This document shows, piece after piece, positions 1 through 64,000 of a stretch of DNA of 64,000 nt. Made by a program: the position numbers and the translations under genes. Under the pieces are notes generated by a model that was not told where the DNA came from, ran no database searches, and worked only from the letters and a program-made list of their open reading frames with translations. The DNA is taken from the NCBI GenBank assembly GCA_046598045.1, contig JBKJJJ010000162.1, positions 17 to 64,016 on the forward strand, given 5' to 3'. The DNA comes from Candidatus Eiseniibacteriota bacterium (GTDB lineage: Bacteria > Eisenbacteria > RBG-16-71-46 > DASYSL01). Within the stretch, counting starts at the first letter, position 1, and each line of letters opens with the position of its first letter.

Positions 1-173
1 TTTCCAAACACGAATTCGACCGGGCGCGCCGCCGGAAGGCTCCGGCATGACGACTCGGTCGACGGGAGGAAATCCATCGTGTCTTACGTCTTGGAGGATA
101 CCACCCGGGTGAATGGCCGGTTCCCCCGAATTCCTGAAGTCCCGGCGACCTCGGCGTTGCGAAATGCAATTGC

Positions 174-497
174 TCAGCTTTGCGCTGCCCCCCAGCGGTG
201 TCGCGCCAGATCCACCCGGCCCGCGCGCGTAAAGCCTACGCCCTCCCGCTCGAGCCGCAGGCGCTGAGTGCGCGCGGCGTGCGGCGCAAAGCGGCCCACG
301 CTCAGCACCCCACCCGCGCCGACGACGCGGTGCCACGGCAGCGCTGTGCCTTCGGGCGACATGCCGAGCACGGTGCCGACGAGCCGCGCGCGGCCCGGGA
401 GGCCGGCCCTTGCCGCGACGTCGCCGTAGGTGGCGACGCGTCCGCGCGGGATGCGGCGCACCACCACGCGGATTCGGTCGTGCACCGCGGTGTTCAT
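174..497 (-). CDS. Alkyltransferase-like protein (MGMT/Ogt DNA-binding domain family, Trp replaces active-site Cys: PWHRVV)
   Basis: 107 aa ORF; motif 'LPWHRVVGAGG' matches O6-alkylguanine-DNA alkyltransferase C-terminal domain with PCHR->PWHR substitution typical of ATL proteins. Confidence 0.75.
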   Translation of the reverse strand: MNTAVHDRIRVVVRRIPRGRVATYGDVAARAGLPGRARLVGTVLGMSPEGTALPWHRVVGAGGVLSVGRFAPHAARTQRLRLEREGVGFTRAGRVDLARHRWGAAQS

Positions 498-498
498 C

Positions 499-2028
499 TC
501 AGACGTCGAAGTGCACGCCCTGGGCGAGCGGGAGTTCCTTGCCGTAGTTGATCGTCACGGTCTGCCGGCGCATGTAGAGCTTCCAACTGTCCGAGCCCGC
601 CTCGCGCCCGCCGCCGGTGTCCTTCTCGCCGCCGAACGCGCCGCCGATCTCCGCACCGGAGGTGCCGAGGTTGACGTTCGCGATCCCGCAATCCGATCCG
701 GCCGCCGAGAGGAAGCGCTCCGCCGCGAGCACGTCGCGCGTGAAGATCGCCGAGGACAGCCCCTGCGGCACGCCGTTGTTGACCGCGATCGCCTCGTCCA
801 CGTCCGCCACCTCGATGACGTAGAGGATGGGCGCGAACGTCTCCTCCTGCACGATCTTCATGTCCGCGCGCGCGGCCACGATCGTGGGCTCGACGAAGTG
901 GCCCGGGCGATCGATCTTCCTGCCACCGTAGAGAATCGTGGCGCCCTCGGCCTTCGCCGCCGCCAGCGCCTTCTCGTAGTCGGCGACCGCGTGCTCGTCG
1001 ACCAGCGGGCCCATCAGCGTGTCCGGGTCGAGCGGATCGCCGATCCTGACCGAGGCGTAGACCTTCTTGAGGCGCTCGACCACGTCCTTCGCCACGCCCT
1101 TCTGCACCACGAGGCGGCGCGTGGTCGTGCAGCGCTGGCCGGCCGTGCCGCAGGCGGCGAACGTGACCGCGCGCACCGCGAGGTCCAGGTCCGCGTCGTC
1201 GAGCACGACGATCGCGTTGTTGCCCCCCAACTCGAGGATCATGCGGCCCATGCGCGGCCCGACCACCTCGGAGATGTGGCGGCCCATGCGCGTCGAGCCC
1301 GTGGCGGAGATCAGCGGCACGCGCGGGTCCTTGAGCATGCGCTCGCCGACCTCGTCGACCGAGCCCATCACCATGCCGAACAGGCCGGGCGTGTCGAACT
1401 CCTCCATCAGCTTGTGGCAGAGGTTCTGCACCGCGATCGCCGTCAGCGGCACCTTATGCGAGGGCTTCCACACCACCGGATCGCCGCACACGATCGCGAG
1501 CGCCGCGTTCCACGCCCACACCGCGACCGGGAAGTTGAACGCCGAGATCACGCCGACCACGCCGAGCGGCTGCCACTGCTCGTACATGCGGTGGCTCGGG
1601 CGCTCGCTGTGCATCGACAGCCCGTAGAGCTGGCGCGAGAGGCCGACCGCGAAGTCGCAGATGTCGATCATCTCCTGCACCTCGCCGAGGCCCTCGGAGA
1701 CGATCTTGCCGTTCTCGAGCGCGACCAGGCGGCCGAGGTCATCCTTGTGCTCGCGCAGCAGGTTGGCGAGCGCGCGGATGATCTCGCCGCGGCGCGGCGC
1801 GGGGACGGTGCGCCAGGTCGCGAACTGCCGGGTCGCGGCCTGCATCACGGCCTCGTAGTCGGCGGCGAGCGCCTGGCGCACGCGCGCGATCGGCTCGCCG
1901 GTCGCGGGATTCGTGGAGACCAACTCGGGGCCCTGGGTCTCGAGCCAGCGGCCGTGCGCGGCGCCCGCGTTGACGGGGCGCACGCCGAGCCGGTCGAGCA
2001 CTGCCGAGGCGGACGTCATGGTGGACAT
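499..2028 (-). CDS. Aldehyde dehydrogenase, ALDH7 (alpha-aminoadipic semialdehyde / piperideine-6-carboxylate dehydrogenase)-like
   Basis: 509 aa; ALDH catalytic motifs (ELGGNN, ...CTTTRR) and C-terminal 'GAFGGEKDTGGGREAGSDSWKLYMRR' characteristic of antiquitin/ALDH7 family. Confidence 0.85.
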   Translation of the reverse strand: MSTMTSASAVLDRLGVRPVNAGAAHGRWLETQGPELVSTNPATGEPIARVRQALAADYEAVMQAATRQFATWRTVPAPRRGEIIRALANLLREHKDDLGRLVALENGKIVSEGLGEVQEMIDICDFAVGLSRQLYGLSMHSERPSHRMYEQWQPLGVVGVISAFNFPVAVWAWNAALAIVCGDPVVWKPSHKVPLTAIAVQNLCHKLMEEFDTPGLFGMVMGSVDEVGERMLKDPRVPLISATGSTRMGRHISEVVGPRMGRMILELGGNNAIVVLDDADLDLAVRAVTFAACGTAGQRCTTTRRLVVQKGVAKDVVERLKKVYASVRIGDPLDPDTLMGPLVDEHAVADYEKALAAAKAEGATILYGGRKIDRPGHFVEPTIVAARADMKIVQEETFAPILYVIEVADVDEAIAVNNGVPQGLSSAIFTRDVLAAERFLSAAGSDCGIANVNLGTSGAEIGGAFGGEKDTGGGREAGSDSWKLYMRRQTVTINYGKELPLAQGVHFDV

Positions 2029-2195
2029 TGGGTTCCTCCGGGTGGGGGCGAAATCGTCGGCCTCAGGATATCAGATGCGGTCCGGCCGTGAATTGTCACA
2101 GGACGGACATCCGGACCGGGGCCCGCGGGGAAGCCGCCAGGACGGTGCGCCCCGGCGGTCTTGCCGCGCGCGGCGCGAGATCCTAGTATCGGCCC

Positions 2196-5100
2196 GTGAT
2201 CGAAACCGGTGCGACGCTCGGCCCCTACGTCATCCTCGGCCAACTCGGCGAGGGCGGCATGGGCACCGTCTTCCGCGCGCGCGACACCCGGCTCGATCGC
2301 GAGGTCGCGCTCAAGATGCTGCCGCCCGAGTTCGCGGCCGATCCGTCGCGCCTCGCGCGCTTTCGCCAGGAAGCGCTCGCGATCGCCGCGCTCAATCACC
2401 CCAACGTCGCGACCATCTACGGCTTCGAGGAGCCCGCCAAGGGCGCGCTCTTCCTCGTGCTCGAGAAGGTCGAGGGCGAGTCGCTCGCCGAGCGCCTCGA
2501 GCGCGGCCCGCTGCCCGTCGAAGAATCACTTCGTGTGTGCGCGCAGGTCGCCGAGGCACTCGAGGTCGCGCACGAGCGCGGCGTGATCCACCGGGACATC
2601 AAGCCGGGCAACGTCATGCTCGGCCCGCGCGGCCTGGTCAAGGTGCTCGACTTCGGCCTCGCCGAGGACACGCGCGCGCACCCGTCCGCGGCGCCTCCCG
2701 CGTCCGGCACACCGCCCCCGCCCCCGGCTTCGCCCACCTCCGCCGCGGCGGGCTCATCCGGGGCCCCGGCGAGCTCGCCGATGATGCCGGGCATGACGAT
2801 CGGCCCCGGTCTCTTCGATCGCACGATCGCCCCGGGCGCGCCGCTGCCGGCAGACGCCACGATCGTCCCGCGCGATCCCGACGCGACGATCGCCGGGTCG
2901 TCGGGCTCGGGCGGCACGTCCGCGCTCGGCGGGGTTTCGGGCACGCCGGGCTACATGAGCCCGGAGCAGATCAGGGCCGCGCCGCAGGACGCGCGCACGG
3001 ACGTGTTCGCGTTCGGCTGCGTGCTCTACGAGTGCCTGACCGGGCAGCGCGCGTTCCCGGGCGACATGATCGGCGCGATGAAGGCCGCGCTCCAGCTCGA
3101 GCCCGATTACGCCGCGCTGCCCGAGCGCACCCCATCGCGCGTACGCGCGCTGCTGGTCCGCACGCTCGCCAAGGACCCGGCCGGCCGCCTCGCCGACATC
3201 AGGAGCGCACGCCTCGAGATCGAGGACGCACTCGGCATCCGGCGCGCCTCGGCGCTCATGGCGGGCGAGGCGCCCGACGTCGCGCCCAACAACCTGCCGC
3301 GCCAGACCTCGAGCTTCGTCGGACGCCAGGGCGAGATCGCCGCCTGCGTGCGGGCGCTCGGCACGACGCGCCTGCTCACGCTCACGGGCGTCGGCGGCAG
3401 CGGCAAGACGCGTCTCGCGCTCAAGGTCGCCGAGGTCCGCCTCGCCGAGGCGCCCGACGGCGTCTGGTTCGTCGACCTCGCGCCGGTGACCGATCCCGAG
3501 CGCGTGGCGCTGACCATCGCCGCCGCGGTGGGCGTGCGCGAGGAGCCCGGCCAGTCGCTGATCCAGTCGCTGTGTTCGCACTTCGCGACCCGCAACGCGC
3601 TGCTCGTGCTCGACAACTGCGAGCACCTCGTGACCGCGAGCGCGGCCACGGTCGAGATCCTGCTCGACGCCGCGCCCGACTTGCGCGTGCTCGCGACCAG
3701 CCGCGAGGCGCTCTCGATCCCCGGCGAGACGCTGCACGGCGTGCCCACGCTCGCCCTGCCGCCGAGCGACGCGAAGCTCACCGCCGAGGCGCTCGTCGAG
3801 TACGAGGCGGCCCGCCTGTTCGTCGACCGCGGCAAGCAGGTGCGGCCCGACTTCCAGGTGAAGGACACCGAGGCGCCGATCATCGCGGACCTGTGCCGCC
3901 GCCTCGACGGCATCCCGCTCGCGATCGAGCTCGCCGCCGCGCGCCTGCGCGTGCTCGGCGTGACCGAGATCCGCGCGCGCCTCGATGACCGTTTCCGCCT
4001 GCTCACGGGCGGCAGTCGCACCGCCCTCCCGCGCCACCAGACGCTGCGCGCGACCATCCAGTGGAGCTACGACCAGCTGGTGCCCGAAGAACAGCGCTTC
4101 CTCCGCGCGCTCGCGGCGTTCACCGGCGGATGGACGCTCGAAACCGCGACCGCGGTGTGCGACGAGAACGGCGACGAGTTTGAGACGCTCGACAACCTCA
4201 CGCGCCTGGTCGACAAGTCGCTCGCCGTGGTCGAACGCGGCGAGAGCACCTCGCGCTACCGCTTCCTCGAGACCGTGCGCCAGTACGCACTCGAGGAACT
4301 GAACTCGGCCGGCGAAGGCGCGGCGGCGCGCGACCGCCACCTCGCCACGTTCGAGCGCATCGCGGGCGAGGCCGAGCGCGGACTGCTCGGACACGAGCAG
4401 GCGCAGTGGCTCCGCCGGCTGGAGCTCGAACACGGCAACCTTCGGGCCGCGCTCGACTGGTGCGGCACCGCCGACAACGGCATCGAGCGCGGGCTCGCAT
4501 TCGCCGCGGCGGTGTCGCGCTTCTGGACGACGCTCGGCTACTACGAACTGGGCTGGAGCCTGCTCAAGGCGGCGCTCGACCGCGACGCCGCGCGCGCGCC
4601 GACTGCCGCCCGCGGCAAGGCGCTCGTGCGCGCCGGCGGCCTCGCGCTCTATCGCGGCGACTACGCGACCGCGCGGCCGCTGATCGAGGAGAGCCTCGCG
4701 ATTCACCGCGCGCAGGGCGACACCAAGGGCGAGGCGCGCGCGCTCTCGGGCCTGAGCACGGTCGCGACCTACGAGGGCGACTATGCGGCCGCGCGCGCGT
4801 TCAGCGAGGAGAGTCACGCGCGCTACCAGAAGCTCGGGGACCGTCGCGGCGAGGCGGTGGCGCTGCACAACCTGGGCTATGTCGCCGTCCGCCAGGGCGA
4901 CGCCAGCAGCGCGCGCGCGCTGTTCGACGACTCGCTCGCGATCCTGCGCGCGGTCGGGGACCGGGAGCTGATGGCGCTCACGCTGTCGGACCTCGCGCTC
5001 GTCGCGCTCCGGCTCTCCGACCCCGCCCGGGCCCGCGCGGCGCTCGCCGAGGCGCTCGACCTGGTCGCCGACCTGGGCGCCAAGCGCGAGGGCGCCTATG

Positions 5101-5357
5101 CGCTCGAGGCCGCCGCCGAGCTTGCGCTCACGGGCGGCGACGGGGCGCGGGCGGCCCGGCTCGGCGCCGCGGCGGAGGCCCTGAGGGAGGCGATGGGCTC
5201 CCCGCTCGTGCCCTCCGAGGAGTTGGAGCGCCAGGGCTTCCTCGCCCGGGTCGAGCAAGCGCTGGAGCCTTCGGATTGGGCGGCGGAGCGGGCCCGGGGC
5301 AAGGCGCTGTCCTTCCCGGACGCCGTCGCGGATGCCCGCGCGGGCCTCGGGACCTGA
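2196..5357 (+). CDS. Ser/Thr protein kinase fused to NB-ARC/AAA ATPase and C-terminal TPR repeats (STAND-type signalling kinase)
   Basis: 1053 aa; N-terminal Hanks kinase motifs ([32 protein letters not shown]), Pro-rich linker, Walker A 'GVGGSGKT', LLVLDNCEH, then multiple TPR-like repeats; GTG start. Confidence 0.8.
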
Positions 5358-5423
5358 GGGTGCCCAAGCCGGGGCTTGATTCGGGGCCCCGAATCCCGTA
5401 AGCTCTTCGAGTTCCTGAATCTG

Positions 5424-5442
5424 CGTTCCACGGAATGGAACG
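5424..5442. promoter_or_regulatory. Inverted repeat CGTTCCA-n5-TGGAACG upstream of the first secreted-protein gene (candidate operator)
   Basis: Perfect 7-bp arms with 5-bp spacer seen in intergenic region 5358-5549, ~110 nt upstream of start at 5550. Confidence 0.3.
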
Positions 5443-5549
5443 CGGCTCCGCGGTCGTCTGCGCTCATTCGATCCCTCCGAAGCGCGCCGGGCCGGTTCGA
5501 TCAGTACCGTCGAGTGGGTATTCGGTGACTCCCCTGCTCCCCCATTGAG

Positions 5550-6248
5550 GTGCACCACATGAAGCATGTTGCGATCGCGCTGTTCCTGGCGGTCCTGGGC
5601 CTGGTGGCTCCGCGGCCGCATGCCGCACAGGCGCAGACGCTTTTTGTCGACTACTTCGGCTACGACTACGAGTCGCCGAACCCGAACCCGTCGACGTTCG
5701 GCGAGCCGGGGAGCATCTACAACAGTCTCGGCCCCGCGCCGAACCTGTTCGCTCCGCTGGTGCCCGACACGGCGAACAACCAGTACACCTACTACATGAC
5801 CGCGCTGTCGCCGATCAACGTGCAGAATTTCGGCACGTACGTCGTGATCGACTACGCGCCGGGCGGCCTCTTCCAGGTTTGGGAGGACGCGAAGTCGAGC
5901 GGCACGCCGTACGATTACGGCGTGAATCCGCCCAATGCCACGGCGCCCGGGACGTTCACCGACGGGACCAAGTTCGTCGAGGGCTCGCTCGACCAGTTCC
6001 AGATCGTGCTCAACACGGCCACGGGGAGCGGCAGTTTCAACGCCATCTTCACGTTGACCGGCGGCTCGCAGCTGGTCAACGTCCCGGCGAATCAGCGCGC
6101 CGGCTGGACGTTCGCCGGCACGACCGCGAACGAATTGCGACGTCCCTCCGGCTACGACCACCAGGTCGACGGTCAGGTCTTCCTTAACGAACCGTCTCCC
6201 GCGCGGGCTTCGAGCTGGGGTTCGGTCAAGGCTCGCTACCGTCAGTAG
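5550..6248 (+). CDS. Secreted protein of unknown function with C-terminal ...SSWGSVKARYRQ tail (family member A)
   Basis: 232 aa; clear N-terminal signal peptide (MHHMKHVAIALFLAVLGLVAPRPHAAQAQ); paralog of next gene; ends with W-G-x-[LIV]-K-x-x-Y-R motif. Confidence 0.6.
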   Translation: MHHMKHVAIALFLAVLGLVAPRPHAAQAQTLFVDYFGYDYESPNPNPSTFGEPGSIYNSLGPAPNLFAPLVPDTANNQYTYYMTALSPINVQNFGTYVVIDYAPGGLFQVWEDAKSSGTPYDYGVNPPNATAPGTFTDGTKFVEGSLDQFQIVLNTATGSGSFNAIFTLTGGSQLVNVPANQRAGWTFAGTTANELRRPSGYDHQVDGQVFLNEPSPARASSWGSVKARYRQ

Positions 6249-6281
6249 CCGGCCCGCACACGGCCGATCCTGGAGGAACGT

Positions 6282-6983
6282 ATGAAGCTTCGAAACCTGA
6301 TGACCAGCGCCCTGCTGCTGGGCGCCCTTGCGGCGGTGCCGGCGTTTGCCGGCCCGGCGATCGATTGGGATCCCGCGTTCGTGTATGGCCCCGGCGCAGC
6401 CGTCGGGGTCGTGACTCCCGGCACGGAGCTCCGTGGCGTGGGCATCGTGAGCGCGTTCGGCGGATCCCTCGCCGACCTCGACGCCAACGATCCAACCACC
6501 GAGTACACGTTCATCTTCCGTGGACTGATCGCGCAGCCGACCGCAGTCAGCGGTACGCCGGCGTACACGTTCTGGACGACCAACTACACGGGCGGGATCA
6601 TCGAGCTGTACGCGGGTTCGCCGCGCAACTCGTCGTTCGCCCCGAACCCGGAGAACGCGATTGTTCCGTCCACCTTCGAGGACGGTTCGTTGCTGCTCAA
6701 GGGCGTGTTCACGTCGTTCTACGTGCAGACCAACAACTTCACCGCCTTCCAGACCGGTAACATGGAGGGCAACGTGACCTGGACGGGCGGATCGCGGCTG
6801 GCCGCTGCAACCGGCGGCAGCAACGAGCCCTGCCCGGGCCTGTTCACGGGTGGCATCACGTGGCGGCCCTCGGTCCTGATTCCGGGCTACGTGTTCCGCC
6901 ACGATGGCAAGATCGACTTCAATTGCCCGGCGCCGGCAGCGCCGTCGACCTGGGGCAAGCTGAAGGCGCAATACCGCGACTGA
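6282..6983 (+). CDS. Secreted protein of unknown function with C-terminal ...STWGKLKAQYRD tail (family member B)
   Basis: 233 aa; signal peptide MKLRNLMTSALLLGALAAVPAFAG; RBS GGAGGA upstream; shares internal blocks with 5550..6248; same C-terminal motif. Confidence 0.6.
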   Translation: MKLRNLMTSALLLGALAAVPAFAGPAIDWDPAFVYGPGAAVGVVTPGTELRGVGIVSAFGGSLADLDANDPTTEYTFIFRGLIAQPTAVSGTPAYTFWTTNYTGGIIELYAGSPRNSSFAPNPENAIVPSTFEDGSLLLKGVFTSFYVQTNNFTAFQTGNMEGNVTWTGGSRLAAATGGSNEPCPGLFTGGITWRPSVLIPGYVFRHDGKIDFNCPAPAAPSTWGKLKAQYRD

Positions 6984-7028
6984 CCGGCCGGGGCATTTGC
7001 CCCACCGATCGGGAGCAGAGCACACGAA

Positions 7029-7059
7029 ACGCCCCCGGGTTCGTCCCGGGGGCGTTTTC
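7029..7059 (+). terminator. Rho-independent terminator candidate (GCCCCCGGG-ttcgt-CCCGGGGGC + GTTTTC)
   Basis: 9-bp perfect GC stem, 5-nt loop, U-rich tail immediately after stop of 6282..6983. Confidence 0.6.
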
Positions 7060-7263
7060 GCATCGACCAAGGGCCCGATTGACAAGCATTCCTCTGTCTG
7101 GCATACTTTGGTGGCTCTGGATGCTGCTCGTGTCCTTAGGTGGCGCCGCATCCATTTGATGAAACAGATTTTATCATCCTTCCGGCTCGCAACCCTCCTG
7201 CGACACCGTGACATTTCTCAGCCCGGTCCCGGACTTCGTGTCCGAATCGTCGGAGAGGCCATC

Positions 7264-8175
7264 ATGCAGACTAAATTGCTTCGAATGTTGACGGCGGCGC
7301 TGCTCAGCGTGGCGATCTCGAGCGGCTCGGCCGCTGCCGACGAGCTCAGTATTCCCGCGGTGAACGCGGTGAACGCGAAGCCCTCGACGGTCCGGATCCA
7401 GATCAGGGCCGGCGCGACCGGGGCCCAGCAGGGCTTCACGGCCCAGTGGATGAAGCAGGCCGACTTCTACGCGCTCGGCGGCTGGCCGGTCCTCCCGAAC
7501 CCGGCGCTCAAGTCGGGCAACTTCATCGGCGTCCCGGTCTGGACGACCGATGGCGACGCGGGCGACTACACGCTCGAGCCCCAACAGTGGATCGAAGTCG
7601 AGCTCGGCCAGCTGTTCGACGAGACCGGGGTCGCGGCCACCTCGACGAGCGAGCTCGAGCCCGCCACGACGTATGTCGTGCGCGTCTTCGCCCGCGCGGC
7701 CGGCGGCTTCACACAGAGCCAGTTCAGCCCGACCGCGGCCGTCAACACGCTGGTCCAGACCCAGAACTGCACGTACACGCAGGGCTACTGGAAGAACCAC
7801 GCCAGCGCATGGCCGGTGACCAGCCTCACGCTCGGCACGGTGACCTACACCAAGGCCCAGCTGCTCGGGATCCTGAACGAGCCCGCCCGCGGCAACGGGC
7901 TGCTGATCCTGGCCCATCAGTTGATCGCCGCGAAGCTGAACCTCGCGATGGGCGCGAACGGGAGCTACATTGCGCCGACGATTGCGGCTGCCGACGCCCA
8001 GATCGGGTCGTTGATCATCCCGCCGACCGGTGGGGGCTATCTCCCGCCGTCCTCGACGAGCGCGAACGCGCACATCCTCGACGACTGGAACAACGGCATC
8101 ACGGGACCGGGACACTGCGGCACGACGCCGGCCCAGCCCTCGACCTGGGGCTCGCTGAAGGCTCTGTACCGCTAA
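7264..8175 (+). CDS. Secreted protein with FN3-like N-terminal domain, conserved 'NCTYTQGYWKNH' block and C-terminal ...PSTWGSLKALYR tail (family member C)
   Basis: 303 aa from internal ATG of ORF 6997..8175 (signal peptide MQTKLLRMLTAALLSVAISSGSAAA); ~65% identical paralog of 9213..10127. Confidence 0.65.
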   Translation: MQTKLLRMLTAALLSVAISSGSAAADELSIPAVNAVNAKPSTVRIQIRAGATGAQQGFTAQWMKQADFYALGGWPVLPNPALKSGNFIGVPVWTTDGDAGDYTLEPQQWIEVELGQLFDETGVAATSTSELEPATTYVVRVFARAAGGFTQSQFSPTAAVNTLVQTQNCTYTQGYWKNHASAWPVTSLTLGTVTYTKAQLLGILNEPARGNGLLILAHQLIAAKLNLAMGANGSYIAPTIAAADAQIGSLIIPPTGGGYLPPSSTSANAHILDDWNNGITGPGHCGTTPAQPSTWGSLKALYR

Positions 8176-8200
8176 CCTCTCGTCCAGCCCGGTAGACCGC

Positions 8201-8237
8201 GACCACCGCCACCCGATTGGCGGTGGTCGTCTGCTTT
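8201..8237 (+). terminator. Rho-independent terminator candidate (GACCACCGCC-loop-GGCGGTGGTC + GTCTGCTTT)
   Basis: 10-bp perfect stem 26 nt after stop at 8175; lies between convergent genes 7264..8175(+) and 8257..8784(-). Confidence 0.55.
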
Positions 8238-8256
8238 GGCGGCCGGGTTCCCCGGG

Positions 8257-8784
8257 CTACCAGCCGCGCGCGGACCGCAGGGCCGTGACCTGGGCCGTGT
8301 GATGCTTCCCGTGCCACGCGTAGAGCCCGAGCGTGCGCTCCAGCGTCAGGGGCGCCGCGCTCGCGGGGTGGCGGTACTGCCGCGCGAGGTCCGCCGGCGT
8401 CAGCGCGCGCAGCAGCCGCACCCAGCGCACGTGCAGGTTCTCGAGCAACGCGAGCGAGGGCTCGACCGATCCGCTGCGGGCATCCGGCAGCTCGGCCCAG
8501 CGGCTCTCCTCGTAGTCCTTGACCAGGGGAGCCTCCTCGGTCAGCGCCAGCTTGAAGCGCACGTAGGCGTTCATGTGACTGTCCGGGACGTGGTGCGCAA
8601 CCTGCCGCAGCGTCCAGCCGCCTTCGCGGTAAGGGGTGTCGAGCTGGGCATCGTCGAGGCCCTGGACGGCCGCCCGGAGGCGGGCGGGGGCGGCCGCGAT
8701 CTCGTCGATCCAGCCGGCGATCGTGAAAACATCCGGCGAGGCGACGGCGACGTATGGACCAGTAGGATAGCGCGGGTCAGGCAT
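8257..8784 (-). CDS. DinB/YfiT-like metal-dependent hydrolase (DinB_2 superfamily, putative thiol transferase)
   Basis: 175 aa; conserved His triad context (HHVPDSHMNAY ... WHGKHHTAQV) typical of YfiT/DinB_2 proteins. Confidence 0.75.
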   Translation of the reverse strand: MPDPRYPTGPYVAVASPDVFTIAGWIDEIAAAPARLRAAVQGLDDAQLDTPYREGGWTLRQVAHHVPDSHMNAYVRFKLALTEEAPLVKDYEESRWAELPDARSGSVEPSLALLENLHVRWVRLLRALTPADLARQYRHPASAAPLTLERTLGLYAWHGKHHTAQVTALRSARGW

Positions 8785-8788
8785 CTCT

Positions 8789-8935
8789 CCCCTTGTGGGC
8801 TGAAGATTGGGTACGGGGCCGAAAAGGGCTCCTGAAAGGCCCCGGCGCAGGGGCCGGGGGACAAAAAGTCCCGCGTCCTCAGGGTTGGTCCCGGGTGTCC
8901 TCAGACCATACCCAATCTTCAGCCCACAACGGGGG
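8789..8935. repeat. Large inverted repeat (~26-bp arms CCCCTTGTGGGCTGAAGATTGGGTAC / revcomp, ~94-nt spacer) in divergent intergenic region
   Basis: Arm 8789-8814 and arm 8909-8935 are near-perfect reverse complements; spacer itself GC-rich and partly palindromic; no ORF. Confidence 0.5.
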
Positions 8936-9212
8936 GGAACCCCGGAACGCAGCTATTGACGAGGGATTCCGGTTCGGGCAGTTTTCCGGGATTGCGGATT
9001 TGCCACATTGGCTCGAGGCACCCCGCTCGCTTTCGTTTCCAGGTTTTTCACGTCCCCCCGGCTCGCACTCCCCTGCGACACCGTGCGGCCTCTTCCGCGG
9101 CCTTTGGCCTTCGTGCCGAGCCCGCTGGGTGGAGTGCACCCGACGGGGCTTCCTCGAGGGTCGTCCGGCCGAGACTTCGGCCTCGGTGGCCATCGAATCA
9201 CAAGGAGAAGTC

Positions 9213-10127
9213 ATGAAGTTTGGTATCGGTCGAATGGTGTTGGCGGCGCTGGTCGGCTTGGCATTCGCGGGTGGCCCGGCTGCGGCCCAGAAACTCGATT
9301 CCCCGACCCTCAGCACGATCAGCGCGAAGCCGTCCACGGTGCGTGTGCGGGTCAACGCGGGAGCGAGCGGAGCGCAGCAGGGCTTCACGGCGCAGTGGAT
9401 GAAGAAGTCCGACTTCGACGCGATGGGCGGCTGGCCGGCAGGGCCGAGCGCGCTCGTCCGCTCGGGCGACTTCGAAGGCATGCCGGTGTGGACGACCGAC
9501 GGGAACGGCGGCGACTACACGATCGCGGCCTCGGAGTGGATTGCGATCGAGCTCGGCCAGCTGTTCGACGAGACCGGCGTCTCCGCGACATCGACCGACG
9601 AGCTCGAGGCCGGTACCGACTACGTCGTGCATGTCACGGCGCGTGGTGGCGCGGGCTCTGCCGATAGCCAGCCTTCGAGCGACCTGATCGTCAGCACGCT
9701 GACGGCGGCCCGGAACTGCACGTTCACGCTCGGCTACTGGAAGAACCACACGGGTGCGTGGCCGGTGCTCAGCCTGACGCTCGGCACGGTGACCTACAAC
9801 CAGGCGCAGCTGCTGTCGATCCTGAACCAGCCCTCGGGCGGCAATGGGCTGATCATCCTCGCGCACCAGCTGATTGCGGCGAAGCTGAACCTTGCAAACG
9901 GCGCGAACCCGTCCTTCATCTCGCCGACGATCACGGCCGCGGATGCTCAGATCGGCGCGCTGGTCGTGCCGCCGGTTGGATCGGGCTACCTCTCGCCCGC
10001 TTCGACGAGTGCGAACGCGCACACGCTGGACGACTGGAACAACGGCATCACGGGTCCGGGACACTGCGCCTCGACGCCGGCGGCGAACTCGACCTGGGGC
10101 TCGATCAAGTCGCTCTATCGCCACTAG
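9213..10127 (+). CDS. Secreted protein, paralog of 7264..8175, C-terminal ...NSTWGSIKSLYRH tail (family member D)
   Basis: 304 aa from internal ATG with AAGGAGAAG RBS; signal peptide MKFGIGRMVLAALVGLAFAGGPAAAQ; shares NCTFTLGYWKNH and GPGHC blocks. Confidence 0.7.
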   Translation: MKFGIGRMVLAALVGLAFAGGPAAAQKLDSPTLSTISAKPSTVRVRVNAGASGAQQGFTAQWMKKSDFDAMGGWPAGPSALVRSGDFEGMPVWTTDGNGGDYTIAASEWIAIELGQLFDETGVSATSTDELEAGTDYVVHVTARGGAGSADSQPSSDLIVSTLTAARNCTFTLGYWKNHTGAWPVLSLTLGTVTYNQAQLLSILNQPSGGNGLIILAHQLIAAKLNLANGANPSFISPTITAADAQIGALVVPPVGSGYLSPASTSANAHTLDDWNNGITGPGHCASTPAANSTWGSIKSLYRH

Positions 10128-10165
10128 GCGGGACTCGCCTGCGGGCGAATCGCGGCAACCAACGC

Positions 10166-10207
10166 GGCGGGCGGGGGGCTTCGGCTCCCCGCCCGCGCTC
10201 GTTTTCA
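10166..10207 (+). terminator. Rho-independent terminator candidate (GCGGGCGGGGGGC-ttcg-GCTCCCCGCCCGC + GCTCGTTTTC)
   Basis: 12/13-bp GC stem with tetraloop and U-rich tail ~40 nt after stop at 10127. Confidence 0.6.
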
Positions 10208-10266
10208 GGGGCGGGACCGGTTATAGTGCGGAGGTCGCTCGAACTTCCCCCCTCCCTCGCGTGGAG

Positions 10267-11337
10267 ATGCTCGACGTGTCCTCCCCTGCCGACCCCCGGG
10301 CGGCGCTCCATCCGAGCGTCGATTCGGTGTTCATGCGCGCCTGCCGGCGCGAGCCCGTCCCCTACACGCCGATCTGGCTGATGCGCCAGGCCGGGCGCTA
10401 CATGGCCGAGTACCGCGCCGTGCGCGCCAAAGTCTCGATGCTCGAGCTCTGCAAGTCGCCCGACCTGGTCGCCGAGGTGACCACGTTCGCGCGCAATCGC
10501 ATCGGCGCCGACGCCGCGATCCTGTTCGCCGACCTCCTGCTGGTGGTCGAGCCGCTCGGCCTCACGCTCACGTTCGCCGCCGGCGAGGGCCCCGTGATCG
10601 ACCCTCCCGTGCGAGGCGGCGGGGACGTCGACGCGCTGCGAGAGGTCGAGCCCGACGCGCTCGCCTACGTCTACGACGCCGTGCGCGCGACCCGGGCCGC
10701 GCTCGAGCCGGAAATCCCGCTGATCGGCTTCGCGGGCGCGCCGTTCACCGTGGCCTCCTACCTGATCGAGGGCCGGGGCTCCCGCCAGTACGAGCACACC
10801 AAGGCCCTCATGTACGGCAACGAGGGAGCCTGGAACGCGCTGATGGAGAAGATCGTGCGCGCGCAGGTCGGCTACCTCAATCGCCAGGTCCAGGCCGGCT
10901 GCCAGGCGCTGCAGTTGTTCGACAGCTGGGTGGGCGCGCTCTCCCCCGCCGATTACCGCCGCTACGTCCTGCCGCATGTCGCGCGGCTGATCGCGGGCAT
11001 CACACCCGGCGTGCCGGTGATCCACTTCGGCACCGGGACGGGCGCGCTGCTCCACGACATGAAGGCCGCGGGCGGCGACGTGATCGGACTCGACTGGCGC
11101 GTCGAGCTGGGATCCACGTGGGACGCGCTCGGCGCGGATGTCTCGGTCATGGGCAACCTCGATCCGCTCACGCTGCTCGGGCCGCCCGAGGTGATGGAGC
11201 GCGAGGCGCGCCGCATCCTCGACGAGGCGAACGGCCGCGCGGGGCACATCTTCAACCTCGGACACGGCGTGCTGCCGCAGACGCCTGTCGAGAACGTCGT
11301 CCGCCTCGTGGACTTCGTGCACGAGGCCACGCGATGA
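10267..11337 (+). CDS. hemE: Uroporphyrinogen decarboxylase
   Basis: 356 aa; 'PIWLMRQAGRY' signature and full-length similarity to HemE/UroD. Confidence 0.9.
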   Translation: MLDVSSPADPRAALHPSVDSVFMRACRREPVPYTPIWLMRQAGRYMAEYRAVRAKVSMLELCKSPDLVAEVTTFARNRIGADAAILFADLLLVVEPLGLTLTFAAGEGPVIDPPVRGGGDVDALREVEPDALAYVYDAVRATRAALEPEIPLIGFAGAPFTVASYLIEGRGSRQYEHTKALMYGNEGAWNALMEKIVRAQVGYLNRQVQAGCQALQLFDSWVGALSPADYRRYVLPHVARLIAGITPGVPVIHFGTGTGALLHDMKAAGGDVIGLDWRVELGSTWDALGADVSVMGNLDPLTLLGPPEVMEREARRILDEANGRAGHIFNLGHGVLPQTPVENVVRLVDFVHEATR

Positions 11338-12302
11338 GCGCGGCGCCGATCGACTCGGTGCTGTTCCTCGGCTTCGGCGGTCCCGAGAAGCCCGAGCAGA
11401 TCATGCCGTTCCTGCGCAACGTGGTCTTCGGCCGCGGCATCCCCGACGAGCGCCTGGCCGAGGTCGAGCACCACTACCACGACGTCGGGGGCCGCTCCCC
11501 CTACAACGAGCTGACCGGGCGCCAGCGCGCCGGCGTCGAGCGCTTCCTGCGCGCGCACGGCGTCGACCTGCCGGTCTACACGGCGATGCGCAACTGGGAC
11601 CCCTACATGGAGGCCGTGATCGGGCAGATGAACCGGGACGGCCGCCGCCATGCGCTCGGCGTGATCCTGGCGGGGCATCGCTCCGAGGTCAGCTGGCAGC
11701 GCTACATGGGCGACGTCACGTGCGCGATCATGGGCAACGGCGGCATCGGGCCCGAGGTCACCTACCTCGACGCCTGGTACGATCACCCGCGCTTCCTCGA
11801 GGCGAACGCGCAGTTGCTCGAGCAGGCGTCGGGCCGCGTGCGGGGCGCGTGGCCGAAGGACCTGCCGGTGCTGTTCACCGCGCACTCGATCCCGACCGCG
11901 ATGGCCGAGGCGTCGCCGTACGTCTCCGACCTGACCGCCTCGTGCGCGGGCGTGGCGCGGATCCTCGGCGTGAGCGACTGGGAGCTGTGCTACCAGAGCC
12001 GCAGCGGCAGCCCGCGCACGCCGTGGCTCGAGCCCGACATCAGCGACGTGCTGCGCCGCCGCGCGGCCGAGGGCGTACACGAGGTCGTGGTGCAGGCGAT
12101 CGGGTTCCTCTCGGATCACGTCGAGGTGCTGTTCGACCTCGACATCGAAGCCAAGGCGACCGCGCGCGAGCTCGGGATGACGCTCCACCGCGCCCCGTGC
12201 GTCAACGACCACCCCGAGTTCACGGCCATGCTCGGCGAACTGCTGATCGCCCGGCTCGAGAGCGCGCGTTTCGAAGCGGCGCGGACCACCCCGCGCGCGT
12301 GA
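11334..12302 (+). CDS. hemH: Ferrochelatase (likely coproporphyrin ferrochelatase type)
   Basis: 322 aa; 'MSAAPIDSVLFLGFGGPE', conserved His/Glu ferrochelatase blocks; ATGA overlap with hemE stop. Confidence 0.9.
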   Translation: MSAAPIDSVLFLGFGGPEKPEQIMPFLRNVVFGRGIPDERLAEVEHHYHDVGGRSPYNELTGRQRAGVERFLRAHGVDLPVYTAMRNWDPYMEAVIGQMNRDGRRHALGVILAGHRSEVSWQRYMGDVTCAIMGNGGIGPEVTYLDAWYDHPRFLEANAQLLEQASGRVRGAWPKDLPVLFTAHSIPTAMAEASPYVSDLTASCAGVARILGVSDWELCYQSRSGSPRTPWLEPDISDVLRRRAAEGVHEVVVQAIGFLSDHVEVLFDLDIEAKATARELGMTLHRAPCVNDHPEFTAMLGELLIARLESARFEAARTTPRA

Positions 12303-13753
12303 GCCGCCGCGTCGCGATCGTCGGCGGCGGGATCACCGGCCTCGCCGCCGCGCACCATCTCGGCGAGCTCGCAGCCGCGGCCGGCTCCGCCCCGCCGGAG
12401 GTCGTCGTGTTCGAGGCCGCGCCCCGCGCGGGAGGCATCGTCTCGACCGCGCGCCGCGGCGACCTCGTGTTCGAGGAGGGGCCCGACTCGTTCATCACCG
12501 ACAAGCCCGAGGCGCTCGCGCTCGTGCGCCGGCTCGGACTCGAGCCCGCCGTGCGCGGCACGCGGCCCGAGTTCCGCAGGAGCTACGTCGTGCGCAACGG
12601 GCGGCCGGTCCCCACGCCCGAGGGCTTCTACCTGCTCGCGCCCACGCGGCTCGGGCCCGTATTCCGGAGCCCCCTGTTCAGCCCGCTCGGCAAGCTGCGC
12701 ATGGCGCTCGAACCGTGGGTGCCCGCGCGCAGGACGCACGGCGAGGACGACGACGAAAGCCTGGCCTCGTTCGTCACCCGGCGACTCGGCCGGGAAACGC
12801 TCGAGCGCATCGCGCAGGCGATGGTCGGCGGCATCTACGGCGCGGCGCCCGAGGAGCTGTCGCTCGGCGCCACGTTCCCGCGCTTTCTCGCGCTCGAGCG
12901 CGAGTACGGGAGCGTGGTTCGCGGGCTCCAGCGGACGCGGCCCGGGGCAGCAGGCACGATCGGAGTCGGCGACTCGGGCGATGCCGGCGTAAGCGGGCCG
13001 CGCTACGGGCTGTTCGCCACGCTCGAAGGCGGGCTCGAGGCGCTCACGGATGCACTGGTCGCGCGACTTCCTGCCGGCGCTCTGCGGCTCGGGTCGCGCG
13101 TGGAGTCGCTCGCTCCTGCGCCGGGCGGTGGTTGGGCGGTGCACGCGAAGGGCGAGAGCGAGTCGTTCGACGCGATCATCCTCGCGCTGCCCGCCGCAGC
13201 CGCGGCTCGCCTCGTAGAGGGATTCGATGCCGATCTCGCAACCCTGCTGGGCGCCTTCTCGAGTGCATCTTCGATCACGCTCTCGCTGGCCTACGACGCG
13301 CGCGCGATCGCGCACCCGATGGATGGCGCCGGGCTCGTCGTCCCGCGCAGCGAGTCGGCCGCGCTGTCGGGCCTGATCGGGCTGTCGTTCACGCACCGCA
13401 AGTTCGACCACCGCGCGCCGGCGGGGACGGCGCTGCTCCGGTTGTTCTTCGGGGAGTCGGCGATCGCGCTCGACGATGCCGAGCTGCGGCGCCGAGGCCA
13501 CGACGCGGTGGCGCGGGTACTTGGGGCGGGCGCACCGCCGACGGCGACGCATGTGGCGCGCTGGCCGGGCGGGATGCCGCGTTATCGGGTGGGACACCGG
13601 GCGCGCGTGCGGGCGACGTACGAGGCAGTAGCGAGGCACGCCGGGCTGGCGCTGGCAGGTAATTCTTACGGGGGCGTCGGCCTCCCCGATTGCATCCGCA
13701 GCGGAGAAGCCGCAGCGACTGCGGTGCGCGAATGGACCGCAGGTGACGAGTGA
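12299..13753 (+). CDS. hemY: Protoporphyrinogen/coproporphyrinogen III oxidase (FAD-dependent, HemY family)
   Basis: 484 aa; GTG start overlapping hemH stop; N-terminal FAD motif 'VAIVGGGITGLAAA'; hemE-hemH-hemY order typical of coproporphyrin-dependent pathway. Confidence 0.8.
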   Translation: MSRRVAIVGGGITGLAAAHHLGELAAAAGSAPPEVVVFEAAPRAGGIVSTARRGDLVFEEGPDSFITDKPEALALVRRLGLEPAVRGTRPEFRRSYVVRNGRPVPTPEGFYLLAPTRLGPVFRSPLFSPLGKLRMALEPWVPARRTHGEDDDESLASFVTRRLGRETLERIAQAMVGGIYGAAPEELSLGATFPRFLALEREYGSVVRGLQRTRPGAAGTIGVGDSGDAGVSGPRYGLFATLEGGLEALTDALVARLPAGALRLGSRVESLAPAPGGGWAVHAKGESESFDAIILALPAAAAARLVEGFDADLATLLGAFSSASSITLSLAYDARAIAHPMDGAGLVVPRSESAALSGLIGLSFTHRKFDHRAPAGTALLRLFFGESAIALDDAELRRRGHDAVARVLGAGAPPTATHVARWPGGMPRYRVGHRARVRATYEAVARHAGLALAGNSYGGVGLPDCIRSGEAAATAVREWTAGDE

Positions 13754-13805
13754 GCGATGGGCGGCAAGGCGCTTCGGATCTCACCACGATCCGATGAGAA
13801 ACCAA

Positions 13806-13821
13806 GGTGCCGGCCGGCACC
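13806..13821. terminator. Perfect 16-nt palindrome GGTGCCGGCCGGCACC between convergent hemY and Kelch gene (candidate bidirectional hairpin)
   Basis: Seen in 126-nt convergent intergenic region; no strong U-tract. Confidence 0.3.
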
Positions 13822-13879
13822 TGCCGACCGGCATCGAGTTTGTGGAAGCTCGCTGTGACCAAGCAACCAGGACGTGAGG

Positions 13880-16800
13880 CTACGACCCGCCGAGCAGGAT
13901 CAACTTCTTGCGGCTCGTCCACTCCCCCGCTTCCATGCGATAGAAGAACATTCCGGAGCCCAGGCGGCGTCCGTCGTCGTTCGTCCCGTCCCACACGACC
14001 TCATCGGGACCCGCAGCCGCGTTGCGGTCGACCAGCGTGCGTACCAGCCGCCCTGCCACGTCGTAGACCCGGATCCGAACGCGTGCTGAATGCGCCAACG
14101 AGTACTCGATGGTCGTACGCCCGATCGCCGGATTGGGCCGGCCCACGCCGAGCGAGAACTGGAACGCCTGGATCGTCGCGCGATTGCCGTTCTCCGCCTG
14201 CGCGATCGCTGCCGATGCGAGCGAAACGGTCGAGCTCTTCGCGCGCACGAAGGTGGTCCGAACGACCGTGCTCGCCTGCGTGGCGGGCGCGCTCCAGCGC
14301 GCGATCAGGACCTCGGTGGCCCCAATACTCGCTGCGACACCGTCGGCCGAGGCGAGATCGGTCATCGAGACCGTTTTCGATCCCTCGCTCGCGGAGGACA
14401 GTAGGAGGGTCGAGACCTTCGGATCGGCGCCGGTGACCTCCACGTGGCCGGCAGCACGCACCTGGAACGGGGCCTCTGAGTAGAGCCGCATGCGGGTCAC
14501 GCACGAGTCGAACACGGCCTCGGCAAAGTTCAGGCGAGGTTCGAACTGGCCGGCGGCGCGCCAGCCGCCGCCCGGGGCAGGCGTCTCGACGAACACCGTG
14601 CGGTTCTCGCCGGCTTGCGGCAGGTCTCGCGAGGCACGGCGTGCCACGACGAAGCCGGGCACAGTGGTCCCCTCCGCCTTCCCGTCGAAGGTAACCACGA
14701 GCGTGTCCTGCGCTTCCACCTCGAACATCATCCCCGCCTCACCCATGGCCTGCGAAGTGACCTCGCCGGCCATACTCTCGACTCGAGCCGCAGGGACGGC
14801 CTGCCCGAGGTAGTTATGCCCGGCGCTCGCAAAGGCGTCCTCGCTCGCCGCGTGATCGACCGTCCAGAGCTGGAGTTGGTCGAGGCTCGTGACGGCTTGC
14901 CCGGTCTGGGACACCTTGAGGGCGTAGCTGCCGTCGCTCGCCAATGGCGTTGCCGCAAGCTTGAGGGGCATCGCGTCCCCGGAGGAGGTCGCAAGCGCGT
15001 TCACCTCCTGCCACCCGCTGCCGGAGCCACCCGCCATCATCGCCCCCAGGCCTCCGCCGCCACAGCCATTGACGCAGATCGGCTCCTCGGGCGTAGCCGT
15101 CGAGCCGAGACGGATCCACTTGCCGATCGAGGGCGTCTGGTCTCCCCGCACCGCAAACACGAGGTAATCCCCGGGCGGGGCGATGCTGCTGTTGGCAGGC
15201 GCCGTCGCGTAGAGCTCGCGCCCGTTGCACGAACTCTGGAACGCCAGCGGGATGAAGCGCTGGTCCATATTCCAGGCGTGGGTCGAGGCCGCGGGGCGCA
15301 GGAGGTTGACCTGGATCACCGAGGGCGCGGTGCCGAAGTTGTCGACACAGATCTTGAACGTGACGCCGTAGTTGACGTCGTTGGTCGGGGTGATCACCGG
15401 CCGGGTCTTCAGCCCCCCGCTGGCCGAGAAGAGATACGGCGGGCAATAGACGTTCGCCTTGATCGCGTCCTGGCCCGCGACGTCATCGCGATAGTTCGAA
15501 AACCCGCTGGTCGAGAGCACGCGGCCATCGGGCAACAGGATCGCATTCGAGTGATAACCCCGGATCGCGTCCTGGGAGGCGAGCGCGTCGCTGCCGCCCA
15601 CCGAGGTCCAGAGATTGGTCGCGGGGTCCCACATCTGGGGCGTGTACTGGGGCTGCAGATTGCCGTCGTTGTCGACGACCCCCGTACCGCCCACCGCGAG
15701 CACCTTGCCATTGGGAAGGATCACGTAATTGCAGTTCACGCGGCCGCCGAGGCTGTCGGTCGCAACCCACGTTGGGCTCGAGGCAAGGTTGTTGAGGTTG
15801 ATGCGTTGAGCCATGCCGCGTGCGGCCAAGTCCTGTGCGTCGGTATCGCGTCCACCGACCTTGAGGATCTGGCCCGGGAGGAACATCACGGCTGACCCGC
15901 CGCGGAAGCGTGCCAGCGCACTCGGAATGGTCTCCGGGAACGGGCGCCAGTAGCCCTTGGTCGGGCTCCCCGGCTTGAGCACCAGCAACATGGTGGTGTC
16001 ATTGGGTCCGGCATAGAAGATCCGCGTCGAGTCGGTCTGCGGCAGGACGAAATGAAACGGGTACCAGTCCTGGCGCTTTTTCGTCTCGATGTCGGTCCAG
16101 TGGTGGGTCGTGGGATCGAAGATCTCCTGCTTGCGCGCCCACAGGTTCTGGCCATAGATCATCGAGTGCCCGACGGCAGAGCCCTTGGGGTCAGCGGGCA
16201 ATGCGGTCCAGGATTGGACGCTTGGTGTCGTCAGCCGATAGATCGGCAGCGCCCAGGTCTCCGCGCTCGCGGTGCCGCCCACGTCCCCGCCCGAGATGAT
16301 GATCTGTCCGCCCGCCGCGTCCAACTGCGACGCGAAATGATATCGACCCGAGGGCATCGTGGCCCCGGGAATGTGCACGCGCTGCCAGCGATAGGGCGCC
16401 CCGGAGCCCGGCACGGGGAACCACAGCACCCACACGGTGTCGGGAGCGCACATCCCGCTGACTCCCTTGCCGCCCCACATGATGGCCCGATGCTCATAGT
16501 TGGGGTTGGGCGCCCCCTCCTGGAGCAAGTATTCGTGCGGGTCCAGCAGAAACGCGTGACCGTGGCGGATCGAGGGGACGCTCTGCGTGGCCGAGTCGGG
16601 CGCCACGCTCAGTTCGCTCCACGCGGTGTCGGGGCTGACGTCGAGCGCATACACCTTGCTATCGATCGGGGCGTCGCTGGCATTCGCTCCGCCGTAGACC
16701 ACCATGCGAAGATTGTCGTTGTCCCAGAGCGCGGTGTGCCCGTGACGGGCCGAAGGTGGGGTTCCGCTCGGCGTGAGCTGACGCCAGAACCAGTTGGTAT

Positions 16801-17791
16801 TTGGTGGGCCGGAGGGTACGTCGAGCTTCCAGAGATCTTGGAGCACAACGGTTCCAGAAAACCGGCCGCCGAACAGGAGTACTGTGCCGTTACCGGGGAC
16901 GAGCGTTGCATGATTCCAGCGCTTCGGGGGCTTCTGTGTGTGAGCAACCTGAATAGCGGCGTAGTTCTCTACGTCGTCAAAGTCTTGATTGCGATACATA
17001 AACCAAGTGTCATCCTTCGGACCGGTCGCGTCTTGCCCGCCAAAGATCGTCCACTCGTTGTTGGTATTGTTGAATGACGAGCTATGCCCTTCCCGCGCAC
17101 TTGGCCATGCCAACGGGTTGGTTGACACCTCGCGCCCCGCGGGCTCCCAGGTGCCGCCGGGGATCAAGCCAAGACGCCTGAGGCTATCCGGAAGTAGCGA
17201 ACCGCCCGAGGGCGCACTGCGCCCTCCGAACAGTTCCATGTCGATGTAGCGCGAACCCGAGGAGACGAGCACGCGGCCATCCGGCAGTATCGTGTTCGTC
17301 GGATACCACCGGCGCTCCGCCATGTGATCCTGCGATTGCCACGTGTTGGTCAAGGGATCCCAGATGGCGCTTTGCGTGATGCCGGTCTCGCCGGCCTCGG
17401 TTCCGCCTGCGATCAGGACGCGGCCATCGGCGAGCACCGTGTGCGCGGTGCAAAAAATGTTGTCTGGCGGCGTCGGAAGCACGCCTGCGACAAAGCAGTT
17501 TGTGGGATAGACATTGCAGTTCAGACTGTCCGTCGCGCTCGCGGGACGCCACTTCCAAATGCCCCCCAAGAATCCACCGTTCGGCAGCGGGTGTCCCTCG
17601 TACCAAAGGATGTCGCTGTGTTCCCCGCCGTACCCGCGCGTGAGGACCATGTGCACCGCCTCCACGCCCCAGAGCGCACCGATATCGCTTTTGGAGGTCC
17701 ACTTGCCGTGGAGCGAGGTCTGCCCCCAGGCCGGCGTGGTGCAGGCTAGGAAGGCCAGCAGGGGCGGCGCACAACGTCGAAACAGGCGCAT
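13880..17791 (-). CDS. Large secreted Kelch/galactose-oxidase-like beta-propeller repeat protein with T9SS-type (Por_Secre_tail/FlgD-Ig-like) C-terminal sorting domain
   Basis: 1303 aa; signal peptide MRLFRRCAPPLLAFLACTTPAWGQ; repeated Kelch-like blocks; C-terminus '...VYDVAGRLVRTLVD...VVWDGTNDDGRRLGSGMFFYRMEAGEWTSRKKLILL' matches T9SS CTD pattern. Confidence 0.8.
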   Translation of the reverse strand: MRLFRRCAPPLLAFLACTTPAWGQTSLHGKWTSKSDIGALWGVEAVHMVLTRGYGGEHSDILWYEGHPLPNGGFLGGIWKWRPASATDSLNCNVYPTNCFVAGVLPTPPDNIFCTAHTVLADGRVLIAGGTEAGETGITQSAIWDPLTNTWQSQDHMAERRWYPTNTILPDGRVLVSSGSRYIDMELFGGRSAPSGGSLLPDSLRRLGLIPGGTWEPAGREVSTNPLAWPSAREGHSSSFNNTNNEWTIFGGQDATGPKDDTWFMYRNQDFDDVENYAAIQVAHTQKPPKRWNHATLVPGNGTVLLFGGRFSGTVVLQDLWKLDVPSGPPNTNWFWRQLTPSGTPPSARHGHTALWDNDNLRMVVYGGANASDAPIDSKVYALDVSPDTAWSELSVAPDSATQSVPSIRHGHAFLLDPHEYLLQEGAPNPNYEHRAIMWGGKGVSGMCAPDTVWVLWFPVPGSGAPYRWQRVHIPGATMPSGRYHFASQLDAAGGQIIISGGDVGGTASAETWALPIYRLTTPSVQSWTALPADPKGSAVGHSMIYGQNLWARKQEIFDPTTHHWTDIETKKRQDWYPFHFVLPQTDSTRIFYAGPNDTTMLLVLKPGSPTKGYWRPFPETIPSALARFRGGSAVMFLPGQILKVGGRDTDAQDLAARGMAQRINLNNLASSPTWVATDSLGGRVNCNYVILPNGKVLAVGGTGVVDNDGNLQPQYTPQMWDPATNLWTSVGGSDALASQDAIRGYHSNAILLPDGRVLSTSGFSNYRDDVAGQDAIKANVYCPPYLFSASGGLKTRPVITPTNDVNYGVTFKICVDNFGTAPSVIQVNLLRPAASTHAWNMDQRFIPLAFQSSCNGRELYATAPANSSIAPPGDYLVFAVRGDQTPSIGKWIRLGSTATPEEPICVNGCGGGGLGAMMAGGSGSGWQEVNALATSSGDAMPLKLAATPLASDGSYALKVSQTGQAVTSLDQLQLWTVDHAASEDAFASAGHNYLGQAVPAARVESMAGEVTSQAMGEAGMMFEVEAQDTLVVTFDGKAEGTTVPGFVVARRASRDLPQAGENRTVFVETPAPGGGWRAAGQFEPRLNFAEAVFDSCVTRMRLYSEAPFQVRAAGHVEVTGADPKVSTLLLSSASEGSKTVSMTDLASADGVAASIGATEVLIARWSAPATQASTVVRTTFVRAKSSTVSLASAAIAQAENGNRATIQAFQFSLGVGRPNPAIGRTTIEYSLAHSARVRIRVYDVAGRLVRTLVDRNAAAGPDEVVWDGTNDDGRRLGSGMFFYRMEAGEWTSRKKLILLGGS

Positions 17792-17901
17792 GGGGGGATC
17801 CTTCTGTGGATTTGGAGGTTGCGGCGCGGGGGTGGTTCAACGCGGGGGGCTGGACGAGGAGGACTCTCGCACACTTGAAAAACAAGCGTCAAGGCGGGAT
17901 A

Positions 17902-19992
17902 ATGGATGTGTTCAGTTCTTTAAGGTTGGTCAAGCATCTCCTGCATTACCCCATCCGAGGGCGCAATATCGTGGGCGATCATCGGCACGCGCCGGCTTTC
18001 TGGAAGCAACTCGCGGGGCTCATGAGCGCATCATTGCTCTCGTGCACAACCGTTGCCAGCGCGCAGTGGTTGCCAGGCGGGGTCGCAGTTGCCCCAGGCA
18101 GCGACGCCGAAGACGGCCCACTCGTTACGGTCGACGGCAATCATGGTGCGTTCGTGGCCTGGCGTGATTACAGATCCGGTATCGGAAATGCTTATCTCAA
18201 ACGGATCACTGCGGCCGGACCGGCAACGCCCGGATGGCCGACCAGCGGCCTCGCGCTCTCAGCGAGTACTTTTTATGCCTCACCGTATTACATCGAGAAG
18301 GACGCCCAAGGCGGGGCAATCGTGGCCTGGGTAGACCTCGTCCGCTCGGGGTACGACATTTATGCGCAACGCACCCTGCCGAACGGTGCGTTCGCCAATG
18401 GCTGGCCGGCTGCCGGATTCCCCGTCGTTGTCCGGCCGGGTTACCAGGACCCGATGGGGATTGTCGCGGACGCCGACGGCGGTGCCTACTTCGTTTGGAG
18501 CGACGAGATCAAGCCGGATTCCATCGACATCTACGTCCAGCGACTGACCTTCGATGGACAAGTCGCACCGGGATGGCCCGTCGGCGGCCGCACGGTCGAA
18601 GCCGCGGCCGCGATGCGCAATCTCGCCTATGTCACGTCCGACGGCACGGGCGGCATGGTCGTGATCCACACCGATTCGCGTCTTTCCGCCACGCCGTTTC
18701 CGGTCAAGGGAGCAAACTTCTACGCCGCCAGGATCTTGCCCGATGGCTCCATGGCGCCCGGGTGGCCCGTGGCGGGGCTCGAGGTCGTGCGCTCCCAGAG
18801 CGCGATCACGAACTTCGCGATCTGCAGTGACGGGGCAGGCGGAGCGTACTTCGCCTGGAATGACAACCGTCTGGGCACCATGCCGCCCAACCCCTCCGAC
18901 TACAGCGTCTACGCCCAGCATGTGCTCGGCGAGGGGCGGCTCGATTCACGCTGGCCGATCGATGGCCTGCCGGTGTGCACGGCGCCAGGGATCCAGTTCA
19001 ATCTCGATCTCGAGGCCGATGGATCCGGCGGGATGTTGATTGCGTGGGAAGATCAGAGGAACGGCTACTCGAGGATTTTTGGCCAGAGGATTCGTCCCGA
19101 CGGTTCCCTCGCCCCGGGCTGGCAGGACCAGGGCAACCTGCTCTCGACTCGGGTCATGAGCCAGATCCTTCCGAGCATCGTGCCGGACGGGGCGGGTGGA
19201 ATGTTCACATTTTGGACTGTTTTCCCAAATGGGGACTACGACATCTATGGGCAGCACATGCGCGGCGACGGCACGCCCGCGGAGGGATGGACCGCCGAGG
19301 GCAGAACCATCTCCGCAGACCCCACGGCCAATGAGGACTACGCCGTCGCTGCGACCGATGGCGCAGGCGGCGCATATGTTGCGTGGCCTCGGAGCAATTT
19401 TACGGCCCAGGAGATCTACGCCACCCGCATCTTCGGCGACGGCCCCACGTCGACCCGCGTCTCCCTCGCTCAATCCGAGGTCGCCGGCGGCGAGGTTCGC
19501 CTCCGCTGGTCCGCACCGGGGATCGACGGAGTCGGCTCCTCGGTCTATCGCCGCACCGAGACCAGCGAGTGGCTCCAACTCGGCCCGGCGACGCGCCTCT
19601 CCCCCGAGCTGCTCGAGTTCGTGGATACGGGCCTCCAGCCCGGGCGATACGCCTATCGCCTCGTCTACCAGGACGGCGGGCAGGAATCCTTCACCGAGGA
19701 GAGTTGGGTCACCGTGACGGGGTCGAGCGAGCTGGCGCTCGCCGGCTTCCGCCCCAACCCCGCCCAGGGCGCGGCGAGCATGCACTTCAGCCTGCCCGAC
19801 GCGGCACCCGCGCACCTCGAGATTCATGACGTGCGCGGCCGCATGATCGACTCGCGCGAGGTCGGGAGTCTCGGGCCCGGGGAGCACAGCCTCGCGATCG
19901 CGGGTGGCCGCGCCTTGCCGGCGGGCGTGTACTGGCTCCGGCTCGTGCGGGCAGATCGCGTGCTCACGGCGCGCGGCGTGGTCGTGAACTGA
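17902..19992 (+). CDS. Secreted repeat protein (seven ~48-aa 'PGWP...DGxGG...DIYAQR' repeats) with T9SS-type C-terminal domain
   Basis: Internal ATG of ORF 17806..19992 with GGCGGG RBS; repeats ending DIYAQR/DIYVQR/SVYAQH/RIFGQR/DIYGQH/EIYATR; C-terminus '...HLEIHDVRGRMIDSREV...ALPAGVYWLRLVRADRVLTARGVVVN'. Confidence 0.65.
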   Translation: MDVFSSLRLVKHLLHYPIRGRNIVGDHRHAPAFWKQLAGLMSASLLSCTTVASAQWLPGGVAVAPGSDAEDGPLVTVDGNHGAFVAWRDYRSGIGNAYLKRITAAGPATPGWPTSGLALSASTFYASPYYIEKDAQGGAIVAWVDLVRSGYDIYAQRTLPNGAFANGWPAAGFPVVVRPGYQDPMGIVADADGGAYFVWSDEIKPDSIDIYVQRLTFDGQVAPGWPVGGRTVEAAAAMRNLAYVTSDGTGGMVVIHTDSRLSATPFPVKGANFYAARILPDGSMAPGWPVAGLEVVRSQSAITNFAICSDGAGGAYFAWNDNRLGTMPPNPSDYSVYAQHVLGEGRLDSRWPIDGLPVCTAPGIQFNLDLEADGSGGMLIAWEDQRNGYSRIFGQRIRPDGSLAPGWQDQGNLLSTRVMSQILPSIVPDGAGGMFTFWTVFPNGDYDIYGQHMRGDGTPAEGWTAEGRTISADPTANEDYAVAATDGAGGAYVAWPRSNFTAQEIYATRIFGDGPTSTRVSLAQSEVAGGEVRLRWSAPGIDGVGSSVYRRTETSEWLQLGPATRLSPELLEFVDTGLQPGRYAYRLVYQDGGQESFTEESWVTVTGSSELALAGFRPNPAQGAASMHFSLPDAAPAHLEIHDVRGRMIDSREVGSLGPGEHSLAIAGGRALPAGVYWLRLVRADRVLTARGVVVN

Positions 19993-20040
19993 TCAGCCGC
20001 CGCAGCACGTATCACAAGTTCGAACGCCCCGCCCCGGGGC

Positions 20041-20089
20041 CTGGCGCTGGCAGGTAATTCTTACGAGGGCGTCGGCCTCCCCGATTGCA
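20041..20089 (+). repeat. 49-bp direct repeat of hemY 3' end (copy of 13646..13694, 1 mismatch)
   Basis: CTGGCGCTGGCAGGTAATTCTTACG[G/A]GGGCGTCGGCCTCCCCGATTGCA present at both sites; flanking similarity extends ~25 nt further. Confidence 0.8.
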
Positions 20090-20226
20090 GCGGTGAGGCG
20101 GCGGAAGCCGCCGTGCTCGCGGGAATCGCGCTCGGCGCGCTCGGCGATTGACCCCCGGGCCGCAAGGCCTTATCCTTGTCCGGCGATCCCTTACTCACCC
20201 TTTCCGCATTTTCGGAACGACGACCC

Positions 20227-22671
20227 ATGTTCACCTCCCCCTCGCGACTGCGCCTCGTGCGCGGATTGCCCTCACTTGCCCTGCTCGCGCTCCTGGCGCG
20301 TCCGGGCGCGGCGGCCGGATATGACCCGTGGCCGCTCAGCCTCGACCCCGTGCGCGCGGCCGGGCTACACGCGCGCCTGAGCGGCGAGGAACTCCCGTTC
20401 GCGCTCGTGGCACCGTACGCGCAGGTTCCGATCGCGCCCGAGGCCGACGTACCGGCGACCACCCTGTCCGGATCCGGCTGGGAGGCGATCCCGCCACCCG
20501 CGCGCTGGGTGCACTCGACGATCTACGACCCGCTGCGCGACCGGCTCGTGGTGTTCGGCGGGCAGAGCTACACCGGCAACTCGAACGAGACCTGGGCGTT
20601 CTACCTGGGCGGCATTCCGCACTGGCAGAAGCTCTCGCCCTCCGGCACGCCGCCGTCGCCGCGCGGGTTCCAGAGCGCGATCTACGATTCGCTGCGCGAC
20701 CGCATGATCATCTTCGGCGGATCGGACGCATCCAGCGTATCCAAGAACGAGGTCTGGGCGCTGTCCTTCGCGGGCAACCCGACGTGGTCCTTGCTCGCGC
20801 CGACCGGCGCGTCACCCGCGCCGCGGACGTGGCACAGCGCGGTCTACGATCGCGCGCGCGACCGCATGCTGGTCATGGGCGGCCAGGTGGGCGGGGTCAG
20901 CGTGGGCGACGTGTGGGCGATGTCGCTCGCGGGCACGCCGGCGTGGACGCAGCTCGCGCCCACCGGGCCGGCCCCCGGGGGCCGCTCCGCGCACGCCGCG
21001 GTGTATGACGCCTCGGCCGACCGGCTGGTGATCTTCGGGGGGCTCGACGCGGCCGGGCAGCCGAGGAACGACGCCTGGTCCCTCGCGCTCGCGGGAACGC
21101 CCACGTGGAGCCAGCTCCTGCCGGCCGGCGCGCCCCCGTCCGCGCGCTACGGCGTGGCCGGGCTGTACGACCGCGTGCGCCAGCGCATGGTCGTGTTCGC
21201 CGGCGGAACCGGGGCGCCGAACCAGAACGATGCGTGGACGCTCTCGCTCGGCGCCAGCCCGGCGTGGACCGCGCTCGCGCCCTTGAATGCGCCGCAGGGG
21301 CGGCAATTCCACAGCGTCTCCTACGATCCGATCGGCGACCGCATGCTCGCGTTCGGCGGCTCGAGCGGGACGATTCTCTCCGACACGTGGGCGCTGCCGC
21401 TGGCGGCGCCGACCGCGTGGGTGCCGCTCTCGGGTACGCGACGCAAGGGCCACAGCGCTCTCTACGACAGCGCGCGCGGCCGCATGATCGTGTTCGGCGG
21501 CGAGAATGCGACCCCGCTCAACGACGTCTGGGATCTGTCGCTCGGCACCGTCTCAACCTGGTCGCGGCTGGCCCCCAACGGTACGCCCCCCACGCCGCGG
21601 ACGCTCCAGGGCGCGATCTACGAGCCGACGCGCGACCGCATCATCATCTTCGGCGGCCGCGACTCGGCGCCGCTGAACGATGCCTGGGAGCTTTCCCTCT
21701 CGGGTGAACTGGCGTGGCTCCCGCTCGCCCCGTTGGGCACGCCGCCCACGCCGCGCGAGGACGTCGCGACGGCCTACGACGAGCAGCGTAGCCGCCTGAT
21801 GGTGTTCGGCGGCGCCGACCTCGGAGGGGTGTACAACGAAGTCTGGGCGCTGTCGCTCTCCGGCACGCCGACCTGGACGAAGCTCACGCCCGCCGGCACC
21901 GCGCCCTCCGCGCGCGGCGGCGCGCACATGATCTACGACCATGCCCGCGACCGGCTCGTGGTCTACGGCGGCTTCGACCGCCTGTTCCTGCCGATCGGCG
22001 ACGTCTTCGCGCTCACGCTCTCGGGCACGCCGACGTGGACGAAGCTCCTCCCGACCGGCACCGCGCCCGCGCCGCGCTTCGCCGGCGCGGCGATCTACGA
22101 CCCGACGCGCGACCGCTTCCTGGTCTCGGGCGGGACGGACTTCGACCAGTACTTCAGCGACACGTTCGCGATCAATTTTTCGGGCGCGACCGGCGCAGGC
22201 TGGACCCCGCTGACGTTCGCGGGCACGATTCCCAGCTCGCGCTCCGACCACCGCGCGATCTACGACGTGGCGAGCGACCGCATGGTGTGCTTCGGCGGGC
22301 AGAGCCTGGGCGGTATCCTGCACGAGACCTGGGCGCTCGACTTCGCGAACACGGTCGACGTGCCGCCTGCGCCTGCTGCGCCCGCGCGCGTCACGCTCGA
22401 GGCCGCGCGGCCGAATCCCGCGCGCTCAGGCTCCGGCACGACGCTCGGCTTCGCGCTCCCCCGCGCGATGTCGCGGGTCGAGCTCGCGCTGTTCGACGTG
22501 TCGGGGCGGCGGGTTGCCGTGCTCGCGCGCGGCGCGTTCGAGGCGGGCCCTCACCCGGCGCGCTGGGACGGCAATGACGAAGCCGGCCGGCGGGTGCCGA
22601 CCGGCGTGTACTTCGCGCGGCTTCAGACCGAGGATGGGGTGGCGACCGGGAAGATCGTCGTCGCGCGCTAG
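20227..22671 (+). CDS. Secreted Kelch-repeat protein (>=12 Kelch-like repeats) with T9SS-type C-terminal sorting domain
   Basis: 814 aa from internal ATG (signal MFTSPSRLRLVRGLPSLALLALLARPGAAAG); repeated 'W..L.P.G..P.PR..H.AVYD...DR...FGG' units; C-terminus '...ELALFDVSGRRVAVLARG...ARWDGNDEAGRRVPTGVYFARLQTEDGVATGKIVVAR'. Confidence 0.8.
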   Translation: MFTSPSRLRLVRGLPSLALLALLARPGAAAGYDPWPLSLDPVRAAGLHARLSGEELPFALVAPYAQVPIAPEADVPATTLSGSGWEAIPPPARWVHSTIYDPLRDRLVVFGGQSYTGNSNETWAFYLGGIPHWQKLSPSGTPPSPRGFQSAIYDSLRDRMIIFGGSDASSVSKNEVWALSFAGNPTWSLLAPTGASPAPRTWHSAVYDRARDRMLVMGGQVGGVSVGDVWAMSLAGTPAWTQLAPTGPAPGGRSAHAAVYDASADRLVIFGGLDAAGQPRNDAWSLALAGTPTWSQLLPAGAPPSARYGVAGLYDRVRQRMVVFAGGTGAPNQNDAWTLSLGASPAWTALAPLNAPQGRQFHSVSYDPIGDRMLAFGGSSGTILSDTWALPLAAPTAWVPLSGTRRKGHSALYDSARGRMIVFGGENATPLNDVWDLSLGTVSTWSRLAPNGTPPTPRTLQGAIYEPTRDRIIIFGGRDSAPLNDAWELSLSGELAWLPLAPLGTPPTPREDVATAYDEQRSRLMVFGGADLGGVYNEVWALSLSGTPTWTKLTPAGTAPSARGGAHMIYDHARDRLVVYGGFDRLFLPIGDVFALTLSGTPTWTKLLPTGTAPAPRFAGAAIYDPTRDRFLVSGGTDFDQYFSDTFAINFSGATGAGWTPLTFAGTIPSSRSDHRAIYDVASDRMVCFGGQSLGGILHETWALDFANTVDVPPAPAAPARVTLEAARPNPARSGSGTTLGFALPRAMSRVELALFDVSGRRVAVLARGAFEAGPHPARWDGNDEAGRRVPTGVYFARLQTEDGVATGKIVVAR

Positions 22672-23222
22672 AGCATCCCCAACTGCAACTTCGCCGCCTC
22701 GGACATGCGGTCTCTGTCCCACGCCGGCTCCCACACGATCTCGACGTTGACCTCGCTCACGCCGGGCACGTGCCCGATCTTCTCCTCGACGTCGGTCTTG
22801 AGGTACTCGCCCATGCCGCATCCGGGCGCGGTCATGGTCATCGCGATGTCGACGCGATTGCCGCCCGTCGGGATCGGCACGATGTCGCACTTGTAGACCA
22901 GGCCCAGGTCCACGATGTTGACCGGGATCTCGGGGTCGTACACGGTGCGCATCTGGTCCCACACCAGTTCCTCGTCCACGGGGCCGCTCGCCGTCGGATG
23001 CGCGAGGCGCGGGTCGGCGGCCTTGATCTCGTGGCCGAGCGCGTCCGCGTCCTTGCCGTCGACGCGGTACAGGTAGCCATCGACGGTCATGACGGTGTAG
23101 TTGCCGCCGAGCGTCTGGGTCACCAATACGTGCGCGCCCGCTGGCAGCTTGGCCTTCGTGCCCGCGGGAATCTCCACCACTTCGACGTCGCGCACCAGCG
23201 CGACCGGTTCGCTCTCACGCAC
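22668..23222 (-). CDS. sufT: Fe-S cluster assembly protein SufT (DUF59/MIP18 family) with N-terminal extension
   Basis: 184 aa; DUF59 core 'VDLGLVYKCDI...VDIAMTMTAPGCGMGEY...VEIVWEPAWD'; last gene of suf operon. Confidence 0.75.
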   Translation of the reverse strand: MRESEPVALVRDVEVVEIPAGTKAKLPAGAHVLVTQTLGGNYTVMTVDGYLYRVDGKDADALGHEIKAADPRLAHPTASGPVDEELVWDQMRTVYDPEIPVNIVDLGLVYKCDIVPIPTGGNRVDIAMTMTAPGCGMGEYLKTDVEEKIGHVPGVSEVNVEIVWEPAWDRDRMSEAAKLQLGML

Positions 23223-23228
23223 CTGGCA

Positions 23229-23680
23229 TCACTCCGTGGAAACGGGCGCGTGGGCGCCCTCGAGCGCGGCCCTGAGCGTGTGCCACGCCAGGCTCGCGCA
23301 CTTGACCCGTACCGGGAACTCGGACACGCCCGCGAACACCGCGAGCTTGCCCATCGCTTCGGGATGCTCGCCGGCCGCCGCGGACTCGCCCGTGACCAGG
23401 CGGTGGAACGCGGTAAACAGTATTTCGGCCTCGGACTTCGTCAGGCCCTTGACCGCCTGCGTCATCATCGACGCCGATGCCTTGCTGATCGCACAGCCGT
23501 CGCCGGTGAAGCTCACGTCCTCGACGCGGTCGTTCTCGAGTCGCGCCCAGACGTGCACCTGGTCGCCGCACAGCGGGTTGAAGCCCTGCGCGTCGCCCGT
23601 GGCGCCGTCCAGCGCGTGAAAGTTGCGCGGCGCCTTGCTGTGGTCGAGCACGACCTCCTGGTAGAGATCCCGCAGGTCGC

Positions 23681-23684
<4 letters not shown>
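23229..23684 (-). CDS. sufU: Fe-S cluster scaffold SufU/NifU-like
   Basis: 151 aa in 3' part of ORF 23229..24641; 'LYQEVVLDHSKAPRNF...NPLCGDQV...GDGCAISKASASMM...RVKCASLAW'; GTG start overlapping sufS stop (GTGA). Confidence 0.8.
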
Positions 23685-24933
<1,249 letters not shown>

Positions 24934-24937
<4 letters not shown>

Positions 24938-26181
24938 GACGCGGCCCCGGCGGTGAGCGACTCCATGCGGGCCGCGACCAGCGCGTCGATCTCGGCGCGC
25001 AACGCGGGCGGCGAGACGCGCTCGACCACGGCGCGCGCGAACGCGTGGGTGAGCATCGCGCGCGCGGCCGCCGGGTCGATGCCGCGGGCGCGCAGGTAGA
25101 ACAGCGCGTCGTCGTCGAGCTGCCCGACGGTCGCGCCGTGCGCGCACTTGACGTCGTCGGCGAAGATCTGGAGCTCGGGCTTGGTGTCGATCATCGCGTC
25201 CTCGGACAGGAGCAGGTTCTGGTTCTGCTGCCGGGCGTCGCTCTTCTGCGCGTTCGGGCGGATGATCACCGCGCCGTTGAACACCGCGCGCGAGCGCCCC
25301 GCGAGCACGCCCTTGAACAGCTCGCGGCTCGTGCACTTCGGCACCGCGTGGTCGGCGATCGTGTGGTGGTCGACGAGGTCGTCGCCGGCGCAGACGTACA
25401 GGCCGTCGAGGTCGGCCTCCCCGCCCTCGCCGGCAAACGTGACGTGCACGTCACGGCGTGACAACCGTCCGCCGAGCGCAAACGAGCGCGACGCGAAGCG
25501 CGCCCCCGCGCCGAGGCGCGCGAATGCCGCGCCCACATGCAGCGACCCGGGCACGTCGCCGAGCAGCGAGACGTGCTCGACCACCGCGCCCTCCTTGATC
25601 TCGAACTCGATCACGGAGTTGACGAGATTGCCCGCGGCCTGGCTCGCGCGGAAGTCCTCGACCACGGTCAGGCGTGCGCCGCGCTCGGCGATCACGAGTA
25701 CGCGCGGGTGGGACGCCACGGGTACGTCGCCCGCGGGCGGGGACCGGTGGACGATGCGCACCGGCGCCTCGAGCGTGACGCCGGGCGCGACGTGCACCAG
25801 GACGCCGTCCTCGATCAACGCGGTATTGAGCGCGATCAACGCCCGCTCCTGCCACGCGGCGACGCGGCCGAGCGTGCGCGCGATGCCGTCCGCCAGGATC
25901 GGGTTCGCGAGCGCGGCGGCGAGACCGCCGACCCACGCGCCGCCGGGCAACGCGGGCGCGTCCGTGGTCGGCACGAACGCGGCATCGGTGAACGCGGCCT
26001 GGGTGATCGGCGCCGGATTCGTGAAGCGCCAGTCCTCGAGCCGGGTGTGCGGCGGGCCGAGCACGCCGAAGCGCTCCCACGCGTCGCGCCTCAGCGAGGT
26101 CAGCCAGAGCGGCGCGGACCTGGACTCGCGGCGCGCGTATGCCGCCGCCCAGTCGGTCTTCTGGGTGGCCAGGGTGCTCAT
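24934..26181 (-). CDS. sufD: Fe-S cluster assembly protein SufD
   Basis: 415 aa; SufD/SufB beta-helix family similarity; position between sufC and sufS. Confidence 0.85.
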
Positions 26182-26936
26182 CGCGTCTCCGCCGGCGCGT
26201 CGTGCACCCAGCCGTAGCCCTTCTTCTCGAGCTCGAGCGCGAGTTCTTTCGGGCCGGACTCGACGATGCGACCGTCGGACAGGACGTGCACGAAGTCGGG
26301 CACGATGTGGTCGAGCAGGCGCTGGTAGTGCGTGATCACGACCATCGCGCGCTCCGGGCCGCGCAGCGCGTTGACGCCGCCGGCGACGGTCTTGAGCGCG
26401 TCGATGTCGAGGCCGGAGTCGGTCTCATCCAGCAGCGCGAGCCGCGGCTCGAGCATGGCCATCTGGAAAATCTCGTTCTTCTTCTTCTCGCCGCCCGAGA
26501 AACCCTCGTTGACCGAGCGCTCGAGCAGCGCCTGCGGCATGCCCAGGAGCTTCATCTTGCTGCGCGCGAGCGCGAGGAAGTCGACCGCGTCGAGCGGCTC
26601 CAGGCCATGCTCCTTGCGCGCCGCGTTGACCGCCGTGCGCAGGAAGTACAGGTTGCCCACGCCCGGAATCTCGATCGGGTACTGGAACGCGAGGAACACG
26701 CCCTTGCGCGCGCGCACCTCGGGCTCGAGCCCGAGCAGATCCTGCCCGTCGTACGTCACCGAGCCCTTCGTGACCTCGTAGCCGGGGCGGCCGGAGAGCA
26801 CGTGCGCGAGCGTGCTCTTGCCCGAGCCGTTCGGCCCCATGATGGCGTGCACCTGGCCTGCGTCGACCGTGAGGTCCACGCCCTTGAGCACGGCCTTGCC
26901 GCCCACCGCGACGTGCAGGTTCTCGATCTTCAGCAT
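26178..26936 (-). CDS. sufC: Fe-S cluster assembly ATPase SufC
   Basis: 252 aa in 3' part of ORF 26178..27692; Walker A 'GPNGSGKST', ABC signature 'FSGGEKKKNEI', Walker B 'LLDETDSGLD'. Confidence 0.9.
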   Translation of the reverse strand: MLKIENLHVAVGGKAVLKGVDLTVDAGQVHAIMGPNGSGKSTLAHVLSGRPGYEVTKGSVTYDGQDLLGLEPEVRARKGVFLAFQYPIEIPGVGNLYFLRTAVNAARKEHGLEPLDAVDFLALARSKMKLLGMPQALLERSVNEGFSGGEKKKNEIFQMAMLEPRLALLDETDSGLDIDALKTVAGGVNALRGPERAMVVITHYQRLLDHIVPDFVHVLSDGRIVESGPKELALELEKKGYGWVHDAPAETR

Positions 26937-26959
26937 GGACCTCTCCCCATTGGCGCCGC

Positions 26960-28408
<1,449 letters not shown>

Positions 28409-28412
28409 CGCG

Positions 28413-28910
28413 CTACACCACCTTCCCGTGCGCCGCTTCCGCCGCGGCGAGACGCAACTGCAGGAACCCGTGCATGGCCGGCTCGGAGCGCACCAGCGAC
28501 TTGAGCGACACGCGCGCGAGCGCGTCGTGCACCAGCCGATCGAGCCCCACCAGCACCGGGCGGATCGAGCAGTTGCCGTCGTGCGCGCAGCGGCCGCTCG
28601 CGCCGGCCATCGCCTGGATGCCCGCGTGCTCGCCGCAGAATTTGTTGGAGTAGAGTCGCCCGCCCAGCGCCACGATCACCTCGGAGAGGTCGATCGCATC
28701 GGCCGGCCGCGCCAGCGCGTAGCCACCCTTCTGCCCGCGGCTCGCCGTCACCAGCCCGGCGCGCTTGAGGACGCCCATGAGCTTCGCGACGTATGCGGGG
28801 GTCAGACCCTCGGCCTTCGCGATCTCGTGGATGGTCCCGAGCGCGTCGGGGTGGTGCGCCAGCCGCACGAGGCAGCGCATGCCGTATTCTTCCTGGGAGG
28901 AGAGCTTCAT
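28413..28910 (-). CDS. Rrf2-family transcriptional regulator with CX12CX5C cluster-ligand motif (IscR/SufR-like)
   Basis: 165 aa from internal ATG of ORF 28413..29015; wHTH '[18 protein letters not shown]...'; C-terminal '[23 protein letters not shown]'; first gene of suf operon. Confidence 0.8.
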
Positions 28911-28917
28911 GCCCTGA

Positions 28918-28938
28918 TTTTGTCCAAAGTGGACAAAA
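28918..28938 (-). promoter_or_regulatory. Perfect palindrome TTTTGTCCA-aag-TGGACAAAA immediately upstream of Rrf2/suf operon start (candidate Rrf2 operator)
   Basis: 9-bp arms, 3-bp spacer, 8 nt from start codon. Confidence 0.45.
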
Positions 28939-29015
28939 CAGTCAAGTACCCCGCGGACCGGCCTCGCGAAACCGAATTCGGTGTAAATCGTTGCGGTGCA
29001 ACGGCAAAATGTCAT

Positions 29016-29039
29016 CGAACGTGCCAGGTGGCACGTTCG
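29016..29039 (-). promoter_or_regulatory. Perfect palindrome CGAACGTGCCA-gg-TGGCACGTTCG upstream of suf operon (second candidate operator)
   Basis: 11-bp arms, 2-bp spacer, ~110 nt upstream of Rrf2 start. Confidence 0.45.
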
Positions 29040-29087
29040 ATTGGGTCAAGTGATGTAATTGCAGCAGATTAAGGAAGAGGGGACTCC

Positions 29088-29732
29088 CTAGCGATACAGC
29101 CCCTTCACCCGCCCCCACGTCCCGCTCAGGGTCGGTGTTGCGGCCTCGCAGTACCCCATCCCCGCCAGATTGATCGTGTACGGGTTGAGCGGCTGGACGT
29201 TTGGCGTTCCCGCCCAGCCGGTCAGGGTGCCGGCCGCGCCCGGGCCGTCCGGGGAGCGCTGACCGAGCGGGCCGGACAGCCAGATCGCGCCGCCCGCCGA
29301 TTGCGCGTCGAAGCCCGAGTAGGACACCGCGACGTAGTAGGTCCCCGCGGGGAGCGAGGTGTTCGGGGCGACGATCGTCTTGCTGCCGAACTGGCAATTC
29401 TGGTTCAGGAAGACACCGTTCCCGAGCGCGTCGAACAGCCAAATGTTCGGCCCGCTGATCACGACGCACTGGAGCTGGACGATGGGCTGGCCGGCCGGCG
29501 GGACCGACAGGAGGTTGACGCAGTACAGGTCGACGTCCGTGGGCGAGCCGAGCGCGCCGGTGATCTTTTGCAGGGGGCCGTTCCCGACCGTGCTCTGCGC
29601 GGAGGCGACGAGGTCCCCCGCGTCCCCGGATTCGGCCCAGGTCTGGGCGCGGGCGACGGGGGGGGCAGCCAGCGTGAGCAGCAGGGCGGCGGCGAACGCC
29701 AGGAGGCGGGAATGCTGTTGAATCGTGGCCAT
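29088..29732 (-). CDS. Secreted PPC (pre-peptidase C-terminal)-like domain protein with C-terminal ...GTWGRVKGLYR tail (family member E)
   Basis: 214 aa from internal ATG; signal peptide MATIQQHSRLLAFAAALLLTLAAPPVARAQ; 'DVDLYCVNL...GTYYVAVSYSG' resembles PPC domain; ends with W-G-x-V-K-x-x-Y-R. Confidence 0.65.
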   Translation of the reverse strand: MATIQQHSRLLAFAAALLLTLAAPPVARAQTWAESGDAGDLVASAQSTVGNGPLQKITGALGSPTDVDLYCVNLLSVPPAGQPIVQLQCVVISGPNIWLFDALGNGVFLNQNCQFGSKTIVAPNTSLPAGTYYVAVSYSGFDAQSAGGAIWLSGPLGQRSPDGPGAAGTLTGWAGTPNVQPLNPYTINLAGMGYCEAATPTLSGTWGRVKGLYR

Positions 29733-29798
29733 GGGGGCTCCCGAATCGATCTGCGGCCGGGGGGATCCCGGCCGCGGCCAACGAGCATAGCACAAACC

Positions 29799-29897
29799 CC
29801 GGTGCGATCGGCGCTCGCCCCCGACGCCCCGCCCCGCCCGCCGCGCCCGCCCCGCCCGCCGCGCGAGCAGCGCCAGCCGAAAACAGGACGCAGCCTC
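29799..29897. repeat. Duplicated segment (copy of 31899..31969, with internal 21-bp tandem duplication of CCGCCGCGCCCGCCCCGCC)
   Basis: ~70 nt shared string ...CGACGCCCCGCCCCGC...CGCGCGAGCAGCGCCAGCCGAA[AA/GG]CAGGACGC[A/G]GCCTC...; second copy lies inside 3' coding part of 31794..32780. Confidence 0.7.
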
Positions 29898-29951
29898 ACG
29901 GTGTGGAGCGGCGTCGGCCCGCGGGGCGGGTGGGTGGCGCCCTGGAACTGG

Positions 29952-30557
29952 TTAGAGCACTCGCCGCATGATCGCCCGCCCCTTCGACACGCGCTTGACC
30001 TCGACGAAGCCCGCTCTCACGAACGCACTCACCGTGCCCTGGTAGGCATAGGCGTCGGGCCAACGCGCCTTGGGGTCGCTCGGGTAGCCCTCGAGAATTC
30101 TGCCCTTCCTGCGGCGGACGAACCTCGCGGCAGCCTCGAGCAGCGCGACGGTGACCCCCTGCCTGCGATACGGCCGCGCGACGTAGAAGCACGTGATCGA
30201 CCACACCGGCTGGTCGTCGATCGGCTGGAGCGTGCGCGAGCGCGCGAGCCCGCCGTACTCCTCGCGCGGGGCGAGCGCGCACCAGCCGACAGGCGTCCTG
30301 CCGACGTAGGCGAGCAGGCCGGGCTCGTCGCCGTCCTTTGCGAGCTTCTTGAACGCACGCTTGTTGCCTTTGCCGCCGTCGGCGCAACCGGCGGCCCACT
30401 CCGCGCGCGAGCGGCGAAAGAACATGCACCAGCAGCCGCCGTACGCGCCCTTGGGACCGAACACGGTCTCGAGGTCGGGCCAGCGCTCGGGTGTGAGTGG
30501 GCGGACCATGACGCGGACCGGCGGGGCCTTCGGCTTCGCGGCTCGCGGGGAGGGCAT
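29952..30557 (-). CDS. GNAT-family N-acetyltransferase
   Basis: 201 aa from internal ATG of ORF 29952..30779; 'GWCALAPREEY...RRQGVTVALLEAAARF' acetyl-CoA binding-like block. Confidence 0.6.
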   Translation of the reverse strand: MPSPRAAKPKAPPVRVMVRPLTPERWPDLETVFGPKGAYGGCWCMFFRRSRAEWAAGCADGGKGNKRAFKKLAKDGDEPGLLAYVGRTPVGWCALAPREEYGGLARSRTLQPIDDQPVWSITCFYVARPYRRQGVTVALLEAAARFVRRRKGRILEGYPSDPKARWPDAYAYQGTVSAFVRAGFVEVKRVSKGRAIMRRVL

Positions 30558-30567
30558 CGCTTCTGGC

Positions 30568-31500
30568 CTAACGGTAGGCGGACTTGATCCGGCCCCATGT
30601 CGCCACGCGTGCGGGCACGGGAGCGGCACCGAACACCTGGACCCGGTTGTTGCCCTTGTCGACGACGTAGATCCGGCCATCAGGCCCGACCGCAAGATCC
30701 TCGACCCTGTTGAATTGCCCGGGGCCCGAGCCCGCTGATCCGAATTGCCCCAGGAAAACACCGTTGTTGTCGTAGACACGAACGACGTTTCCGAGCTGAT
30801 CAGCTCCGTACACGTTGCCCGCCAAGTCGACCGCGAGACGGCCCGAGGCCGCGGGCCACCGCATGATCACCGCAAAGTTGGCATCGCGCTTGACGATCTG
30901 GGGCTGGGTCGCCCCGGGCGGATAATACTGCACGTGAAAGAGGTTTCCGGCGGCATCGTAGACGGCGCCGAAAAACGGATTTCCATCGCAGCGCTCCGGA
31001 GATACGAAGGCTCCGCCCGACGTGAATTTTCGAATGCATCCCGCGTTGAACTCGTACTTGAAGCACACGTTTCCGGCTGGATCCATGGTGACTTCCTGGC
31101 CGTACGAAGAAGTCGTCGCGGCGTTCCAGTAGTACTGATAGGTGCCATTCCCGTCGTACTTTTGGATGGTATGAGCCGCCTGCACGAATACGCTGCCATC
31201 GGCCGCGACGGTGAGATCCCCGATTTCGGTCATGGATCGCGCGTTGTTCCACTTCGTCACGAAGTGACCGCCCGCGTCGAACTTTTCGATGCGCTGATTG
31301 CCCCCGTCGAGCACGTAGACGTCGCCCGTGGGCCCGATCGAGATACTGCTCGGCGACGAGAACTGCCCGTCGCCTGAACCGAATGACCCGAAGCTGAACA
31401 GGAAATCGGTCGCGACCGCGTGCGCGGCGGTGAGCGGCAAGGACACCGTCACAACGACGGCCAACATACCGATCATGCGAGGCAACGCTCGGTGACCCAT
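30568..31500 (-). CDS. Secreted NHL-repeat beta-propeller protein with C-terminal ...ATWGRIKSAYR tail (family member F)
   Basis: 310 aa; signal peptide MGHRALPRMIGMLAVVVTVSLPLTAAHA; NHL-like repeats (GSGDGQF, GSGPGQFNRVEDLAVGPDGRIYVVD); same tail motif. Confidence 0.75.
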   Translation of the reverse strand: MGHRALPRMIGMLAVVVTVSLPLTAAHAVATDFLFSFGSFGSGDGQFSSPSSISIGPTGDVYVLDGGNQRIEKFDAGGHFVTKWNNARSMTEIGDLTVAADGSVFVQAAHTIQKYDGNGTYQYYWNAATTSSYGQEVTMDPAGNVCFKYEFNAGCIRKFTSGGAFVSPERCDGNPFFGAVYDAAGNLFHVQYYPPGATQPQIVKRDANFAVIMRWPAASGRLAVDLAGNVYGADQLGNVVRVYDNNGVFLGQFGSAGSGPGQFNRVEDLAVGPDGRIYVVDKGNNRVQVFGAAPVPARVATWGRIKSAYR

Positions 31501-31570
31501 GCTTCGGCCCTCCTGATGGATCGATGATGCGGGGACTGAGGATAGCGGAACTCAGCGCAGCAGCGACTGC

Positions 31571-31783
31571 CTAAATGCCTCTGCCGGATCCGGCAAAGTG
31601 ACCGCCATCGAACTGCTCGAAAGAAGTGGGACCTGCCTTGAACATGCACCAGCAGCAGCCGTCGGCGCCCTTCAGGCCGAAGGCGGTCTCGAGGTCAGGC
31701 CAGCGTTCGGGGGTGAGCGGGCGGACGGTGACGCGAAGACGTTTCGCAGGCGGACGCGGTGCGGCTGCTTTCGGGGCGGGCAT
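31571..31783 (-). pseudogene. Truncated duplicate of GNAT acetyltransferase N-terminus (remnant)
   Basis: First ~48 aa (MPAPKAAAPRPPAKRLRVTVRPLTPERWPDLETAFGLKGADGCCWCMF) ~70% identical to N-terminus of 29952..30557, then diverges to stop; ~150 nt nucleotide similarity to 30421..30557. Confidence 0.5.
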
Positions 31784-31793
31784 CGCGATTCGC

Positions 31794-32780
31794 TTATCGG
31801 TAGCCGGCCGCCAGCTCGCCGGCGATCGCCTCGAGGGCGAGGGCGCGGCGCTCGGCCTCGGCCGGGCCGCTCGGGAGCGCCGGGACCCACTCGAGGTTGC
31901 GCTCGCCCTCGACGCCCCGCCCCGCGCGCCGCGCGAGCAGCGCCAGCCGAAGGCAGGACGCGGCCTCCCAGGTCGCCACATGGCGCGGGGTGGCGAGCCC
32001 GCCGGCCAGGCGGTACGCCTCGAGCACCGCCGTCCCGTCGAAGCTCCCGCTCCCGTTCCTCAGCGCGCGCAGCCGCTCGTGGGCGAGCAGGTTCCCGAGG
32101 TCGAGCCCGATCGGCGCCAGCGCGGCCTCGTCCCAATCGATCCATCCCACCGGCGCGGCGGCCTCGGCCGGCGCCTCGGCGGGAGGCGCGATCACCTGTT
32201 CCTCGTTGAGATCGCGGTGGGCCGGCGCCGATCCAAGGGCATGCTCACTCTCGGCGAGCCGGGCGAAGAGCGCGGGCGTGAACGGCGGCAAGGCGCACGC
32301 GAGTTCCTCCGCGAGGTTCGTGAGCCCCTCGGCTTCGTGGTCAGCGGTCCACTCCCGGGACGGCCAGAGGGCACGCGCGGTGTCGGAACGTTCGAGCGCG
32401 GCCAGCGCGGCCACGCTCCTCGCCAGTTCGCTGGCGCGCCGGGGGCCTTCCGGGAGCGCGGAGAGCGCGGCGCCCGGAAACGCGCCCAGGACCAGGCGGC
32501 CCTCCGCGGCGCACGAATCAACCAGCGGCGGGACGCGCGGAAGGCGGGGCGCGTCGGGGCCACCCTGGGCGAGCGCCGCGGCCAGCGCCTGGTAGTGCGC
32601 GATCAGGCGCGCGGCGCGCTCGGGGCGGACGGTCTTGACGAACCAGCCCTCCTCCACCTCGCGCCGCCCGTCCACCAGGCGGGTTCGCCCGAGGAACATC
32701 GCCTCGCGGCGCCCGGGCCGGCGCTTGATCACGTGCTGCTCGAACGGGACGCCGCCCCGGTCCAGCGTGGGAAGGTTCAC
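31794..32780 (-). CDS. Phosphotransferase-family (APH/choline-kinase-like) protein
   Basis: ~328 aa; 'HRDLNEEQV' catalytic-loop-like and 'IDWDEAALAPIGLDLGNLL' motif; GTG start overlapping stop of upstream ABC gene (GTGA). Confidence 0.55.
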   Translation of the reverse strand: MNLPTLDRGGVPFEQHVIKRRPGRREAMFLGRTRLVDGRREVEEGWFVKTVRPERAARLIAHYQALAAALAQGGPDAPRLPRVPPLVDSCAAEGRLVLGAFPGAALSALPEGPRRASELARSVAALAALERSDTARALWPSREWTADHEAEGLTNLAEELACALPPFTPALFARLAESEHALGSAPAHRDLNEEQVIAPPAEAPAEAAAPVGWIDWDEAALAPIGLDLGNLLAHERLRALRNGSGSFDGTAVLEAYRLAGGLATPRHVATWEAASCLRLALLARRAGRGVEGERNLEWVPALPSGPAEAERRALALEAIAGELAAGYR

Positions 32781-34552
32781 GAGGCGCTCTCGGTCGTCCA
32801 CGCCCGCGCCTCCCAGAGCGCGCGGTACGGCTCCGACGTCGCGAGCAGCGTCTCGTGCCGGCCCTCGGCGACGACCTTTCCGCGCTCGAGCACGAGGATT
32901 CGGTCGGCTCCGGTGACGGTCTCCAGCCGGTGTGCGATCGTCAGGCAGGTGCGGCCCTTCGCCAGGCGGGCGAGTGCCTCGTGCAGGGCGCGGTCGGTCG
33001 TCGGGTCGAGCCCCGTCGAGGGCTCATCGAGCAACAGGATGGGCGCATCCCGGAGGAACGCGCGCGCGATCGCAAGGCGCTGCCGCTGGCCGCCCGAAAG
33101 CGTTGCGCCCCGTTCGCCGACCACCGTCTCGAGCCCGCGCGGCAGGGCGCGGACGAACTCATCGGCCTGCGCCTCGGCGAGCGCGTTCCACAAGGCCGCC
33201 TCGCTCGCCGCCGGATTGCCGACGAGCAGGTTCTCGCGAATCGTGGCGCCGAACAGCGCGGCCTCCTGCAGCACGAGCGCGATCTGCGCGCGCACGCTCT
33301 CGATGGTGAACGCCCGCGCGTCGCTGCCGTCGAGGCGGACCAATCCGCTCTCGGGATCGAAGAAGCGGCCGACCAGCCCGAACAGCGTGGTCTTGCCGGC
33401 GCCGGTGCGGCCGACCACCGCCACGTGCTCGCCCGGTCCGATCCGGAAGGACACGTGATCGAGCGCCGGCCGGTTCGGCTCGTAGCCGAACGACACGTCC
33501 TCGAACTCGATGCGCCCGAGCAGCCGGGGTGCCGGCACCGCGCCCGGGCGATCGGCCACCCCGGGCTCGGTGTCGAAGAGATCCTGCACCCGGCGCGCGC
33601 ACGCACTCGCCTTGGCATAGCGCTGCGCGGACTGCGCGAGATCGCGCATCGGCTTTTGCAGGCTGCGCACGTAGGACAGGAACACGACCAGGTCGCCCGC
33701 CGAGAGCGCACCGGCCCGCACGCGCATGACGCCCAGGTAGAGGACGAGCCCCGCCCCAAGGGCGGTCACGATCTCGACCGCGCGCGCCAGCAGCGCCTCG
33801 GCCCGGTTCGAGCGCAGCCCCGCCTCGAGGAAGCCCTCGCCCTCCATCTGCAGGCGTCCCGCAGCCAGGTCCTCGGCGCCGAACGCCTGGACGACCTGGA
33901 TCAGCTGGAGGCTTTCCCCCGCGACCGCGGAGAGCCGCCCCTCGCGCCGCCGCTGCGCGCGCGTGGCCTCGCGGATCGAGCGCACGTGGCGCAGCACGAC
34001 CAGCGCGAGGGCCGGCAGGAACACCAGCGCGGCGACGGTCAGCAGGGGGTCGAGCAGGGCGAGCACGACCACCATGCCGAGCACGAACGCGCCCCGCGCG
34101 ACGATCTGTCCCGACTGCGTGATCAGGAAGTCGCTCAGGACATTGAGGTCGCCGACCAGGTGGACGAGCAGCTCGCCCGAATGCCGTCTGCGGTGAAACG
34201 CGAGCGAGAGCCGCTCGAGATGGCGGAACAGGCGCAGCCGCAGCTCGAGGATCGCCTGCTGACCGGCGCGGGCGAGCACGATCGCCTGGACGTAGGCGAG
34301 CGCCCCGCCGACCGCGGCCACCAGCACGAAGCCGAGCGCGATCGCGAGCATCGCCTGGGACTCCGGCCAGTGCGCGAGGAACGCGAACGGCCCGAGGCGC
34401 GGGGGGTGTCCGTGCGGCGGCACCAGGAAGAGGTCGATCGCGAGCTTGAGCGGCCAGGGCTTGAACAGCTCGACCAGGCCTGCGCCGAGCAACGCCAGCG
34501 CGCTGGTCGCGAGCGCGCCGCGGTGCCGCCCCACGACGGGGCGGAACAGCAT
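32777..34552 (-). CDS. ABC transporter, fused permease/ATPase (MsbA/lipid-exporter type)
   Basis: 591 aa from internal ATG; 6-TM region then Walker A 'GRTGAGKTT', signature 'LSGGQRQRLAIARA', Walker B 'ILLLDEPSTGLD'. Confidence 0.85.
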   Translation of the reverse strand: MLFRPVVGRHRGALATSALALLGAGLVELFKPWPLKLAIDLFLVPPHGHPPRLGPFAFLAHWPESQAMLAIALGFVLVAAVGGALAYVQAIVLARAGQQAILELRLRLFRHLERLSLAFHRRRHSGELLVHLVGDLNVLSDFLITQSGQIVARGAFVLGMVVVLALLDPLLTVAALVFLPALALVVLRHVRSIREATRAQRRREGRLSAVAGESLQLIQVVQAFGAEDLAAGRLQMEGEGFLEAGLRSNRAEALLARAVEIVTALGAGLVLYLGVMRVRAGALSAGDLVVFLSYVRSLQKPMRDLAQSAQRYAKASACARRVQDLFDTEPGVADRPGAVPAPRLLGRIEFEDVSFGYEPNRPALDHVSFRIGPGEHVAVVGRTGAGKTTLFGLVGRFFDPESGLVRLDGSDARAFTIESVRAQIALVLQEAALFGATIRENLLVGNPAASEAALWNALAEAQADEFVRALPRGLETVVGERGATLSGGQRQRLAIARAFLRDAPILLLDEPSTGLDPTTDRALHEALARLAKGRTCLTIAHRLETVTGADRILVLERGKVVAEGRHETLLATSEPYRALWEARAWTTESAS

Positions 34553-34602
34553 TGCGAGTGCGCGATCCTCCCCGCGATCCGCGCCGTGCGGCTTGCCGCC
34601 AC

Positions 34603-35754
34603 TCAACACCGCTCTCCCGGCAGCGCGCGGGGCCGCGCGACCCAGCCCAGGATCGCGCGCGCCACCCCGCTCCAATCGAACTCCCGGCGCGCCCGCTGCC
34701 GCGCGGCCGCGCCCAGGCGTTCCCGCAGCGCGGGATCTTCCGCCAGCTGCACGAGCCCGTCCGCCAGGCCCGCGGCGTCGCCCGGCGACACCAGGAACGC
34801 GTCCTCGCCGTGCACGAAGCGCGCCGCCACCTGGCCGGCGCGCGGCGCGAGGATCGCGCACCCCGCGGCCGCGTACTCGTAGATCTTGAGCGGCGAGAAG
34901 TAGTAGTCGAGTGCATCGGGTGCGGCCACGATCGCGATGTCGACGTGGCGCAGGAACTCCGCCACCTCGGCGTGCGTCCGCGCGCCCTCGAATCGCACGT
35001 GCGGAGACAGTCCGCGCGCCGTGACATCGCCTTCGAGGCCTGCCCGCAGCGGACCGTCGCCCACGAGTTCGAGCTCGACGTTCGCGCCCCGACCCCTCGC
35101 CTGCGCGAGCGCCTCGACCACGAGTTCGAGGCCATGCCACGGCCTGAACGTCCCGACGAAACCCCCGCGCACAGGCCCTGCGGGATCGGCGGCGATGCGC
35201 GGCCGGTCGAACGCCGCGACGTCGACGCCGTTCGGCAGGACGCGCACGCGCGCGGGATCGGCGCCGCGCCGGATCGCGTAGTCCGAGAGCGCGTCGGAGA
35301 CGACATAGACGATCTCCGCGGCGGCGAGCAGCCGCGCCTGGCGCGCGGTCGTTTCCGCCGTGAGCTCGCGCCCGCGGAATCGTCGCGCTTCCTCATCGAG
35401 CGGCGAGTTGATCTCGACGATCAGGGGAACGCCGAGGCGGCGCGCCAGCTCGAGGCCGGCCTCGCTGTCGAGCGCGAGCCGCTCCAGCACCGCGTCGGGC
35501 GCCGGGCCGCGCGCGGCGGCGGAGAGCGCCGCCGTGAGCACGCGCGCGGGCAGGTCGCCGGGCCCGGTCACCGGCACCGCGTGCACTTCGACGCCGGGAA
35601 GCTCAGGGATCGCTCCCGGCCCGCAGGGCGCGACGCCGGTGACCTGCGCCTGCGCGCGCGCGAGCGCGCGCCAGAGCTCCGTGACGTGAATCGTGGCGCC
35701 CTTGACGGCATCCAGCCGAACGCCGGGATCCGCGCACAGCGCGAGGATTTTCAC
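34603..35754 (-). CDS. Glycosyltransferase family 4 (GT-B)
   Basis: GT4 C-terminal 'EGFGL'-type region (LKIYEYAAAGCAILAP) and N-terminal 'VKILALCADPG'; start set at GTG overlapping upstream stop, ATG at 35784 also possible. Confidence 0.75.
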   Translation of the reverse strand: MKILALCADPGVRLDAVKGATIHVTELWRALARAQAQVTGVAPCGPGAIPELPGVEVHAVPVTGPGDLPARVLTAALSAAARGPAPDAVLERLALDSEAGLELARRLGVPLIVEINSPLDEEARRFRGRELTAETTARQARLLAAAEIVYVVSDALSDYAIRRGADPARVRVLPNGVDVAAFDRPRIAADPAGPVRGGFVGTFRPWHGLELVVEALAQARGRGANVELELVGDGPLRAGLEGDVTARGLSPHVRFEGARTHAEVAEFLRHVDIAIVAAPDALDYYFSPLKIYEYAAAGCAILAPRAGQVAARFVHGEDAFLVSPGDAAGLADGLVQLAEDPALRERLGAAARQRARREFDWSGVARAILGWVARPRALPGERC

Positions 35755-36971
35755 GCGGCTCCCGCGAACCATGCGGCCAGGCACTCGACGTTGGTCGCGA
35801 GATCGAAGCGCTCCTCCGCACGCTGACGCGCGGCGAAACTCATGCGCGCGAGCGTCTCCGGGTCCCCCAACAGGTCGCCCAGCGCCCTGGCGAGCGCAAC
35901 CGCATCGCCGGGCTCGACCAATCGTCCCTCGATTCCGTCGCGAACGATTTCCGGATTGCCGGTGACCGGGGTCGTGACGCAGGGCACGCCCGATGCCAGG
36001 GCCTCGAGCAGGACGGTCGGCAGGCCGTCGCGATTCCCGTCGGCGGCCACGCGGCAGGGCAGGCAGAACACGGCAGCCTCCGCCATCAGTGCGCGCACGC
36101 GATCCTGGGATTGCGGACCCTCGAAGGTGACGGAGTCCGCGATGCCTTGATCGCGGGCGAGCGCGCGCAGGCGTGCGTCCTCCGGCCCGTCCCCCACCAG
36201 CACCAGCCGGGCGCGCGGGATCCGGACGCGCACCGCGGGCCAGGCCCTGAGCAGGTCGTCGAAGCCCTTCTTCTCGACCAGGCGTCCGACCGCGAGCACG
36301 ACGGGGTCGCGGGTTTCGATCGAAGCCCCCGCGGGCCGAAACTCGCGCAGGTCGACACCGTTGTAGAGCCGGCGCAGGTTGCCGTTCGCACCCGGGCCGT
36401 AGAGCTGCGCGAGGTAGGCCCGGTTGAAGTCACTCACCGTCACCACGAAGCTCGCCGCGCGCATCTTGTCGCGCAGGAGGTCGAGGTCGGTGCTGTCCTG
36501 GTAGATGTCCTTGGCATGCGCGGTGAACGAGAACGGCGTGCCCGTCAGCTGCGACGCGAACATGGCAACGCGCGAGGGCGCGCTCGCGAAGTGTGCGTGC
36601 ACGTGCTGCACGGGGTGCGCCGCCAGGTCCCGCGCCATCGTCGCCGCCTGGAAGTAACGCTTCCACGCCTGGTGCGTGCCGCGCGAGGCCACGTAGGAAA
36701 GCAGCGGAAACCCCCGTACTGCGTCCTGCCCGAGATAGGGAAGGATCGCGCCGACGCCCCGTGAGAGCCAGTGGATCGGGCGTTCGGGCAGGTACACCAC
36801 GCGCGCGCGCAGGCGCGCGAGCGCCGGATGGGTCGGGCTCGAGGCCAGCGGATGCTTGAGCGAGTAGACCGTGAGCGTGTGCCCGCGACTCTCGAGCTCG
36901 AGCAACTCGTTCAGGATGAAGGTCTCGGAGAACCGGGGGAACATCTTGACGACGTACGCGAGGGCACTCAT
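35751..36971 (-). CDS. Glycosyltransferase family 4 (GT-B)
   Basis: 406 aa from internal ATG (MSALAYVVKMFPRFSETF...); 'VGRLVEKKGFDDLLRAW...LVLVGDGPE...LPCRVAADGNRDGLPTVLLEALASGVPCV'; ATGA overlap with upstream gene. Confidence 0.8.
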   Translation of the reverse strand: MSALAYVVKMFPRFSETFILNELLELESRGHTLTVYSLKHPLASSPTHPALARLRARVVYLPERPIHWLSRGVGAILPYLGQDAVRGFPLLSYVASRGTHQAWKRYFQAATMARDLAAHPVQHVHAHFASAPSRVAMFASQLTGTPFSFTAHAKDIYQDSTDLDLLRDKMRAASFVVTVSDFNRAYLAQLYGPGANGNLRRLYNGVDLREFRPAGASIETRDPVVLAVGRLVEKKGFDDLLRAWPAVRVRIPRARLVLVGDGPEDARLRALARDQGIADSVTFEGPQSQDRVRALMAEAAVFCLPCRVAADGNRDGLPTVLLEALASGVPCVTTPVTGNPEIVRDGIEGRLVEPGDAVALARALGDLLGDPETLARMSFAARQRAEERFDLATNVECLAAWFAGAA

Positions 36972-38188
36972 CCGACGCGGGCCTCCATCCGCACGCCGCG
37001 CTCGGCCAGGAGATCGCGAATCTCGAGGCTGACCTGCGCCGCGCCGTCCGTGCCGAACGGCAGGTCGTCGCTGCGCGGGCCGAGTTCGAGCGCGAGCGCG
37101 ATCTCGGCGGCGAGCCGCTCCGGCGTGGCGTGGTCGGGATGTACGACCCGGCACAGGCCGCGCTCGGCCATGGCCTGGGCGCGAATCCACTGCTCGAGCC
37201 GCGGGGTCACCCGCGGCACGACGACGGCAGGCACGCGCGCCGACAGGATCTCGGTCATCGAGTTGTATCCCGCCATCGAAACCACCACGTCGGCGGCGTG
37301 GACCAGCCGCGGCAGGTCCGGCTCGAAGTCGATGACGTGCACGCGCTCGAGGCCGGCAGCGCGGTCCTTGAACGACTGCGCCTGGACGGCCGACATCAGC
37401 GGCCCGGTCACCGCCAGCAGGGTCGCATCCGGGGGCACGGGGGCCGCCCAGGCATCGAGCAAGGCCCCGATCACCCGCTCCCCGTCGCCGCCGCCGCCGA
37501 TGGTCGCGACCACGAGGCGTTCGCCCGGATCGATCGCGTGGTGGAGCCGCAGGTCCGAAGCCGCGGCGCACGGTTCGGACCACAGCACGTACTGCGTGAA
37601 GCGCACGCGCCCGTTGAGGCGCGGCGACAGGCCGTATTCCTCGGGCGAGGGGCCGACGCCGGGCGCGCCGTAGACCAGCACGCGGTCATAGGTGCGGTCC
37701 ATCCAGTCGAGCAGGCCGTCCCGCTCCCAATCCAGGCGCACGCGCACGGGATCGTCGATCACGTCGCGCAGGCCGAGCACCAGGCCGGCGGCGGGCTGCG
37801 CCTGGCGCAGGTGATCGAGCGGAACGCGCAGCTCGCCCGACATCCCGGCCGGTGCGTGGTCGACGATCAGGACGTCGGGCCGGAACGAGGACAGCGTCTG
37901 GTCGATCAGGCGCGAGCGGAAGTCCGCGACCTCGGCGAGCGACATGTCCAGCGAGCGCGCGCGGTAGGCGCCGTCCTCCGACTTGGTCACCGAGGGCACC
38001 TTGACGAAGTCGAAGCGCGGCGGCAGGGCAAACGCGTGCGCCTGGGGGGAGCCGGTCAGCGCCAGCAAATGCGCGTCGGGAAAGTCGCGCGCGAGCCGGT
38101 GAGCCAGCGTCAGGTTGCGGCGCAGGTGGCCCAGACCGAAGGTGTCGTGTCCGTAGAGCGCGATCCGAGGTCCGCGTCGCACGGTCAC
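36968..38188 (-). CDS. Glycosyltransferase, GT-B fold (GT28/MGT-like)
   Basis: 406 aa in 3' part of ORF 36968..39151; 'RIALYGHDTFGLGHLRR' N-terminal Gly-rich motif, C-terminal 'VVSMAGYNSMTEILSARVPAVVVPR' donor-binding-like region; GTG start overlapping upstream stop. Confidence 0.6.
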   Translation of the reverse strand: MTVRRGPRIALYGHDTFGLGHLRRNLTLAHRLARDFPDAHLLALTGSPQAHAFALPPRFDFVKVPSVTKSEDGAYRARSLDMSLAEVADFRSRLIDQTLSSFRPDVLIVDHAPAGMSGELRVPLDHLRQAQPAAGLVLGLRDVIDDPVRVRLDWERDGLLDWMDRTYDRVLVYGAPGVGPSPEEYGLSPRLNGRVRFTQYVLWSEPCAAASDLRLHHAIDPGERLVVATIGGGGDGERVIGALLDAWAAPVPPDATLLAVTGPLMSAVQAQSFKDRAAGLERVHVIDFEPDLPRLVHAADVVVSMAGYNSMTEILSARVPAVVVPRVTPRLEQWIRAQAMAERGLCRVVHPDHATPERLAAEIALALELGPRSDDLPFGTDGAAQVSLEIRDLLAERGVRMEARVG

Positions 38189-38868
38189 TCCAGCACCAGC
38201 ACACGAACACGGCTGGCGGCCTGCACGCCGGCGGGGAGCCGCAGCTTGACGCGCCAGGCATAGCGGCCGGCAGGCACCGGGGCGCCAACATAGGAGCCCT
38301 GGTTGCCGAGGCCGTTCCACCCCGCCTGGGACTGCGTCCCCTGGGGCGAGGCCCACGCCAGGACGCCCAGCGAGTCGTCCACGCGCGCACTCGACCAGAG
38401 ATAGGTGCCCTGGTATGCGCTCCACTGGAAAGTCAGCGCGCTCGAGAACGTGGGGCGCGCCTGGACCGTCGAATCGGCCGGCGCCACGAGATCGAAACCG
38501 CGCGCATCGACGTCGAACGGCGGAATCGCCACGGACTGGCCGGCGGTCGTGATGTCGAAGAAGAAGCGGACGTAACCCAGGTCCGAGGCCAACGTCGGCG
38601 AGACCTTGACCAGCCAGTGCCCCGGCCCGACGCCGGCGAATCCATACGCGCCCGCGCCGTCGGTCAGGGTCGAGTCGACCTGCGACTGTTCGAGATCGTC
38701 GTAGAGCTTGACCTTCATCCCGGGGACCGCCACGCCCGCGCGCACGACGGTGCCGCTCACGGTCTCGGGCGGCGACGGCCCGGCGACCTCGCGCGACGCG
38801 CCGCAACCGGCGAGCACGACCGCCAGGACGAGTGCGCCGGTCGCGCGGCCGCGATCGTTCAGCGTCAC
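38185..38868 (-). CDS. Lipoprotein with carboxypeptidase-regulatory-like (CarbopepD_reg) domain (cassette copy 1)
   Basis: 227 aa from GTG overlapping PQQ gene stop; lipobox-like 'LVLAVVLAGC'; 'GTVVRAGVAVPGMKVKLYDD...TDGAGAYGF'; 228-aa paralog at 47239..47925. Confidence 0.6.
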   Translation of the reverse strand: MTLNDRGRATGALVLAVVLAGCGASREVAGPSPPETVSGTVVRAGVAVPGMKVKLYDDLEQSQVDSTLTDGAGAYGFAGVGPGHWLVKVSPTLASDLGYVRFFFDITTAGQSVAIPPFDVDARGFDLVAPADSTVQARPTFSSALTFQWSAYQGTYLWSSARVDDSLGVLAWASPQGTQSQAGWNGLGNQGSYVGAPVPAGRYAWRVKLRLPAGVQAASRVRVLVLE

Positions 38869-40298
38869 GGCAGCACCACCAGGGCGCGGGCCACGCTCGC
38901 GCCGTCGGCGGACAGCCGCACCCGGTAGACGCCGGGAGCGACGCGCTGCCCGCGTCCATCCTCGAGATCCCACGACGCGGACTGTTCCGCGCCGGTGGCG
39001 TCGCCCTGCCACAACCACGCGACGATGCGGCCGCGCACGTCGAACACTTCAAGGCTCGCCGGGGCGCCGGCCGGAGCGCGGAAGGAGACGGAAGCACGCG
39101 TGCGCGCCGGCTGCGGGAACGGCGCGGCAAGCGCGACCCGCGCGGCCGCACCCGGCGCGCGCCCCACGCCGACCAGCGGCGGGCCGAGCGCGAACAGCTT
39201 GCCGTTCTTGGCGCCGAAGAACACCGCGCCGTCGGCCGCGATCGCGGCCGAGGAACGCACGGCCGCTCCGGCAGCGAACTTCCAGCGCAGGCTCCCCCCC
39301 GCGTTCAGGCAATAGAACGTCGAGTCATCCGACCCGAAGTAGACCGTGCCGTCGGCGGCGACGACCGGCGACGAGCGAATCACGTTACGCGCATAATAGC
39401 GCCACAGCACCGCGCCGTTCGCCGGCGCGAGCGCGGCCACGTGGGAGCCGGTCGCGACCACGATCGAGCCGTCGGCGCGGATCGCCGGCGTGGTGTCGAC
39501 GTTCGCGGTGTCGCTGAAGACCCACTTCAGGGCCCCCGTCGGCCGCAGGGCATAGAGGAAGCGGTCCTCGCTCCCCTGGTAGATCGTCGAATCCTCGGCC
39601 ACGGCCGGAGACGCCAGGTCGATGATGGCGCCGGTGGTCCCGAACCAGAGCTGCGTCCCCGCCGGCGTGATCGCGTAGATGCGCGCGTCGTAGGACCCGA
39701 CATAGATGTCCCCGAGCGGTCCGAGCGCGGGCGAGGAGCGCACGTTGCCTCCCGTGGGGAACGACCACACCGGGGCGCCGGCCGCGGTGAAGCGGTACAG
39801 CAGGTTGTCGCCATTGCCGGCCAGGACGTCCCCCGAGGGGAGGATCAGCGGCGAGGACCGGAACGTGCTCCCGCCGCGAAATTTCCAGCGCAGGGTGCCG
39901 CTCACGTTGACCGCGTAGAGCGTTGAATCCATCGAACCGACGTAGATCGTCCCATCGGCGGCCACCGCGGGGCTCGAGAACCGGATCGGCCCGTTGGTGG
40001 CGAACGCCCAGTGCAGCACACCGTCGGGCTGCACGGCATAGAGCTTTCCGTCGTCGCAGCCCACGTACACGGTCCCGTCCGCGCCGAGCGCGGGTGAAGA
40101 GCGGTCGATCGAGTCCGCCGCCTGGAAGATCCAGCGCAACTGCGGGGATGCCAGCCCCGGGGCGCTCGAGCGGCCCCGGTGCGCGGCACCGCCGTGAAAC
40201 ATCGGCCAGGGCGAGGGCGCGAGCTGCGCCTTCGACGGGGAGGCCGCCGCACTGAGCAGCAGGGTCAGCAGGACAATGGAGTTCCATCGGGATCGCAT
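38865..40298 (-). CDS. Secreted PQQ-like beta-propeller repeat protein with T9SS-type C-terminal domain (cassette copy 1)
   Basis: 477 aa from internal ATG (signal MRSRWNSIVLLTLLLSAAASPSKAQ); repeated 'DGT.Y.GS.D..LYA' PQQ/BamB-like units; C-terminus '...LEVFDVRGRIVAWLWQG...APGVYRVRLSADGASVARALVVLP'; paralog of 47922..49370. Confidence 0.75.
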   Translation of the reverse strand: MRSRWNSIVLLTLLLSAAASPSKAQLAPSPWPMFHGGAAHRGRSSAPGLASPQLRWIFQAADSIDRSSPALGADGTVYVGCDDGKLYAVQPDGVLHWAFATNGPIRFSSPAVAADGTIYVGSMDSTLYAVNVSGTLRWKFRGGSTFRSSPLILPSGDVLAGNGDNLLYRFTAAGAPVWSFPTGGNVRSSPALGPLGDIYVGSYDARIYAITPAGTQLWFGTTGAIIDLASPAVAEDSTIYQGSEDRFLYALRPTGALKWVFSDTANVDTTPAIRADGSIVVATGSHVAALAPANGAVLWRYYARNVIRSSPVVAADGTVYFGSDDSTFYCLNAGGSLRWKFAAGAAVRSSAAIAADGAVFFGAKNGKLFALGPPLVGVGRAPGAAARVALAAPFPQPARTRASVSFRAPAGAPASLEVFDVRGRIVAWLWQGDATGAEQSASWDLEDGRGQRVAPGVYRVRLSADGASVARALVVLP

Positions 40299-40305
40299 GT
40301 GCGCC

Positions 40306-41241
40306 TCAGCGGGTTGCAGTGATCGCGAGTCCGATTTCGCGGACGGAATAGTCCTTGGAGCTGCGCGTCGAGGTCCGCCGGCGCCCGGCGCCGCGGACCT
40401 CCGCCCGCACGGGGCCGGCGAGGGCGTGGCCGATCGCGAATTCGCCCCGCCAGCGGTCGTCTTCGCGCCCGAAGTTGGACGCAAAGGGGCGGCCGGTCCG
40501 GTAATCCCGCAGCGCGAATTCGCCGAGGGCGCGCACCGAGATCTCCGCGACGGGTACGAACTCGCCTTCGAGGCGCACCGCATTTTGCGCGTAGGTGTAG
40601 AGGTCGGTCACGGAGTTCGCGTGCCGATAGACGTAGGACAGCGCGAGCCGCTTGCCCGGGTCGAAGCGGCGCTCGACCACGGAACGAAGGGTGGTTCTCC
40701 GGTCGTCGCGCTCGTTGGCGATCGGTATGAAATCCTCGTGGTCGCGGGTGAAGACGAACTGCGCCATCCATCCCGGGGCGGGCTCGTACCGGCCCTCGAA
40801 ACCCCAGTGGTCGCGATCGAGGCGGACATCGCCCCCGCTCCTGGGAAAGTACAGCTCGTCGCGCGTGAATCCGCCGAAGCCCCGCAGGCGAACCGGGCCG
40901 CGCCGCACGTCGAGGCCGAACTCCCAGCGGTCCAGGTTGCGTGCGCTCCAGGTGTCGTAGCGCTCTGCCGTCCAGCTCACCCAGGGCTTGACGCGCAGGC
41001 CGTGGGCCAGGCGGAACGTGACCTCGGGCTTGAGGACGAGACGCAGCCCGTTGTCCGATTCGAGCTCGGGCCCACCCGGGAACAGGTCGGTGGTGTGGAA
41101 GCCCGCGAGGGCGAGATCTCCGCCCCATGTCACCGCAGCCGCCGAAGCCGCCCTGGCCTGCGCAGGAAACATGGCTCCGCCCAAAAGGATGGAAACCCCG
41201 AGAATCAATGCAAGATGCGATCCGGGCAGGCGCAAGGCGAC
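40306..41241 (-). CDS. Putative outer-membrane beta-barrel protein (cassette copy 1)
   Basis: Alternating hydrophobic pattern, many Y/W/R; paralog of 49388..50335; start uncertain (GTG at 41241 gives signal-like LRLPGSHLALILGVSILLGGAMFPAQARA). Confidence 0.5.
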   Translation of the reverse strand, partial: VALRLPGSHLALILGVSILLGGAMFPAQARAASAAAVTWGGDLALAGFHTTDLFPGGPELESDNGLRLVLKPEVTFRLAHGLRVKPWVSWTAERYDTWSARNLDRWEFGLDVRRGPVRLRGFGGFTRDELYFPRSGGDVRLDRDHWGFEGRYEPAPGWMAQFVFTRDHEDFIPIANERDDRRTTLRSVVERRFDPGKRLALSYVYRHANSVTDLYTYAQNAVRLEGEFVPVAEISVRALGEFALRDYRTGRPFASNFGREDDRWRGEFAIGHALAGPVRAEVRGAGRRRTSTRSSKDYSVREIGLAITATR

Positions 41242-41308
41242 CTCATGAGCTGGTGTACAAACTAGTAAGTGGTTATCGCCTGCGATCAGATACAGCTTCA
41301 GCAGGAAA

Positions 41309-41527
41309 TCATGGCCACGTGGGGTTTTTTCGAATGGCGGGGTCGGACCCGGGGGAGTCGCCGGAAATCTCGGGCCGGAGAGCGGCCGCCAGGTCGAGGA
41401 TGCCCGCACCATCGTCCCGCGTGGCCTCCGGGACCGACGGGTCGATCGGCGCCGTGGTCAGGGACAGGCGCTCCAGTACTTGCGACGGCGACCAGTCCGG
41501 GTGCAGCGCGAGCCGCGCAAACACCGG
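41309..41527 (-). pseudogene. Remnant of subtilisin (S8) C-terminus, diverged copy of 3' end of 50517..51854
   Basis: '...LALHPDWSPSQVLERLSLTTAPIDPSVPEATRDDGAGILDLAAAL...' aligns with '...AAHPDWSRTKVLARMQQTATPIEPTVPGATTLFGAGILNLGAAL...'; no upstream catalytic domain. Confidence 0.45.
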
Positions 41528-41864
41528 AATGCGGCGATCCGTCGAGACCGATCCCCTCATGAATTTCCTCCTCGATGGGCGCGTTGCTCGGCCTTTGAGG
41601 TTACCACGGATTCGCCCGCCAGACGCGTCGGGCGATCCCTGATCCCGGAGCGCACCTCGAGCCGGTCGCCCGCGTCTCCCAACCATGTCCACGCGCCCGC
41701 GTTCCAGCGTTCGAAGGTCCTGCGCAGGCAGCGGTTGCGCGCGGACGCCAGGGCCTGACGGAGCGTTGCACCCTGCACGAGCCCTCCTGGAGAGAGCCCG
41801 GCCGTGGATCCAAGATGACAGCAGGACGCCCTGTCGGCTGCCGGTCCCGGATGGCGGCGGCACG

Positions 41865-43685
41865 TCAGAGGATCGGCACGCTGGCGGCGGTCTGCATCGC
41901 GCACAGGCGCGCGTACTTGCCGTTGCGCGCGAGGAGCGCGTCGTGACCGCCCTGTTCCACGATCCGGCCGTGCTCGAGGACCACGATGCGATCGGCGAAT
42001 CGAACGGTGGCGAGGCGATGGGCGATGATCAGCGTCGTCCGCCCGGCTGCGGCGCGTTCGAGCGCGTCGATGACGATCCGTTCCGAGGCGACATCGAGCC
42101 CGCTCGTCGGTTCGTCGAGGATGACGATCGGGGCATCGCGAAGGACGGCCCGGGCGATCGCGATGCGCTGCTTCTGTCCGCCCGAGAGGCTGGCACCGCG
42201 CTCGGCCACCGGCGACTGGTACCCGTTCGGCATCCGGGTGATGAATTCCTCGGCGTTCGCCATCCGGGCCGCGGATGCGATTTCCTCGGCGCTGGCGGTC
42301 GGGCGACCGAACGCGATGTTCTCACCGACGGTGCCGCTGAACAGGAGGGCGTCCTGGAGCACGAGGCTGATCTGATCGCGAAGCGACTGCAGTTCCAGGT
42401 CGCGGACATCCTCGCCGTCCAGGTGGACACTGCCCTCCGTCGCGTCGAAGAATCTGGGGATCAGTCCGACGAGCGTGCTCTTGCCCGCCCCGGTGGCGCC
42501 GACGATGGCAACGCGTTCCCCCGGCGCGATGTCGAGGTCGAGTGAGGTCAGTACGGGTTGTCCCGGCGCGTAAGCGAAGGACACGTTTCGGAATTCGATC
42601 CGACCCTTGAGGCGGGACACACGACGCGCGCCCGGTCGGCTCGCGACCTCCGTCCGTACCTGGAACACGTCCTGGATGCGCTCGAGCGCAATTGCCGCGC
42701 GGCTCACCGAGGTGGAGAGGCGCGCAAGCGCCTTCATCGGCGCGTAGAAGTTCGTCACATAGGCGAAAAAGACGATCAGGTCCCCGGTGGTCAGCTCGTT
42801 CGCGAGCACCCGCGTGGCGCCGTTCCACATCACGATCACCAGCCCGATGGCGGCGAGCACATCCACCAGCGGTGCGACTCGCGCCTGGTAGCGCACGCCC
42901 TCGAGATACGCGCGCAGGCTGTTCTCGCCCTGGAGTTGAAACCGCTCGTCCTGTTGCTGCTCCTGGGCGAGGCCTTGCACGATGCGGATCGCGACGAAGG
43001 TCTCCTGCGCGACGGACGCCAGCACGCCGTCGCTCATGCGCGCCGCGCGCGCAGCGATCTTGATCCGCCGCGTGTAGCGCACGACGATCCAGAACAGGAT
43101 CGGCGCCACGGACAGGGACGCCAACGCGAACTGCCAGTTGAGCCAGAACATGAGCCCCAGCATGGCGACCAGGAGGCAGGCGTTGCTCAGGAGCAGGATG
43201 GAGCCGTTGGCGACGAGGTCCTGGAGTGCACTGACGTCGCCCGTCAGGCGGGACATCAGGTCGCCGGTCCGCTGCTGGTCGTGGTAGCGAAGCGAGAGCC
43301 GCTGGATGTGGGCGAACAGCCGGCAGCGCAACTGGAACGCGAAACGCTGGGCGACGACGCCCACCGACCGCGTGAAGGCGTAGGTCAGGAGGCCCGTGAT
43401 GACCGCGATGAACAATGTGGTCGCGCAGGCGCCGAACAGGACACGCATGGGATCGTGGGCCGACTGGTTGACCCACTCCCCGATGAACGGGACGCGCGTG
43501 TGCCTGTGCGAAAGCACGGTGTCGATCACGACCTTGAGAGGCCACGGGCGCAGGGCGGTGAGCAGCGCATCGAGGATCATGGCGAGCGCGGCCCAAAGCA
43601 GCGGCGTTCGAAATGGCCGGAGGAGCGGAAGAAAGTGCGCGGACCAGCTGTCGGACGACTTGTCCCCGGGCGCTCGTTCAGCCAT
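41865..43685 (-). CDS. ABC transporter, fused permease/ATPase (MsbA-like exporter)
   Basis: 606 aa from internal ATG; TM region then Walker A 'GATGAGKST', 'LSGGQKQRIAIARA', 'IVILDEPTSGLD'. Confidence 0.85.
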   Translation of the reverse strand: MAERAPGDKSSDSWSAHFLPLLRPFRTPLLWAALAMILDALLTALRPWPLKVVIDTVLSHRHTRVPFIGEWVNQSAHDPMRVLFGACATTLFIAVITGLLTYAFTRSVGVVAQRFAFQLRCRLFAHIQRLSLRYHDQQRTGDLMSRLTGDVSALQDLVANGSILLLSNACLLVAMLGLMFWLNWQFALASLSVAPILFWIVVRYTRRIKIAARAARMSDGVLASVAQETFVAIRIVQGLAQEQQQDERFQLQGENSLRAYLEGVRYQARVAPLVDVLAAIGLVIVMWNGATRVLANELTTGDLIVFFAYVTNFYAPMKALARLSTSVSRAAIALERIQDVFQVRTEVASRPGARRVSRLKGRIEFRNVSFAYAPGQPVLTSLDLDIAPGERVAIVGATGAGKSTLVGLIPRFFDATEGSVHLDGEDVRDLELQSLRDQISLVLQDALLFSGTVGENIAFGRPTASAEEIASAARMANAEEFITRMPNGYQSPVAERGASLSGGQKQRIAIARAVLRDAPIVILDEPTSGLDVASERIVIDALERAAAGRTTLIIAHRLATVRFADRIVVLEHGRIVEQGGHDALLARNGKYARLCAMQTAASVPIL

Positions 43686-44826
43686 GCAAGCCGTCCCCGT
43701 GCCCGTCGCGAGTCCCGGGAGACGGAAGTTCCAGGGTGCCGCCCAGGTCGTCGATGTGGAGGAGGTCGTGCAGGCCCGACCTGTCGGCCAGGCGCGTGAG
43801 CAACCGCGCCGACGCGGCGCCTCGCAGGAGCTTCGGCTGATAGTGGGCGCGCAGGTCACGGTTCTTCACGTAGGTCGGATAGAGATGAAGCACGGTGCGG
43901 CGTTCTTCGAATCGAATCCCAAGCAGCATCGACTCGGCACGGCTGTTCGCGGAGCCGAACGCGAAGTTTCCGAGGCTGTAGATGATGGGACGGCCGCGAT
44001 GCAGTTCGATCGGCTGGATCACGTGGGAATGGTGGCCGATCACGGCGTCCGCCCCGCAGTCGATCGCGAAGCGGGCCTTGGCGCGATCCTCGGCGGTCGG
44101 CTCGGCCTCGTACGGCAATCCCCAATGCACGGTGACGACGATCCGATCGGCGCGACCGCGCAGCGCCCGAATGTCCCGGACGAGATCATCCGGCGTGTCC
44201 ATCGCGCTCCCCGGCCGGGTTGACGTCGCCGCGGTCCGGCGATTCCAGTAGTAGCCGAGCAGGCCGATGCGATATGGCCCCGCCTCGAGGATGACCGGCG
44301 CGTGCGCCGCAAGCTCGTTCTCCCCGCCCCCAATGGCAAGCACGCCGGCGGTCGCCAACGCTTCGAGCGTCTCGAGCACACCCTCCACACCGCAATCGAG
44401 CAGGTGATTGTTCGCCAGGTTCACGACGTTGATTCCCGCCCGCTTGAGCGTGGATGCCGTCCGCGGATGGACCCGGTAGGAAAAGTGGCGATCCTGCTTC
44501 TCCGCGTATTTCGCGAGCGGCCCCTCGAGGTTTGCGAGCACGATCGGCGCCTGGCGGAGCAGCGGGGCCACCCCCTCGAACGGGTACTCCGGCCCATACT
44601 TTTCGATCGCCTTCCGGGCCCGTCCGCCGAGCATGACGTCGCCGCCGGCAAGGAGTGAGAGTCCCAGCGGTTCCGCACTGGCCAGGTACGCCTCGAGCGC
44701 CGGCCCCGAGACCAGGTCCTCGTCCGCCGGAATCTCCTCCGGGTGCACGTGATTCAGCATGACCTGGTGGGCCGCCAGGATCGCCCGGCGGGAAGTCGTC
44801 GGCAGGCGTCCGGCCTCATCCTTCAT
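43678..44826 (-). CDS. CapA/PGA_cap-family metallophosphatase (poly-gamma-glutamate synthesis/capsule family)
   Basis: 382 aa from internal ATG; 'GDVMLGG...NLEGPL...NVVNLANNH...GHHSH...SLGNFAF' CapA blocks. Confidence 0.7.
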   Translation of the reverse strand: MKDEAGRLPTTSRRAILAAHQVMLNHVHPEEIPADEDLVSGPALEAYLASAEPLGLSLLAGGDVMLGGRARKAIEKYGPEYPFEGVAPLLRQAPIVLANLEGPLAKYAEKQDRHFSYRVHPRTASTLKRAGINVVNLANNHLLDCGVEGVLETLEALATAGVLAIGGGENELAAHAPVILEAGPYRIGLLGYYWNRRTAATSTRPGSAMDTPDDLVRDIRALRGRADRIVVTVHWGLPYEAEPTAEDRAKARFAIDCGADAVIGHHSHVIQPIELHRGRPIIYSLGNFAFGSANSRAESMLLGIRFEERRTVLHLYPTYVKNRDLRAHYQPKLLRGAASARLLTRLADRSGLHDLLHIDDLGGTLELPSPGTRDGHGDGLHG

Positions 44827-44857
44827 GGGTTCGCGCACGAGGGCGACCTCCCGAAAT

Positions 44858-46096
44858 TCAAAGCGCCGCCATGCCACGCGCGGCGAAGACCTGTGCGATG
44901 AGAGCGCCATGACGCCCGGATTGGAGGAGCTGGTCGGCGGAGAGCAGCGCCGACAGGCCCGTCTCGAACCCGTCTCGCGCCCGGCAGGTGCCTGCCACGG
45001 TCGCCGGGCTCGCTTTCCCGCTCCGCCGACCCAACTCGAGAAGCATGCCGAGGACGAGTCGATCAGTGATGCGGGAGCCGCACGCCGGGTCCGCGGTGAT
45101 CCGTGTCCGCAGGTCCCAGAGCGCGGCGCCCCAGATCGTGCCATTCGCGTGCGGGTCCGCGCGGGGACCCGGGTCGAAGTCCGCCATCGTCCGCGGCGAG
45201 ACCAGGCTTCGGGCGTGAGGCGGCCGCCCGTCATGGCCATGGTGCCAGGCCCAGATGTGCGGCACGCCGAGCATCGTGGCCGCCCAGTAATCGCTCGTCC
45301 CTTCGTCCAGCGCGGTCTTGCGATTGTCCTGGCGATCGGGACGCCGCAGGGAATTGGCCCGAAGATCGGCCGTGTGACGCGCGATGTGATGTCCGTACTC
45401 GTGGTAGAGAATGCCGGCGTTATGCGACGCATTGGCCCGGTACTTCTCGCCGACGGCCCTCACGATCGCCCCCGCCTCGAGTAACTGCCGGCCGGGCCCG
45501 AGATGAATCTCGCCCTGGGTCGAGAGCGGCACGGGTTCGGGAATGTCGTACCTGCGAGCGGGCAGGCGGTAGTGCCCGCCCTGAAACGCCAGCCATCGCT
45601 CCCCGCGCCGGACTCCGTTGCGCTTGCCGGCACAGTCGGTCGCCGCGTGATGCGCATTGACGACGGCGACCACACGGGGAAGAGACGGCGCGCCGAGTTC
45701 GTGGAGCAGCTCGTCCACGTAGGAGGCGACGCGATCGAGGTGATGGTAGGTGTTGGTTTCGCCGAAGTGGGATGCACCCACGTAGCGCTCCCGCCAGTGC
45801 GCTTTGGCGCTCGAGTGCGTGTCCATCCGTCCCCCGCCGCGGCCCGGTTCGAACAGGAAGTCCCCCGCCTCATTGGGCCTCGCGTTTCCGATGGCGAGCG
45901 CTTCCGGCTCCCCCCGGTCGGTTCCCAGCCCGGGGAGCTCGCCCCCGTTGCGCACCTCGACGAAGCGGCCGACGAGGCGCGGGACGCCGTCCGCCTGGGG
46001 TTCGAGCCGCAGAAGCGGTTCGACTCCAAGGACGACGCTGCCGCTCGACGCCTCTGCGCCATCGGGCCGCCAGAGGTAGACCCGGCCGCGGCTCAT
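44858..46096 (-). CDS. Zinc metallopeptidase, thermolysin-like/gluzincin (HEYGHH ... EGTSDYW)
   Basis: 412 aa from internal ATG overlapping upstream stop (ATGA); 'ILYHEYGHHIARH' then 'ALDEGTSDYWAATM'; no obvious signal peptide. Confidence 0.55.
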   Translation of the reverse strand: MSRGRVYLWRPDGAEASSGSVVLGVEPLLRLEPQADGVPRLVGRFVEVRNGGELPGLGTDRGEPEALAIGNARPNEAGDFLFEPGRGGGRMDTHSSAKAHWRERYVGASHFGETNTYHHLDRVASYVDELLHELGAPSLPRVVAVVNAHHAATDCAGKRNGVRRGERWLAFQGGHYRLPARRYDIPEPVPLSTQGEIHLGPGRQLLEAGAIVRAVGEKYRANASHNAGILYHEYGHHIARHTADLRANSLRRPDRQDNRKTALDEGTSDYWAATMLGVPHIWAWHHGHDGRPPHARSLVSPRTMADFDPGPRADPHANGTIWGAALWDLRTRITADPACGSRITDRLVLGMLLELGRRSGKASPATVAGTCRARDGFETGLSALLSADQLLQSGRHGALIAQVFAARGMAAL

Positions 46097-47235
46097 GCGG
46101 CAGGGGGCATGCTCGGGGCCGACCCGACGGCCCCCGACCCGGTCCTCTGACGCGCGAGTTGCTCGAGGCGCTCGTTGAGCTTGCCGCGCTCCAGTTCCTG
46201 CGCCGTGATGCAGCGCACGCCGGAACCCGCGTGCGCTTCCCGCATGGCGAGCGGGCTCATGCTCAGGAGTCCGGAGATCGCCTCGGGAACGATGCCCCAG
46301 TCGCGCAGCGTCCACACGCCGCCCAGCGCTCCGAGCGGATCGCTGGTGGCGAAGACCCATGCGTCGACGGTGCGTGTGAATGCGGGGGATTGCAGCAGGG
46401 CCGCCGTCTCCTTCTGGAGCAGGCCGTCGGCAATCTCGATCACGACCCACTCGGCGCCGTGCGACGCCGCGTTCGAGACCAGGACCCGATGGAGATCGAG
46501 CAGCTCGTCGAGCGTGCAGAGGTACGTCGATGGATGCCCACCGTCGACGAAGTCGAGGGCAACGCACGCGCCCGTGTCCTTGACTTTCCAGAGATCCCGC
46601 CCGGTGGCAGTGCCGGTCAGCTTGATCGCCGCCACGCGATGGTTTCCCCTCTGCAATCCGACGATCAGGCTCGCTGCGGTGTGGGTCTTGCCCGCGTCCA
46701 TGGAGGATCCGCACACGACGACGACGTGGGGCCGGTGCGCATGCGGCTGCGCCTCGAGCGCGAACTGACGGAGGTTCAGCGGTTGCCCCTGGGCATTGCC
46801 GAGCGCGCCGAGCTGGCGGAGACGGGTCGGTTCGACGATCCCGTCACACTTGCTGACGACCATTCCGCAGACGCCCCCCACCGAGAGCAGGTCGCAAAAC
46901 GTGCCATCGGAACGCGCGTACCCCTCGAACTGCTGGGTCGCGTACCGGTTTCCGAAAGCCACCGCGATCAGGTCCCCCTCGTGCAGGTTGCAGATGCGCC
47001 CGGACGCGAGTTCGAGTCGCGTGTTCTTCCCGATCCTCTCCACTTGTGCCAGGACGATGTCCCCCGCACGCGCGGATGTCGGCGTCGGCAGGAGCGTCCC
47101 GACGGCGGCTTCGGGCACGCGTCGCAGGGCGTACGGGAAGCGGATCGTCGCCCTCATGCAGTCATCGAGGCGGCGGATCCCGTTGGTCGAGTTGATCCCG
47201 TTCTGGTTCAAGAAACCTCCCGGATGCTTGGCCAC
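46093..47235 (-). CDS. P-loop containing protein of unknown function (DUF1611-like)
   Basis: 380 aa; Walker-A-like 'GSSMDAGKTHTA'; weak recollection of DUF1611 family, low confidence in family name. Confidence 0.4.
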   Translation of the reverse strand: MAKHPGGFLNQNGINSTNGIRRLDDCMRATIRFPYALRRVPEAAVGTLLPTPTSARAGDIVLAQVERIGKNTRLELASGRICNLHEGDLIAVAFGNRYATQQFEGYARSDGTFCDLLSVGGVCGMVVSKCDGIVEPTRLRQLGALGNAQGQPLNLRQFALEAQPHAHRPHVVVVCGSSMDAGKTHTAASLIVGLQRGNHRVAAIKLTGTATGRDLWKVKDTGACVALDFVDGGHPSTYLCTLDELLDLHRVLVSNAASHGAEWVVIEIADGLLQKETAALLQSPAFTRTVDAWVFATSDPLGALGGVWTLRDWGIVPEAISGLLSMSPLAMREAHAGSGVRCITAQELERGKLNERLEQLARQRTGSGAVGSAPSMPPAA

Positions 47236-47238
47236 GGT

Positions 47239-47925
47239 CTATTGGAGATACAGCGTTCGCAGGTGCGTCGCAGCCTGCACGGAGTTTGGGAGTTGCAGCT
47301 TGACGCGCCAGTTGTAGGCCCCGGGCGGCAGCGCCTGGCCTGTGTACGAACCGCGGTTTCCGGTGCCGTTCCAGTCCGCCTGTGTGCTTCGGCTCCGGAT
47401 CGAGGTCCAGGCGATCACGCCATCGACGGAGAGCCGCGCACTGGCGGTCAGATAGGGCGCGCGGGACTCGCTCCACGTGAACCGGAGGGGCGCCGAGAAG
47501 GAGGGCAATGGTGCCACGGCGCCGTCCCCCGGTGTGAGGAGGGCCAGCCCGGCCGCGTCGACGTCCAGCGGCACGATCGCGATGGCATCCCCGGAATGGA
47601 GGACGTCGAAGAAGGCGCGCACATAGCCCAGATCTTCGGGGGCCGTCGGGGAGACCCGGATGACCCAGCGGCCAGGCGGAACGGCCTGGAAGCCATAGCC
47701 CCCCGAACCATCGGTCACGGTGGAGTCGATCGCGGCCTCGAGCGAGTCATGGACGGCAAGGAGGATGGTCATCCCCGCCGCAGCCACGCCGGCGCGCAAG
47801 ACCCGTCCCGTGACCTGCGGGCTGCCCGGCGGAGCCGTGACCGCCTGCTCACGGGCCAGTCCGCATCCGACGGTCGCGATCAGCATCGCTGCCACCGTCC
47901 AGCCTGCCGTGCGCCCGGGTCTCAC
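47239..47925 (-). CDS. Lipoprotein with CarbopepD_reg-like domain (cassette copy 2)
   Basis: 228 aa; lipobox 'LIATVGC'; paralog of 38185..38868; ATGA overlap with PQQ gene. Confidence 0.6.
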   Translation of the reverse strand: MRPGRTAGWTVAAMLIATVGCGLAREQAVTAPPGSPQVTGRVLRAGVAAAGMTILLAVHDSLEAAIDSTVTDGSGGYGFQAVPPGRWVIRVSPTAPEDLGYVRAFFDVLHSGDAIAIVPLDVDAAGLALLTPGDGAVAPLPSFSAPLRFTWSESRAPYLTASARLSVDGVIAWTSIRSRSTQADWNGTGNRGSYTGQALPPGAYNWRVKLQLPNSVQAATHLRTLYLQ

Positions 47926-49370
47926 GGGAGGACCACGAGCGCCCGCAGGGCGCGCGCGGACCCTGCCGACAGCCGAACGCGGTACACCCCGGGCGCAACC
48001 CGGCTACCGCTGGAATCGTGCAGGTCCCACGCGATCGCGAGCTCGTTCCGTTCGCCCACGCCGCTCCACAGCGTCGCCACCTTGCGGCCTGCGACGCTGA
48101 AGACTTCGAGCCGGCCCCGGAGCGACTCGGCCACGCGAAACCGCAGGGTGACCGACGTCGTCGCCGGCGTGGGTGTCGGCGGGAGTAGCGCCACACCTTC
48201 GACTCCGACCGGCTCGCCGACCCCGACCAGCGCGTCGCCGATCGCGTAGAACCTGCCGTCTTCGGCGCCGAAATACACCGTGCCGTCGGCGCCGATCGCC
48301 GGCGAGGTGCGGATCGAGGAATTCGCCAGGAACTTCCAGCGCACAGTTCCGTTCGGATTTGCGCAATAGAGTGTCGAGTCGTCGGAGCCGAAATAGACCG
48401 TGCCATCTCTCGCCACCGCCGGGGACGAGCGGACCTCGTGCCGCGCCGAGACCCGCCACAGCTTGACGCCCGTCGCGGGGTCGAGTCCCACGATGTGCGA
48501 CCCCATGCCCGCCACGACAACGCCGTCGGCGCGCACGGCCGGGGTGACGTCGATGTTCGTCGTATCCGTGTAGGTCCAGCGGATGGAGCCGTCGGGGCGC
48601 AGCGCGCGAAAGATCCGGTCCCGGCTTCCGCAGTAGATCGTCGAGTCGGGTCCGACCGTCGGGGAAGCGAGGTTGATCACTCCGCCCGTCGTGCCCGACC
48701 ACCTCAATCCCCCGGCGTTGGTGACCGCATAGATGTTGGCGTCCCAGGATCCGACGTAGAGATCCCCGGAAGGGCCCACCGCGGGAGAGGAACGCACGAA
48801 GTTGAACGTGGGGAACGCCCACACCGGCGCGCCCGCGGCGGTGAAGCGGTAGAGGTTGTAGTCGCTGCTGCCCACCACGACATCGCCATTCGGCAGGATC
48901 AGCGGCGACGACCTGAAGTTGTTTCCCCGGGTTGCGCTCCAGCGCAGCGTGCCGTTCGAGCGCACGGCGTAGAACGTGCTGTCCATCGCCCCGAAGTAGA
49001 CCGTGCCGTCCGCGGCGATCGCGGGACTCGAATAGCGCAGCGGAGCGCCCGCGAGAAACGACCAGCGCAACGCGCCGTTGGGCTCGAGCGCGTAGAGCCG
49101 GCCGTCGATGGCGCCGAAGTAGATCGCGCCGTCGGGTCCAATCGCCGGCGACGATTCGATGATCGAATCCGCTGCCAGGAAGGACCACTTGACGAACGGA
49201 ACATTGATGCCGGGGGCGGCGGACAATCCCCGGTGCGCAGGACCCCCGTGGAACATGGGCCAGGGGGAGGTCGCAAGCTGAGCATGGGAGATCGTGGGTG
49301 CGGCGAGCAGGAGGAGAGCTCCCGCAGCAATCGCCCGCGTGATCACCACCGGGCTGCGATGTCGTGGCAT
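47922..49370 (-). CDS. Secreted PQQ-like beta-propeller repeat protein with T9SS-type C-terminal domain (cassette copy 2)
   Basis: 482 aa; signal MPRHRSPVVITRAIAAGALLLLAAPTISHAQ; same repeat units; C-terminus '...LEVFSVAGRKVATLWSG...APGVYRVRLSAGSARALRALVVLP'. Confidence 0.75.
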   Translation of the reverse strand: MPRHRSPVVITRAIAAGALLLLAAPTISHAQLATSPWPMFHGGPAHRGLSAAPGINVPFVKWSFLAADSIIESSPAIGPDGAIYFGAIDGRLYALEPNGALRWSFLAGAPLRYSSPAIAADGTVYFGAMDSTFYAVRSNGTLRWSATRGNNFRSSPLILPNGDVVVGSSDYNLYRFTAAGAPVWAFPTFNFVRSSPAVGPSGDLYVGSWDANIYAVTNAGGLRWSGTTGGVINLASPTVGPDSTIYCGSRDRIFRALRPDGSIRWTYTDTTNIDVTPAVRADGVVVAGMGSHIVGLDPATGVKLWRVSARHEVRSSPAVARDGTVYFGSDDSTLYCANPNGTVRWKFLANSSIRTSPAIGADGTVYFGAEDGRFYAIGDALVGVGEPVGVEGVALLPPTPTPATTSVTLRFRVAESLRGRLEVFSVAGRKVATLWSGVGERNELAIAWDLHDSSGSRVAPGVYRVRLSAGSARALRALVVLP

Positions 49371-49387
49371 GTCGGCCTCCTAACGGT

Positions 49388-50335
49388 CTACTTGCGAGTT
49401 GCGCTCAAGGCGATGCCGAACATCGAAACGTCATAGCTCTTGCCCGGTCGCGTGGAGACGCGTCGCCGCCACGACCCGTAACATTCGGCGACCACGGGCC
49501 CCGCGATGGCGTGCCCGAGCGTGGTCGAGGCCAGCGCTCGCGTATCACCCCGGCCGAAATTTTCGGCGAACGACTGCCCGGTGCGGTAGTTGCGCAATCC
49601 AAGCTGAAGTTCCAATTCCCCGGTGACTCCCGCCGGAAGCGGCCAGTCCACGAGGGCGCGCAGAGCGTTCTGCTGATAGCTGAACAGCCGCGTCACCGAG
49701 TCCCCCCGCCGGTACTCGTGGGCGAGGCTGACCATTCGCCCCCCGGAGAGGTTTCGCTCCAGGCCGGTCCGGAAGGACCAGCGATGGCCGTCGCGCTCGT
49801 CGTACGTGGGAACGAAATCGTCACGCTCGTATTCCGCCCGCGCGTTCACCCGCCAGCCGGGGGTCAGGTCGATCCTGACATCTCCGCCGAGCGCGGAGCG
49901 ATCGAGCAACGCCCCATCCGAATCCCGGGCGGGAAACGACAACTCGCCGTCCGTGCGTTCTCCGTAAATCCGAAGACGATAGCGGCTCGCCCTGAGGTCC
50001 GTCCCGACGGTCCATTGCTCGAGGTTGCGTGCGGACCACCTGTCATAGCGTTCCGCGACGAGCTTCCCCCAGGGCAAGATCCGGAGCCCCTTCCCCACCG
50101 ATGCGCGCACGGACATCTTCAGCGACACCCTCGTGCCCCAATCAGGCCGGGGTTGGGCGACGCCGGGAAAGAGGTCCTCGGTGTGGAAGCGCTCGATACG
50201 GGCCGTGCCGCCCCAGGTGTGCTCCAACGCGGTCTCGGCATGGCAGAGCCGGGGGCTGAGGAGCATCGAGGCCACACCCCACGAAGCGAGGACTGCATTT
50301 CTGTGTCCCGGAACCGCCCGGCGCAACGGCCGCAT
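49388..50335 (-). CDS. Putative outer-membrane beta-barrel protein (cassette copy 2)
   Basis: 315 aa from internal ATG (MRPLRRAVPGHRNAVLASWGVASMLLSPRLCHA signal-like); paralog of 40306..41241. Confidence 0.5.
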   Translation of the reverse strand: MRPLRRAVPGHRNAVLASWGVASMLLSPRLCHAETALEHTWGGTARIERFHTEDLFPGVAQPRPDWGTRVSLKMSVRASVGKGLRILPWGKLVAERYDRWSARNLEQWTVGTDLRASRYRLRIYGERTDGELSFPARDSDGALLDRSALGGDVRIDLTPGWRVNARAEYERDDFVPTYDERDGHRWSFRTGLERNLSGGRMVSLAHEYRRGDSVTRLFSYQQNALRALVDWPLPAGVTGELELQLGLRNYRTGQSFAENFGRGDTRALASTTLGHAIAGPVVAECYGSWRRRVSTRPGKSYDVSMFGIALSATRK

Positions 50336-50446
50336 TCGAGTCTCCACTCGCAGGGAACCCCCCGACCGCTTCGCGCCGGATGACGGCGACCGGCAGAGGC
50401 TGTCCCGTAGGTGGATCGAAGGGGGTTGGAAATACAAGACTCTCGC

Positions 50447-50474
50447 GGGGAGGAGAAGCGGGGAGGAGAAGCGG
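50447..50474. repeat. Tandem direct repeat GGGGAGGAGAAGCG x2 upstream of cassette copy 2
   Basis: Seen in 180-nt intergenic region between subtilisin stop and OMP start. Confidence 0.4.
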
Positions 50475-50516
50475 GGAGGGCCGGTTCCGGGCGGGGATCC
50501 CGGGCCGGCGATCGGC

Positions 50517-51854
50517 TCAGGGAGTCGCGCGCCGCAATTCCGTCCCCCCGGGTTCCAAATCTCCGGAGGCGACCGGGCCGAGGGCGGCCCCGAGGTTGAG
50601 GATGCCGGCCCCGAAGAGCGTCGTGGCTCCGGGAACAGTCGGTTCAATGGGGGTTGCGGTCTGCTGCATGCGGGCAAGGACCTTGGTGCGCGACCAGTCG
50701 GGGTGCGCGGCGATCAGGAGGGCCGCACCGCCGGCGACCCACGGCGCCGACATCGAGGTTCCGCTCCAAACCGCGGTGTTCCCGTTCCAGAACGCACTGC
50801 GAATCCCCTGCCCCGGAGCACACAGGGCGACCTGGCTGCCGAAGCTCGTGAACGAAGCGGGACGATTGTCCGTCCCCGACGCCGCGATCGCGACCGTGGG
50901 GTCATTTTCCGCCGGATACTCTTCCGGCCATTCGGCGCCCCAGTTTCCCGCCGACGCGACGACCACGATTCCGACGGCATGCGCGCGGCCGATGGCGTCC
51001 GCGAGAAGTTGATCGTCGACCAGCATCCCGAGGCTGAGGTTGATCACGTCCGCCCCGCGAAGCCGGGCGTAGTCGATCGCGCGTGCAATCGTGAAGGCAT
51101 CGCCGCGCCCGTCATTGTCGAGCACCCGCAGCGGCAGGATCCTGGCGGCAGGGGCGACGAGCGCAACGATCCCGGCGACGTGACTGCCATGGCCGAGGGC
51201 CTCGTCGATCAGGCCGTCGCCGTCGGAATCGATGCCATCGGGAACCTCGCGCGGATCACTATCGTTGTCCACGAAGTCGTAGCCGCTGACGAGGTGCGTC
51301 ACCAGCAAAGGGTGGGTGGGGTCCACGCCGGTATCGAGCACGGCGACCATGGTGCCGCGACCGGTCGAATTGACGTGGGCTTGCGAGAGGCCGACGCGTG
51401 CTGCGGCGAATTGGTCGGAGTAACCGGAGCGGTCCGGGAAGCCGTCGTCGAACGCGAAGGAGTGTCCGCGCGACTCGGCGGTTTCCGCATACTGGTTGGG
51501 CTCGGCCCACGCCACTCGTGCGTCCCCGCGCAGCGCCGCCGAGCTCGAGTCCGGATCCGCCCCTGCCGGCAGGACGCAGAGGATGGCCGAGCCGACCTGG
51601 CCGATGCGGCTGAGCGAGTACTCCGTCTCGACCTGGTTCTCGTTGCTCGCGTCCCTAGCCGACCAGACGAGCTGCCCGGGAAGTGACTGAGCGACGACGA
51701 CCGGCGGAGCGGCGGCGTCGACCCGGTACGCCGCCCCGAGGCGCGTCTGCGGCGACATGGGGGCGCTCGACGGAGCGCACGCCGCGCCGGAGCAAGCGAA
51801 TGCAAGCAGGAGCGCGAGTCGCAGGAGAGGGTGTGAATGCACGTGAACCATCAT
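50517..51854 (-). CDS. Subtilisin-family serine peptidase (S8), lipoprotein-type signal
   Basis: 445 aa from internal ATG (MMVHVHSHPLLRLALLLAFACSGAAC); catalytic triad blocks 'VAVLDTGVD', 'HGSHVAGIVA', 'GTSMSAPWVAGGAALL'. Confidence 0.85.
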   Translation of the reverse strand: MMVHVHSHPLLRLALLLAFACSGAACAPSSAPMSPQTRLGAAYRVDAAAPPVVVAQSLPGQLVWSARDASNENQVETEYSLSRIGQVGSAILCVLPAGADPDSSSAALRGDARVAWAEPNQYAETAESRGHSFAFDDGFPDRSGYSDQFAAARVGLSQAHVNSTGRGTMVAVLDTGVDPTHPLLVTHLVSGYDFVDNDSDPREVPDGIDSDGDGLIDEALGHGSHVAGIVALVAPAARILPLRVLDNDGRGDAFTIARAIDYARLRGADVINLSLGMLVDDQLLADAIGRAHAVGIVVVASAGNWGAEWPEEYPAENDPTVAIAASGTDNRPASFTSFGSQVALCAPGQGIRSAFWNGNTAVWSGTSMSAPWVAGGAALLIAAHPDWSRTKVLARMQQTATPIEPTVPGATTLFGAGILNLGAALGPVASGDLEPGGTELRRATP

Positions 51855-51886
51855 GACTCCGCTCCGGGGTGTGGGATCGATTCCGT

Positions 51887-54739
51887 CTAGGATTCTACCA
51901 TGGACCGACCCACCCCCGGCAACCGGAGAGCCGCCCGCGCGCCGGGGATCGACAGCCGCGCTTCGGCATCCCCGAGCAGGGTCCAAGCGTTCGCACTCCA
52001 ATGGGTTGCCGGATCCGCGGGCGCGTCCGCGCGTGCTCCCGCGAGGGCTTCGCCGAGCGCTTCGCCCCGGATGAGGCGCTCGTAAATCGCGGCGCTCAGG
52101 GCAAATGTGGCACCATCGTCCGCATCCCAGAGGCTCGCGAGCACGGTGCGGGTGTTCGCCCGGAGGAGCCCTCCCGCCAGTCCCTGCCAGTCGTTCCGGA
52201 ATCCGCCGACGAGCTCGCCGGTCCGACAGGCCGCGAGCACCACGGTGCGCGGGGCGTGTCCTCCCGGCGCGAGATCAGGCAGGTACGCCCAACGATCCGC
52301 GAGCCGCACGCCGGAGAGCACGGGCCGATCGCCATCGTGACGCCCGTGCCCCGAGAGGTGCAACCAATCGGCTCCCGCCACGGCCGCGCGCACCCGCGCC
52401 GCGGTCGCATCCCGGCCGAGCAGGACGCGCGCACCGGGCAGCAGTTGCGCAAGGTGACCGATCTCGCGCTCGACGGCCGGCATGTGTTCATCACCGAGGC
52501 CGACGAGCACCACCGGTCCCGGGCCGAGCCTGTGGGTCGAGGCGGCGGACGCCGGTCGTCGCGCCGGGCGCACTCGACCGGCTTGCAGAAACGCCACGCT
52601 CGGCAACACCGACACCATGGCGGGAGCAAGCGACGACCACGGCAGCGTGACGAGCGGCCCCGAGGGCACGACCACGAGGTGCGCCGGCTCGACGCCCCGT
52701 TCGCGCGCCGCACGCAGCGGTTCTGCCAGCAGGACGCGTCCGAGTTCCGCAAGGGCCTGCTCGAGCGCCGGCCCGGCGCCCGGGAGACGGCCTGCGGCCC
52801 CACGCGCAAGGTATCGAATCTCGTCGAGCGCGGTCTCGAGCGCCGTCGGCGAGAGCAGCCACTCGTGGACGGCGCAACCGTTCGCATCGAGCGCGAAAAC
52901 CCCGACGCGGCCGGGGAGCACGAAGTATTCGAGGACCAGCTCGTGGGGTCCGAGCACGGCCCGGGCCGCGGCGAGCGTCGGCGGGGCGGGCGCGTGCCGG
53001 CCGCGCCGGCCCAGCGCTTCGCGTTCGACCTTGTCGAGGAGCCGCGCGACCTCGCGTCGCTCCTGCTGCTGGGGCGCGACAAACGGCTCCGGAACCGCGG
53101 CGCGGGGCGAACGCCCGAAGCTCCGCACCTCGAGCCGACACGCCAGCGCACGCAAGCGGGCCTCGAGCTGCGGCGGGAAGCGCCCATGGGTGAGGGCCCC
53201 GGGGGTTCCCGGGTCGAAGCGCTCGAACGCCCGCGCGCGCGCGCGCTCGAGCGCGCGAAACACCCCCGCGGGCCGTCCCGCCGCGAGTTCGAGCGCGACC
53301 ATCCCCGGATACGCGTCCTCCCACGCGGTCCAGTCCGTGGCGCGAAAGAGTTCGCCCTGCACGCGGCCCGCCAGGGACTCGCTGATGCGCATGGCGCGGG
53401 CATACGCCCTCCGCGCACGGCCCAGATCCTGAGCCGCCACGGCCGCGTCCCCCTCGAGACAGGCGACGCGAAACGCCAGAAACGTCGCGTCCGCGCGCCG
53501 CGCCCGTTCCGCGGCGCGCGCGATCAGCCGCGCGGTCGGGCGGCCGAGCGCGAGTGCGGCCCGACCCGCGAGGACCCACGCGAGTCCGGCGCGCACGCGG
53601 TCGCCGGCGCGCTCGAATCTCGCCGCCGCGAGCCGGGCTCCACGGAGAGCGCGCGCGCCGCGGTGCTGCGCCAGATCGCATTCGGCCCGAGCGAGCTCAC
53701 ATTGCCCGATCCAGACCTGGTTGTTCTCGCGTACGAAACCTCGCCGCGCGTTCGCCAGGCAACCGCGGGCCCCGGAATACTCCCCGCGCGCCGCGTGGGC
53801 CACGCCTTCGAAGTACTGGCTCTTGGCCCGCTCGTAACGCATGCCGAGCTCCCCCGCACGCGCCGCGGCTCGCGCGGCGGCGGTCGCTGCATCGGAGGGG
53901 CGTCCCAACCGCAGATGAATCTCGCTTGCGTCCGCGTCGAGCAGGACGCGGTAGTCCTCGGCGCCCAGGCCCGCGAAGCGCGGCTCGAGTGCGGCCAATG
54001 CGAAAAGGGCCTCGGCGTAGCGATGCTGCAGGAACAGGAGGTAGGCGAGGGCGTAGTCGCAACCGGCGGCCTCGAGCGCGCGCCCCGACTGTTGGAACGC
54101 GTTCCCGGCATGGCGCAACAGGCGGGCCGCATCCCCGGGCCGGCCTCCGAGGGCCAGGCAATTTGCACGATTGGCGTCCACGCGCGCGAGGACCGCACGG
54201 TTGGCTCCCCCCGCCGCTTTCAGGCCCCTGCGAGCACGGGTATAGAGCGCGAGCGCCTGGCGCGGGCGATCGAGCCGGTATTCGAGGTTGGCGACGTTGT
54301 TCAGCAGGCGGGCCGCAGCCGAGCGCTCCCCGGCGCGCACGAAGCGCGGCAGCGCCGAAGCGGCAGTCCGACGCGCCTGGGAATAGCGACCGAGGTACAT
54401 CAGCGCGTCGACCCATCCGATCGCGCAGCGGGCGGATTCGAGGGGCAGGCCAGCGGCCTCGAACAGGTCGGTTGCAGCCCGGTAGTCCCGCGATGCCTCC
54501 GCATGGCGGCCGAGCCCCCGGAGCGCATGGGCCTGCACACGCAACAGGCGCGCACGCAACACCAGTCCGGTGCCGCGGTTGGTCCCCGATCCGATGCGGC
54601 CGAGGGCGCGCGCGGCCGCGGCCAGGCCCGCCTGTGCCGAGCGAGCACGCGCGCGTTCGACGCGTTCGATTTGCGCGTCCGCAGGGGATGGATTCTTCTC
54701 CGATCGGGAGGTGCGAGGCAAGGGAGAGCCCGGCATCAT
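51887..54739 (-). CDS. TPR-repeat protein with C-terminal CHAT (caspase-like) protease domain
   Basis: 950 aa from internal ATG of ORF 51887..55510; many TPR-like Ala/Leu/Arg-rich repeats; C-terminal 'ADWLHLSGHGRHDG...VVLAACRTGE' His/Cys dyad of CHAT domain. Confidence 0.7.
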   Translation of the reverse strand: MMPGSPLPRTSRSEKNPSPADAQIERVERARARSAQAGLAAAARALGRIGSGTNRGTGLVLRARLLRVQAHALRGLGRHAEASRDYRAATDLFEAAGLPLESARCAIGWVDALMYLGRYSQARRTAASALPRFVRAGERSAAARLLNNVANLEYRLDRPRQALALYTRARRGLKAAGGANRAVLARVDANRANCLALGGRPGDAARLLRHAGNAFQQSGRALEAAGCDYALAYLLFLQHRYAEALFALAALEPRFAGLGAEDYRVLLDADASEIHLRLGRPSDAATAAARAAARAGELGMRYERAKSQYFEGVAHAARGEYSGARGCLANARRGFVRENNQVWIGQCELARAECDLAQHRGARALRGARLAAARFERAGDRVRAGLAWVLAGRAALALGRPTARLIARAAERARRADATFLAFRVACLEGDAAVAAQDLGRARRAYARAMRISESLAGRVQGELFRATDWTAWEDAYPGMVALELAAGRPAGVFRALERARARAFERFDPGTPGALTHGRFPPQLEARLRALACRLEVRSFGRSPRAAVPEPFVAPQQQERREVARLLDKVEREALGRRGRHAPAPPTLAAARAVLGPHELVLEYFVLPGRVGVFALDANGCAVHEWLLSPTALETALDEIRYLARGAAGRLPGAGPALEQALAELGRVLLAEPLRAARERGVEPAHLVVVPSGPLVTLPWSSLAPAMVSVLPSVAFLQAGRVRPARRPASAASTHRLGPGPVVLVGLGDEHMPAVEREIGHLAQLLPGARVLLGRDATAARVRAAVAGADWLHLSGHGRHDGDRPVLSGVRLADRWAYLPDLAPGGHAPRTVVLAACRTGELVGGFRNDWQGLAGGLLRANTRTVLASLWDADDGATFALSAAIYERLIRGEALGEALAGARADAPADPATHWSANAWTLLGDAEARLSIPGARAALRLPGVGRSMVES

Positions 54740-54768
54740 GGCATGCGGATCGCGGGAGCGGGGCGGAC

Positions 54769-55434
54769 TCAGCGCGGCGGAGCGCGCCGGGCACGCCGCG
54801 CCGGGGGAACCCATGCGGAACGAAATGAGCGCGCCTTGCTCTCGAGGGTCACCCGGACCTCCGGGCTGAGCAGCGCGACCGGGCCAAAGAATCCGCGCGG
54901 TCCCGGGACCACGCGCCGCGGGCGCCCGTGTCGGGTCTCGAAGAGCAGCCGGGGGGCCGCCACTTCCTTCGCCACGGCGACACGACCACGCAGGCTCCAG
55001 GCATCTCCTTCGGGCAGCCATTCCAGGTCGATGCGAAATGGGCCGCCCTCGAGCGTGCAATTGCGGGTTCGAGGCTCGCCGCGCACCGCGGCGCCGGGGC
55101 TGGACATACGCTCCCGGTGAAAGGCGCCCGAATCCATCAGGAGCCGCAGGCGCGCGAATCCCGCCGGGGCCGTCGCGCGAGCCGGCACCATCGCGAAGGC
55201 CGCCTCGGCCCGGCGACGAACCGCTTTCGGCACCGGTTCGAATGCGCCGGGCAGCGCGGCCAGTCTCACGAGGCGGGCGGCCTCCTGGATCCGCCGGCAC
55301 GGCGTACATGCGCGAGCGTGGCGCTCGTGGGCACGGGCCGCGTCCGCCTCGAGCACACCCAGGGACCAGAGCATCCATTCCCCGGCCGCGGGGTGGGTCG
55401 CTTGCTTGTCCATCGTCGGCTGACGTCGTTTCAT
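54769..55434 (-). CDS. Putative anti-sigma factor (zinc-finger type, HxxxCxxC)
   Basis: 221 aa from internal ATG overlapping sigma stop (ATGA); 'AHERHARACTPCRRIQEAARL' ZAS-like motif; position directly after ECF sigma gene. Confidence 0.5.
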   Translation of the reverse strand: MKRRQPTMDKQATHPAAGEWMLWSLGVLEADAARAHERHARACTPCRRIQEAARLVRLAALPGAFEPVPKAVRRRAEAAFAMVPARATAPAGFARLRLLMDSGAFHRERMSSPGAAVRGEPRTRNCTLEGGPFRIDLEWLPEGDAWSLRGRVAVAKEVAAPRLLFETRHGRPRRVVPGPRGFFGPVALLSPEVRVTLESKARSFRSAWVPPARRARRAPPR

Positions 55435-56040
55435 CGGACACTCCGCGTTTGAACACGCGAAGGGCGCGTGTTCGACTCCAAGGTGGACTTTGCGGGGCCC
55501 GTGATACCACGATTCTTGAGCAGTTCGAACATCCGGGCCAGGCAGCGGCGGCGTGTCGGTCCGAGGGAGCCCAGGGGCTCCGAGACGCGCTTCGCGATTT
55601 CGGCGTACGAGGGCGTGGGATCGCTCAGGAAGAGGAGCGTGAGGAGTTCGCGGCAGCGCGGCGACACCTGCGCGAGGGCTGCTTGCACGTCCCGCCGGGC
55701 TTCGAAGGCGGTGAGAACCTGGTCCACTTCTGGCTCCGAGGCCACGACATTCTCCCAAAATGCCCCGTCCGGCGGGCGCACCTCCCGGCGGCTGCGGGCG
55801 CGCTTGTCACGCGCGATGCGGAACGCGGTTTGTGCCAGCCAGCGGGGCAGCGTGCGGGAATCCCGCAGCCGGGGGAGCCCGCTCAGGAACGCGACGGCGA
55901 CATCCTGGAACACGTCCGCCGCGTCATCCGCGTCGAACCCCATGCGACGGGGCACCGAGTAGATCAGGCGCTCGTAGCGATCGAGGAACGTGACCCATGC
56001 GCGCTCGTCTCCCTGCCTCAGGCGCGCGACGAGTTCCCGG

Positions 56041-56057
<17 letters not shown>
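55431..56057 (-). CDS. ECF-type RNA polymerase sigma factor (sigma-70 family regions 2 and 4)
   Basis: 'DRELVARLRQGDERAWVTFLDRYERLIYSV' (region 2) and 'SYAEIAKRVSEPLGSLGPTRRRCLARM' (region 4 HTH); start placed at internal TTG because ORF start at 56165 would overlap mnmA by 125 nt; start uncertain. Confidence 0.65.
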
Positions 56058-57210
<1,153 letters not shown>

Positions 57211-57216
57211 GCGCGT

Positions 57217-58182
57217 CTAGTGGTCTTCGGTCTTCTTCTCGGTCTGCTCGGCCTTCTCGGTCTTGTTCTCGGTCTTCTTCGCGGACTTGCCGCCGGCCTT
57301 CCCCGGCGCGCTGCCGTTGCCCGGGGCCATCGAGCCCTTGCTTCCGGTGTTCATCATGCCGCCGCCGGGCAGGACCGTGCTCGGGCCGCCCGAGCCGAGC
57401 GCGATCCCCGGCGTGACCACCGGCTGGTTGAGCGCGTCCTGCGGGCCGAGGTACTCCTTGAGCAGCTTGATGCTCTCGCCCGCGCTCTCGGCCTCGGGCG
57501 ACTTCGGCGCATTCTCCACCACCTGATTCCAGGCGCGGATCGCCTCGCGAAACATGCCCGCGTCGGCGTACGCGACGCCGAGCGTGAAGTAGGCGCAATG
57601 CGACTTCGGATTGTTCGCGATCGCCTCGCGCAGCACGGTCATCGCGGAATCCTTGATCCCGACCGCGTAGAACGACGAGGCGAGGCGGCAGGTGGCGATC
57701 TCGTCTCCCGGGCGCAGGCTGAGCGCCTGGCGGTAGCGCGTCCGCGCCTGGCCGCTGTGGCCATTCGCGTCTTCGGCTGCGCCGAGGTTGACCCACGCCT
57801 CGACATAGTCCGGCTTGGCTTCGGTCGCCTTCTGGAACATGCCCGCGGCATCCGCCGGGCGATCGCGATCGAGGTACGCAATGCCAAGGCGATAGAGCGC
57901 CTTCGCGTTGGTCGAGTCCCTCCTCACCGCCTTCTCGAGCCCGGGCAGCGAATCGGGCAGCGCCTTCGCAGTCTTCGCGGCCATCTTCGCGGCCGGCTTC
58001 GCGGCGACCGTGGGCGACGGCTTCGAGGCGGCGGTCGCTGCGGGCGCGGGATCGGCGGCGCGGGCGGCGTCGGGCGTGAGCCCGAACACCGTGCTCAGCG
58101 CGAGCGCGCAGGCGGCGGCAAGCACGAGGGACAACACGCGCGAACGCACGGCTGAGGCGGCATCAAGGGGCGGACGGACCAT
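57217..58182 (-). CDS. Secreted TPR-repeat protein with Lys/Glu-rich C-terminal tail
   Basis: 321 aa from internal ATG (signal MVRPPLDAASAVRSRVLSLVLAAACALALS); 3-4 TPR units (AKALYRLGIAYL..., AWVNLGAA..., AYFTLGVAYADAG). Confidence 0.6.
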   Translation of the reverse strand: MVRPPLDAASAVRSRVLSLVLAAACALALSTVFGLTPDAARAADPAPAATAASKPSPTVAAKPAAKMAAKTAKALPDSLPGLEKAVRRDSTNAKALYRLGIAYLDRDRPADAAGMFQKATEAKPDYVEAWVNLGAAEDANGHSGQARTRYRQALSLRPGDEIATCRLASSFYAVGIKDSAMTVLREAIANNPKSHCAYFTLGVAYADAGMFREAIRAWNQVVENAPKSPEAESAGESIKLLKEYLGPQDALNQPVVTPGIALGSGGPSTVLPGGGMMNTGSKGSMAPGNGSAPGKAGGKSAKKTENKTEKAEQTEKKTEDH

Positions 58183-58235
58183 GGACACGAATCTCCTCGA
58201 GAGGCGGGTGCGGGTGAAGACGGAACGCGCGCGCA

Positions 58236-59444
58236 TCACGCACGCACGGCGGCGACGTTGGACGCGGCGGCGGCGAGCGCCTGCGCGAGATCGTCGATCA
58301 GGTCGCGGGCATCCTCGATGCCCACGGAAAGGCGGACCATGCCCTCGGTCACGCCGGCTTCGGCGCGCTCCTCGGGGGTCAGGGCGAAGTGCGACGACGC
58401 GGCGGGCACCGAGACCAGCGACTCGACACCGCCGAGGCTGGCCGCGAGCTGGAACACGGTCAGCGAATCGACGAAGCGCGCGGCGGCCGACAGGTCGCCC
58501 GCGAGCTCGATCGTCACCATCCCGCCGGAGTCCTTCATCTGCGACTTCGCGAGCGCGTGGTCCGGGTGCGACGTCAGGCCAGGGTAGTGGACACGCTCGA
58601 CGAACGGGTGCTTCGACAGGAACTCGGCGACGGCGCGCGCATTCTGGCACGAGCGCTCGACGCGCACGGTCAGCGTCTTGATCGAGCGCTCGAGCAGCCA
58701 CGCCGCGTGCGGATCGATGCAGCCGCCGAGGATCTTGCGCACCTTCCACAGGTCGACCATGTGGTCGCGCGAGCCCATCGCGCACCCCGCGATCAGGTCC
58801 GTGTGGCCCGCCAGGTACTTGGTCGCGCTGTGCACGACGATGTCGGCACCGAGGTCGAGCGGCCGCTGCAGGAGCCCGGTGGCGAACGTGTTGTCGACCA
58901 CGAGCGCCGCGCCTGCGGCGTGCGCGCGGTCGGCGAGACGCGCCAGGTCGATCAGGCGAAGCGTCGGGTTCGTTGGCGACTCGGCGTAGACCACGCGCGG
59001 CTTCGCGTCGAGCATGACGTCGAGCGAGTCGACCTCGCGAATCGAGAACCAGTCCACCTTCCAGCCCACGCGCTCGGCCCAGTGCGACAGGAACTCGAAC
59101 GTGCCGCCGTAGATCTCGCGCTGGCACAGGATGCGGTCGCCGGGGCCGCACAGGGAGAAGAACGTCGAGGTGATCGCCGCCATGCCCGAGGCGAACGCGA
59201 GCGCCGCCTCGGCGCCCTCGAGGTTGGCCAGCTTCTGCTCGACCGCCGCGACGGTGGGATTCGCGTAACGGCTGTAGACCATGGCCTCGGGGCCGGCATG
59301 GAACGCCTCGAGCATGGTGGCAAGCGAGCGGAATCGGAACGTCGAGGTCTGGTAGATCGGCGAGGACACGCCACCGAACGGATTCGACAGGTGGCCCGCG
59401 TGAACCGCGCGCGTGGCCGGCCCCGGACGCGGGTCGGACGACAT
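58236..59444 (-). CDS. PLP-dependent Cys/Met metabolism enzyme (cystathionine gamma-synthase / methionine gamma-lyase family)
   Basis: 402 aa; 'VVHSATKYLAGHTDLIAG' PLP-Lys block and overall CGS/CBL-family similarity. Confidence 0.8.
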   Translation of the reverse strand: MSSDPRPGPATRAVHAGHLSNPFGGVSSPIYQTSTFRFRSLATMLEAFHAGPEAMVYSRYANPTVAAVEQKLANLEGAEAALAFASGMAAITSTFFSLCGPGDRILCQREIYGGTFEFLSHWAERVGWKVDWFSIREVDSLDVMLDAKPRVVYAESPTNPTLRLIDLARLADRAHAAGAALVVDNTFATGLLQRPLDLGADIVVHSATKYLAGHTDLIAGCAMGSRDHMVDLWKVRKILGGCIDPHAAWLLERSIKTLTVRVERSCQNARAVAEFLSKHPFVERVHYPGLTSHPDHALAKSQMKDSGGMVTIELAGDLSAAARFVDSLTVFQLAASLGGVESLVSVPAASSHFALTPEERAEAGVTEGMVRLSVGIEDARDLIDDLAQALAAAASNVAAVRA

Positions 59445-59531
59445 GCTTCCTCCGGTGAACGAGTGCGGGTTCTTGGCAAGCGGGATGGGAGTCGTTAGAG
59501 TCCCGTGAGAAGGCCCAAGTCTAAGGAACCC

Positions 59532-60611
59532 ATGCCCCTACCGTCAAGCCACCCCCCCATCGACCCCGCGGCCATCGGGTCGGTCCTCGTGATCCGGCCC
59601 CGCTTCGTGGGGGATGTGTGCCTGAGCACCCCGGTCCTGACGAACCTGCGCCGGCTGGCCCCCCAGGCCGCCCTGCACTACCTGACCGAGGAGGAATCGG
59701 CCCCGCTGCTGGTCGATGACCCCCGGCTGGCCCGGCTGTGGACCAGCTCGCGGAAGGCGGGCGCCCTCGACCAGGCCCGGCTCGCCGGCGAGCTCAGGGC
59801 GCAAAAATTTGACGTCGTGCTCGACCTGTTCTGCAATCCGCGCACCGCGTTGTGGACCGCGCTCAGCGGGGCGCGCTGGCGCGTGGGCTATCCGCACAAA
59901 AAACTCCGCAGCGCGGCCTACAACGTGCCCGTCCGGCCGACCGAGAAGAGCGCGATCGAGTTCCACCTCGCCTCGCTGCGCGCGCTCGGCTGGGAAACGC
60001 GCTACGAGCTGCCCGAGATCACGCTCGCGCCGGCCGAGCTTACGGCGGCGCGCAACCACCTCGCCGAGCGCGGCGTGACCGCGGGCGCCGCGATGATCGG
60101 CTTCCACCCGGGCGCGCGCTGGCCGACGCGGCGCTGGGGCGCGGAGGACTTCTCGGCGCTCGGCCGGATCCTCCTCGCAGAGCGCCCACGCGACTGGCTG
60201 CTCGTGTTCGCCGGCCCGGGCGAGGAGGAGCTCGCGCGCAGCATCGCGCTGGACGTGGGCAGCCCGCGCGCGCTCGCGATCACCGACGTCGCGCTGCGGC
60301 GCTTCGCCGCGCTCGCAAAGCTCTGCCGCGCGTTCGTCGCCGGCGACACCGGGCCGACCCACGTCGCGGTGTCGGTCGGCACGCCGACGGTCGGCATCTT
60401 CGGCCGCAGCGAGCCGGAGCGCACGTTCCCCTACCCCGAGTCGGCCGGGCACCGCTCGATCTACTCGGGCGTGTGGTGCTCGCCGTGCGTGCTCGACGTG
60501 TGCGACCACATGTCGTGCATGCGCGCGATCTCGCCGGACTGGGTCTGGGACGTGCTCAAGAAGACGCTCGCGTTCGCGGATGCGAACTCCGCCCCGGCAG
60601 GCGTGGCGTGA
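59532..60611 (+). CDS. Glycosyltransferase family 9 (ADP-heptose:LPS heptosyltransferase-like)
   Basis: 359 aa from ATG with AAGGAA RBS (GTG at 59505 also possible); 'VLVIRPRFVGDVCLSTPVL', 'IGFHPGARWPTRRW', 'FVAGDTGPTHVAVSVGTPTVGIFG' GT9 blocks. Confidence 0.75.
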   Translation: MPLPSSHPPIDPAAIGSVLVIRPRFVGDVCLSTPVLTNLRRLAPQAALHYLTEEESAPLLVDDPRLARLWTSSRKAGALDQARLAGELRAQKFDVVLDLFCNPRTALWTALSGARWRVGYPHKKLRSAAYNVPVRPTEKSAIEFHLASLRALGWETRYELPEITLAPAELTAARNHLAERGVTAGAAMIGFHPGARWPTRRWGAEDFSALGRILLAERPRDWLLVFAGPGEEELARSIALDVGSPRALAITDVALRRFAALAKLCRAFVAGDTGPTHVAVSVGTPTVGIFGRSEPERTFPYPESAGHRSIYSGVWCSPCVLDVCDHMSCMRAISPDWVWDVLKKTLAFADANSAPAGVA

Positions 60612-61836
60612 GCACGACCCTCGACCTCGCCTGGGTGCGCGCCCAATTCCCCGCGTTGTCCGACGAGTGGGCGCTGTTCGACAACGCGGGCGGCAGCGTG
60701 CCGCTGCGCTCCGTCGTCGAGCGCGTGCACGATTACATGACGCATTGGCAGGTCAACCTCGGCGCGAGTTACGCGCCGTCCGCCCATGCGACCGCGCTCG
60801 TCGCCGAGGGCACGCGCGCGATGGCGACGCTGGTCCACGCCGATCCCGACGAGATCGTGCTCGGGCCGTCGAGCACGATGCTGATCCGCCTGCTCGCGGC
60901 CGGCCTCGCGCACGGGTGGCAGGCCGGGGACGAGATCGTGGTCACGAACCTCGACCACGAGGCGAACATCGGCCCGTGGCGCGAACTCGCGGAGCGCGGG
61001 ATCGTGGTGCGCGAGTGGCGCTTCGATCTCGAGCGCGGCGAACTGACCGCCGAAGGGCTCGCACCGCTGCTCAACGCGCGCACGCGGCTGGTCGCGTTCA
61101 CGCAGGTGTCGAACCTGTACGGCACGGTGCACGACGCGGCCGCGCTGGTGCGGATGATCCAGGCGGCGGGCGCGCTCGCGTGCGTCGACGGGGTCGCGTT
61201 CGCGCCCCACCGCCGCGTCGACGTGCGCGCGCTCGGCGCAGACTTCTACGCGCTGTCGCTCTACAAGCTGAGCGGGCCGCATGTCGGGCTGCTTTACGCG
61301 CGCAGGGACGCCCTGCAGCGGGCGAAGAGCCTCAACCACTCGTTCCTGGGCGAGGACCTCGGCCCCTACAAGCTCCAGCCCGGGAACGTGAATCACGAGT
61401 TGGCCGCGTCGCTGCCCGCGCTGCTGGAATACTTCACCGAGCTCGGCGCGCACCACGCTTCCAACGGCGAGAGCGGCGCGCCGGCGGAACCGCTCGACCG
61501 CGCGTTCGAGGTCATCGCGCAGCACGAGGCGCAGCTCGCCCAGCCCGTGCTCGACTTCCTCTCGGCGCGCCGGGGCGTGCGGCTGCTCGGCCGCGCGTGG
61601 CATCCATGCGCGTGCCCACGATCTCGTTCACGGTGGAGGGGCGCGACTCGCGTGCGGTCGTGGAGGCTCTCGATCGCGAGCAGATCGGCACGCGCTACGG
61701 GCACTTCTATTCGTACCGCGCGGCGGAAGCGCTGGGGCTGCTCGGGCAGAACGGCGTGGTGCGGATCAGCCTGTTCCACTACAACACGCCGGCGGAGATC
61801 GCGCGGCTGCTCGCGGCGCTCGAGCGGGCGCTCTAG
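60608..61836 (+). pseudogene. Class-V aminotransferase / cysteine-desulfurase-like gene with apparent -1 frameshift near 61600
   Basis: N-terminal ~330 aa in frame 2 from GTG 60608 (FPALSDEWALFDNAGGSVPL...LSLYKLSGPHVGLLY), C-terminal 77 aa in frame 1 from 61606 (MRVPTISFTVEGRD...RYGHFYSY...ISLFHYNTPAEI); a single missing base around 61600-61606 would restore 'GRAWHPxRVPTISF'. Confidence 0.6.
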
Positions 61837-64000
61837 CGCAGGTTATCGACCAGGTAGAGATCGTCAAGCTGGACCAGGTAGGTGTAGCCGTAGGTCTGGC
61901 CGTCGGGCAGGAAATGGAAGCCGCGCATGCTCCACACGCCGGAGGAATCCGGCGGCGCGATCTCCCGATAGACCGTGCGGGCGCCCGTCGCGAGGTCGAT
62001 GCGCTGGATCTTCGCCGGCATCTCGCCCTCGACCGCGACCAGGATCGCGCCGCTCTCCCCGCGCCAGCTTTGGATCATGTCGTCCGGGCGGACACCCGGA
62101 ATCGCGACCGGCTCGCCCCCTTCGACGGGGTAGAGCAAGAGCGGGCGATCGCCGGCCTTCGCCGCGACGTAGCGCGCATCGGGGGAAATTTCGAAGCTCG
62201 TGCCCACGTTCTCGGTCGGGCCAATCGGTGTGCGCCGCCCGGACTCGAGATCCACGCGATGCAGCCCCAGCGGCCCCTCCCCCTCCGAGGCGAGCACGAG
62301 GATCGACTTCCCATCGGGAAACCACTTCGCGACCCGGCACTCCATGGCGCCGATCTCGATGTTGCGCGGCTCGCCGACACCGGTCGGCAGCAGCACGACC
62401 GCGCCCGGTAGTCCGGGGGTCCGCTGCAGCGCGAGCACCCACAGCCCGTCCGGCGAGAATTGCATCGCGTTGCCCTCGCCCAATTGCACCGCCCCGGAGC
62501 CGTCCGTCGGACGGATGCAGATCGCTCCGTGCGGGCCGCCGCCCTCGCCGCTCTCGACGATCAGCAGCCACTGCCCGTCCTGCGAGATGTCGCGCAGGAT
62601 CGACCAGTCGAGCCATGACAGGTCGCGCTCGGTCGCCTCCCCCGGCACCTGCACCATGATCGCCTGGCGCTCGACCGAGTGCGTGAGCAGCACGCGGCCA
62701 TCCGGGAACACATCCTGGATGCAGAGCTGGCCCGGCACCTGGTGGAGCGGGCGCAGCCGTCCGTCGAGGTCGACGGCGTAGAGGTTTCGACCGGCGCTCT
62801 CGAGGTGCCCCGTGAACCAGACCTCGCGCCCATCGGCCGACCATGCGAGGCCGCGGATCGTGCCCCAGCCCTCCGACAGCACGCTCACGCGCCGCTCGGA
62901 GTCGACCACGGTCACGCTGCCGCCGTCGTTGCCGATGTACTCGTGATGGAGGAACGCGACCTGCCTGCCGTCGCGCGAGACGCGGGGGTGGCTGATCCAC
63001 CCCGCCGTCTGGAACAGCACCTTGCCGATCGGGTACTCCAGCCGGTTCAGGCCGTCGACCTCGCGCACGACGGCGAGTTGCGTGCCGTCCGGGCTCCAAT
63101 CGGCCTCGTCCACGTTCTGCAGCAATTGCCGGGGCGCCCCGCCGCCGACCGGCATGCGAGCGAGCGTCCCGGAGACGAGGAACGGTCCCCGGGTGCGGCG
63201 CTTGAGGCAGACCGCCATCTCCCCGGTCGGGGCGACGCTGAAGACGTCGGTGCCGGGGTGGCCGATCGAGCGGCCCTCGGGGTTTCCGAGGTGCATCCAG
63301 AACGGCTCGACGGGTTGGCCCTCCCACGAGCCGCCGTACATGACGGAGTGGCCGTCGGGTGTGAAGCGCGCGCGCAGGATCGAACCTCGGCGAAACGTCA
63401 GGCGCCGAAACGCGATCCGGCCGTCGTCGTTCCCGGCCGGCGCTCGGGTGTCGGGCGACGGCTCGGCCGCTGCCTGCTCCCCGCCCGCGGCGAGCGTGAG
63501 CGCGAACGCGAGATCCCGCGTGGACTCGAAACGCTGTGCGGGGTCCTTCTCGAGCGTGTGCCCCACGATCCCGACCAGAGCCGGGAACTCGGAGCGCACG
63601 CGCGCTGGGAGCGGCGAGGGGTCCTCGTGGAGGATCGCCGACATGGTCTCGACCGGGGAATCGCGCTTGAACGCGCGCGCTCCGGCGAGCATCTCGTAGA
63701 GCACGCAGCCGAGCGCAAACAGGTCCGACGCCGGCGAGGCGGGCAGGCCGCGCACCTGCTCGGGCGCCATGTAGCCGACCGTGCCCATCACGAGCCCGGC
63801 GCTGGTCATCGTGCCCGCGAGCGAATCCTCCGCGGCGGCAGGCGCGCCCAGCTCCTTGAGCTTGGCGAGCCCGAAGTCGAGGATCTTGACGCCGCCGCCC
63901 GCGGTGACGAACAGGTTCTCGGGCTTGAGGTCCCGGTGCACCACGCCGCTGGCGTGCGCGGCGGCGGGCCCGCGCGCGACCTGCGCGGCGAAGTCCGCGG
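61833..64000 (-). CDS. Ser/Thr protein kinase with C-terminal WD40/TolB-like beta-propeller (5' end outside window)
   Basis: Kinase subdomains VIb-XI (HRDLKPENLFV, DFGLAK, GTVGYMAPE, DLFALGCVLYEML) then PD40-like repeats; reading frame continues past 64000 (ADFAAQVARGPAAAHASGVVHRD). Confidence 0.8.
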   Translation of the reverse strand, partial: ADFAAQVARGPAAAHASGVVHRDLKPENLFVTAGGGVKILDFGLAKLKELGAPAAAEDSLAGTMTSAGLVMGTVGYMAPEQVRGLPASPASDLFALGCVLYEMLAGARAFKRDSPVETMSAILHEDPSPLPARVRSEFPALVGIVGHTLEKDPAQRFESTRDLAFALTLAAGGEQAAAEPSPDTRAPAGNDDGRIAFRRLTFRRGSILRARFTPDGHSVMYGGSWEGQPVEPFWMHLGNPEGRSIGHPGTDVFSVAPTGEMAVCLKRRTRGPFLVSGTLARMPVGGGAPRQLLQNVDEADWSPDGTQLAVVREVDGLNRLEYPIGKVLFQTAGWISHPRVSRDGRQVAFLHHEYIGNDGGSVTVVDSERRVSVLSEGWGTIRGLAWSADGREVWFTGHLESAGRNLYAVDLDGRLRPLHQVPGQLCIQDVFPDGRVLLTHSVERQAIMVQVPGEATERDLSWLDWSILRDISQDGQWLLIVESGEGGGPHGAICIRPTDGSGAVQLGEGNAMQFSPDGLWVLALQRTPGLPGAVVLLPTGVGEPRNIEIGAMECRVAKWFPDGKSILVLASEGEGPLGLHRVDLESGRRTPIGPTENVGTSFEISPDARYVAAKAGDRPLLLYPVEGGEPVAIPGVRPDDMIQSWRGESGAILVAVEGEMPAKIQRIDLATGARTVYREIAPPDSSGVWSMRGFHFLPDGQTYGYTYLVQLDDLYLVDNLR

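Follow-up and report, generated by a model that had tools for sequence, protein, structure and literature searches.

Described sigma switches and the Eisenbacteria locus

In the type III-E craspase system, the TPR-CHAT protease Csx29 cleaves Csx30, and the ECF sigma factor CASP-sigma is thereby released (PMC10028731). A second CHAT-linked pair, DdvS/DdvA of M. xanthus, consists of an ECF sigma and a transmembrane anti-sigma bearing a periplasmic TPR-CHAT domain, so that a ZAS anti-sigma domain and TPR-CHAT are fused in one protein (PMC11506125). A signal-activated protease also acts on a sigma/inhibitor pair in CalpL/CalpT/CalpS and in SAVED-CHAT/PCaspase with PCc-sigma of type III-B CRISPR (bioRxiv 10.1101/2023.06.23.546230), which differ from the locus described here in their activation by cyclic oligoadenylate via SAVED, in protease family and architecture, and in their CRISPR context. 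The classical soluble ZAS pairs SigR/RsrA, RpoE/ChrR and SigL/RslA resemble our locus in having an H-x3-C-x2-C motif preceded by a fourth ligand and a translational overlap of sigma and anti-sigma; however, those pairs have no dedicated protease gene, and their sigma genes usually autoregulate through a promoter upstream of them, whereas the Eisenbacteria motif described below lies in the 3' end of the sigma gene. To our knowledge, destruction of a sigma inhibitor by a CHAT protease has been shown so far only in CRISPR-linked systems. TPR-CHAT proteins are, as far as we know, abundant in bacteria; of these, only the CRISPR-bound Csx29 has known substrates, and for DdvA one is suspected. We know of no cultured members of the phylum Eisenbacteria.

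The window (the whole 64-kb stretch of DNA analysed here) contains on its minus strand a unit of four genes, encoding an ECF sigma, a ZAS-type anti-sigma, a TPR-CHAT protein and an S8 subtilisin lipoprotein, which is probably a new, Eisenbacteria-wide form of CHAT-coupled sigma switch (Table 1). DdvA structures are among the top Foldseek matches of its TPR-CHAT protein, but the unit differs from DdvS/DdvA in several ways: its anti-sigma and TPR-CHAT are encoded separately and both lack a membrane segment, the anti-sigma has a beta-sandwich domain of its own, the sigma is not especially similar to DdvS, and a fourth gene, for the S8 lipoprotein, is obligatory, all in another phylum. The apparent regulon also differs, comprising glycosyltransferase, OMP and S8 genes instead of the CBASS/CRISPR genes of DdvS/DdvA. 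The locus does not belong to the DdvA-type transmembrane TPR-CHAT proteins, since anti-sigma and CHAT are two ORFs, separated by a stop codon and 29 nt, and no hydrophobic or TM segment was found in 32/32 anti-sigmas (maximum Kyte-Doolittle < 1.5 in all).

Regarding the type III-E craspase, the likeness lies in a cytoplasmic TPR-CHAT protein with genetic linkage both to an ECF sigma and to its soluble inhibitor (PMC10028731), and among solved structures the craspase CHAT domains come closest by profile (a search of the CHAT family profile against PDB sequences gave craspase TPR-CHAT at 4e-9; a single-sequence search gave nothing useful, and the family profile was required). On the other hand, Cas7-11, crRNA and Csx31 are not among the features identified at the Eisenbacteria unit, so its activation would not be RNA-guided; its anti-sigma is a ZAS-type protein of 221 aa, whereas Csx30 has 565 aa, and it has a considerably longer TPR array (950 aa versus approximately 700-750 aa). 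The tested genes between 31.8 and 57.2 kb of the window all match families other than those of type III-E, and the neighbours of related loci are mnmA, glycosyltransferases and housekeeping genes.

Layout, conservation and products of the four-gene unit

The original prediction had described the sigma, ZAS-type anti-sigma, 950-aa TPR-CHAT and S8 genes as one module followed by an OMP/PQQ cassette. ORFs and family matches confirmed both the gene series and the OMP, PQQ-like and third cassette genes after S8, and the predicted start/stop overlap of sigma and anti-sigma was read directly as ATGA at 55434-55431. The module is a real functional unit, its gene order being kept phylum-wide and in differing flanks. 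The identical order of the four genes recurs, at identities as low as 25-35%, in approximately 30 loci, of which nearly all bear the title Candidatus Eisenbacteria. Sigma and anti-sigma lie 5' of the CHAT orthologue in 25/26 assessable loci, and S8 lies 3' of it in 26/27, a synteny that exceeds chance; the trio is still present at 25-30% identity in loci L087-L089. The unit occurs at a single place per contig, except for a tandem duplicate in L009. Its flanks in L003, L005 and L006 are unrelated; in the subclade of the window it adjoins mnmA, and glycosyltransferase genes are its usual neighbours. A conserved small ORF between CHAT and S8 was considered and rejected because the CHAT-S8 gap is missing in L001, L003 and L005. 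A generic scan found no sigma-70 promoter sites and terminators at chance level only, and so gave no help with operon boundaries.

Table 1. Features of the gene array in the window
Feature	Coordinates	Strand	Basis or remarks
ECF sigma	55431-56057	minus	208 aa from TTG 56057; Sigma70_r2 and TIGR02937 above cut-offs
Anti-sigma	54769-55434	minus	221 aa; N-terminal four-helix domain, conserved linker, C-terminal beta-sandwich
TPR-CHAT, predicted cytoplasmic caspase-like protease	51887-54739	minus	950 aa; PF12770, invariant dyad, AF2/Foldseek
S8 subtilisin-family lipoprotein, predicted exported	50517-51854	minus	PF00082; conserved lipobox
Canonical motif copy GTATCA-N16-CACCT	55481-55507	minus	Within sigma 3' end, ~45 nt upstream of anti-sigma ATG
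Degenerate motif copy GTATTT-N16-CACCT	50409-50435	minus	S8-OMP intergenic, 72 nt upstream of OMP-2 ATG
Variant motif copy GTATCT-N16-CACTT	41267-41293	minus	~30 nt upstream of OMP-1 start
OMP-2, outer-membrane beta-barrel candidate	49388-50335	minus	Weak SlipAM/DUF560 match; putative N-terminal signal sequence
PQQ-like beta-propeller, predicted secreted, with Ig-like C-terminal domain	47922-49370	minus	PF13570, PF13360; FlgD_ig below cut-off
CarboxypepD_reg-domain protein	47239-47925	minus	PF13620, 33.5 bits; a lipoprotein in the original prediction
Relic of S8 3' end	41351-41512	minus	Precedes cassette 1; S8 profile match E = 5e-13
Cassette 1	38865-41235	minus	OMP-1 (40306-41235) and PQQ-like propeller (38865-40295)
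GT28, GT4, GT4, ABC exporter, APH-like kinase	31794-38200	minus	Pfam

The sigma ORF is open over 55431-56165 (ATG 56165), its upstream extension overlapping mnmA. By the ribosome-binding site and the N-termini of orthologues, TTG 56057 with GGGAGG 8 nt upstream was picked as the likely start, which overlaps the end of mnmA (56041) by 17 nt. The protein has regions 2 and 4 only and belongs to the ECF (group IV) sigma-70 factors by the family models (Pfam Sigma70_r2, PF04542, 30 bits against a cut-off of 24; TIGR02937 sigma70-ECF, residues 56-211, 60.9 bits against a cut-off of 42.9). Its closest solved relatives in the PDB, AlgU/SigH, SigE, SigW and RpoE, are all ECF sigmas. No NCBIfam equivalog matched it at cut-off, and caspase or CHAT contexts are not mentioned in the main text of the ECF reclassification paper (PMC7826278).

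The anti-sigma carries H39-x3-C43-x2-C46 together with H14, and with this fourth upstream ligand, a helical N-terminal domain and a gene adjoining the sigma it looks like a class I (ZAS) member. The four predicted zinc ligands are complete in 30/32 family sequences; those of L087 and L089 have lost them and retain both the CHAT linkage and the CHAT dyad, so that, judged from these sequences, the zinc site appears dispensable to a CHAT-linked anti-sigma. When the family profile was searched against the PDB, RslA was the best match (3hug_B, E = 1.2e-3), with RsiW and the N-terminal domain of DdvA weaker, and 8/10 members matched zf-HC2 (PF13490), all below threshold (E <= 1; best 1.5e-3). The AF2 model places four helices at residues 17-81 and strands at 124-208, the stretches 84-92 and 103-120 being modelled at low confidence; Foldseek of this model returned generic beta-sandwich matches only (E > 0.04).

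The TPR-CHAT protein is composed of approximately 12 TPR-like helix pairs (residues 19-505; the TPR_12 match is below cut-off) and a CHAT domain at approximately 590-925 (PF12770, E = 1.3e-26, 94 bits against a cut-off of 24), and is thus a member of the TPR-CHAT caspase-fold proteins with a His-Cys dyad. The predicted catalytic residues H798 (in LHLSGHG) and C838 (in LAACRTG), whose conservation had been put forward as a check of the original prediction, do not vary among 22 homologues as distant as 25% identity, an invariance that speaks for retained catalysis. The AF2 model, of high confidence (pLDDT 85.7), matched separase (1e-16), DdvA (8.5e-14, 8rw5/8rot) and Csx29/craspase (approximately 1e-11) in Foldseek, each at a probability of 1.00. 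By residue conservation and modelled fold, the protein looks like an active protease. Since it has no signal peptide and the anti-sigma has no TM segment, the sensing step is cytoplasmic and not that of a classical envelope-stress relay; the envelope-stress circuit proposed for this locus is therefore unsupported.

The S8 protein is a peptidase S8 lipoprotein by its family match (PF00082, E = 2e-45, 155.8 bits), its Asp/His/Ser triad and its lipobox Cys; lipoboxes were also read in its orthologues. The triad D170, H218 and S363, the oxyanion N300 and the lipobox C22 are identical in at least 29/30 orthologues (numbered from the first position of the profile match, which begins 3 residues into the protein). 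Cleavage of the subtilisin or of the PQQ proteins by CHAT, another part of the original prediction, is topologically unlikely because S8 and PQQ proteins are exported; the plausible CHAT substrate is the anti-sigma.

A bipartite motif and the genes behind it

A bipartite motif with the consensus GTATCA-N16-CACCT(C)T accompanies the sigma gene. The copy in the 3' end of sigma is the sole zero-mismatch match in the 64 kb and the sole PWM match of at least 12 bits, and this position at the sigma/anti-sigma junction is kept in most unit loci. Across 840 kb, 44 matches of at least 17 bits were found, all within unit loci, one of these loci being from Holophagae, and every copy faces a downstream gene (anti-sigma, GT4/GT28, OMP or S8). 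In L006, L020 and L009 the first hexamer is GTACGA, in L009 at both sites, and the sigma region 4 of these loci differs as well; in the sequences compared, the first hexamer thus co-varies with sigma region 4. We infer from this pattern that the motif is the promoter of this sigma, and that the copy in the sigma 3' end would drive anti-sigma, CHAT and S8. The sigma itself is probably not autoregulated, because the motif lies within its 3' end, facing the anti-sigma, and not 5' of 56057.

A search for the predicted -35/-10 of the sigma upstream of 56057 and of the cassette had been suggested as a check. No copy is present upstream of 56057; both OMP cassettes of the window have weaker copies with two mismatches each, of which chance alone gives approximately 5 per window; better copies occur at the same position of the S8-OMP gap in L001, L002 and L008. 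The motif sites of the window are confined to this gene array (the unit and both OMP cassettes), so that the reverse case, a motif absent from the locus and present elsewhere, does not apply.

Several other readings of the motif were rejected. It is not protein-coding, because in some loci the sigma stop codon falls inside the spacer with the motif still kept, and because it keeps a GGT Gly codon that is unexpected at a GC3 of approximately 85-95%. A riboswitch or known sRNA was dropped since no Rfam family reached the gathering score anywhere in the window. The opposite orientation, in which AGAGGTG-N16-TGATAC would be a promoter in sense with sigma, is less parsimonious, because it would turn the copies of three places (the 3' end of sigma, the S8-OMP gap and the gap between CHAT and S8) into antisense ones; the orientation adopted here rests on this positional parsimony and on general ECF promoter architecture, and distributions of motif-to-start-codon distance did not discriminate between the two. 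An SD-like role of AGAGGTG was rejected for lack of a suitably spaced start codon.

Regarding the genes behind the motif, the predicted coupling to the OMP/PQQ cassette is present in the window, but only in its own subclade; the conserved partners of the unit are glycosyltransferase/ABC genes. The GT28-GT4-GT4-ABC-kinase set lies downstream of the unit in L001 and L002 and is divergent in L003, and divergent GT4 or GT28 genes stand behind the motif in 8 loci, in addition to L003 and L005. OMP-2 matches part of the SlipAM/DUF560 model only (PF04575, 27.6 bits; cut-off 22); OMP-1 does not match it, and the TPR region expected of a Slam translocon is absent. The relic of the S8 3' end before cassette 1 marks a segmental duplication. 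The predicted T9SS-tail cargo comes down to sub-threshold matches to FlgD_ig and the PorU C-terminal model.

Proposed switch and competing explanations

Taken together, the unit probably turns on surface-sugar and secreted-protease genes by a logic in which a protease destroys a sigma inhibitor. The ECF sigma would be made at a basal level, here probably by co-transcription with mnmA, and would be held by the soluble class-I (ZAS-type) anti-sigma. The TPR-CHAT protein would be the signal-sensing protease, its TPR array binding a cytoplasmic ligand or protein, whereupon the His798/Cys838 site would cut the anti-sigma. The likely cut is in the conserved linker that joins the sigma-binding helices to the beta-sandwich, at about residues 103-125 (around R118, R124 and position 125, an Asn in the window and an Arg in 28/32). 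The freed sigma would take RNA polymerase to GTATCA-N16-CACCT(C)T promoters; the one in the sigma 3' end would drive anti-sigma, CHAT and S8, giving feedback by new anti-sigma along with more protease, and further ones would lie before the OMP/propeller cassettes and the GT28-GT4-GT4-ABC array. The output would be the exported S8 lipoprotein protease together with a surface glycoconjugate and outer-membrane set. Cleavage of the anti-sigma by CHAT is the step deduced from the arrangement as a whole, and it gains Rosetta-stone support from fusions of a ZAS anti-sigma domain to TPR-CHAT, namely DdvA and the similar protein of the Acidobacteriota locus L079.

For a self-contained cytoplasmic switch of this kind, in which CHAT cuts the anti-sigma and the freed sigma drives the unit and the surface genes, we judge the case to be evenly balanced. 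A CRISPR-independent, craspase-like version, in which the soluble TPR-CHAT senses a cytoplasmic cue directly and cleaves the soluble ZAS anti-sigma throughout the phylum, is put forward more tentatively; it would amount to a split, membrane-free DdvA with a promoter in the sigma's own 3' end, governing S8 and a glycoconjugate programme. If true, CHAT signalling by removal of an anti-sigma would extend beyond antiviral defence, and the unit would offer a minimal four-part system (sigma, anti-sigma, protease and promoter motif) for the activation and substrates of stand-alone caspase-like proteases. It would also be the first regulatory circuit with a candidate regulon for Eisenbacteria (surface glycans, outer-membrane proteins and a secreted protease), and its orthogonal sigma/promoter/protease set could become a synthetic-biology switch.

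The protease model has to be weighed first against a redox or thiol switch, in which the ZAS anti-sigma would respond directly to oxidative or electrophile stress, as RsrA and ChrR do, and free the sigma, with CHAT and S8 as mere regulon outputs. The complete ZAS site in 30/32 sequences means that the anti-sigma could sense redox alone, which counts against the protease model; the anti-sigma is soluble like RsrA, and CHAT and S8, lying 3' of the putative sigma-dependent promoter, are outputs under any model. However, most ZAS proteins are not known to be redox sensors, L087 and L089 keep the CHAT linkage without the ligands, the fusions in DdvA and L079 indicate a direct functional link, and the conserved linker and beta-sandwich would be superfluous for a simple redox switch. 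We therefore regard a redox switch as unlikely.

Somewhat less likely still is anti-phage defence, with TPR-CHAT sensing infection and the sigma inducing protective surface changes or an abortive response. Both characterised CHAT-sigma systems, the DdvS/DdvA island and the type III-E craspase, are defence-linked, S8 matches the generic PADLOC 'subtilase' model (2e-21), and one GT4 has a sub-threshold GT4-conflict match. PADLOC, however, matched none of sigma, anti-sigma and CHAT, neither cas nor CBASS genes occur among the listed neighbours of 9 related loci or in the window array, and S8 is an exported lipoprotein. The single place per contig (apart from L009) and the mnmA and glycosyltransferase neighbours also fit vertical inheritance better than a mobile island.

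A non-proteolytic TPR-CHAT, serving as scaffold or as partner-switching anti-anti-sigma by sequestering the beta-sandwich of the anti-sigma (or, in a variant, a TPR-CHAT that processes sigma or another cytoplasmic protein), would suit the large TPR array, typical of protein-binding scaffolds, and the incomplete active site of DdvA (PMC11506125), but is improbable given the invariant catalytic His and Cys.

Returning to the switch with CHAT as the anti-sigma protease, S8 is tightly linked to the unit, yet its role is not accounted for by the switch itself. As pure speculation, S8 might make an extracellular peptide that is imported and sensed by the TPR array in the manner of RRNPP receptors.

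The sigma/anti-sigma/TPR-CHAT/S8 locus and its conservation

GC3 frame analysis of the window (G+C ~70%) supported a near-continuous array of minus-strand genes from 57210 down to 31794, in which the predicted locus of ECF sigma factor, anti-sigma factor, TPR-CHAT protein and S8 subtilisin-family protein was confirmed. Its coordinates and sequence details were borne out as well: sigma and anti-sigma overlap at ATGA (55434-55431), HERHARACTPC of the anti-sigma is an H-x3-C-x2-C motif, and the CHAT dyad is carried by LHLSGHG and LAACRTG. For sigma, TTG at 56057 is a believable start: GGGAGG stands 8 nt before it, and the gene would overlap the end of mnmA by 17 nt. The NCBI protein for the CHAT gene has 975 aa, which fits an upstream ATG at 54814 overlapping the anti-sigma gene; N-termini of homologues favour the start at 54739 over it.

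Genes of the minus-strand array in the window
Feature	Position	Strand	Remark
mnmA	56041-57210	-	
ECF sigma	55431-56057	-	
Anti-sigma	54769-55434	-	
TPR-CHAT	51887-54739	-	
S8	50517-51854	-	
OMP-2	49388-50335	-	
PQQ-like propeller	47922-49370	-	
CarboxypepD_reg protein	47239-47925	-	
P-loop-like protein of no assigned family	46093-47235	-	one of four inserted genes
M36-like peptidase	44858-46090	-	one of four inserted genes
CapA/PGA_cap protein	43678-44829	-	one of four inserted genes
ABC gene	41865-43859	-	one of four inserted genes (set spans 41865-47235)
OMP-1	40306-41235	-	
Second propeller, PQQ-like	38865-40295	-	
GT28, GT4, GT4, ABC exporter, APH-like kinase	31794-38200	-	

An identical protein is encoded on an NCBI contig of 65 kb. 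At the loci of homologues with 66, 51, 40, 35 and 33% identity, the gene order was always sigma, a 200-225-aa protein without Pfam match, TPR-CHAT and S8, and the flanks of the module were unrelated in L003, L005 and L006 (L numbers denote related loci from other genomes). A genome scan with one genome per GTDB species gave 79 loci, and profiles built from six loci were run against all their six-frame ORFs. A strong CHAT orthologue was present in 33 loci, the majority titled Candidatus Eisenbacteria, with sigma and anti-sigma upstream (25 of 26 assessable loci) and S8 downstream (26 of 27); the sole exception to this synteny was a Terriglobales locus. Distant relatives (25-30% identity) kept sigma, an anti-sigma-like protein and CHAT, and two of three had a larger S8 nearby. 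The four genes are a conserved unit and not a chance neighbourhood. The synteny statistics exclude pure coincidence. The module is in tandem duplicate in L009 (22-9005: CHAT-S8, then sigma-anti-sigma-CHAT-S8), and two or three S8 paralogues stand in tandem in L003 (10862-15288) and L030 (2707-5618). Expansion of the S8 component is independent.

Protein features and the predicted switch

The sigma factor is a generic ECF protein (TIGR02937, Sigma70_r2), the nearest solved relatives of which are AlgU/SigH, SigE, SigW, CnrH and RpoE. The anti-sigma of the window had no Pfam or NCBIfam match of its own and belongs to a tiny family (a search of 1.84 billion representative proteins gave 50 clusters at E <= 1e-3), whose profile weakly reached RslA, a zinc anti-sigma (E = 1.2e-3), as well as RsiW and the N-terminal domain of DdvA; zf-HC2 matched weakly in 8 of 10 members. 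Its AF2 model (pLDDT 69) comprises four helices (17-81) and a beta-sandwich (124-208) with low-confidence linkers at 84-92 and 103-120, and gave only generic sandwich matches in Foldseek. The linker is conserved (FDS..PL.AAAR-RSVGEARRLRF; R118 and R124 in 29 of 32 sequences). As a minor observation, the gene annotated as anti-sigma in L002 (7265-7870) fails to align with its orthologues; there the family profile picks out an ORF at 7144-7815 instead.

Since no member of the anti-sigma family has a hydrophobic segment, the protein is cytoplasmic, and the TPR-CHAT protein is likewise without a signal peptide. The sensing side of the circuit is thus predicted to be cytoplasmic, which speaks against the envelope-stress sensing of the original prediction. 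The zinc ligands H14, H39, C43 and C46 occur in 30 of 32 sequences, and the anti-sigma could in principle be a self-sufficient redox switch with CHAT as its output; this is unlikely, because L087 and L089 have lost the ligands yet retain CHAT, which argues against a conserved trigger based on zinc or redox chemistry.

The TPR-CHAT protein was modelled by AF2 (pLDDT 85.7, pTM 0.83) with ~24 paired helices and, C-terminal to them, a caspase-like domain. Its top Foldseek matches were separase (1e-16), DdvA (8.5e-14) and the Csx29/craspase TPR-CHAT (~1e-11), and by sequence profile the craspase proteases were the best solved CHAT relatives (4e-9). The S8 protein has its catalytic triad and lipobox Cys conserved and is a predicted exported lipoprotein.

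Two characterised systems couple TPR-CHAT with an ECF sigma: type III-E craspase, in which Csx29 cuts Csx30, the inhibitor of CASP-sigma (PMC10028731), and Myxococcus xanthus DdvA, a single fusion of ZAS anti-sigma domain, membrane helix and periplasmic TPR-CHAT with proposed self-cleavage, an architecture reported only from Myxococcota and one Comamonas (PMC11506125). The window locus would work like these systems but belongs to neither, since it lacks Cas7-11, Csx30 and Csx31 of the former as well as the fusion and membrane segment of the latter, and its sigma is not DdvS-like. The sigma/CHAT pairing occurs in other topologies in other phyla: L079 (Vicinamibacterales, 1604-5924) encodes a DdvA-like fused ZAS-TM-TPR-CHAT of 1163 aa, preceded by an ORF whose translation has a sigma region-4-like C-terminus; L077 (Acidobacteriota, 3244-6158) has a split transmembrane ZAS anti-sigma, an ECF sigma and a CHAT protein that looks secreted from its translated hydrophobic N-terminal stretch; and L086 (Krumholzibacteriia, 1-3269) has TPR-CHAT followed directly by an ECF sigma. 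In full-text literature searches, every TPR-CHAT/sigma link that appeared had a CRISPR or DdvA setting; neither the four-gene module nor Eisenbacteria regulation was described.

Because the two partners are fused elsewhere, strictly syntenic here and the dyad is intact, the anti-sigma is the most plausible substrate of CHAT, ahead of the exported proteins. Basal sigma would then be held by soluble anti-sigma until the TPR array reads a cytoplasmic cue and CHAT cuts the anti-sigma linker, upon which sigma would drive anti-sigma-CHAT-S8 together with OMP, propeller, glycosyltransferase and ABC genes. That the module serves defence is still less probable than the redox switch: PADLOC gave no match for sigma, anti-sigma or CHAT, the neighbouring genes appear core chromosomal, and the S8 protease is exported. 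A non-proteolytic scaffold role of CHAT is the most doubtful reading, H798 and C838 being invariant in 22 CHAT sequences.

A module-specific cis motif

Comparison of the regions upstream of sigma yielded a motif, (G/T)GTATCA(G)-N15-CACCT(C)T, which in the majority of module loci lies at the sigma/anti-sigma junction in sense orientation. It is retained even where the sigma stop codon falls inside the spacer (L003, L026, L015, L016 and L010), and a GGT codon is kept within it, against a GC3 of ~82-96% in window ORFs, indicating that the constraint is on DNA and not on protein. All 44 matches of at least 17 bits in 840 kb of fetched loci fell in module loci, one of them in a Holophagae locus, at the 3' end of sigma. 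Further sense copies occupy the S8-OMP gap (L001, L002 and L008) and the CHAT-S8 gap (L010). Loci without mnmA upstream have a second copy upstream of sigma, pointing away from it; a divergent high-GC3 ORF begins ~35-95 nt past this copy in most of 15 such loci. Of 10 such ORFs tested, 8 encode a glycosyltransferase of family GT4 or GT28, and the same holds for L003 and L005. In L006, L020 and L009 a variant, GTACGA-N16-CAC(A/C)T, occupies the same place and sigma region 4.2 differs too; the second site of L009 is of the same GTACGA type.

The motif is thus non-palindromic and bipartite with a fixed 16-nt spacer, always lies upstream of a gene and co-varies with sigma, a pattern that a cognate ECF promoter would be expected to show. 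GTATCA is similar to the GTAAC-type -35 boxes of ECF promoters. The sole exact copy in the window (55481-55507) is inside the sigma 3' end and none is upstream of sigma, where the promoter had been expected; a copy with two mismatches closely precedes each OMP gene (50409-50435 for OMP-2, 41267-41293 for OMP-1), and no further site of at least 12 bits was found in the window. A regulated proteolytic circuit tied to surface and secreted functions is plausible and gains support from this cis-element, and the earlier interpretation is supported in part. The sigma of the window is probably expressed together with mnmA, and in loci lacking mnmA upstream a housekeeping promoter may produce its mRNA, with little or no leader. 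A -10 box-like TAnnnT was seen ~7-12 nt before the sigma ATG in the latter loci (for instance, L003 ~6680-6700 and L014 ~3700-3715).

Cassettes downstream of the module

OMP-2 partially matched SlipAM/DUF560, the Slam translocon for surface lipoproteins (27.6 bits; cut-off 22), and OMP-1 gave no match; together with its neighbours, OMP-2 hints at an export pair for surface lipoproteins outside Proteobacteria. The S8 lipoprotein gene comes before that of OMP-2, and the gene for the CarboxypepD_reg protein lies farther downstream. The C-terminal ~70 residues of both propellers matched FlgD_ig below the cut-off (E ~4e-4), and the propeller next to OMP-2, the only copy scanned with NCBIfam, matched the PorU C-terminal region (E ~9e-5). 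The T9SS tail ascribed to these proteins is plausible, though established by no above-threshold model.

A relic of the S8 3' end (41351-41512, minus strand) and a variant promoter-like motif precede the OMP-1/propeller cassette; the OMP/PQQ cassette therefore arose by segmental duplication including the S8 end, and the four genes between the cassettes were inserted afterwards. The first of these (380 aa, with a P-loop-like GSSMDAGKT) adjoins the M36-like peptidase and CapA/PGA_cap genes and matched no Pfam or NCBIfam family, a faint CbiA match aside. L001 and L002 have a single OMP/propeller cassette with GT28 directly after it.
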